From positions 1 through 32,626 of the forward strand of contig JBHIAT010000021.1 in NCBI GenBank assembly GCA_046758705.1: a stretch of DNA of 32,626 nt, written 5' to 3'. The first letter of the stretch is position 1. The number at the start of each line of letters is the position of its first letter. The translations under genes and the position numbers were made by a program. Positions 1 to 32,626 of this stretch are shown here, piece after piece. The notes beneath the pieces were generated by a model that saw only the letters and a list, made by a program, of their open reading frames with translations, did not search any database and was not told the DNA's origin. Origin of the DNA: Candidatus Bipolaricaulia bacterium (lineage in GTDB: Bacteria > Bipolaricaulota > Bipolaricaulia > JBHIAT01).

Positions 1-77
1 GCTGGCATTCCAACGACGGGATGCCCGGCATGTTTAATGCCGGGAGGATGTCACAAAGCTTTTGAGGATTGATTAAC

Positions 78-1127
78 ATGGATGCCGATGAAACCTGGAC
101 ACCCCCAGATGATTGGCCGAGAATCACAACCATTGATGCGCATGCTGAAGGCGAACCTTTGCGCGTCATCCTCAGTGGCTTTCCCGAACTCCCGGGCGAT
201 ACCATTCTGGCTCGTCGTCGTTATGCGAAACAAAATCTGGATCATTTGAGAACCGCCCTCATGTGGGAACCCCGGGGACATGCCGACATGTATGGCTGCA
301 TCCTGACTCCGGCGGTAACGCCGGAAGCCGATTTCGGCATCTTGTTTTTACACAACGAAGGATACAGCACGATGTGCGGCCATGGAATCATTGCGGTGAC
401 GGTCGTGGTACTGGAGACCGGTATGCTCCCGATGAACGCTCCTGAAACAACCGTTAAAATGGATACTCCCGCCGGACTGGTGACCGCTCATGCAAGGGTC
501 AAAAAAGAAAAAGGAGAAAAGGGACGGGTGCAAAGTGTTTATTTTCACAACGTTCCCTCGTTTGTCGTGGCTTTGGATGAAACCGTTGATGTGCCGGGTT
601 TAGGTCAGGTGCGATACGACCTTGCTTTCGGCGGGGCATTTTATGCGTACGTTCAGGCCGAGGAAATTGGATTAGCGCTCACTCCGGAAAACTTCCGTCC
701 GCTGATTGAAACGGGGATGGATATCAAACGAGCCATCATGAAAAGTCATCCGATCAGCCATCCTATTGAAGAAGATTTAAGTTTTCTGTACGGGACCATT
801 TTTATCGGTCCCCCGCAAAGTGAAGGCGCCGATAGCCGCAACGTCTGCATCTTTGCCGAAGGAGAGGTCGACAGAAGTCCCACTGGAACCGGGGTTAGTG
901 GCCGTCTGGCCATTCATTTTGCTCGGGAAGAAATTGAACTCAACCAACCCTTGGTGGTCGAAAGCATTATTGGGAGTCGCTTTACCGGGCGCATCGTCCA
1001 AACAACTCAATATGGCTCTTACGACGCTATTATTCCTGAAATAGAAGGCACGGCTTACATAACAGGGCAGAACGAATTTTTCATTGACCCGGATGATCCG
1101 CTACGGGATGGATTTATTCTCCGTTGA
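78..1127 (+). CDS. Proline racemase family protein, probable trans-3-hydroxy-L-proline dehydratase (Cys/Thr dyad)
   Basis: Motifs DAHAEGEPLR, EPRGHADMYG, STMCGH and DRSPTGTG (Thr at the second catalytic position). GAGGA RBS at 64-68 supports ATG 78. Confidence 0.85.
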   Translation: MDADETWTPPDDWPRITTIDAHAEGEPLRVILSGFPELPGDTILARRRYAKQNLDHLRTALMWEPRGHADMYGCILTPAVTPEADFGILFLHNEGYSTMCGHGIIAVTVVVLETGMLPMNAPETTVKMDTPAGLVTAHARVKKEKGEKGRVQSVYFHNVPSFVVALDETVDVPGLGQVRYDLAFGGAFYAYVQAEEIGLALTPENFRPLIETGMDIKRAIMKSHPISHPIEEDLSFLYGTIFIGPPQSEGADSRNVCIFAEGEVDRSPTGTGVSGRLAIHFAREEIELNQPLVVESIIGSRFTGRIVQTTQYGSYDAIIPEIEGTAYITGQNEFFIDPDDPLRDGFILR

Positions 1128-1134
1128 AAAGATG

Positions 1135-1952
1135 TCAGCTATTGCCAACCTTCTCTAAGGCGTGTGCGATAGCTTGCTCCAGTGGCATCGCTTGTCCCTC
1201 GGCCCACGCTATCGCAAACGCTTCCTCGCCCAGTTCAGCGCGCACGGCGGACACGTTGCGGTCATAATCCATGAGGGTGCGGTCGATAGACGGCAAGGGA
1301 AAGCCGATGGCTTCGTGCAGCGCCTCCGCTGCTCCAAATAGCCGCGCTGCCCGCTCTGGTCGCCCGTTTGCGCAGGCCACCCCCGCCAAGCCCTCTAGAC
1401 ATAAGGCAATACCCCCCTTGTCCCTCAGTTCCCGCTGCAGGGTCAGGCTTTCCTCGTAGAGTTCCGCCGCCTGTCCCAAGTCGCCCTGTCCAGCTTCCAC
1501 CTGCCCCAGGCCTTCGAGCAAGTGCGCGATAACTTCCTTATCTTCCTGCTCCCTGGCCAAGGCCAATCCCTCCTCAAAAAGTTCCGCCGCCTGCCCCAAG
1601 TCGTCCTGTTCGGCTGCCACATACCCCAGATTGCGGACCAAGCGTGCGATGCCCCACTTGTCCCCCAGTTCCCGAAACAGGGTCAGGCTCTCCTCCCAGA
1701 GTTCCGCCATCCGATCGTAGTCACCCTGACGCCATGCCATCCAACCTGCCCCATGAAGCGCCTTCGCCCGCACGGCCGCTGACACACCGCTGCCCCGTTT
1801 CAGCGCCCCTTCCAGCCGCCTGCGTCCCTCGCTCGGAGAACCGCGTATGAGCCAGAACCACCCCAGTGCCCAACACAACCGCAACTCCATCTCCGCCTCC
1901 CCACTCTGCTCAAAGTGCACCAGCACCGCCCGCAGGTTGTCGTGCTCCCCCC
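1135..1952 (-). pseudogene. C-terminal TPR region of the BTAD/ATPase regulator, out of frame with its N-terminal half
   Basis: EHDNLRAVL...LRLCWALGWFW, three ~40-aa TPR repeats (120-nt periodic DNA repeats), ERAARLFGAAEAL and AWAEGQAMPLEQAIAHAL are typical C-termini of this family. No independent start or RBS. Confidence 0.75.
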
Positions 1953-3361
1953 AGACGAATACAGATCTCGACGATCGCTGAGGCGTTCTCATCAGTGCCC
2001 GCAACGTCGGGTTTCACCGCCCGCGTCCGTTCGATGAATAACTGAACTGCCTCGGACTGCATCAGCGGCAGCACCAGGAACACATGCTCCCCGCTCACGT
2101 GTAGCACCTCCCGGCTGGCCACCAACACCTTCAGCTGAGGACAGGTCGCCACCAGCTCCACCACCTGCGGTGCCGCTTCTACGACCGGCTCGAAGTTGTC
2201 GAGCAACAACAACATCTGCTTTTCCCGCAGAAATCCCTTCAAGATGTTAATGAGCGGTCGATCCCCGAATTCCTTGATTCTTAGCGTCTGAGCGATGGTT
2301 GAAACCATCAATTCAGGATCGCGGAGGGGGGACAGGTCTACAAAGTAAGCGCCGTCCTCGAAGTGATCGAGCAGATCCGTGGCTACCTTGAGCCCCAGGC
2401 GGGTCTTGCCCGTGCCACCCACACCCGTGAGGGTCAGCAGACGCACATCCTCGTCCAACAGGAGTTTCTGTACGGTGTCCAGTTCCTTCTCGCGCCCGAT
2501 GAACCGGGTCAACGCGATCGGCAGGTTGTTAGGAACCGCTCGAGGAGGTTCAAGAACAGGAATTTCGCCGTTGCGAATCTGTAGATAAAGCTCGCGGGTT
2601 TCCGGTGCAGGCTCCATATCCAACTCGTCTCTGAGTGTCTTGGCGTATGTTTCATAAACCCGCAGCGCTTCTCTCCGCTCGCCCGCGTGAGCGTGATAGC
2701 GCATCTTCTGACGACAGTTTTCCTCATGGTAGGGATCCAGCTCGATCACTCGCTGGCAGTACTCGATCGCTCGCCGGTATTGACCCAGGCGCGCATGGCA
2801 TTCGGCCAGTTGGGACAGGGCATCGAGATAGGTCCGCTGCCATCTTTCGATGTGGGGGATGGCCCAGTCCTCGTAGCGATCGTCGGCGAGGAACTCTCCC
2901 TGATACAGAGCCAGCGCTTGCTCATATTCTCGAATCGCCGGTTCAAATTGGGCGTTTGATTCCAATTGCCTGGCTTGTCGCAGGTGACCTTCGAACCGTT
3001 GGGAGTCAATGACACAGTCCGCTTGGGGGTTGAAGCGGTAGCCTGAGGGACGGGTGAGAATATATTGGGATTGCGTCCCGCGTTTGAGCTCAGGTTCGAG
3101 GATGTGACGCACACGACTGACCAGAGATCGCAGATGTTTGTCCGCTTTATCGAGATCGGTATCCGGCCAGAGCCAATCGATGAGCTGATCGTGGGTGAAC
3201 GGGCGGCCGGGTTCGGTGAGCAGGATCTTGAAGAAGGCCTGGGCCTTGTAACCTCTCCAGGCTTCCAGCGGGATCGGCTCATCATCGCGCCACAGTTGGA
3301 ACGGTCCGAAGAGCTGCACCCGTAATCTCATGATGGGACCCCTGGAATCGGAGTGAGCCAT
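1910..3361 (-). pseudogene. SARP/BTAD transcriptional regulator with NB-ARC-like ATPase, N-terminal part (internally deleted and frameshifted)
   Basis: OmpR-like wHTH (LRVQLFGPFQL...LIDWLWPD), BTAD (ALALYQGEFL...DPYHEE), NNLP..LTRFIGRE, Walker A GVGGTGKT, LLLLDNFE. Family similarity stops at EICIRL. Start may be ATG 3331. Confidence 0.8.
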
Positions 3362-3462
3362 TGTACTTCGGGATGATGATCTGTGTCAAATGGAATGGTG
3401 ATCAATACCGGATTTCTACTCCATTCTCCACTCCGCTTTGATGAGATGAAACATTGAGGATA

Positions 3463-4380
3463 TCACATACAGACCAGCAGATGGCCGCTCTTTTGTTCAA
3501 CGGTGCGCATGTAGTCCAGATACGTTTGCATGCTTCTGCCATGAAACATGAACACAAGCGCTTTGCCAATAGCTATCCGATGAGCCTGGATGGTAAAGTC
3601 CAGCGGGCCGCCAACGGCTGTCATGGCCCATCTGAACTCTTGTGGGTCGCGGAGCAGCCATGACCGCGTGGGATTAAGCGTTAAGTTGATTTCCCTCACA
3701 ACCTGTGGGGTAAGAGAGGCCCTGTTCCTCTTCAGGTAGTCCTCGACGATCGATTGTTCCACTTCGACCATTTTGAGATCGAAATCCAATGCGGAGATCC
3801 TCTCTGTGGAACCGACCTGCAAAGGATTCCGGGGCTCCTGCCATTCAAACAGCAGATTGTTGATGACTCGCATGTTGTAACCGAACAACACGACGCTCAT
3901 TTCGGTGAGCATCCGTCTGCTGTCATCGGAGAGGACCACCGCTCCGACTATCGTTTCGGCCGTCCCAACGCCTGGCGATGCCGTCACGATCGCCGCCGCA
4001 TGAAAGAATCGGACATCTCGATTCGCCTCGGTCGTATTGGGATCATGTTCCAAGATATAGCTGATGAAGTCGTAGTAGTCGTGTCGCTGAGCAATGGTTG
4101 TATATAGCTCAGGGTTGTGATTCCTGGTGTTGTAGATGGCAACCTGGATGAAGCTGTTGGCTTCGCTGAGTCTGGCGGGGTCCCCGTGACGGCGGGCACG
4201 CTGCCAGGCGATGCGGTCCGCGTAATACCATTGGTGAGCTGCTCTTTCGTGGATCAAGCGCGCCAAAGCCCCCACGTGCAACTCTCCCCCCGACGTCTCT
4301 TGGGCTGCGTGTGTGGCAATGACACCTGTTAAAACAACTGACGCGATAAGCACCCAAGTAAACGCTGTTCTGTTTATCGT
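3463..4380 (-). CDS. Secreted hypothetical protein; start uncertain (GTG 4353, or non-canonical ACG 4380 / ATA 4377)
   Basis: Open frame of about 300 codons with a hydrophobic signal-like N-terminus. Strong SD AGGAGG at 4390-4385 precedes the in-frame ACG ATA AAC AGA. Confidence 0.65.
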   Translation of the reverse strand, partial: TINRTAFTWVLIASVVLTGVIATHAAQETSGGELHVGALARLIHERAAHQWYYADRIAWQRARRHGDPARLSEANSFIQVAIYNTRNHNPELYTTIAQRHDYYDFISYILEHDPNTTEANRDVRFFHAAAIVTASPGVGTAETIVGAVVLSDDSRRMLTEMSVVLFGYNMRVINNLLFEWQEPRNPLQVGSTERISALDFDLKMVEVEQSIVEDYLKRNRASLTPQVVREINLTLNPTRSWLLRDPQEFRWAMTAVGGPLDFTIQAHRIAIGKALVFMFHGRSMQTYLDYMRTVEQKSGHLLVCM

Positions 4381-4436
4381 AGATCCTCCTTTTCACGCCT
4401 GGAAACGTAGGAAGGGCAGGTGGAGGGTCAGCTCCT

Positions 4437-5030
4437 TCAGTCGGTGGTGATCGTGTAGATCACCACGATATGGTAATCTCCGTCCTGATACTGTTCTCCA
4501 TTGAGTAGCACCCGGTAATCGACCCCGATCTCATACCGGCCAGGAGCGCCGTTTACCAAGATTTGATCGAAGTTGTCGATGGAGATATAGCGATTCCCGG
4601 ACTCTCTCAGTTGGAACCGGTCGATCGGCATCGTATAGCCCCCGTCGAAGCTGGTCCCCATATCGCGGTCCTCCGTCCTGACCTTGACGACCCAGGGGAT
4701 GTTGCTCATCACGATCAACGTCTCAGCTGTCGGTCGCTCGATGGAGCCTCGATTCAGATCCTCGACGGTCGGTTTCGGGATGGTGAAGCTTGAGGCAAGA
4801 GAAGAGGTGCTGGATTCCGAACCGATCACCATCGACTGAAGCGGGGGGATAGTGAACGTAATCGTGTTCGTCCCGGAAGCCTGGCGGGCCTCCGACATGA
4901 CCGGGGCAAAGATCAACCCGATAAACATGGAGAGGATAAGGACGAGTAGCCCGGCTATCCACACACTGAGGTGAGCAGAAGACTTTCGCTTACTGTCTAT
5001 GATACCCACCTCCTTCGATTGATTCGTCAA
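4437..5030 (-). CDS. Membrane-anchored or secreted beta-rich hypothetical protein (surface/fimbrial-subunit-like)
   Basis: One N-terminal hydrophobic helix (LSVWIAGLLVLILSMFIGLIFAPV), beta-strand-rich body (LIVMSNIPWVVKV) and terminal GDYHIVVIYTIT strand. Confidence 0.6.
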   Translation of the reverse strand: MTNQSKEVGIIDSKRKSSAHLSVWIAGLLVLILSMFIGLIFAPVMSEARQASGTNTITFTIPPLQSMVIGSESSTSSLASSFTIPKPTVEDLNRGSIERPTAETLIVMSNIPWVVKVRTEDRDMGTSFDGGYTMPIDRFQLRESGNRYISIDNFDQILVNGAPGRYEIGVDYRVLLNGEQYQDGDYHIVVIYTITTD

Positions 5031-5127
5031 GGGCTTTTACCTAGCTTACACCATCTCGACCTTTGATGCAACTTTTGAGATACCTTCGCAGTTGCCCTAT
5101 CATAGGCATGGAGATCAGTGGTGGATA

Positions 5128-5745
5128 ATGTGCGAAAAGCTTTTCAATCCACTTGGGGAGGAAGAGCGGGAGAAACTTGAAAGAAGAATTCTAGAGGCTC
5201 TAAACAATTGTCCCGGTCACCCACTCCCTCCTGATGAGAGCTTTCCTGGTGCGGGTATATACGCGCTCTACTACTTCGGCAGTTTTGATCTGTATTCTCG
5301 ATTAGCTGAGAGGAATGCGCGTGGACAATACAATGTACCGATCTATGCGGGGAAGGCTAACCTTAAGGGGGTTCGAACAGCTCGTGGCTCAACCACACGG
5401 CAGACCCCTCTCTATAATAGGCTTAGAGAACACGCCAGGTCTATTAATGAGGCAGTCAATCTAAACGTAGATGATTTCGGGTGTAAATATTTGGTTCTAG
5501 AGCAAACTTGGGTTTCATTAGGAGAGCAAATACTAATCCGTCAATTTTCTCCGATATGGAACACCGTGGTTGAGGGCTTTGGAATTCACACTCCGGGTAG
5601 GGGTAGAGCAGGTCAGCAACGATCGCAATGGGACACCTTACACCCAGGCAGAGAATGGGTTGAGAAACTCAAACTACCTCCTAACGCAATGGGCGAAGAG
5701 GAGATACGTCGTAGAGTTCATGAACACCTTAACCACCTGACCTGA
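5128..5745 (+). CDS. Eco29kI-family GIY-YIG type II restriction endonuclease
   Basis: FNPL, GAGIYALYY, PIYAGKA, LYNRLREHARSI, LGEQILI, PIWN..VEGFG, RSQWDTLHPGREW. AT-rich. Start placed at ATG 5128. Confidence 0.9.
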   Translation: MCEKLFNPLGEEEREKLERRILEALNNCPGHPLPPDESFPGAGIYALYYFGSFDLYSRLAERNARGQYNVPIYAGKANLKGVRTARGSTTRQTPLYNRLREHARSINEAVNLNVDDFGCKYLVLEQTWVSLGEQILIRQFSPIWNTVVEGFGIHTPGRGRAGQQRSQWDTLHPGREWVEKLKLPPNAMGEEEIRRRVHEHLNHLT

Positions 5746-5753
5746 TATAAGAG

Positions 5754-7145
5754 CTATCGCTTGAGTACAACTGCCGCATCATATAGTCTCAGTCTTCTTG
5801 GGGATTTTTCCCTGGCACCTGTGTTGACAATGCTTGAGCCTACACGCTTCTCCCTCACGATATAGATGCCTTCTGTGCTTATCCCATGTAGCGTAGCAAT
5901 CTTGCTAAAAAAGCTATCGACATTGATTTCCACCCCTTGGATGATCGAATTCCCAACCACGATGACAGCTACCCCCTTAGGCTTTAATAGCTTCTTCAAG
6001 ATTTCCATGAGGCGATAAGTGTCGTTAAAGTAAGTACTGATGTAGTTCGCCCAACCAGACCCTCCATAAGTTCCCTTATCAGGTTTGATATATCTTATGG
6101 TATCGATAACCTCTTGAAGTTCTGGAAGCTGGAAATCCAAGTTAAGCGGTTCTAGGTCCCGAACTGTTTGCCAGAATTTCCCGTAGCTTTCCTGCTCTAA
6201 GGTACGGAGATCCTTCGGGCTAGTTACAAACTGCAACCAGAACAAATGGGGTCTCGTGTTCCTAACATAATGGTAATTATTCATGTAGGGGGGTGAGGTA
6301 ATAACAAGATCTACAGATTCAGGATCTAAGTGCTCTAGTGCCAGAAAGAAACTCTTTTCATAGATTTCTGCTTTTGGAAGCGAAGTGAGTGACCTAAGTT
6401 CTCCCTGAAACCACTCAATATCTTCTGCCATCTCCCATAGTTTGTTGGACACAACACCGCTAACGGCTGCATTAGAGATGAGTTCTTTGCCAGCAGCAGG
6501 TCTTGAGCCTAATGAGGGTTCATAACTATAGTTAGAGACGCCTACCATAACAGCTCCTAGCGCAACTCGGAAGATATCTTGTACTGCTGGATTTTTCAGA
6601 GAGTAGATATGATCAAACGCAAACAAAATTTTTTTCTCTACAAGTGGGCTAAAAAAGGGAATCCGAGACCTGAATTTCTCTGGAGGTTTTGTAGTTGGCT
6701 CCGGGGCTCCTGGAAGGTCTCCTGTTTCATAGCCTTTTATAAAAGCCCTATCTATTTGCGACTCCAGTGGAGCCATATAACTTTCGTAGCTAGCAATCGC
6801 TTGCTTTAGTGCTTCCAGGTCAATCCGTGTCGATTGCAGCTTAACTCTTGAGGCTAGTGCAGCAAATGGATTGATCTCGAAACCGATTGTGTTGATCCCC
6901 TTACAAAAGGCTTCGATAAGCGTCGTTCCCACGCCTGCGAAAGGATCAAGAACGACCGAATTCGGTGGGGGATTCTGTAAATACTTTGCTATCGTGCCAT
7001 CCACAAAGCTAGCGGAAAAACCAGCAATCCAAGTGACCCAGCGATGGATAGGGAGACTTTTGTTCTCTAATGCGGCCGGGTCTTTAAAACCACCATCGCC
7101 TTTCTTCTTATCGATCTCGAAAAGCTGAAGCTGTTTCCTCTTCAA
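5754..7145 (-). CDS. Site-specific DNA amino-methyltransferase, probably N4-cytosine (alpha motif order)
   Basis: PIHRW..AGFS, motif I VLDPFAGVGTT preceding motif IV DLVITSPPY. Convergent with the endonuclease (8 bp between the stops). Confidence 0.85.
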   Translation of the reverse strand: MKRKQLQLFEIDKKKGDGGFKDPAALENKSLPIHRWVTWIAGFSASFVDGTIAKYLQNPPPNSVVLDPFAGVGTTLIEAFCKGINTIGFEINPFAALASRVKLQSTRIDLEALKQAIASYESYMAPLESQIDRAFIKGYETGDLPGAPEPTTKPPEKFRSRIPFFSPLVEKKILFAFDHIYSLKNPAVQDIFRVALGAVMVGVSNYSYEPSLGSRPAAGKELISNAAVSGVVSNKLWEMAEDIEWFQGELRSLTSLPKAEIYEKSFFLALEHLDPESVDLVITSPPYMNNYHYVRNTRPHLFWLQFVTSPKDLRTLEQESYGKFWQTVRDLEPLNLDFQLPELQEVIDTIRYIKPDKGTYGGSGWANYISTYFNDTYRLMEILKKLLKPKGVAVIVVGNSIIQGVEINVDSFFSKIATLHGISTEGIYIVREKRVGSSIVNTGAREKSPRRLRLYDAAVVLKR

Positions 7146-7336
7146 GCTACTTCCTTCTTGCTCACGGCACTTACCCCATCATATCATATTAAAGTAACCC
7201 ATAGCCATCCACAAGGTCACGTGACTGGCAGGAGCGATGAATTTTGTCACCCTATCAACAAGTCAAGAGGTCGTGTAGGATTGATTTTCGAAGCACAATT
7301 GCGTGGAGTCGCTACGCCATAGCTGCCAAGTTGCAG

Positions 7337-8194
7337 TTAAAAGATCGCAGCGATGGAGAAGGTCATGAAGACGAGGGAGATCGCGCCGTTGACCCGCTGG
7401 AACGCACGGCGGATCGTGGTGAAATCCCGGGGATCGATGATCCAGTGCTCATAGACGAGCAGCGCTGCAATCAGGGTCAGGCCGATCAGGTAGAGGAAGT
7501 TGAGGTCGAGGAGGAAATAAAGCGGGACCAGGGCGGCGACCATCAGGGCGTGGATGAAGCGGGCGAAGCGCAACGTTGCCGGGATCCCGAACCGAACCGG
7601 GATTGAGGAATAGCCGTGCTCCTGATCGAACTCCAGATCCTGGATGTCGTAGTAGGCATCGAACCCCGTTCCCCACAACAACACCCCCAGACCGAGGAGC
7701 ACCGCCGGTAGATCCAGCTCGCCTCGGATGCCGATCCAGGCACCGACCGGACCGACACTCTGCCCAAGCCCGACGAACGGATGAGAGTAGGTTATCTTGT
7801 TGATAAACGAGTAGCCGAGCAAGATAAAGAGGGCCACCGGGGAGAGCAAGAGTGTCAGTCGGTTGAGCATAGCGGCGCTGAAGATAAACAGCGCGGACAT
7901 CCCGATAACGAACGCAACCACCTGAGCTGGAGAGACCACACCGGTCGGCAGAAGTCGGTTGCGGGTGCGAGGGTTTTTGGCATCGTACTCCCGATCAGCG
8001 AACTCATTGAACGCCATCGCTGCAGCGCGGCCGGAGAACGCTGCAATCAGGATCCACAGAATCGCGCGCGCTTCAGGGAGCCCGTCCGCCGCCCAGACCA
8101 TCGCGGTGATGACGAACGGGAGTGCGAAGATCGCCGCCTTGATCTTGATCAGATCAGACAGTTGCTCCAGTGTTTTCGCTACTGAAGTCATCAT
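7337..8194 (-). CDS. mqnP: UbiA-family prenyltransferase (MqnP-like, futalosine menaquinone pathway)
   Basis: IFALPF, AMAFNEFADREYDAKNPRT.NRLLP, GFDAYYDIQDLEFD, SIPVRFG. Multiple TM helices. Follows the UbiD-family decarboxylase. Confidence 0.8.
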   Translation of the reverse strand: MMTSVAKTLEQLSDLIKIKAAIFALPFVITAMVWAADGLPEARAILWILIAAFSGRAAAMAFNEFADREYDAKNPRTRNRLLPTGVVSPAQVVAFVIGMSALFIFSAAMLNRLTLLLSPVALFILLGYSFINKITYSHPFVGLGQSVGPVGAWIGIRGELDLPAVLLGLGVLLWGTGFDAYYDIQDLEFDQEHGYSSIPVRFGIPATLRFARFIHALMVAALVPLYFLLDLNFLYLIGLTLIAALLVYEHWIIDPRDFTTIRRAFQRVNGAISLVFMTFSIAAIF

Positions 8195-8234
8195 ATGAAG
8201 GTGGAAATCTCACCGGCCAATCACGGAGGTGATC

Positions 8235-9686
8235 TTACAGCGAAATTCCATACTCCGTCCACCTCCGGTCGACCAGTTCTTTGATCTCTTCAGACATCAC
8301 GATCTCATCAGGCCACTCGCCCGTATACCCCTCTTCGGGCCACGGCCGGGTTGCATCGATCCCCATCTTCACCCCGGCGAACGGCAGATTCCCCGAGAAA
8401 TCCAGCACATCCCGAGGACCCTCGACGAACATGATATCCCGCCCCGGATCGACGTTGTTTCCGATCCGCCAGATCACCTCGTCCAGATCGTGAACGTTCA
8501 CCCGCTTGTCGACGACGACGACGAACTTGATCAACGACAGCTGACCGGTGCCCCAGATAGCATTCATCACCTTCTTGGCGTGAAACGGGTACCGCTTGTC
8601 GATCGAGACGATAATCCAGTTGGTGAAGATTCCGGCGATCGGCAGATTGATGTCGACCACCTCGGGCATGATCATCTGCATCAGCGGCAAGAACAGCCGC
8701 TCGGTGGCCTTTGCCAGGCAAGCATCTTCCATCGGGGGCTTCCCGACGATCGTAGACGGGTAGATCGGGTCCTTGCGGTGGGTGAGGGCGGTGACGTGGA
8801 AGACCGGGTACTCATCGGCCAGCGAATAATGGCCGGTGTGATCGCCGAACGGTCCTTCTACGGTCCGCTCCCCCGGTCGGATCATCCCTTCCAGGACGAA
8901 GTCGGCGCACGCGGGGACTTGGAGATCGACGGTGACACAATCGACCATCTCCACCGGACGCTGGCGCAGGAACGAGGCGAGCAGCATCTCGTCAATCCCC
9001 GGTGGCATGGGAGCGGTGGCGGCATAAGCAAGGGCCGGATCACCGCCCAGGGCGACGGCCACCTCCATCGTCTCGCCCGCCGCCTCGTAGCCGCGCAGGT
9101 GCTCCGCCCCGCCGTGGTGGATCTGCCAGTGCATTGCCGTCTGGTTCTTGTCGAGGATCTGCATCCGGTAGGTCCCGGCGTTCCGTCGCCCCGTCTCCCG
9201 GTCGACGGTGAAGACAATCGGCAAGGTGATGTATCGCCCGCCGTCCTCAGGCCAGCACTTCATCGCCGGCAGGATACCGAGATCGACTTCGTCTCCCTCG
9301 TAGACAACCTGCTGGCACGCTCCGGAGGAGACCGTTTTGGGAAGGTATTTGGTCAGGTCGAACAATCGGGGAAGCTGACGCAGCTTATCGACCAGTCCCT
9401 CGGGGACCTGGATCTTAATCAGCTCTTCGATCCGCCTGACGTGCTCGTCCAGATCCTCGACCCCCAACGCCCAGTTCATCCGCCGGGTCGACGCATAGCC
9501 GTTGATGAGCAGGGGGAACGGGGAATCCTTCACGCGCTCGAACAGCAGGGCCGGCCCGTTGTGTTTGACCGCCCGGTCGGCGATCTCGGTGATCTCATAG
9601 ATCGGATCGACCTCGACCGAAACCCGAGTCAGCTCGTCACGGCGCTCCAGAAAGTCAACAAACTCTCGGAGGCTCTCATAGGCCAT
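8235..9686 (-). CDS. mqnL: UbiD-family menaquinone biosynthesis decarboxylase (MqnL-like)
   Basis: WPEDGGRYITLP, NAGTYRMQ, MHWQIHHGG, EGPFGDHTGHYS, TIVGKPPMED, KMGIDAT. SD GGAGG precedes ATG 9686. Confidence 0.88.
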   Translation of the reverse strand: MAYESLREFVDFLERRDELTRVSVEVDPIYEITEIADRAVKHNGPALLFERVKDSPFPLLINGYASTRRMNWALGVEDLDEHVRRIEELIKIQVPEGLVDKLRQLPRLFDLTKYLPKTVSSGACQQVVYEGDEVDLGILPAMKCWPEDGGRYITLPIVFTVDRETGRRNAGTYRMQILDKNQTAMHWQIHHGGAEHLRGYEAAGETMEVAVALGGDPALAYAATAPMPPGIDEMLLASFLRQRPVEMVDCVTVDLQVPACADFVLEGMIRPGERTVEGPFGDHTGHYSLADEYPVFHVTALTHRKDPIYPSTIVGKPPMEDACLAKATERLFLPLMQMIMPEVVDINLPIAGIFTNWIIVSIDKRYPFHAKKVMNAIWGTGQLSLIKFVVVVDKRVNVHDLDEVIWRIGNNVDPGRDIMFVEGPRDVLDFSGNLPFAGVKMGIDATRPWPEEGYTGEWPDEIVMSEEIKELVDRRWTEYGISL

Positions 9687-11157
9687 TGTTTCGATCGCCT
9701 CCTTGGGCATCGTTCTCGGTGTTGGATCCGGGCTCGATCAACCGTTCCGCTGCCGTCAGCGCCGCGTCCCGGGTGCGGATCTCCCCGGCGAGGATCTGCT
9801 CGTGGACTTTCCCCAGGATCTCGCCGACGCGTGGCCCTTCCGGAACGCCCATCTCGAGGAGATCACGACCGTTAATGAGCGTACCCGGATCGCGGCTATG
9901 ATCGAGCTGGGCGATGTGCTCGGCGACCGCTTCAGCCTCGGCCACCACCGATCTCCATTCGTCCTGGCGGGCGCTCGCCTCGAAGTCATCGATCATCAAC
10001 TCAAGCAGCTTGGCAAACCGCGGGAACCGGGCTTCGAACATTGGGGGGTCCGCTTCAGGGTTTTCGCCCTCCTGCATGAACCGCACCTGCTTCGCCCGCC
10101 TCATCTTCGGAAGATCCGCGATCCGCATGTGGTTCTGTACCAGGTAACGAAGCTCCCCAATCTGATCGTTGGTCAGCCGCAGTCGACGCCCGATCCGGGC
10201 AACGATCTCCGCCCCGATACGCGCGTGACCAGCCACGTTGCGACCTCGATTCTGCTCCAGCGCGATCGGTTTGCCAACGTCGTGGAGCAGGACAGCGAGT
10301 TTTAGAATCGGGTCAGTGATGCCGTGCCTGTCGGCAACCTCCAGGGTGAGCACCAGGTGGTTGAAGACATCGCCCTCCGGGTGATAATGCTTCGGTTGTG
10401 GAGTCCCTCGAGTGACGACCAACTCCGGGAGGATCTCCTCCAACAGACCGTATTCGTCGAGCCACCGAATCCCTTTGGCGGCGTTTGTGGTGCGAAGGAT
10501 CTTGAACAGCTCGTCTCGGATCCGCTCGTTCGAGATCTCCCGGATCCGCGCCGCGTGTGTTTGGATAGCGGTCTCAACCCGGGGATGGATCTTCCCGTCC
10601 AGCTCGCAGGCGCAGCGAACCGCCCGCAGGATCCGCAGATAATCCTCGGCGAACCGCGCCTCCGGGTCGCCGATCGTGTCGATGATTTTCTTCTTAAGAT
10701 CCCGGATTCCGCCGACGTAGTCGACCACCTCACCGTCTCGTTGGGCAGCGAGGCCGTTGATGGTGAGGTCCCGACGCTTGACGTCGGATTCGAGATCACC
10801 GACGAGTTCGACCGCCTCAGGCCATCGCCCCCTGCGGTACGCCCCCTCAACTCGGTAGCTGGCCACCTCGTAAGTTCGGCCGTCTGGGGCGACAACCCTC
10901 ATCACCCCATAGGGTCGACCGACATCGACGACCTTGACATCTCTGAACAACCGCTCGATCTCTTCAGGTGAAGCCGAGGTGGCGATGTCGATGTCCTCAG
11001 GCGGGAACGGATAACCAGGCTCCAATTGGGTCCGCACCCCGTCCCGGACGACCCCTCCGATCAGGACAGCCTCGAAACCAGCGGCCTGCAACCGTTCGAG
11101 GATCTCTTTGACGAACGGATGGCTTCGATAAACTTGCTCGACGTCGATCCTCATCAT
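9676..11157 (-). CDS. cca: CCA tRNA nucleotidyltransferase with HD domain
   Basis: LIGGVVRD, DIDIATSA, DVKRRDLTINGLA, RFAEDYLRILRAVR, ERIRDEL, HPEGDVFNH, LLHDVGKP, LINGRDL..GP.VGEIL. Confidence 0.88.
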   Translation of the reverse strand: MMRIDVEQVYRSHPFVKEILERLQAAGFEAVLIGGVVRDGVRTQLEPGYPFPPEDIDIATSASPEEIERLFRDVKVVDVGRPYGVMRVVAPDGRTYEVASYRVEGAYRRGRWPEAVELVGDLESDVKRRDLTINGLAAQRDGEVVDYVGGIRDLKKKIIDTIGDPEARFAEDYLRILRAVRCACELDGKIHPRVETAIQTHAARIREISNERIRDELFKILRTTNAAKGIRWLDEYGLLEEILPELVVTRGTPQPKHYHPEGDVFNHLVLTLEVADRHGITDPILKLAVLLHDVGKPIALEQNRGRNVAGHARIGAEIVARIGRRLRLTNDQIGELRYLVQNHMRIADLPKMRRAKQVRFMQEGENPEADPPMFEARFPRFAKLLELMIDDFEASARQDEWRSVVAEAEAVAEHIAQLDHSRDPGTLINGRDLLEMGVPEGPRVGEILGKVHEQILAGEIRTRDAALTAAERLIEPGSNTENDAQGGDRNNGL

Positions 11158-11178
11158 ATGAATCCTGCGCTCGATCTA

Positions 11179-11592
11179 CTAAGAACGGCCCAACAGCCTG
11201 CGCAAGAACCCCGGCCCCTCTTCCGGCTCCTGCCATTCCTCGATCGGCCCCTCTGCTTCGACCCGCTTGATCATCTCCTCCCACTTCCCCGCCTCCCGGA
11301 TCTTCGCCTCCCAGAGCCCCACGAACTGATTCATACACTCTCTGGCATCCTGCTTGTTGATGTCGCTAGAGGTGCCCGGGATGTTGCGCATCGATTTCAG
11401 CATTTCATCCAGACCGCCGACGAGCGGTTTGATCCGTGCCTCTCCCTCAACGAGAAAGACCCCAAAGCCGGTGGCGTCGGCGATCAACCCGAAGCTCGAG
11501 TGATCGATCGATTTGTATGGCAGATGGTTGCCGACGAATTCGTTATCCGCTTGTATATATTCCATGTAGACATGGTCTTCCCACTGCTTCAC
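11179..11592 (-). CDS. Hypothetical protein (~137 aa)
   Basis: Fills the gap in a co-directional operon. SD-like AAGGGGTGA before GTG 11592. No recognisable family. Confidence 0.6.
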   Translation of the reverse strand: MKQWEDHVYMEYIQADNEFVGNHLPYKSIDHSSFGLIADATGFGVFLVEGEARIKPLVGGLDEMLKSMRNIPGTSSDINKQDARECMNQFVGLWEAKIREAGKWEEMIKRVEAEGPIEEWQEPEEGPGFLRRLLGRS

Positions 11593-11599
11593 TACAGCA

Positions 11600-12400
11600 T
11601 CACCCCTTACTTGGGTCTCGAACGAGTGTGATGGGATCGCCGTCCCCAAGCCCCAGCGCTTTGGCGGCATCCCCTCGGTTGATCGCGATCTCAACGCAGT
11701 CGTGGCTGCCGACCGTCACCAGCGGGTCTGGTCCCTCGGCGAAGCCGTAGGCAGGCAGCACACGAACCCGCATCTCTTCCTTATGAAGCAGCACCAGCGT
11801 CTCGCCGGAGCCAACGAACGCCCGCAGCAATTCCCCGGCGATGTTGGTGATGAGGTTTCCGAAGCGATCGATGTAGATGATCTCGCCGGTGAGTCGGTCC
11901 CCATCGAGTTGTCCCTGACCAAATTCCAGGTCCACCCAATCGTCGATCGGATTGCCGATCGCCTCGGGCGGGACGCGATTCGCTAAGTGGGCGGCGACCG
12001 GTGCGAAGATATCCCGGCCATGGAATGTACTCGATACGTTAGGACGCATGTAAGTCTGGTCCTGGATCTCGTAGATTTGGGGGGTCCCGAGCCTGTGGGC
12101 CGCCGGGATCAGCAGCCCGTTGTCCGGCCCGACGAACAGCTGATCGTCCGCTGCCACAATCAGCCCCCGTCTTTCAGTACCAACGCCCGGATCGATGACT
12201 GCGCAATGGACCGTATGCGCCGGAAAGTATGGGGCGACCATCTGGAGGACGAACGCCCCCGCCCGCACGTTCTGAGGTTCGACCTCATGAGTGATATCGA
12301 TAAATCGGGCATCACAGATCTCGGCAGCAACGCCCTTCATCGCTGCTGGATAGCCGCTCTGTGAACCGAAGTCGGAGAGAAACGTGACGATTTTGATCAT
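11600..12400 (-). CDS. SAM-dependent chlorinase/fluorinase family (DUF62) SAM hydroxide adenosyltransferase
   Basis: VTFLSDFG, IDITH, VIDPGVGTERR, FVGPDNGL, SSTFHGRDIFAP, YIDRFGNLITN, EIAINRG. Confidence 0.9.
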   Translation of the reverse strand: MIKIVTFLSDFGSQSGYPAAMKGVAAEICDARFIDITHEVEPQNVRAGAFVLQMVAPYFPAHTVHCAVIDPGVGTERRGLIVAADDQLFVGPDNGLLIPAAHRLGTPQIYEIQDQTYMRPNVSSTFHGRDIFAPVAAHLANRVPPEAIGNPIDDWVDLEFGQGQLDGDRLTGEIIYIDRFGNLITNIAGELLRAFVGSGETLVLLHKEEMRVRVLPAYGFAEGPDPLVTVGSHDCVEIAINRGDAAKALGLGDGDPITLVRDPSKG

Positions 12401-12505
12401 CCGAATCGGTTTAATGTTACCCTTCGCCGTCTTGATTTTCAATCCTGCTACACAAGGGTTCCCTTGAAATCTTCCTCAGTGTTTCCTAAAGTTTAAACAC
12501 AGGTT

Positions 12506-13405
12506 ATGACGAATCTGTGGAGGTTGCGGATCAGTCTGATCAGCCGCGGGTTTTTGACGGTGGTGAAGCTGATCGCTTTCCTGTACACGGGGTTCCTCGT
12601 GCTGCTCGGGGAGGCGCTCAACTCACTGGTCGATCTGTTGGTGACCGGATCGCTGATCGCGGGTCGACGGTTGGGAGAGCGCGGTGGAGATCGCGAACAT
12701 CCCTTCGGTCATCGGCGTGTGAACAGCATCGTCTCGCTCATCGCCGCGGTGACGTTCATTACGATCACCAGCTTCCAGCTGGTGCGCGAAGCGGTCCCCA
12801 GACTGATCGAACCGGTGAGGTCGTTCGGTGATCCGAATATCGCGATCTATATCCTCGGCTTCTCGTTCCTGGTCAATCTCGTTCCGCTGATCCTATTGTT
12901 ACCTCGGGAGAGTCAACAAGAACTTCCATTAAAGACCGAGCTTTACGATACGATCAACGATGAGATCTCAATTCTGGCGGCGCTGGCCGGAGTGTGGTTC
13001 GTGTCACGCGGCTTTTACCTCGGCGATCCGATCGCGACGCTGGTGATTGCAGCAATCATTGCATCGAGTGGTGTGATGCTCATCCGAGAGAATACGGAGT
13101 TGCTCCTGGGTCGCTCCCCCGATGACGATTTTTATGAGGAGGCGAAACGGATCATTACCTCGATCGACGGCGTCCGAGGTGTTCACGATATGATCGCTGA
13201 ATACCTCGGTTCCAACGTGATCCACATGGACTTCGACCTGGAGTTGGACCCGGAGATGCCACTCTGGGAGTCCGATCAGATCGTCCAGGCGGTGAAGGAG
13301 CGGTTGAAGGGAGTCGACACTAAGACCATCACCACTTCAATCCATCCGTGTGCCCATCGCGGCGAGGAGCGCAAGCTCGTCGGCCAAGGCGAGGAACCGC
13401 TTTGA
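12506..13405 (+). CDS. Cation diffusion facilitator family transporter
   Basis: DREHPFGH motif, six TM segments, GDPIATLVIA, cytoplasmic ZT-dimer domain (VRGVHD..., IHPC). Confidence 0.88.
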   Translation: MTNLWRLRISLISRGFLTVVKLIAFLYTGFLVLLGEALNSLVDLLVTGSLIAGRRLGERGGDREHPFGHRRVNSIVSLIAAVTFITITSFQLVREAVPRLIEPVRSFGDPNIAIYILGFSFLVNLVPLILLLPRESQQELPLKTELYDTINDEISILAALAGVWFVSRGFYLGDPIATLVIAAIIASSGVMLIRENTELLLGRSPDDDFYEEAKRIITSIDGVRGVHDMIAEYLGSNVIHMDFDLELDPEMPLWESDQIVQAVKERLKGVDTKTITTSIHPCAHRGEERKLVGQGEEPL

Positions 13406-13428
13406 TCACGTACACATGGAGGGGCCCA

Positions 13429-14607
13429 ATGAACAATAGTGCCGAGATCGTGATCGTGGGAGGCGGGATCGTCGGCTGCTGCATCGCCTTCCATCTGACC
13501 CGGATGGGGCAGGAGGGTGTCGTCCTGTTGGAAAAAGATTCGCTAGGCTCAGGATCCACAGGGAGAGCAGCCGGAGTGGTCTCCCAGATGCACTGGAATG
13601 AAACCGATGTCCAACTCGTTCAGGAGAGTACCACCCAGTTTCGCAGGATGGCCGAAGTGTATCCCGATCAGGTTCAGTTTCATCAGATCGGGATGTTACG
13701 GTTGGTCAGCCACGCAACCGAGGCGGACCTTCTCAAACAGCGAGTGGCTGTACAGCAAACGCTCGGAGTGAACATCGAGATGTGGGACGGTCGATGGCTC
13801 AACGAACTGGCCCCCGAGCTGGCTGTCGAGGATGTCGTCGCCGCCGCCTACTGCGCGACCGATGGATATGCCGATCCCCACGAGATGGCCAATGCCTTCG
13901 CTCGCCAAGCTCAAGAGCACGGAGCTCAGATACGTACCGATACCGCATTGACCGGGATCGCGCTCAGAGATGGATCGGTGGAGGCGGTCATGACCAATCG
14001 CGGCAGGATTGCGACCCGCATCCTGGTGAACGCAGCAGGCGTACACGGTCAGGCGGTGGCCGAGATGGCCCACCTTCAACTGCCGTTGAAACCCTATCGG
14101 ACTCAGATGTTGGCCTATGAACTATCCGATTTGGATGTCGATATCACCGCTCTTCCCATCGTTCACGATGTCAGCCACGAGTTCTATTTCAGACCGGAGG
14201 AGGCGGGAAACACGCTGCTGGTTGGAGATGGCACCGAGGAGCGGGAGAGCGATCCGTTCCGATTCAAGCACAACGCCGACCGCGATTTCTTAGAATCCGC
14301 GGCCGAGCGGATCCTTCATCGCTTGCCTTGTGTCAAGGACGCCAAATGGGTAAGCGGGTGGGCCGGACTGTGCAACGCGACTCCGGATCGACACCCGCTT
14401 CTAGGAGAGCACCCAGATGTAAGAGGGTTCATGTTTGCCGTCGGATTCAACGGCTACGGGTTCATGCGGGCGCCGGCGATCGGCCGGGCAGTGGCCGAGA
14501 TGATCTTGGGAGCGGAGCCCACGATCGACCTGTCTCGGTTCCACGTGAGCCGTTTCCATCGGAACCCGCCCGGGGATTTTCCGATCCGCGAGGGGTTTAC
14601 GCTATAA
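13429..14607 (+). CDS. FAD-dependent oxidoreductase (DAO / sarcosine oxidase beta-like)
   Basis: VIVGGGIVG, GSTGRAAG, DGYADP, VNAAG, WAGL..ATPDRHPLLG, GFNGYGF. SD GGAGG before ATG 13429. Confidence 0.88.
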   Translation: MNNSAEIVIVGGGIVGCCIAFHLTRMGQEGVVLLEKDSLGSGSTGRAAGVVSQMHWNETDVQLVQESTTQFRRMAEVYPDQVQFHQIGMLRLVSHATEADLLKQRVAVQQTLGVNIEMWDGRWLNELAPELAVEDVVAAAYCATDGYADPHEMANAFARQAQEHGAQIRTDTALTGIALRDGSVEAVMTNRGRIATRILVNAAGVHGQAVAEMAHLQLPLKPYRTQMLAYELSDLDVDITALPIVHDVSHEFYFRPEEAGNTLLVGDGTEERESDPFRFKHNADRDFLESAAERILHRLPCVKDAKWVSGWAGLCNATPDRHPLLGEHPDVRGFMFAVGFNGYGFMRAPAIGRAVAEMILGAEPTIDLSRFHVSRFHRNPPGDFPIREGFTL

Positions 14608-14627
14608 ATGTCCGTACACCTTAATGA

Positions 14628-14685
14628 CTACAGCCAACCCGCCTCCGCTGGCGCTTTGGCGGGCGGCTGAGCTTTATCGTTAGGC
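14628..14685 (+). mobile_element. Degenerate integron attC site (plus orientation, R'' box lost)
   Basis: ctacagccaacccgcc...ggcgggcggctgagctttatcGTTAGGC: imperfect palindrome with CAGCC/GGCTG arms, ending in a GTTRRRY core at 14679-14685. Confidence 0.65.
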
Positions 14686-14741
14686 GGCTTCTCTACGCAA
14701 AAGTGACTCTTTCGGCAGCCGTCAAAAAGCGCTGCTCGCAC

Positions 14742-14969
14742 TCAGTCACCCACTGCCATCAATACCCGCTTTGCTACCTCCGGCAGCTCGACGGGTGCAA
14801 ACATTGACGCCGGATAGAGATAGCCATCAGGCTCTGATTTGTCCTCATCAATGATGCGGAGCATATTGTGCAACTCCGCTTCCGGATCCGGCAACCTGCG
14901 GTAAACTTTGCCCACAATCAGGCTCGCCGGATTACTGTCGTTGTTGAGGCAGATGACAAAGTCACTCAT
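14742..14969 (-). CDS. Small conserved hypothetical protein, downstream partner of a two-gene TA-like module
   Basis: FVICLNND..ASL..GKVY..LPD..A...LRIIDE...YLYP..MF pattern. ATG overlaps the stop (ATGA) of an upstream remnant. Confidence 0.7.
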   Translation of the reverse strand: MSDFVICLNNDSNPASLIVGKVYRRLPDPEAELHNMLRIIDEDKSEPDGYLYPASMFAPVELPEVAKRVLMAVGD

Positions 14970-15007
14970 CGAATCACCCTCTTGATTTTGAAATCCTTAC
15001 GGCCGAT
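14966..15007 (-). pseudogene. 3' remnant (13 codons plus stop) of the upstream partner gene
   Basis: Translates IGRKDFKIKRVIR*, resembling the recalled C-terminus (WYEAHGIGRKE.KIKR) of the gene usually preceding this small protein. ATGA coupling. Confidence 0.5.
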
Positions 15008-15063
15008 GCAGATCCCAAGACATACGTTCCACGCTCACAACTCAATGACCTTCCTTGTCAAAA

Positions 15064-15097
15064 CGAGCGCGCCGTCAGCTGCATGGGCTTGTTAGGT
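15064..15097 (-). mobile_element. Truncated attC (R''/L'' half) closing the agmatinase cassette
   Basis: Minus strand ACCTAAC AAGCCCATGCAGCTGACGGCGCGCTCG. The complementary right arm is absent. Confidence 0.7.
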
Positions 15098-15153
15098 GGC
15101 CAAGTGAAACAGGCACTCGGCCGGCGCGCTCAGGCCCTCAACCGCGGCGCGCA

Positions 15154-16128
15154 CTAGTCGTTCCTGGCACGCGCTTCCGCCAGCACGCAGAGCAACTCGT
15201 ACATCAGCGTTGCCGCGACCAATGCCGTGTTCCCACTCAGATCAAACGGAGGCGCCACCTCAACCACATCTGCCCCGACAAGCTGAACGCCTCTGAACTT
15301 CCGAATCAAACCCTGACTCTCGATCGTCGTGAACCCGCCCACCTCTGGCGTTCCCGTTCCCGGAGCAAAAGCTGGATCCAGACTGTCGATATCAAAGGAG
15401 AGATACGTCGGTCCCTCACCCACCACCCGCCGGGCCTCCTCGCCCACGGCATCAATGCCAATACGAGCCACTTCGTCCATGAAAATGACACGCATCCCAC
15501 TCGATACCGAGTAGTCCCATCCCTCGGTCGAATTCTGGGCTCCACGAATCCCGATCTGTACAGTTCGCCCCGGATCGATCAGACCTTCTTCAACGGCCCG
15601 GCGGAACGGTGCACCGTGACTATAACTGGAGCCCATGAACTGGTCCCAGGTGTCAGTGTGCGCGTCGATATGAATCAGACCGACCGGCGCCTCGCTCGCC
15701 AACGCCCGAAGGATCGGAAGGGTAATCGAGTGGTCACCTCCAGCGGCTAACGGTACCACACCGGCCCGGCTCATCGAGGAGAAGAACTCCTCGATGTCCT
15801 CGTGGGCTCCCTCTGTGTCATAAACCCGCGTGAACGGTACATCGCCGCCGTCCCCGACGCCACAAAGTTCATAGGGGTTGACATGAGTTGTGGGGTGGAT
15901 CGCTCGCATCATACTTGACGCATTTCGAATCTCGCGAGGACCGTGCCGGGCTCCTGGTCGATTCGTCACCGCGCCGTCGTAAGGAACCCCGACCATTGCG
16001 ATGTCGAAAACGGAGAGATCGTCGACCACAGGCGTTCGCATGAAGGTGGCGATCTCCATGTACCGTGGCGCTAACATGGAATTCTGGCCACTGGGGAATG
16101 GTGCCCTGTTGGATTTGCTCTCAGCCAC
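15154..16128 (-). CDS. Ureohydrolase (agmatinase / guanidinoacid hydrolase family), integron cassette-borne
   Basis: GVPYD, RPGARHGPREIR, GGDHSIT, HIDAHTD, SHGAPF, SFDIDSLDPAFAPGTGTPEVGG, DVVEVAP. Confidence 0.9.
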   Translation of the reverse strand: MAESKSNRAPFPSGQNSMLAPRYMEIATFMRTPVVDDLSVFDIAMVGVPYDGAVTNRPGARHGPREIRNASSMMRAIHPTTHVNPYELCGVGDGGDVPFTRVYDTEGAHEDIEEFFSSMSRAGVVPLAAGGDHSITLPILRALASEAPVGLIHIDAHTDTWDQFMGSSYSHGAPFRRAVEEGLIDPGRTVQIGIRGAQNSTEGWDYSVSSGMRVIFMDEVARIGIDAVGEEARRVVGEGPTYLSFDIDSLDPAFAPGTGTPEVGGFTTIESQGLIRKFRGVQLVGADVVEVAPPFDLSGNTALVAATLMYELLCVLAEARARND

Positions 16129-16161
16129 GCGTCTCGCCCTCCGAGCTTTGGGAGCTTGGCC

Positions 16162-16220
16162 ACCTAACGTCCAAGCTCAGCGGCGCGGCACAGCCGCGTC
16201 CGCTGCAGCGATAGTTAGAA
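16162..16220 (-). mobile_element. Intact 59-bp integron attC site
   Basis: Minus strand TTCTAAC-tatc-GCTgCAGCGGaCGCGGC-tgt-GCCGCGCCGCTGAGC-ttggac-GTTAGGT: R''-like and R' cores, perfect arms apart from two unpaired bases. Confidence 0.88.
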
Positions 16221-16258
16221 GGAGCGTCCCATTGTAGTGACACGTCTGCCGTGTTAAT

Positions 16259-16397
16259 GACCGACCCCACCATCCTGTGTTGGGTAAAACCGACAGGGTG
16301 TCAAGTAAGATTGCTCCTGCAATCTTTGGGGTCGGGAACCGGCCCGCAGGCTCAGCCCTGCTTGAAGCTCGATGACTTTAGGCATCGGGTAGTTCAC
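16259..16397 (+). mobile_element. 139-bp non-autonomous IS200/IS605-type element (MITE/PATE-like) with a TnpB omega-RNA-like right end
   Basis: Ends GAAGCTCGATGACTTTAGGCATCGGGTAGTTCAC (subterminal hairpin + TAGTTCAC). Preceded by TTAAT, no target duplication. Removing it restores the hicA stop and a hicB-like start. Confidence 0.65.
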
Positions 16398-16660
16398 CAT
16401 GGTATCACCTCTGCCTCTTGCAGAAACCTGCGAACCGATCTCACCATCGCTTTATTTGTTATTTGCTTCCTTTTGCGGGTGTGGGCGATGAAACACAGCT
16501 CTGACACCATGTAATGCGACTCGAACTCTGGAACCTCTGCCTTCCGAGATTTCTGCACCCATGGCGATGAACAAAGCTTCGATATCTCTCCAAGCGATAT
16601 TGGCTCGTGTTGGTTCGGCGAAGATCGCTTCCAAGGTTTTTCTGTGCTTCTTCTTCGCAT
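16398..16660 (-). pseudogene. hicA: HicA-family toxin pseudogene (two frameshifts; hicB almost entirely lost)
   Basis: Reconstructed KKHRKTLEAIFAEPTRANIAWRDIEALFIAMGAEISEGRGSRVRVALHGVRAVFHRPHPQKEANKAMVRSVRRFLQEAEVIP. Frameshift after ATG CG and a 7-bp duplication at 16452-16465. Confidence 0.85.
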
Positions 16661-16664
16661 GGGG

Positions 16665-16693
16665 ATAGTATCATAAGATGATACTAATTTCAA
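16665..16693 (-). promoter_or_regulatory. sigma70 promoter with overlapping palindromic operator for hicAB
   Basis: TTGAAA-17-TACTAT with TGn extension. Perfect IR TAGTATCAT-aag-ATGATACTA at 16666-16686. Confidence 0.7.
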
Positions 16694-16841
16694 GGGCTTG
16701 TCTGTTATTTGTATTTGAACGACGGCGGGCTAAAGGCATATTTGCAGCGTTAATCAAGTAGCGTATGTGAAATGAGGTTAGCTCTTGGGACTCTGAGAAA
16801 TCCAAAAAAAGGTGAGGGGTTCACGCTGTAAAGGTATGCCG

Positions 16842-17906
16842 CTAATTAATCCAAGTGTCTCGAATCACGCGAATCCAATTCTCATGAGTCAGCTTGCGCA
16901 AAGCCTCATCATCAAACCCATACTCACGCAACACCCCGAGAAGTCTGGGCAATCCTGTAACATCCCCCATCTCTTTCGATATTGTAGTTCCATCAAAGTC
17001 AGAACCAAAAGCGACGTGATCAATTCCGATGCGCTGAGCAATATAATCAATGTGACGTGCCAGTGCCGTCAGCGGGACATCTCCTTGGAGTCTGCCGTCA
17101 GAGCGCAAATCATAGATCGCAAAAGTAACCCCAACGACTCCGTTTGAATCACCAATTGCCTCCAGTTGTTCATCAGTGAGGTTGCGTGACTTTGGCGCAA
17201 GCGCATGCGCTGCAGAATGCGTTGCAACCAGAGGAGCATCGGACAGTTTTACCACATCCCAAAAACCCTGCTCGTTGAGGTGTGATAGGTCAAGTATTAT
17301 GCCGAGCTTGTTGCATGCACGTACCAATTCCTTACCCGCCTCGGTCAAACCGGGTCCAATGTTCGGAGAGGCAGGGAATTTGAACGGGACACCCCAACCG
17401 AAGGCGTTGGGACGACTCCAAGTGATACCAAGCGAACGCAAACCCAGTTGGTAGAACGCTTCAAGATTGCGCAATTCGGGATCTATCGCCTCAGCTCCCT
17501 CAAAATGTAGGACGACGGCCAACACATTTTGACCTAAACAATCAACCAAGTCCTCGACGCTGTTTACAACCTTGACTGCACCCTTAGCAGCTTCCTCAAG
17601 GTGAAACAAACTTGTGATGATTTCGTTGGTAAATCCATAAGCGTAATCGAAGTCTATTGGATCGGCCAACTTCACTTCGTACCCGTTCTTTGTTGTAGTG
17701 ATTAGATTAGGGTCGAGTGGCCCTGAGTAGTTTGCTGTGGGAGACGGAACAAAGATAGCAAAAAAACCACCACTAAATCCAGCTTCATGAGCGCGGGGGA
17801 GATCGATATGGCCTTTTTCACTCCGAATAAAAAACGAGCGCCCCTCGCCACGCTCTGGCAGGTATAAGTGTACCAATGTGTCATTGTGACCATCGAAAAT
17901 TGGCAT
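16842..17906 (-). CDS. Membrane dipeptidase family (peptidase M19) protein
   Basis: IFDGHND, LHFEGAE, LGITWSRPNAF, DLSHLN, ATHS, RNLTDEQL, FGSDFDG, ENWIRV. Start placed at ATG 17906. Confidence 0.9.
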   Translation of the reverse strand: MPIFDGHNDTLVHLYLPERGEGRSFFIRSEKGHIDLPRAHEAGFSGGFFAIFVPSPTANYSGPLDPNLITTTKNGYEVKLADPIDFDYAYGFTNEIITSLFHLEEAAKGAVKVVNSVEDLVDCLGQNVLAVVLHFEGAEAIDPELRNLEAFYQLGLRSLGITWSRPNAFGWGVPFKFPASPNIGPGLTEAGKELVRACNKLGIILDLSHLNEQGFWDVVKLSDAPLVATHSAAHALAPKSRNLTDEQLEAIGDSNGVVGVTFAIYDLRSDGRLQGDVPLTALARHIDYIAQRIGIDHVAFGSDFDGTTISKEMGDVTGLPRLLGVLREYGFDDEALRKLTHENWIRVIRDTWIN

Positions 17907-17955
17907 ATTACGCCTCGAAGCAGACAAAAACGCCTGGCCTACTCTGGACTGCCAG

Positions 17956-18684
17956 CTAACGACCTCCGCTGCCAAGCGCACTCAGTGCCTCAGGAAGTAC
18001 AAGGCGCACCCAAGCCGCATACATTTTCCCAGATGGGTGTAACCCATCTGATGCTATCAGCTCGCCATCCCTAGCCGCTTCTCGCGACACCGACGTCACA
18101 TCAACGTATCGTGCCCCCGCCCTTTCTGTCTCCTCTCGGTTTACGGCGTTAAAGTGATCGATCTCCGCTGCTATCTGCTCTCGGTCACGCCCTTCAGCAT
18201 ATGGTGTTACTCCCCAATCCGGAATCGAGAGCACGATCACTCGCCCCGTATCGCCCTTCGCAAACCCTATCGCTTGCTCAAGAAATGTGCGGAAGTCCAC
18301 GCGGTACCCGTCAATATCCCTACCTCGATATTGATTGTTCACACCAATCAGGAGTGACACCAGATCAAAGGTGCCGTCCACGTTCTGCCGTTGGATACCA
18401 GCCATGAGTTCATCCGTCGTCCAGCCTGTCTGGGCGATGATGATCGGTCCCTCGACGACGTAACCGTGTTCGCGCAGGGCCTGAGCCAGCTGCACGGGCC
18501 ATCGTTGATTGACATCCACGCGCTCACCAATGGTGTAGGAATCGCCCAAGGCCAGATACTGCACAGTTATCAACCCCGAGTGGCTATCGTCTGCTGAGCG
18601 TGTCGGCATGGTCCAATGGGCGAGGAAAAGGCCCGCAATTATCATAACCCATACGACTCGACTCTTGGCGATCATCATCAGCAT
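17956..18684 (-). CDS. SGNH/GDSL hydrolase with N-terminal signal/TM segment, cassette-borne
   Basis: ALGDSYT, TGWTT, LIGVNNQYRG, DGLHPSG. The stop lies inside a GTTAG core. Start uncertain (18705/18684/18678). Confidence 0.88.
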   Translation of the reverse strand: MLMMIAKSRVVWVMIIAGLFLAHWTMPTRSADDSHSGLITVQYLALGDSYTIGERVDVNQRWPVQLAQALREHGYVVEGPIIIAQTGWTTDELMAGIQRQNVDGTFDLVSLLIGVNNQYRGRDIDGYRVDFRTFLEQAIGFAKGDTGRVIVLSIPDWGVTPYAEGRDREQIAAEIDHFNAVNREETERAGARYVDVTSVSREAARDGELIASDGLHPSGKMYAAWVRLVLPEALSALGSGGR

Positions 18685-18720
18685 ACACGTATCTATGGCA
18701 CACACCGGCCACGTGGCTCC

Positions 18721-18791
18721 GCATAACGGCGGGCATCACCGGCTGAAATCGCGCCAGCGATTTTCAGTCCGGGTGCATGCCCTTGCTGTGC
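18721..18791 (-). mobile_element. 71-bp integron attC site with mutated R'' (GCACAGC)
   Basis: Minus strand GCACAGC aaGGGCATgCACCcGGaCTGAAAATCGC tggc GCGATTTCAGCCGGTGATGCCC gcc GTTATGC. Confidence 0.82.
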
Positions 18792-19168
18792 CTTTTGTTT
18801 TTCTCTTGCTTAAGCCAGTATCTAATCCCTCTCCCGACAAAGGGTTCATCAGGGAAGCGAGGAATCACATGCAGATGAGCATGAAAGACCTCCTGTCCAG
18901 CGACGGATCCGTTGTTCCAGCCGACGTTGTACCCATCCGGTCCGAATTCCCGGTCAATGCGCTCTTTCGCCTGTCGCAACAGGTCGAAGGTCGCACGGAG
19001 TTCCTCTTCCGTCAGGTCGAACACTGTCTCCCGGTGTTCCCTGGAAATTATGATCCCCGAACCGGTGAGGACTGGCTCTTCTGGCTGGAGAAACACACAG
19101 AAGTCATTTTCCAGAACGATGTGTGCTCTCTGGATGTTCTGTCGACAAAATGGACAATTTTCAGTCAT
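18764..19168 (-). CDS. HIT (histidine triad) family protein
   Basis: CPFC, PDGYNVGWNNG..AGQEVFHAHLHVIPR. The C-terminus runs into the attC. Confidence 0.9.
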   Translation of the reverse strand: MTENCPFCRQNIQRAHIVLENDFCVFLQPEEPVLTGSGIIISREHRETVFDLTEEELRATFDLLRQAKERIDREFGPDGYNVGWNNGSVAGQEVFHAHLHVIPRFPDEPFVGRGIRYWLKQEKNKRHSKGMHPD

Positions 19169-19192
19169 TATCGTTTCCGGCACAATCTATTG

Positions 19193-19217
19193 ATTATACG
19201 GAATTTTTCCGTATAAT
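19193..19217. promoter_or_regulatory. Perfect 11-bp inverted repeat carrying TATAAT on both strands (operator/promoter candidate)
   Basis: ATTATACGGAA-ttt-TTCCGTATAAT, immediately upstream of the first cassette gene. Confidence 0.5.
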
Positions 19218-19422
19218 ATGCCTCATACAACCAACTCAGATTTTCTCGAGCACTATCCCAACAATCACAAAAACCAAGGCAAGATTCATTGCTATGATGA
19301 AAGAATAAAACCATGGCCCCGGCTTTCCATTCTCCTGCATTGTTAAAGGTCTGGCTTCAGCTTTGGTTGCTCCTGATTACCAACCTGGAGCCCAGATCGG
19401 CCGTCCCGTTCGCAAGCCTCTG

Positions 19423-19992
19423 TCAAAAGATCTCCTGAAGATCGACCTCTAATTCTTTTAACAGGGGAGAGTGGAGCACCTCAGTACGCTGATAAACGGC
19501 GAGTGTCTCAAATCCCTGCCCCTTCCTCCCCAAGGTGAGCACCTCGACCGTCTTCGTCTCAGGGTCGACGAGCCAATACTCTCTGACACCATGACGGGCA
19601 TACAAGGTCTTCTTGTATCCTCGATCCCGCCCCTCGGTCCCTGGGGAGATGATCTCCACCACCAAGTCGGGTACCCCCTGAATCTCTTCTTCGGTGATGA
19701 TGTCGGAACGCTCCTTGGACACATAGAGGATATCGGGCTGTACCACTTCGTCCTCATCCGCCTCAACGAAGTGAACATCAAAGGGAGCGTGGAGTATCAC
19801 GCCCAAGTCGTGCTCGCGAACGAATTCCCAAAGGATAGATCCCAAGTCTCTTGAGACGCGTTGGTGTTCGAAACGGGGTGACGGAACCATGATTAACTCT
19901 CCCTGTAACAGCTCATAACGCTTGGTTTCGGATTCGGGCAGGCTTTTATAGTCCTCGTAGGTGTATTTGATCCTGGCCCTGGATTTGGCCAT
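19423..19992 (-). CDS. Uma2 family (DUF820) endonuclease-fold protein
   Basis: YTYEDY..LPE..RYEL..GEL.MVPSP..EHQ, VQPDI, PDLVVEIISP, K..LYARHGVREYWLVDP. Confidence 0.92.
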   Translation of the reverse strand: MAKSRARIKYTYEDYKSLPESETKRYELLQGELIMVPSPRFEHQRVSRDLGSILWEFVREHDLGVILHAPFDVHFVEADEDEVVQPDILYVSKERSDIITEEEIQGVPDLVVEIISPGTEGRDRGYKKTLYARHGVREYWLVDPETKTVEVLTLGRKGQGFETLAVYQRTEVLHSPLLKELEVDLQEIF

Positions 19993-20043
19993 TATCTTTG
20001 CTCCTATTCTTAGGCTTTTAGATGTTGGATACCTGGTGACTTT

Positions 20044-20072
20044 ATCATAAGAAAATCTCTTTCAGAGGTCAA
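20044..20072 (-). promoter_or_regulatory. sigma70 promoter for the Uma2 gene
   Basis: Minus strand TTGACC-17-TATGAT. Confidence 0.65.
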
Positions 20073-20086
20073 AATGGGCCTGCTGT

Positions 20087-20115
20087 TTGACGGAGAGGGA
20101 CCTGAGTGGTATGAT
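20087..20115 (+). promoter_or_regulatory. sigma70 promoter for the fusion gene
   Basis: TTGACG-17-TATGAT with TGn extension; back-to-back with the Uma2 promoter. Confidence 0.7.
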
Positions 20116-20171
20116 GATATTTGGCCAAATTAAGGATGATTTAAATCAGTTGAGAAAAGGGGAGAGCGCGC

Positions 20172-22202
20172 ATGGCACGCTATAAAAAACACGAGACACA
20201 GGAATGGGCTTGGGAGACGTTACAGGGTCAGTGGACGACACTGATGACGCCGTTCACACCCGAGGACGAGATTGACGAGGACGGGTTGCGTCACAATATC
20301 CGGCACATCCGTAAGTTGGGGACACGGGGCGCGGGATGCACCTGGGGAATGGGCGAGTTCTGGAGCCTCACCCATGACGAGCGGCTACGTGTCATGGATA
20401 TCGTGAGCGACGAGGCCAACGGCGAGTGGCTCATCGCCACCCACGTAACGCACACCTCAGCAAAGGAGATGCTGGCACTTGCAAAGCACGCGGAAGCCGT
20501 GGGGTTTGACCTGCTCATCGTAGCGCCGTCCTATATGGTGACCAAGACCGAAGCGCAGGTCATCGAATATACGCGGCTGCTGGCCGACAACACCTCGTTG
20601 GCGATCATGTTCTATAACTCACCGCAGTTTGGCATCGTGATGAGTGCAAACGGGCTGAAGTGCATCTGCGAGATTCCCAATGTGGTCGGGGTGAAGGAGG
20701 CCAGCTTCAACCAAGAGCTGTCCATCGAGACCCACACGTTGCTCGGCAAAGACGCGATCATCAGCACGCCCGATGAATGGATACTCTTTAAGGGCAAGGA
20801 ACTCGGCTTCCAACAGCAGGTGATGTTCGCTAACACCTCTGACTGGCGCTTCGACACTCCGGAGCACAACCACTACGTCCAGTTCATTGAACGGGCTACG
20901 CAAGGTGACATAGACGAGAAGTTCTACAATACCCATATCCGACCGATCAAGGAGCTTTCAGATAAGTGGTGGGGCAGGACGGTCCAGAAGCAAGGTGGGG
21001 CGTTGCCCGTCCCGATGGTGAAGTATTGGGGCGAGTTGATGGGCATGGCTGGGGGTCACGTGAGGCCCCCGCTTTCAGACCTCACCGCTGAAGAGAAGGC
21101 TGAAATCAAGCAGCAACTTAAGGAACTGAATCCCCCGGCCCAGGCGGCCCAGGTAGACCGTGCGTCGGCCGAGACGGCGTCGAGAGCATGGATCAACGAG
21201 CTGACGAACGCGGCAGGCGGGATGATGTTGATGGTCAGCGTCCAAGACCTCGATGAAGCCCTTGAGGCCGAACGGGGTGGCGCAGACGTCATCGATGTGA
21301 AGAACTTGCAGGAGGCGCTGGTCGGATCCGGTCATCCTTTCGTGGTAAACCAGGTGCGCGCCCAGATACCCAAAGAGAAACATGTGAGCGTGACCCTGGG
21401 GGTGGTCCCCAATCAGCCGGGCACCGTATCGATGGCGGTGTATGCGGCGGCCTTGCTGAACGCGGCCTCGGTGAAGGTCGGGTTTGTGAATACGGATTAC
21501 GACACGGCGGTCGAAATCCTGCAGGAATCGCGGCGCGCCCTGGAGGGATCCGATACCAAACTGATCGGCTCACTGTTCGCGGACAATCCCCTCTATGATG
21601 GGCTTGCCCCCCATCTCATGGTGCAGTTGGCCAAGGACGGAGAGTGCGACGGCTTCCTCATCGATACGCTCACCAAGGATGGCAGGAACCTGTTTGACTT
21701 CATCCCTGAAGACAAGCTGCGTGACATGGTGTTCGAGGGCAAACAGTTGGGTATGAGCACCGCCCTATCCGGTCATCTCAGGATGGACAACTTAGACGAG
21801 TTGGCACGCATCAACCCCGACATTGTGGGCGTGCGCGGAGCGGTCTGCAACAAAGGAGACCGGAGAACCGGTGTAGAAAGGGAAGCGGTTGCAGAACTCA
21901 AGCATGAATTAGACCGCCGCAAGACTGGCGAGATCGACGTCTTCAAAAAATCTCCAGTCAGCGTAAACAACAGATCCGGGAACGGATGGGTCATCATCGA
22001 CGGTCGGGGCAAGAACTGTGCGGGCATCATCGCGGCGCTGACGAAGCAGGTGGAGGATAATCAACAATCGCTCATTGAAGCGATCCTACCCGACGTGCTG
22101 AACATCCATGATGTGATCGTGTGGGCTGAGAAATCGGGGCACCGCCTGCTTGCGAGACGCAAGGATCCGGATGGCACATTAAGATTGCTCATTCAGCCCT
22201 GA
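20172..22202 (+). CDS. Fusion: DapA/NAL-family aldolase + MfnB-like (5-formylfuran-3-yl)methyl phosphate synthase + TusA/SirA-like domain
   Basis: aa1-320: TPFT..EIDEDGLR, GEFWSLTHDER, FYNSP, VVGVKEAS, GHVRPPL. aa351-585: LMVSVQDLDEA..A..GGADVIDVKN, PGTVSMA, VKVG, IDTLTKDG..LFD, ALSG, PDIVGVRGAVC. C-terminus: IDGRGKNC...DVIVWAEKSGHRLL. Confidence 0.85.
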   Translation: MARYKKHETQEWAWETLQGQWTTLMTPFTPEDEIDEDGLRHNIRHIRKLGTRGAGCTWGMGEFWSLTHDERLRVMDIVSDEANGEWLIATHVTHTSAKEMLALAKHAEAVGFDLLIVAPSYMVTKTEAQVIEYTRLLADNTSLAIMFYNSPQFGIVMSANGLKCICEIPNVVGVKEASFNQELSIETHTLLGKDAIISTPDEWILFKGKELGFQQQVMFANTSDWRFDTPEHNHYVQFIERATQGDIDEKFYNTHIRPIKELSDKWWGRTVQKQGGALPVPMVKYWGELMGMAGGHVRPPLSDLTAEEKAEIKQQLKELNPPAQAAQVDRASAETASRAWINELTNAAGGMMLMVSVQDLDEALEAERGGADVIDVKNLQEALVGSGHPFVVNQVRAQIPKEKHVSVTLGVVPNQPGTVSMAVYAAALLNAASVKVGFVNTDYDTAVEILQESRRALEGSDTKLIGSLFADNPLYDGLAPHLMVQLAKDGECDGFLIDTLTKDGRNLFDFIPEDKLRDMVFEGKQLGMSTALSGHLRMDNLDELARINPDIVGVRGAVCNKGDRRTGVEREAVAELKHELDRRKTGEIDVFKKSPVSVNNRSGNGWVIIDGRGKNCAGIIAALTKQVEDNQQSLIEAILPDVLNIHDVIVWAEKSGHRLLARRKDPDGTLRLLIQP

Positions 22203-22207
22203 CGAGG

Positions 22208-22714
22208 TTACCCGGAAAACTTCTGACGCATGAACTCCAGCGGTAACAGATCTTGGGGATCGCTGGAGAAGAGGTAGAGCTTGTGCAGATCAAGCAGGTG
22301 CTTCAGCTCGTTAATCGGGGTGATCATCCACCCGCAGATCGATGAAGCGGTCGCTGAGTCCCCCATAGCCACCGGCCTTGCGGACGACCAACAGCGCCGC
22401 AGACTGCTGCCCCCGGCGGTCCCCACTGGCCTCTTGCCCGGCCTCCAGGGCAGCGACCAGTCGATCCCACAGACCACCCGGGGTGGTCTCGAAGGTCTCC
22501 GCCATCACCTTGACGACGTCTTCACCAGCCAGAATGTTTCCCTGACAGGTGTAACCCTCGCCGACGATATGCCCAGCCCATCCCAGGCACTCTGAGCCGG
22601 TATGAGCGGCGGCCCGACTCTGAGCGTCCACCAGTCCCACCTGACGCTGAACACGCTTAGGGTCTCCGGATCCCGAGCCACAATGGAGAAAGTAGAAACG
22701 GCTAAACGACTCAT
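22208..22714 (-). pseudogene. DUF1028 (Ntn-hydrolase-like) pseudogene
   Basis: STFSIVARDPET, then a deletion/frameshift to RQVGLVD..AAHTG..C.GWAGH..QGNILAG..GDRRGQQSAALLVV..IDLRVDDHP. A second frameshift leads to PINELKHLLDLH; 3' end truncated. Confidence 0.85.
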
Positions 22715-22791
22715 GCATCCTCCTGCTAAATTCAAGGCAATCAGGACCTGCCACTATGATATAATGAACCCTGAGATATCACCAAACTACC

Positions 22792-23574
22792 ATGAAATTT
22801 TCGATCTGCCTGGAGATGATCTTCCCCGAGCTCGAATTCCCCGAGCGCATCGATCGGGTCGCAGAGCAGGGGTTCGATCACATCGAGTTCTGGGGCTGGA
22901 CCGAAAAAGAGATCGAAGCGATTCAGGAACGGCTGGACCGGACCAGCCTCGGGGTTACCAACTTCAGTGCCCACCGCCGCAGCTCTCCGATCCTCGCCGA
23001 GGATCGCTTGGCGTTCCTGGAGGAGGTCGATGCCAGCCTGGAGATGGCGAACCAACTGGGTTGTAACTCTCTGATGCTGCTCAGCGATGCGCTGACCGAG
23101 AGCAGTGCTGCCAAGCCAGCGGACCTACCTTGGGAGGAGGCGTATCTCAACCTACTCCGGGCGTTGGAGCAGGCGGCAGCGCTCGCCGAGCGCGACGGAC
23201 TCACCCTGGTGATCGAATCGCTCAACCTCCACGATCATCCCGGATATTTTCTGAATCGGTCACGTCCTGCGTTCCAACTGATCAGAACGATCGGAAACCC
23301 TGCCCTGAAGGTGCTTTATGATATCTATCACATGCAGATCTCGGAAGGGAACATCATTACCACAATTCGCGAGAACATTGAGGCCATCGGGTACTTCCAT
23401 GCGGCCGATGTGCCCGGCCGGGGGGAGCCAGGCTCCGGTGAGCTCAATTACCGGAACATTTTCCGGGCGATTCAGGAAGCGGGGTACGATAGGACGATCG
23501 GGTTCGAGTTCGCCCCGATAGCAGATGACGTGACTGCCCTAAAGGCGATCCGAGAACTGATCCAGGCACCGTGA
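22792..23574 (+). CDS. Hydroxypyruvate isomerase (Hyi)-family TIM-barrel protein
   Basis: LEMIFPE, IEFWGW, LVIESLN..DHPGYFL, LYDIYHMQISEGN, FHAADVPGRGEPGSGELNY, IGFEF. Confidence 0.88.
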   Translation: MKFSICLEMIFPELEFPERIDRVAEQGFDHIEFWGWTEKEIEAIQERLDRTSLGVTNFSAHRRSSPILAEDRLAFLEEVDASLEMANQLGCNSLMLLSDALTESSAAKPADLPWEEAYLNLLRALEQAAALAERDGLTLVIESLNLHDHPGYFLNRSRPAFQLIRTIGNPALKVLYDIYHMQISEGNIITTIRENIEAIGYFHAADVPGRGEPGSGELNYRNIFRAIQEAGYDRTIGFEFAPIADDVTALKAIRELIQAP

Positions 23575-23590
23575 TACGACCTGAGCGAAT

Positions 23591-24259
23591 ATGACTGAGA
23601 ACCAAGTGCTGCCGGACCTGAGCGCGGTCATTCTGGCCGGCGGGCAGAGCAGACGCATAGGTCAGGGGGACAAGGCCTTCCTCAAACTGGCAGGCCAGCG
23701 GCTGATTGATCGCGTCATCCGGGCCGTCGAACCGCTTTGCACAGAGGTCATTATCGTGACCAACACGCCTGCTCAGTACCAGGGGCTCGGGACCCGACTC
23801 GTGGAGGATATCTTGCCCGGCAAAGGTGCCTTGGGTGGCATGTACTCTGGCCTGCAAGCGGCTCACCGTCCTCTGAGTCTGATCGTGGCCTGCGACATGC
23901 CGTTTCTCAACCAACCCCTGATCCGCTACATGGCCCGGCTCGCCTCAGACTCAGACCACGATGCGGTCATCCCTCGAGTAGGTAAGGACGAAGAGAGTGG
24001 AAGCGGATCGGCTACAGCCAGGGAGCGCCATCTCCATCCGTTGTATGCCATCTATCGAAAGACGTGCCTGCCGGCCATGGAGGCGGCCATTGAGCAGAAC
24101 GACCTCCTGACCATCGCCTTTCTACCCGCCATCCGCGCACGGTTTGTGGAGGTGGAGGAGATTGCCAGGTTCGATCCCCGAAGGCTATCCTTCTTTAACA
24201 TAAACACTCCCCAAGATTGGGAGCGTGCTCAGGCTCTGCTCAGAAGCTCGATTGGATGA
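23591..24259 (+). CDS. mobA: Molybdenum cofactor guanylyltransferase MobA-like
   Basis: VILAGGQSRRIG..DKA, GALGGMYSGL, VACDMPF, HPLYAIY, FFNINTPQD. Confidence 0.85.
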   Translation: MTENQVLPDLSAVILAGGQSRRIGQGDKAFLKLAGQRLIDRVIRAVEPLCTEVIIVTNTPAQYQGLGTRLVEDILPGKGALGGMYSGLQAAHRPLSLIVACDMPFLNQPLIRYMARLASDSDHDAVIPRVGKDEESGSGSATARERHLHPLYAIYRKTCLPAMEAAIEQNDLLTIAFLPAIRARFVEVEEIARFDPRRLSFFNINTPQDWERAQALLRSSIG

Positions 24260-24268
24260 AGGATTGAA

Positions 24269-25426
24269 CTAAGCGAGAAGATCCTGAGGGTTGACCCACT
24301 GTCCATCGTGCACCGACCGCGCCACTGCCTCAAGCACCGCTTGGCACTGCAGTCCATCGCCAAAGTCGGGACTTGGATCTCGATCCTCAGCGAGCGCTTT
24401 CATGAACTCGTAAATCTGGAGTGTAAACAGATCTCCATAACTAAGCTGAAGTCGGTAAGGCCATATGTCAGTGCCGTACGGATGGTCCACGTGCCCGGTC
24501 ACGATCGTACGATAGCCCTGTTTGGACTCCTCATCCCCTCGAGTCCAGTAATCGAGCCGGTGAATGTCGTTGAGGCGCCAGCGCACGCTTCCGTCCGTCC
24601 CGTTGATCTCAAAGTTTAAGTTCGCGTAGTTGCCTCCGGCACAGCGGGTCGCTTCGAAACTTCCCAGGGCTCCGTTGTCGAACCGGGCGAGAAACATCGC
24701 GGTGTCATCGACGGTGACTGGACTCATTTCGTTCGAACCCTCTTCGATCGGACGCTCGTGGACGAACGTTTCGGTCATTCCGTTGACGCTGGTGATCTCA
24801 CCAACGAGATAGCGGGCCAGGTCGATGAGGTGGGCACAGAGATCGCCCAGTGCCCCGGTCCCGGCCTGCTTCGCATCCAATCGCCACTGGATCGGTGCGT
24901 TGGGATCGGTCAACCACCCGTCGAGAAATTCGGCACGGTAATGGTAGATTCTGCCCAGCGCCCCCTCATCGATCATTTTCTTGGTGAGCATGACGGCAGG
25001 GACGAAGCGGTAGTTGAACACGATCATGTGCTTCACCCCGGCCGCCTCCACGACGTTCATCATCTCCTGGGCCTCAGCAAGATCCATGGCCAGCGGTTTC
25101 TCACACAGGATGATCTTGCCGGCCTCGGCGGCGGCGACGGCGATCTCTTTGTGAAGGTAGTTGGGAGTGCTGATATCGATCAGATCGACATCGTCGCGTT
25201 CGATCACCCGCCTCCAATCGGTCTCGTAATCTCCCCAACCATATTGCTCAGCCGCGTGACGGACCGCCTCCTCATGCCGTCCGCAGATGACCCGCCTGAC
25301 CGGCCGGATCGAAGGAACAAAGAACAGGGGCAAGGTCATGTAACCGTAAGAGTGCGCCTTTCCCATGAACTGATAGCCGATGAGTCCGACACCGATCTCT
25401 CGGACATCGGTCTTAGATTGCGACAT
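24269..25426 (-). CDS. Gfo/Idh/MocA family oxidoreductase
   Basis: IGYQFMGKAHS, DISTPN..H, CEKPLA, FNYRF.PA, GALGDLCAHLIDLARYL, VDD. Confidence 0.9.
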   Translation of the reverse strand: MSQSKTDVREIGVGLIGYQFMGKAHSYGYMTLPLFFVPSIRPVRRVICGRHEEAVRHAAEQYGWGDYETDWRRVIERDDVDLIDISTPNYLHKEIAVAAAEAGKIILCEKPLAMDLAEAQEMMNVVEAAGVKHMIVFNYRFVPAVMLTKKMIDEGALGRIYHYRAEFLDGWLTDPNAPIQWRLDAKQAGTGALGDLCAHLIDLARYLVGEITSVNGMTETFVHERPIEEGSNEMSPVTVDDTAMFLARFDNGALGSFEATRCAGGNYANLNFEINGTDGSVRWRLNDIHRLDYWTRGDEESKQGYRTIVTGHVDHPYGTDIWPYRLQLSYGDLFTLQIYEFMKALAEDRDPSPDFGDGLQCQAVLEAVARSVHDGQWVNPQDLLA

Positions 25427-25440
25427 AGGGAACCTCCTTT

Positions 25441-26565
25441 TCAGCGCAACGCATAGCGGTCGAGGGCGTCTCCATCGAGCTCTAAACCGAGACCGGGCCG
25501 TTGGGGAACCTCGATATAGCCATCCTCAGCCTTGGGAAACGGTTCGGTAAAGATCTCCCGGAGTGGGTTGTGGATGTACATATATTCGTAGGTCAGGAAG
25601 TTGGGGGTGGCAGCGGCGAACTGGAGCGCAGCCAGCTGCGATACACCGCCCGAGAATCCAGTATGGGGCGCGACCTGAAGATGATAAGCGTTCGCCAGCG
25701 TAGCGATCCGTCGGCACCCGGTCACGCCCCCGGCCCTCGCGATGTCGGGTTGTAGGATATCGATCCCTCTCTGTTCAATCAGGTCGCGAAAACCGTAAAC
25801 CGTAAACTCCGTCTCTCCACCGGCGATCGGAATCTTCAGCATACGGCGGATATGGGCATATCCGGCCACGTCGTCCGGAGGTACCGGCTCCTCAATCCAC
25901 GAGATATCGTACTGCTCCAGCTCTCTCCCGACCCGCACCGCTGTCGCAGCGTGATACGCCCCATTGACATCCAGCATCAGCTCGACGTCCGGTCCGACCG
26001 CCTCTCGAATCGCCTTCACCGATGCCACATCCATTCTCGGCCCACCCAGTTCCCGACTCCGACCGATCTTGACCTTGATCGCGGTGTGACCTGCGTCTAT
26101 CTGCTGTTGTGCCTCCTTCTGCATCCAGTCCAGATCGTTGAAGTAGACAGACGAAGCATAACAACGGACGCGATCACGACCGTGGCCTGTCAGCGCCTTG
26201 TACAAGGGAACCCCCAGCGTCTTGCTGAAGATGTCCCAGAGCGCGATATCGACCCCGCTGATCGCCTCCACCATAAACCCACGCGAATGTCCCCAGCGGC
26301 GCAACTGGTCGAACATCGCCTCCCACAAACCCTCGATATCGAGCGGATCCTTCCCCCGAATCACCGGGGTGAGCAGATCCTCGACGATCGTCTTTACCAC
26401 CTGAGGCGTTCTACGGCTGATACATTCGCCAATCCCCGTCGTCCCGTCGTCGATCTCGATCTCGACCACGATGGCCGAGAAGGTCGGGAACGCGCCGATT
26501 CCGAAATGGATCGGCTCTTCAACAGAAGCTGACAGCACGTGGCAGGTGACCTTGTCGATCTTCAT
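25441..26565 (-). CDS. Mandelate racemase / muconate lactonizing enzyme family (enolase superfamily) dehydratase
   Basis: GIGEC, AISGVDIALWDI, KVKIG, MLDVNG, WIEEP, GGETE, LQPD...GGVT, APH. Alternative start 26577 is coupled to the upstream stop. Confidence 0.9.
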   Translation of the reverse strand: MKIDKVTCHVLSASVEEPIHFGIGAFPTFSAIVVEIEIDDGTTGIGECISRRTPQVVKTIVEDLLTPVIRGKDPLDIEGLWEAMFDQLRRWGHSRGFMVEAISGVDIALWDIFSKTLGVPLYKALTGHGRDRVRCYASSVYFNDLDWMQKEAQQQIDAGHTAIKVKIGRSRELGGPRMDVASVKAIREAVGPDVELMLDVNGAYHAATAVRVGRELEQYDISWIEEPVPPDDVAGYAHIRRMLKIPIAGGETEFTVYGFRDLIEQRGIDILQPDIARAGGVTGCRRIATLANAYHLQVAPHTGFSGGVSQLAALQFAAATPNFLTYEYMYIHNPLREIFTEPFPKAEDGYIEVPQRPGLGLELDGDALDRYALR

Positions 26566-26573
26566 TAGAAACC

Positions 26574-27908
26574 TCATTCCTTGAGAAGCTTGACCGTTTC
26601 CACCACCTCGTCCAAGTTCGCAAATACCTTGTGGATCGCCTCGACCCAATATTCGATCAGCTCCATCTCCTGAGGATAAAGCGGATAATGCTCCGAGCCG
26701 ATCACCATCGAACTGTCCAACAGCTTCATCGCCTCGGGATACTCCTCGACCCGATAGTCGATCGGGCGCGCCCCCGGAAAGCTCCACGGGAACCCTTTCC
26801 CGTAGCCCTCCTTGTGCTGGAACAGCGGATTGGCCGGCAGAGGAAAGGTCTGCCACAGCACCGCCGGCACCCCTTCAGCGTCGAGAGCCAGGATGATCTT
26901 ATCTCGAAACTCGGTCGGTTCGACCTCGAACCCCACGGCCTCCGGATGCAACCTGGCTCGGTACTTGTGGTAGATAGAGGTTCGATCGTTGGGCACATAG
27001 GGGGGTTCGATCCCATCGATCTCGTCGAGAACCGAGCTCAGGTACTCCCCATTGCGGCGGCTATTTTCGTTGAAGCTATCCAAACGACTCAACTGACTGC
27101 GGGCAAGGGCGGCGGGTAATTCTTGGGTCCTGTAGTTCCACCCCATCGTGTGGGCCACGTAGCTGCGACGCGCTGGTTTTCGTTGTTCACCTGGCATCAG
27201 CTGGGCCACTTCGGGTCGAGCGACGACCTCGCCGAACATGCGAACCATATCCGCTCTTGATCGATACTCGTCATCATCGGTGACGAATACCCCCCCTTCA
27301 CCCCCGGAGAAGTTTTTGGTAAAGTTCAGGCTGAACGCTCCCATAGCGCCCCACGCCCCGACCTTCTTCCTCCGATAGCGAGCGCCGGGAGCCTGAGCGG
27401 CATCCTCGATCACCACCAGGTTGTGCTTACGACCGATCTCAAGGATCTCGTCAAGGTCGGCGGGCAACCCATGGATGTGAACGGGAATGATCGCCTTGGT
27501 ATTCTCCGAGATCTTCTCCTCGATTTTGCCAGGATCGATGTTGTAAGTCTTCGGATCGATATCGACAAAGACGGGGATCCCGCCGTGATGCATGACCGCT
27601 GTGGCGGTGGCCAGGAATGAGAACGGTGTGGTGATGACCTCATCGCCGGGGCCGACGCCAGCGGCGGCGACCGCCATGTGAAGGGCAGCCGTCCCGCTGT
27701 TCGTCGCGATACAGTATCGTGTTCCAATATAGGCAGCGAACTCCTCCTGCAATGCTTTCGCCTGTGGAGCGTAAGCTCCCCCGAAGATCCCCGAGTCCAG
27801 CACCTGCATGACCATATCCTTATCCTGTTGGGTGATCTGAGGCCACGGCTTGGCCAGTCCCTCGGGGACGGTACGCTTTCCGCCGTTTATTGCCAATTGC
27901 TCTGCCAA
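26574..27908 (-). CDS. DegT/DnrJ/EryC1/StrS family PLP aminotransferase
   Basis: LAINGG, NSGTAALH, GDEVI, PVHIHG, IEDAAQAPGA, FSLNFTKN..GEGG, GWNYR. SD GGAGG before TTG. Confidence 0.9.
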   Translation of the reverse strand: MAEQLAINGGKRTVPEGLAKPWPQITQQDKDMVMQVLDSGIFGGAYAPQAKALQEEFAAYIGTRYCIATNSGTAALHMAVAAAGVGPGDEVITTPFSFLATATAVMHHGGIPVFVDIDPKTYNIDPGKIEEKISENTKAIIPVHIHGLPADLDEILEIGRKHNLVVIEDAAQAPGARYRRKKVGAWGAMGAFSLNFTKNFSGGEGGVFVTDDDEYRSRADMVRMFGEVVARPEVAQLMPGEQRKPARRSYVAHTMGWNYRTQELPAALARSQLSRLDSFNENSRRNGEYLSSVLDEIDGIEPPYVPNDRTSIYHKYRARLHPEAVGFEVEPTEFRDKIILALDAEGVPAVLWQTFPLPANPLFQHKEGYGKGFPWSFPGARPIDYRVEEYPEAMKLLDSSMVIGSEHYPLYPQEMELIEYWVEAIHKVFANLDEVVETVKLLKE

Positions 27909-27980
27909 CGGATGGCCTCCTTTCCTGTTCGACCTTCATTTTACAGGGGCTTGCCCAGGAACGCCACCGGCCTTGCCCGA

Positions 27981-28997
27981 TTACCACGACAACTCAACCG
28001 CCTTGCCGCTGGACGCCGACTCATAAACGGCTTCGACGAGCTGCATCATCAGCACCCCCTCGGCGCCTCCGGGAAACGGAGCCTTGCCTTCACGAACGCA
28101 TGAGGCGAAGTATTCGATCTGACGCTCGTACATCGGCCAGCCACAGTGCTCGATCCGCTCGGGAAACTCGGGGGTGACGACGCCATGTACGTCTGCCGTC
28201 TTGAGACGCAGTTCGCTCGGGAACAGTCGTCCGTACCCCTGGGTGCCAAACACCTCGGCGGTGCCCTCCGGCTCCGGAGCGTGAGGCTGATAGGCCGATG
28301 TCTCGACGATCGAGTAAGTTCCATCGTTCCAGGTGACGACGATGCTGGCCTCGTCGTCGACGTCGTGAGTCGAGTAACGCATCCCGATGTGGGCGTACAC
28401 CCGCTTCGGTTGGGGCTCGCCGAGCAGGAACAGCGCCATATCCAGGCTATGGACGGCCATGTCCATGACCACCCCACCGCCGGCGAACTTCTTCTGCACA
28501 AACCAACCTTTGGGACCCGTACCGGAAGGGTGAATCGCATAGAGCTTGGTCTTCACCACCTCGCCCAGCAGCCCACTGGCGATGGCTCTCTGGAGCCATC
28601 GCACTTCGATATCAAAGCGCCAGCACATCGCGATCATCAGCAGCTTGCCGGTCTGCTCCGCCGTGCGCGTCATCGACTCGGCCTCGGCCACGTTCATGGC
28701 CATCGGCTTCTCGCACAACACGTGTTTGCCGGCGTCTAGCATACGCTCGGTTTCGGCAGCATGAAGATAGTTTGGCAGGCCGACGATGACCGCGTCGACC
28801 TCTGGATCGCCAGCCAGCTCATCGAAGTCCGTATAGCGCCGCGGGATGTCCCATTCATCAGCGAACCGTTGCAACGATTCAGGCCGCCAGTTGGCGACCG
28901 CCACGGCCTCGACGTCGGGCACGGCGCGGCACGCCCGCGCGTGATACCGAGCGATCGCCCCGGTGCCCATGATGCCTATGTGCACCTGACTGCTCAT
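27981..28997 (-). CDS. Gfo/Idh/MocA family oxidoreductase
   Basis: GIMGTGAIA, LPNYLH, GKHVLCEKPMA, GGGVVMDMAVHSLD, DVDD. Confidence 0.9.
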   Translation of the reverse strand: MSSQVHIGIMGTGAIARYHARACRAVPDVEAVAVANWRPESLQRFADEWDIPRRYTDFDELAGDPEVDAVIVGLPNYLHAAETERMLDAGKHVLCEKPMAMNVAEAESMTRTAEQTGKLLMIAMCWRFDIEVRWLQRAIASGLLGEVVKTKLYAIHPSGTGPKGWFVQKKFAGGGVVMDMAVHSLDMALFLLGEPQPKRVYAHIGMRYSTHDVDDEASIVVTWNDGTYSIVETSAYQPHAPEPEGTAEVFGTQGYGRLFPSELRLKTADVHGVVTPEFPERIEHCGWPMYERQIEYFASCVREGKAPFPGGAEGVLMMQLVEAVYESASSGKAVELSW

Positions 28998-29061
28998 AGA
29001 TCATCCTCCTCTTTCTAATTCTAACGCTGTTGGCGACCGAAGGATACTCCTCAACGATCAC

Positions 29062-29895
29062 CTACTTGACAGCCCCACCGGTTATCCCCGCAATGATATA
29101 CCGCTGTACGAAGATGAATACGATCAGCAAAGGAAAGGTGGCAACGACCGTTAATGCCATAATACCGTTCCACTCGATAGAGTATTGACCAAAAAGTTCG
29201 GCAAGCCCCACGGTAACCGGTGCCTTTTCAGGTCCCTTCGTTAGAATCAATGCAAACATAAACTCGTTCCAGGCTCTGATAAAAGCGAATACACCGGTTC
29301 CAATGAACCCGGCCCGTGCCAGAGGGGCTATGATAGAGAGAAGTGCCCTTGTCCGGCTGCATCCATCCACCATGGCCGCTTCCTCCAAAGTTACGGGGAT
29401 AGAGTCGAAATAACTTTTGAGCAACCAGGTCACAAGAGAGAGGGAAAAGAGGGTATTAACCAATATCAAGGCAATATAGGTATCATAAATATTTAATGCT
29501 CTCGATAGATTAAAATAGGGAACCATCAATACCGCTCCAGGGAATATCTGGAGGGCCAAGATGGCCAGCATCAGGAGGCGTTTTGCTGGAAGTCTGAATC
29601 GGGAGAATCCGTAGCCCGCTAATGCGCCCAGGAGGACACTAAGCAAGGTCGAGGATATTGAGATGAGGTAGCCGTTGAAAAAGAAGCGCAGAAACCTTTC
29701 TTGGGAAAACACTGAGATGTAGGGATCAAAGGTCCATACATCGGGGAATAGGCTCGGTGGGTAGGCAAATATCTCCCGATTGGGCTTGAAAGAGGTAAAG
29801 ACTGCAAAGATAACTGGAAACAGAACCAGGAGGGTAACAATGATCACCGTTCCGTATAAGATCAGCTGTTTGAAAAACTCCCTCTTTTTCTTCAT
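29062..29895 (-). CDS. Carbohydrate ABC transporter permease (MalG-like)
   Basis: FDSIPVTLEEAAMVDGCS EAA loop, AWNEFMFA, QRYIIAGITGGAVK. Confidence 0.92.
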   Translation of the reverse strand: MKKKREFFKQLILYGTVIIVTLLVLFPVIFAVFTSFKPNREIFAYPPSLFPDVWTFDPYISVFSQERFLRFFFNGYLISISSTLLSVLLGALAGYGFSRFRLPAKRLLMLAILALQIFPGAVLMVPYFNLSRALNIYDTYIALILVNTLFSLSLVTWLLKSYFDSIPVTLEEAAMVDGCSRTRALLSIIAPLARAGFIGTGVFAFIRAWNEFMFALILTKGPEKAPVTVGLAELFGQYSIEWNGIMALTVVATFPLLIVFIFVQRYIIAGITGGAVK

Positions 29896-30791
29896 GCTTC
29901 GGCTTCGGTTTTCCCTCCTTTAGAATACAAGAATGTATAGGTCGCGATACACACAGAAGCGATGAGGGCGATGACCACGCCTATCGCTGCTCCATAACCT
30001 AGTCTGAAATCCTGTAATCCTTTCCGGTAAAGGAAAAAGCTGATGAGATAGGTGCTGCGTAGCGGCCCCCCTCGGGTCATGATCCACACCAGGTCAAAGT
30101 GGATAAACGTGGTGGCAAAATCGATGACAACGATCGTCATCGTCAAAGAGCGCAACTGGGGAAGCGTCACATGCCGAAATGATTGGAACCAGTTGGCTCC
30201 ATCCACCCGAGCGGCTTCGTACAAAGATTTAGAGATAGATTGCAATCCACCGAGTATCAGTACCATATAAAGGGGAAAGCTCCACCAAGCGTTGACGAGC
30301 AGAATAGAGACTAACGCCCATCTCGTGTCACCGAGAAAAGCGATCGTTGTGCCAAACAGCCGTTCGATGATGTAATTTAACGGGCCTAGCGGGAGATAAA
30401 GAAGACCCCACACCAAGGCAGCCGCCGGGGCTGAGAAAAGAAACGGGAAGATGAGAGCCCCTCTGAAGAAATTTCTCGCCTTCATGTTAGGCCATTTCGC
30501 ATTCAATAACAGGGCTATGGGGTATGCGATGGCCAGGTGCAGAGTGATCGAACCGACCGTGAAGATGAACGTGTTTTTTATGCTCACCCCGAACAGAGGA
30601 TCGGAGAAAAGACGTTGATATTGTTTCAATCCCACGAAAGTAAAAGATTGGGATTGAGCAGAGTATTCTTGGAAGCTGTACTGAAAAACCTTAAATAATG
30701 GGAACGCGATGCCCAATAACAGGAATATAAGTGCTGGAGCCAGGAAAAAAAATCCCTCAACATCGTACCTGTCTTTGAATTTCTTAAGCAT
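29892..30791 (-). CDS. Carbohydrate ABC transporter permease (MalF-like)
   Basis: FVGLKQY..LFSDP, GLQSISKSLYEAARVDGA..FRHVTLP, MTRGGP. ATGA overlap with the next gene. Confidence 0.92.
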   Translation of the reverse strand: MLKKFKDRYDVEGFFFLAPALIFLLLGIAFPLFKVFQYSFQEYSAQSQSFTFVGLKQYQRLFSDPLFGVSIKNTFIFTVGSITLHLAIAYPIALLLNAKWPNMKARNFFRGALIFPFLFSAPAAALVWGLLYLPLGPLNYIIERLFGTTIAFLGDTRWALVSILLVNAWWSFPLYMVLILGGLQSISKSLYEAARVDGANWFQSFRHVTLPQLRSLTMTIVVIDFATTFIHFDLVWIMTRGGPLRSTYLISFFLYRKGLQDFRLGYGAAIGVVIALIASVCIATYTFLYSKGGKTEAEA

Positions 30792-30811
30792 TTCTTAGGT
30801 TAGGAATGATA

Positions 30812-30857
30812 ACGACTGTGGGGCACAGGCTTAAAGCGCTCTGTGCCCTACAGTCGT
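30812..30857 (-). terminator. Intercistronic 17-bp stem-loop after the substrate-binding gene (mRNA stabiliser or partial terminator)
   Basis: ACGACTGTGGGGCACAG ... CTGTGCCCTACAGTCGT, one imperfect pair; no long U-tract. Confidence 0.6.
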
Positions 30858-30876
30858 AGTGCGTGATTCAGTCAGC

Positions 30877-32175
30877 CTACTCCTTCGCTTGTTGAAGGAT
30901 CTCGTTCCACTCGTCGGCCGCATCGTCCAAAGCGGTTCGCGCCGACTTCCTGCCCAGGAAGTACTCCTGTGAGTGTTTCATGACGACCTCACATAGCTCG
31001 CCGAGCCTGGGCAAAACGGTCCACGACCGAGAAGCAGGGTTAGCTACCATCTCCGACATGGGTCCAAGCACCGGATCCTCTTTGAGAGCTGGATAATCAA
31101 GCGCTACCGTGTTGGCCCAGGCCAGGGAATTCTCTTGGATCATCTTTGAAGCCACCTGATAGCTCACCAGGTGCTTAAAGAACTCCCAGGCCAAGTCGGG
31201 ATGCTCCGTCTGCGAGGATATCGCAACACCGCTTCCCGTAACCAGGTATCCGCCTGTGTAGTCTTCAAACGGCGGAGCAAAGGCGACCTCGATTCCAGGA
31301 TTGCGCTGACGCGCCTTGGGGGCAAAGAAAGGCCCGCTGGTGATCATGGGCACCTGCTCGCCGGCAAACAGCTCCACGAATTCCTTTTCCCCTATGGAAA
31401 GGGCCCCCGGAGTGGTTCCCGGATAGACCAGGCCCTCATCGATCAAACTCCTCCAGTATTCCAGGGCCCTGATCCCTGCCGGCGAGTCAAAACGGGCCAG
31501 TCCGTTTTCATCTGCCATGAATCCACCAGCTTGGATCAAACGGGTCCAGAAGTCATACAACATGAAGTGGCAGGAACTCTTCATAGCGAACGGCAAAGCG
31601 GCTCCCCATCTGCGAGCCTGGGGATCGCGAAACGCTCTCAAAGCATCTTTGAACTCCTCCCAGTTCGTCGGTGGCTCGATGCCTTTCTCCTTGAACATCC
31701 TCACGTTGTAGCCGACCCCGTAAGCCTGGGTATAGATGTAGGCCATGACGATCTGGCCGTTCCAGAAGACCTGCCAGCCAGGATTGTAGTGGGACATGAA
31801 CTCTGCGCCCTCCGATTCGAAGAACGGGCTCAGATCCTCCAACACCCCCAGCCGGTCAAAGGTTTCTGCCCAGGTCACCTCCATGCCCATGATATCGGGA
31901 CATTCTCCAGCCTGGCAAAGTGTGAGCAGCTTGTCGCTGTATTGCGAGTGAGGGACATACATCGTCTCGACTTCAACGTTCGGGTGTGTTGCCTCAAACG
32001 TGGAGACGATCCAATCGATCGTGTCTCTTCCCCACTCTTGATCCCACCATCCAGCCCAGACAATCTTGGTCTGCCCTTGAGCGAACCCTAAGGTTGAGCC
32101 GAAGAGAAGACCCAAGACGAGAACCAAGCCCACGCCTTTCAGAGCCTGTCTACTCCGAAAGTTCTGCTTAGACAT
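30877..32175 (-). CDS. Sugar ABC transporter substrate-binding protein
   Basis: Signal peptide, FEATHPNVEV, PDI, YNVRMFKEKGIEPPTNWEE, AWEFFKHL. SD AGGAGG before ATG 32175. Confidence 0.9.
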   Translation of the reverse strand: MSKQNFRSRQALKGVGLVLVLGLLFGSTLGFAQGQTKIVWAGWWDQEWGRDTIDWIVSTFEATHPNVEVETMYVPHSQYSDKLLTLCQAGECPDIMGMEVTWAETFDRLGVLEDLSPFFESEGAEFMSHYNPGWQVFWNGQIVMAYIYTQAYGVGYNVRMFKEKGIEPPTNWEEFKDALRAFRDPQARRWGAALPFAMKSSCHFMLYDFWTRLIQAGGFMADENGLARFDSPAGIRALEYWRSLIDEGLVYPGTTPGALSIGEKEFVELFAGEQVPMITSGPFFAPKARQRNPGIEVAFAPPFEDYTGGYLVTGSGVAISSQTEHPDLAWEFFKHLVSYQVASKMIQENSLAWANTVALDYPALKEDPVLGPMSEMVANPASRSWTVLPRLGELCEVVMKHSQEYFLGRKSARTALDDAADEWNEILQQAKE

Positions 32176-32259
32176 GTTGAGCACCCTCCTTCGATTTTTG
32201 GTTTTGGAACATCTACGGACTTGCTCTGTGAATCTTACATAATGCCCACCTCCCTTTCC

Positions 32260-32397
32260 TTATTCTTTGATCAGTTCCATCAACTCTTTGACCAGTTGTT
32301 CCCCAATCCCCGGTGCCACCGGCAGATCAAGTCCATAGTGATAGAAGGCAGTATCGACTTCATACCCTGCCTCCGCATAGGCCGACTCTGGAAAAAT
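32260..32397 (-). pseudogene. 3' fragment of an IS-disrupted gene (resembles neutral-ceramidase-like hydrolase C-termini)
   Basis: PESAYAEAGYEV...PVAPGIGEQLVKELMELI. The similarity starts exactly at the IS end at 32398. Confidence 0.5.
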
Positions 32398-32512
32398 GGC
32401 TCTGTGCAAACGATTATGATGCCCCGAACCAAACATCAACTGACCCAATGGCCCGAACATACCATCTCAACGCCGATCTTGAGGTCTGCCTATCTAGGGT
32501 ACCAAGCTGATT
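32398..32512 (+). mobile_element. Left-end remnant of an IS5-family (IS903-like) element
   Basis: Terminus GGCTCTGTGCAAAC followed by MMPRTKHQLTQWPEH, similar to the IS903-type transposase N-terminus (K.K.TNWP.YN). Confidence 0.5.
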
Positions 32513-32626
32513 GATGCTGTTGGCGAATTCCCTTTCATGCTGAAGCTAACGCCACGAAGGGGGACACACGCGTCTTGGCACGCGGCTTCCCCATCAGCCA
32601 ATCCACGACACGGGTCACGTTAATCG
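32513..32626 (-). mobile_element. Right end of an IS1182-family element with transposase 3' end (stop 32535-32537), continuing beyond the window
   Basis: Minus frame INVTRVVDWLMGKPRAKTRVSPFVALASA* followed by the terminal-IR-like GAATTCGCCAACAGCATC. Confidence 0.65.

Follow-up and report, generated by a model that had tools for sequence, protein, structure and literature searches.

The three-module gene and its integrity

The window analysed here, i.e. the whole 32,626-nucleotide stretch of contig JBHIAT010000021.1 (Candidatus Bipolaricaulia bacterium, assembly GCA_046758705.1), has a composition typical of its genome, referred to below as G000. The 676-residue open reading frame P0001 (Table 1) is confirmed as real and carries a GGGGAG ribosome-binding site about 8 nucleotides 5′ of its start. 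The original prediction, made from the sequence alone, had read this frame as a fusion of a DapA-like aldolase, an MfnB furan synthase and a TusA-like sulfur-carrier domain, with a near-consensus promoter of its own and no clear Shine–Dalgarno sequence before an internal Met351. A sigma-70-like promoter candidate is indeed present and agrees with the consensus at 10 of 12 positions, a score that reflects the consensus match alone, but the scan of the region returned two such sites against 1.3 expected by chance, so the evidence for a promoter is weak. As for internal initiation, there is just a weak purine run, gcaggcggg, upstream of Met351, as predicted, and relatives in which the gene is split carry clearer GAGG/GGAG sites at the matching point.

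Table 1. Positions in the window of the three-module gene, its modules and linkers, and the upstream promoter candidate.
Feature	Position	Strand	Description
Open reading frame P0001, three-module protein	20172..22202	+	676 aa, unbroken frame from ATG to TGA
Promoter candidate, sigma-70-like	20087..20115	+	TTGACG-17-TATGAT with upstream TG, 57 nt before the ATG
Module 1	20223..21125	+	Residues 18-318, divergent DHDPS/NAL-family (beta/alpha)8 barrel
Linker 1	21135..21215	+	Residues 322-348, Ala/Pro-rich, predicted disordered, variable length, alignment gaps
Module 2	21222..21926	+	Residues 351-585, MfnB-type (4HFCP_synth) barrel
Linker 2	21948..21983	+	Residues 593-604, Asn/Ser/Gly-rich, predicted disordered, variable length, variable alignment columns
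Module 3	21987..22199	+	Residues 606-676, TusA-fold beta-alpha-beta-alpha-beta-beta domain

An assembly or sequencing error could in principle have fused separate genes, and both the existence of relatives with split two-gene forms and a frame-shifted DUF1028 gene adjoining the fusion would fit such an origin. The linkers, where a stop or misassembly would have counted against the fusion, are intact in other assembled data. Logan contigs from run X1 cover positions 19926–22900 and those from run X2 positions 20337–22028, in both cases with no differences, and those from run X3 cover 21087–22900 with two substitutions; all three runs come from one study, and X1 and X2 are possibly the source samples of the window DNA. 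Contigs from the three samples bridge linkers 1 and 2 without an indel or stop. In addition, 74 of 81 loci have the fused gene, and the fused protein makes up at least 120 clusters drawn from many assemblies, some of them complete chromosomes. The artefact is therefore refuted for practical purposes, and we give it next to no credence.

Structure prediction recovered the DHDPS/NAL, MfnB and TusA folds (AF2 models compared by Foldseek) and agreed with the predicted Ala/Pro- and Asn/Ser-rich linkers: the AF2 model has pLDDT values below 50 in the two linker segments, which vary in length between relatives whose modules are 65–78% identical.

Module 1 is a divergent DHDPS/NAL-type barrel

Module 1 matches the Pfam family PF00701 (DHDPS) with 99.7 bits (E 1.7e-28), above the cut-off of 22.1 bits, and in Foldseek it reaches TMt values of 0.82–0.87 to many DHDPS/NAL chains at 15–24% identity. 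The FYN and GVKE motifs on which the DapA-like assignment had rested are present in the translation, with Tyr148 in FYNSP and Lys175 in VGVKEAS; neither residue varies in any of 121 sequences, and in the alignment to 6xgs and 3si9 VGVKEA stands opposite VGVKDA and FYNSP opposite IYNIP. We take the Schiff-base lysine to correspond to K161 of E. coli DapA, the tyrosine to Y133 and the threonines of the GTTGE motif to Thr44 and Thr45. The GTTGE or GSTGE motif itself was not found; module 1 reads WGMGE, with Gly-Met replacing Thr-Thr, and within the family M60 never varies and G59 hardly does. Many of the invariant aromatic residues in module 1 are peculiar to the three-module family.

Every NCBIfam subfamily cut-off was missed by a wide margin; KdgD (E 2.3e-26) and the archaeal KD(P)G aldolase (E 1.7e-12) were among the weak matches of the module. 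A profile search against solved structures with the DHDPS-like alignment returned generic DapA, YagE and NAL matches and no specific subfamily. Module 1 shares with the DHDPS/NAL superfamily (DapA, NanA, KdgD and YagE-type KDG aldolases) the fold, the Schiff-base lysine and the tyrosine of the xYNxP motif, but it is just 15–24% identical to any solved member and differs in having WGMGE for GTTGE. The same superfamily includes the NahE-type hydratase-aldolases, which act on aromatic aldehydes. A role as the DapA of the lysine pathway was rejected, as the score for the DapA equivalog TIGR00674 was 78.9 bits against a cut-off of 206.15 and a separate open reading frame scored above the DapA cut-off in five of five carriers.

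The closest stand-alone DHDPS-like relatives are 27–49% identical, apart from two loci at 98–100% that are the query P0136 and a near-identical copy, and the tyrosine of FYNSP is lost in the nearest of them. No MfnB-like or TusA-like neighbour was found at any of the 80 metagenome loci of these stand-alone proteins.

Module 2 retains the catalytic residues of MfnB

MfnB (MJ1099; PF04476; PDB 4rc1/4u9p) is the 4-(hydroxymethyl)-2-furancarboxaldehyde-phosphate synthase, which converts two molecules of glyceraldehyde-3-phosphate into 4-HFC-P. Its sole known role is the furan-forming step in methanofuran biosynthesis. According to a study of the enzyme, two lysines and two aspartates are essential, Lys27 forms the Schiff base and the mechanism includes a phosphate elimination (PMC6604932).

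Residues 353–576 of the fusion protein match PF04476 with 189.9 bits (E 7.5e-56; cut-off 22.4), covering profile positions 1–227 of 228, and align with MJ1099 over its full length (E 6.8e-46). The structural comparison gave an MJ1099-like TIM barrel, with TMt values of 0.90–0.92, an rmsd of 2.2–3.2 Å and 38% identity to 4rc1/4u9p. The predicted DVKN lysine, VKVG and IDT..KDG motifs can all be read in the translation: module 2 retains D375 and K377 (DVKN), K435 (VKVG), and D498 and K502 (IDTLTKDG), all of which align with MJ1099 and are conserved without exception among 121 sequences, with K377 opposite the lysine of DVKN in MJ1099. The NCBIfam MfnB equivalogs were nevertheless missed (NF002573, 198.5 bits vs 341; NF002575, 184.2 vs 304), and because of this shortfall the reaction of the MfnB-type barrel may differ from that of MfnB.

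Module 2 and MfnB have in common the TIM barrel, the Schiff-base lysine, the second lysine and the two aspartates. Apart from the scores, they differ in that module 2 invariably carries a TusA-fold domain, has a DHDPS-like barrel fused or adjacent to it, and resides in host genomes lacking FTR, MCH and Fae (see below). Look-alikes of the MfnB-TusA part in the ESM Atlas were 4HFCP_synth clusters alone, from Chloroflexota and archaea.

Module 3 has a TusA fold with a single invariant cysteine

The assignment of the C-terminal domain as TusA-like stood with respect to fold and cysteine but not to the profile score. The Pfam family TusA (PF01206) matches residues 608–675 with 18.6 bits in the context of the whole protein (E 0.0017) and with 23.7 bits when the domain is scored on its own, short of the curated cut-off of 28.6; among 31 family members, 30 give a TusA match at E values up to 1, with a best value of 7.5e-8. 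The AF2 model of the domain (pLDDT 91.9) contains the elements E5–9, H15–28, E33–38, H41–53, E57–63 and E69–74, forming a two-layer alpha/beta sandwich in which helix 1 begins with Cys616, as expected for a TusA fold. Foldseek aligned it with TusA (3lvj_C), YhhP (1dcj), YeeD (8k1r_B) and a SirA-like protein (3hz7) at TMq values of 0.78–0.81 and an rmsd of 1.4–2.0 Å over 70 residues, with E-values of 0.018–0.11 that are not significant for such a small domain.

Cys616 lies in a DGRGKxCAG motif and is invariant in both the 121 and the 31 sequences compared. The Cys-Pro-x-Pro signature is absent, and its replacement by CAGI, noted from the translation at the outset, extends to the relatives, all but one of 31 sequences reading CAG(I/V) and the exception CAS. 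G000 encodes five canonical CPY-type TusA genes elsewhere, with the motif CPY(P/T), and these paralogues share a WAExxGH motif with module 3. Compared with the TusA, YeeD (TsuB) and SirA-like carriers, module 3 has the same fold, the cysteine at the N-terminus of helix 1 and the D-x-x-G-x-x-C context; it differs in having CAG for CPxP, in its score below the Pfam cut-off and in being covalently tethered to an enzyme, whereas those proteins are free carriers. We also encountered short TusA-like proteins of 69–128 residues (51–68% identity), some on long contigs, which may represent a free-standing form or gene-calling variation.

The architecture is a large family that occurs in fused and split forms

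An architecture search returned at least 120 clusters of full-length three-module proteins with 65–78% identity, which collapse to one full-length representative upon clustering at 50%. A relative was encoded in 402 of 416 pattern-matched genome stretches (402 species genomes). In the Dehalococcoidia order of genome G185, 95 carriers turned up among 151 sampled genomes, and in its class 21 among 301; among 184 genomes of the class and phylum of G000, no other carriers were found. The three-module architecture is thus a large Dehalococcoidia/SAR202 family rather than a singleton, and all three modules were shown to be under strong purifying selection. The original prediction knew of no account of this architecture, and none was found in the papers searched either, with the proviso that the supplementary orthologue tables of SAR202 pangenome papers could list the family.

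Among 81 loci (80 genome loci plus the window), 74 carry the fusion and seven are split at linker 1 by a stop codon and a new start. The two-gene form consists of a DHDPS-like gene and an adjacent MfnB-TusA gene, cut exactly at linker 1. In the order sample, 16 of 96 matches lay in frames of at least 600 residues and 73 in frames of 325–383 residues, so that the two-gene form is commoner than the fusion in at least one order. MfnB-TusA proteins of about 321–348 residues form at least 120 clusters covering 97–100% of that part, and where the gene is split, the TusA-fold domain remains attached to the MfnB barrel. Because many genomes have the gene divided exactly at linker 1 into two adjacent ones, the modules appear to work together; the natural split and the strong conservation both support the earlier view of them as one system.

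Gene neighbourhood and known pathways

The analysis of homologous neighbourhoods revealed no conserved operon partner among the 81 loci. The genes on either side change from one lineage to another and largely serve housekeeping functions (acetyl-CoA synthetase, SpeE/SpeD, IleRS/Fpg, P450, CoxM-like). In the window, a cluster of sugar-acid type (two GFO/IDH/MocA genes, MR_MLE, DegT and an ABC sugar transporter) lies 2–10 kb downstream of the fusion gene, and a UbiD-UbiA pair is located 10.5 kb from it. At one locus, L004, the fusion gene is immediately preceded, at a distance of 158 nt and in the same orientation, by genes for UbiD, UbiA and a UbiX-type flavoprotein. UbiD/UbiA occur within the 8-kb flanks at just one of the 80 loci other than the window, and genomes G185, G186 and G187 have a single UbiD gene 190–950 kb from the fusion gene.

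The simplest role for an MfnB-type barrel would be the MfnB step of methanofuran or methylofuran biosynthesis, carried out by an enzyme with accessory domains fused to it. The best Pfam and NCBIfam matches of module 2 are indeed MfnB, and the identity of 38% to MJ1099 and the complete set of MfnB-site lysines and aspartates would agree with such a role. Against it stand the missed equivalog cut-off and the genomic context. The window contains no other mfn or H4MPT genes, as originally noted, and a search of G000 (93.9% complete) with the profiles for FTR (PF01913), MCH (PF02289) and Fae (PF08714) yielded zero matches each, while methanogen controls were positive; FTR was likewise found in none of five other carriers. 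Given carrier genomes without FTR, MCH and Fae, a role in methanofuran synthesis is very improbable.

Several further pathways were examined as possible destinations and rejected. Replacement of the thiazole synthase ThiG was dismissed since ThiG is present in three of five carriers, and an alternative quinolinate synthase since NadA is present in five of six. The archaeal-type dehydroquinate route from DKFP and aspartate semialdehyde was discarded on finding DHQ synthase II in none of five carriers and DAHP synthase in six of six. For menaquinone-related genes, MenD was above its cut-off in none of five carriers and MqnA/D are missing from G000 and G187; MqnA/D are present in three of five carriers, in which the early futalosine steps are therefore not replaced, and replacement of MqnA/D as a general rule was rejected.

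Proposed function and alternative explanations

Considering the conserved active sites and the coupling of the three modules, we tentatively propose that they act together as a conserved, Dehalococcoidia/SAR202-specific enzyme system making an undescribed product other than methanofuran, a reading that we consider a serious possibility although it falls short of being probable. Our best guess for the product is a furan-type or sulfur-bearing metabolite derived from triose phosphate and a 2-oxo acid. The MfnB-type barrel would perform MfnB-like chemistry on triose phosphate, in the order Schiff base formation, phosphate elimination, isomerisation, aldol condensation and cyclisation, to give 4-HFC-P or a close analogue. 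In the DHDPS/NAL-type barrel, pyruvate or a different 2-oxo acid would be bound as a Schiff base to Lys175, and a C3 unit would be added to the aldehyde made by the MfnB-type barrel; alternatively, this barrel might release the triose from a 2-keto-3-deoxy acid. Cys616, always tethered to the MfnB barrel, could deliver persulfide sulfur to the MfnB active site or hold a covalent intermediate there, and the pathway would end in a small, possibly sulfur-containing metabolite or cofactor precursor that has yet to be described. A precedent by analogy comes from ThiG with ThiS and from the BexX-type thiosugar synthases, which are Schiff-base TIM barrels taking sulfur from a small carrier protein, ThiS being a ubiquitin-like protein that carries a thiocarboxylate. 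The shared logic would be a Schiff-base barrel acting on a sugar phosphate together with a small sulfur-donor module, although the ThiG/ThiS pair belongs to another barrel family and uses another carrier fold than the three-module protein.

Counting against this scheme are the missed MfnB equivalog cut-offs, the loss of Thr-Thr from GTTGE, the lack of the FYNSP tyrosine in the nearest stand-alone relatives, flanking genes that point to no pathway and the 80 metagenome loci of stand-alone DHDPS-like proteins with neither an MfnB-like nor a TusA-like neighbour. With CPxP absent and the Pfam score below the cut-off, the cysteine could also be structural, regulatory or redox-sensing. The TusA-fold domain might accordingly be no sulfur carrier at all but serve an otherwise ordinary two-barrel enzyme in regulation, redox sensing or oligomerisation; the five canonical TusA genes elsewhere in G000 and the lack of a sulfur-mobilising gene as a conserved neighbour among the loci would agree with this. 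On the other hand, the cysteine is invariant at the very position of the TusA cysteine, and the domain is kept with the MfnB barrel even where the gene is split, so we regard a non-carrier domain as somewhat unlikely, though still worth weighing.

Two other explanations place the same modules in different metabolic settings. The system could be catabolic, with the DHDPS/NAL barrel cleaving a phosphate- or sulfonate-bearing 2-keto-3-deoxy sugar acid, the MfnB barrel eliminating phosphate or sulfite from the resulting aldehyde and the cysteine capturing the sulfur species or handing it on; cleavage in this scheme would yield pyruvate and a C3 aldehyde, either glyceraldehyde-3-phosphate or sulfolactaldehyde. 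The weak matches of module 1 to KdgD and the archaeal KD(P)G aldolase and the sugar-acid type cluster downstream in the window point in this direction, as do the phosphate elimination in the MfnB mechanism (PMC6604932) and the capacity of TusA-family proteins to carry thiosulfonate, as reported in the abstract of PMC4175335. However, that cluster is not conserved beside the gene in the other 80 loci, the lysines and aspartates for the full MfnB condensation are all kept, and the sulfonate idea draws on chemical analogy alone. Housekeeping surroundings and 95 carriers among the 151 genomes sampled in one order are more in keeping with a core biosynthetic function than with an accessory catabolic one, and the catabolic scheme is unlikely. 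The alternative of a quinone or aromatic cofactor pathway, in which the system would wholly or partly assemble a head group, bicyclic or heteroaromatic, for prenylation and decarboxylation by UbiA/UbiD/UbiX-type enzymes, draws on the arrangement at L004, on the UbiD-UbiA pair in the window, on the lack of MqnA/D in G000 and G187 and on the absence of MenD above cut-off in the five carriers. UbiD/UbiA nevertheless lie within the 8-kb flanks at just one of the 80 loci outside the window, the single UbiD genes of G185, G186 and G187 are far away, and three of five carriers do have MqnA/D, which makes a head-group pathway rather improbable.

Returning to the conserved biosynthetic system, the MfnB set of lysines and aspartates is fully conserved in a large bacterial lineage whose examined carrier genomes lack methanofuran-using enzymes, and the MfnB-type barrel never occurs apart from a second Schiff-base barrel and a single-cysteine carrier domain. 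Taken together, these features suggest that SAR202-type Chloroflexota, which rank among the most abundant deep-ocean bacteria, contain a small molecule or cofactor not yet described. If the cysteine feeds sulfur into the MfnB-type active site, the system would represent a new way to a sulfur heterocycle; if it delivers no sulfur, MfnB chemistry would still gain a second biological use. In a bolder version, to which we attach little probability, two triose phosphates, pyruvate and a persulfide delivered by the cysteine would be assembled into a sulfur heteroaromatic, such as a thiophene or thio-furan aldehyde, possibly C3-extended to a benzothiophene- or benzofuran-type head group. Such a machine would supply the globally abundant SAR202/Dehalococcoidia with a new cofactor, quinone head group or signalling molecule.

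Three modules in one open reading frame

Translation of the forward strand bore out the original prediction of an unbroken 676-aa frame, and all the motifs it had named were found in the product. Of the three families proposed for the modules, DHDPS and 4HFCP_synth were recovered by Pfam, whereas TusA was recognised by its fold and fell below the Pfam cut-off. A full-length AlphaFold2 model built on 121 sequences (mean pLDDT 80.8) predicts that two (beta/alpha)8 barrels are followed by a small beta-alpha-beta-alpha-beta-beta domain; across alignments, the two connecting linkers vary in length and composition, and the three modules are highly conserved. The promoter-like site, a candidate promoter of the fusion gene by its consensus match, deserves little weight, because the scan returned 2 such sites where chance alone would give 1.3.

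Features of the window, the fusion protein and related loci
Feature	Position	Strand	Remark
Fusion gene	20172-22202	+	single frame, 676 codons, no interruption
Promoter-like site TTGACG-17-TATGAT	20087-20115		consensus match 10/12
DHDPS	residues 18-318		Pfam E 1.7e-28
Linker 1 (DHDPS-like to MfnB-like)	residues 322-348		pLDDT <50 (AlphaFold2)
4HFCP_synth	residues 353-576		Pfam E 7.5e-56
Linker 2 (MfnB-like to TusA-fold)	residues 593-604		pLDDT <50 (AlphaFold2)
TusA	residues 608-675		Pfam 18.6 bits, sub-threshold (cut-off 28.6)
DUF1028-family gene	22208-22778	-	three reading frames, two frameshifts
UbiD-family decarboxylase, then UbiA prenyltransferase genes	7337-9710	-	10.5 kb from fusion gene
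Sugar or sugar-acid type cluster	22792-32184	both
Eco29kI-type restriction endonuclease gene	5092-5745	+
DNA methylase gene	5754-7145	-
ORF with BTAD, NB-ARC/AAA, TPR	1910-3361	-	overlaps next ORF
ORF with TPR repeats	1135-2004	-
UbiD, UbiA, UbiX-type flavoprotein genes, locus L004	4834-7842	same as fusion gene	directly upstream of fusion gene
Single linker-1 stop codon, loci L071 and L080	about 8991-8993		DHDPS-like and MfnB-TusA parts in same frame

Three samples of a single vent-metagenome study yielded Logan contigs that cover the fusion gene: record 2 of run X1 (19926-22900) and record 7 of run X2 (20337-22028) show 0 differences, and record 17 of run X3 (21087-22900) shows two substitutions. 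The window's DNA may itself come from X1 and X2, making X3 the more independent witness. No insertion or deletion in the gene was reported in the contigs of the three runs, so that the fusion was upheld where misassembly of the linkers had been named as a concern. Given this coverage and, with more weight, the wide recurrence of the fused architecture, the chance that the fusion is an assembly or sequencing artefact is negligible, and we conclude that it is real.

Conserved sites of the modules

Every module belongs to a known superfamily, and each departs from the functionally defined family in at least one tested feature. The DHDPS-like module resembles many DHDPS/NAL structures (TMt 0.82-0.87, 15-24% identity; Foldseek), with VGVK175EAS opposite the Schiff-base VGVKDA of DapA structures and FY148NSP opposite IYNIP; K175 and Y148 are invariant across the family, as are many aromatic residues specific to it. 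Unlike DapA, the module reads WGMGE at the GTTGE position and stays below the equivalog cut-off, and it lies far under every named NCBIfam subfamily (KdgD, DapA, NanA, HpaI-type and archaeal KD(P)G aldolase). The Lys is retained in its nearest stand-alone relatives (38-47% identity) and the Tyr not in all of them, and MfnB-like or TusA-like neighbours were found at 0/80 metagenome loci of the closest stand-alone proteins.

The MfnB-type module superposes on MJ1099 (4rc1/4u9p; TMt 0.90-0.92, 38% identity; Foldseek). In the HMMER alignment (E 6.8e-46), D375-V-K377-N lies opposite the DVKN of MJ1099, K435 aligns with the Lys of IKVG, and D498 and K502 with LDTAIKDG, all five charged residues being invariant in 121/121 family members. 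According to a review (PMC6604932), MfnB depends on two essential Lys and two essential Asp, and its Schiff base forms on Lys27, of which K377 would be the counterpart provided that the crystallised chain starts with a seven-residue tag. Unlike MfnB equivalogs, the module scores below the cut-off (NCBIfam models match residues 351-581 at 198.5 bits vs 341) and has no methanofuran context.

Modelled separately with 31 sequences, the C-terminal module (pLDDT 91.9) resembles SirA-like 3hz7 (TMq 0.81, rmsd 1.4 A), YeeD 8k1r_B (TMq 0.79), TusA 3lvj_C and YhhP 1dcj (TMq 0.78 each), with Foldseek E-values that are not significant for the 75-residue query (0.018-0.11). A Pfam TusA match at E up to 1 occurs in 30/31 family members (best 7.5e-8). 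The invariant Cys616 opens helix 1 in a D-x-x-G-x-x-C context shared with the canonical TusA genes of the window's own genome, G000, which read CPY(P/T) where the module reads CAG. The module thus differs from the TusA family in the Pfam score and in the CPxP motif.

Distribution of fused and split forms

Protein searches returned at least 120 full-length relatives (667-727 aa, 65-78% identity), every one carrying PF00701 and PF04476, and among species-representative genomes 402 stretches were found to encode a relative. The 80 best of these all come from MAGs labelled Dehalococcoidia, Chloroflexota or SAR202, of which many are complete chromosomes. At 50% identity, the whole fused family collapses to one full-length representative, implying that it is young or slowly evolving and lineage-restricted. 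Among these 80 loci and the window, 74/81 hold the fused form as a single open frame about 650-770 codons long, and seven (L017, L028, L029, L046, L058, L071, L080) have a stop in linker 1, followed in four of them by a 35-65 nt spacer with a ribosome-binding site and a new ATG at MLLMVSVQ, the start of the MfnB-like module. The single stop in L071 and L080 may reflect a recent split, mark a site of read-through or leave a pseudogene.

Residues 351-676, used as a query, gave at least 120 proteins (66-76% identity, most about 321-348 aa) covering 97-100% of the MfnB and TusA part, many on megabase contigs. In an even sample of 151 genomes from the order holding carrier genome G185, 95 carry PF04476, with 96 matches: 16 in stop-to-stop frames of at least 600 codons, 73 in 325-383-codon frames, 4 in 465-563-codon frames and 3 that are shorter or truncated at a contig end. 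In an even class sample, PF04476 occurs in 21/301 genomes, with 16/22 matches in frames of at least 600 codons. Since the split always separates the DHDPS-like part from the MfnB-like part and never detaches the TusA-like part from the latter, this classical fusion/fission pattern argues for a joint function of the modules.

Short proteins resembling the C-terminal domain (69-128 aa, 51-68% identity) also occur, some on 23-704 kb contigs. A few genomes hold two copies of the system, as in one MAG (L040 and L043), and genomes G275 and G613 have two PF04476 matches each.

Proposed reaction and alternatives

As the MfnB-type barrel has lost none of the residues known to be required for the multistep reaction, it would be expected to condense two triose phosphates to 4-HFC-P or a near analogue. 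The DHDPS/NAL-type barrel, retaining the Schiff-base Lys, the Tyr and the family-specific invariant aromatics, may bind a heteroaromatic aldehyde and add pyruvate to it, a reaction that hydratase-aldolases of this superfamily run in reverse. The TusA-fold Cys, flexibly tethered to the MfnB-type barrel, would most plausibly carry sulfur to the barrel or hold an intermediate there. We consider this composite, drawn from the families of the modules, possible and put it forward tentatively; that the third domain has a non-sulfur role, which overlaps with the composite, seems rather unlikely, and a catabolic lyase quite unlikely. A step in quinone or aromatic head-group synthesis is improbable and only a lead, prompted by the UbiD, UbiA and UbiX-type genes next to the fusion gene in L004 and by the UbiD-UbiA pair of the window, yet the single UbiD gene lies 190-950 kb from the fusion gene in carriers G185, G186 and G187; G000 itself gave no MqnA/D match and no MenD over the cut-off.

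Methanofuran synthesis is very improbable and was rejected as a role. The original prediction had noted a lack of mfn and H4MPT C1 genes in the window, and the same held genome-wide: G000 (93.9% complete, 4.7% contamination), which holds one PF04476 gene only, had 0 matches to Ftr (PF01913), Mch (PF02289) and Fae (PF08714), with methanogen controls positive, and Ftr was not found in 5/5 other carriers. Nor does the system replace DapA (a separate ORF exceeds the DapA equivalog cut-off in 5/5 carriers examined), ThiG (present in 3/5), MqnA/D (3/5), NadA (5/6) or DAHP synthase (6/6), since carriers have their own. Archaeal DHQ synthase II was found in 0/5 carriers. In an archaeal 4HFCP_synth cluster of the ESM Atlas, 13% of members are reported with PF01729 (QRPTase_C), which may reflect barrel-family cross-matching or a real fusion.

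The fusion gene system is a real, widespread enzyme system of known parts in an undescribed combination, directly testable at the bench. In the open literature, with subscription journals and supplementary tables outside the search, we found no paper describing the three-module architecture, which the original prediction had likewise not known; none joining MfnB with TusA or, in a relevant sense, with dihydrodipicolinate synthase; none joining SAR202 with dihydrodipicolinate; no mention of SAR202 among the papers listed for 4-HFC-P, MfnB, methanofuran, UPF0264 or PF04476; and, among the papers listed, no use of the term 'formylfuran'.

Genomic context

Across the 80 loci, neighbours form several lineage-specific synteny groups with no partner common to all: one has acetyl-CoA synthetase and an MFS transporter upstream and spermidine synthase and AdoMet decarboxylase downstream, another IleRS and Fpg upstream and a CoxM-like flavoprotein or DUF1326 downstream, and a third a P450, an Exo_endo_phos protein and DHquinase II. 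In the window, the gene is solitary: upstream lies a divergent Uma2 nuclease gene, and downstream, on the opposite strand, a frame-shifted DUF1028 gene. The N-terminal piece of the latter reads STFSIVARDPET..., the middle piece matches positions 73-188 of the Pfam profile, and ...EFMRQKFSG closes the C-terminal piece; because the contigs of the three samples agree here with no indel, it looks like a real pseudogene, not a sequencing error.

The adjoining sugar or sugar-acid cluster, not conserved beside the fusion gene elsewhere, comprises xylose-isomerase-like TIM barrel and MobA-like nucleotidyltransferase genes on the forward strand and, on the reverse, two GFO/IDH/MocA genes, an MR_MLE enolase-superfamily gene, a DegT-type aminotransferase gene, two ABC permease genes and a solute-binding protein gene.

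PF04476 was absent from the 183 other genomes of G000's class/phylum group (184 genomes, mostly 1.1-1.8 Mb), and the other carriers are all labelled Dehalococcoidia, SAR202 or Chloroflexota. The contig is typical of G000 in composition (GC 55.7% vs 57.0 +/- 2.4%; tetranucleotide distance rank 14 of 199), making mis-binning look less likely, and the placement of G000 merits a second look. The restriction endonuclease and methylase genes, at 44-47% GC vs 55-60% in the surroundings and directly adjoining the UbiA gene, look like an inserted restriction-modification island (5092-7145), and the two overlapping ORFs within 1135-3361 look like one large SARP/MalT-type regulator gene, frame-shifted or miscalled.
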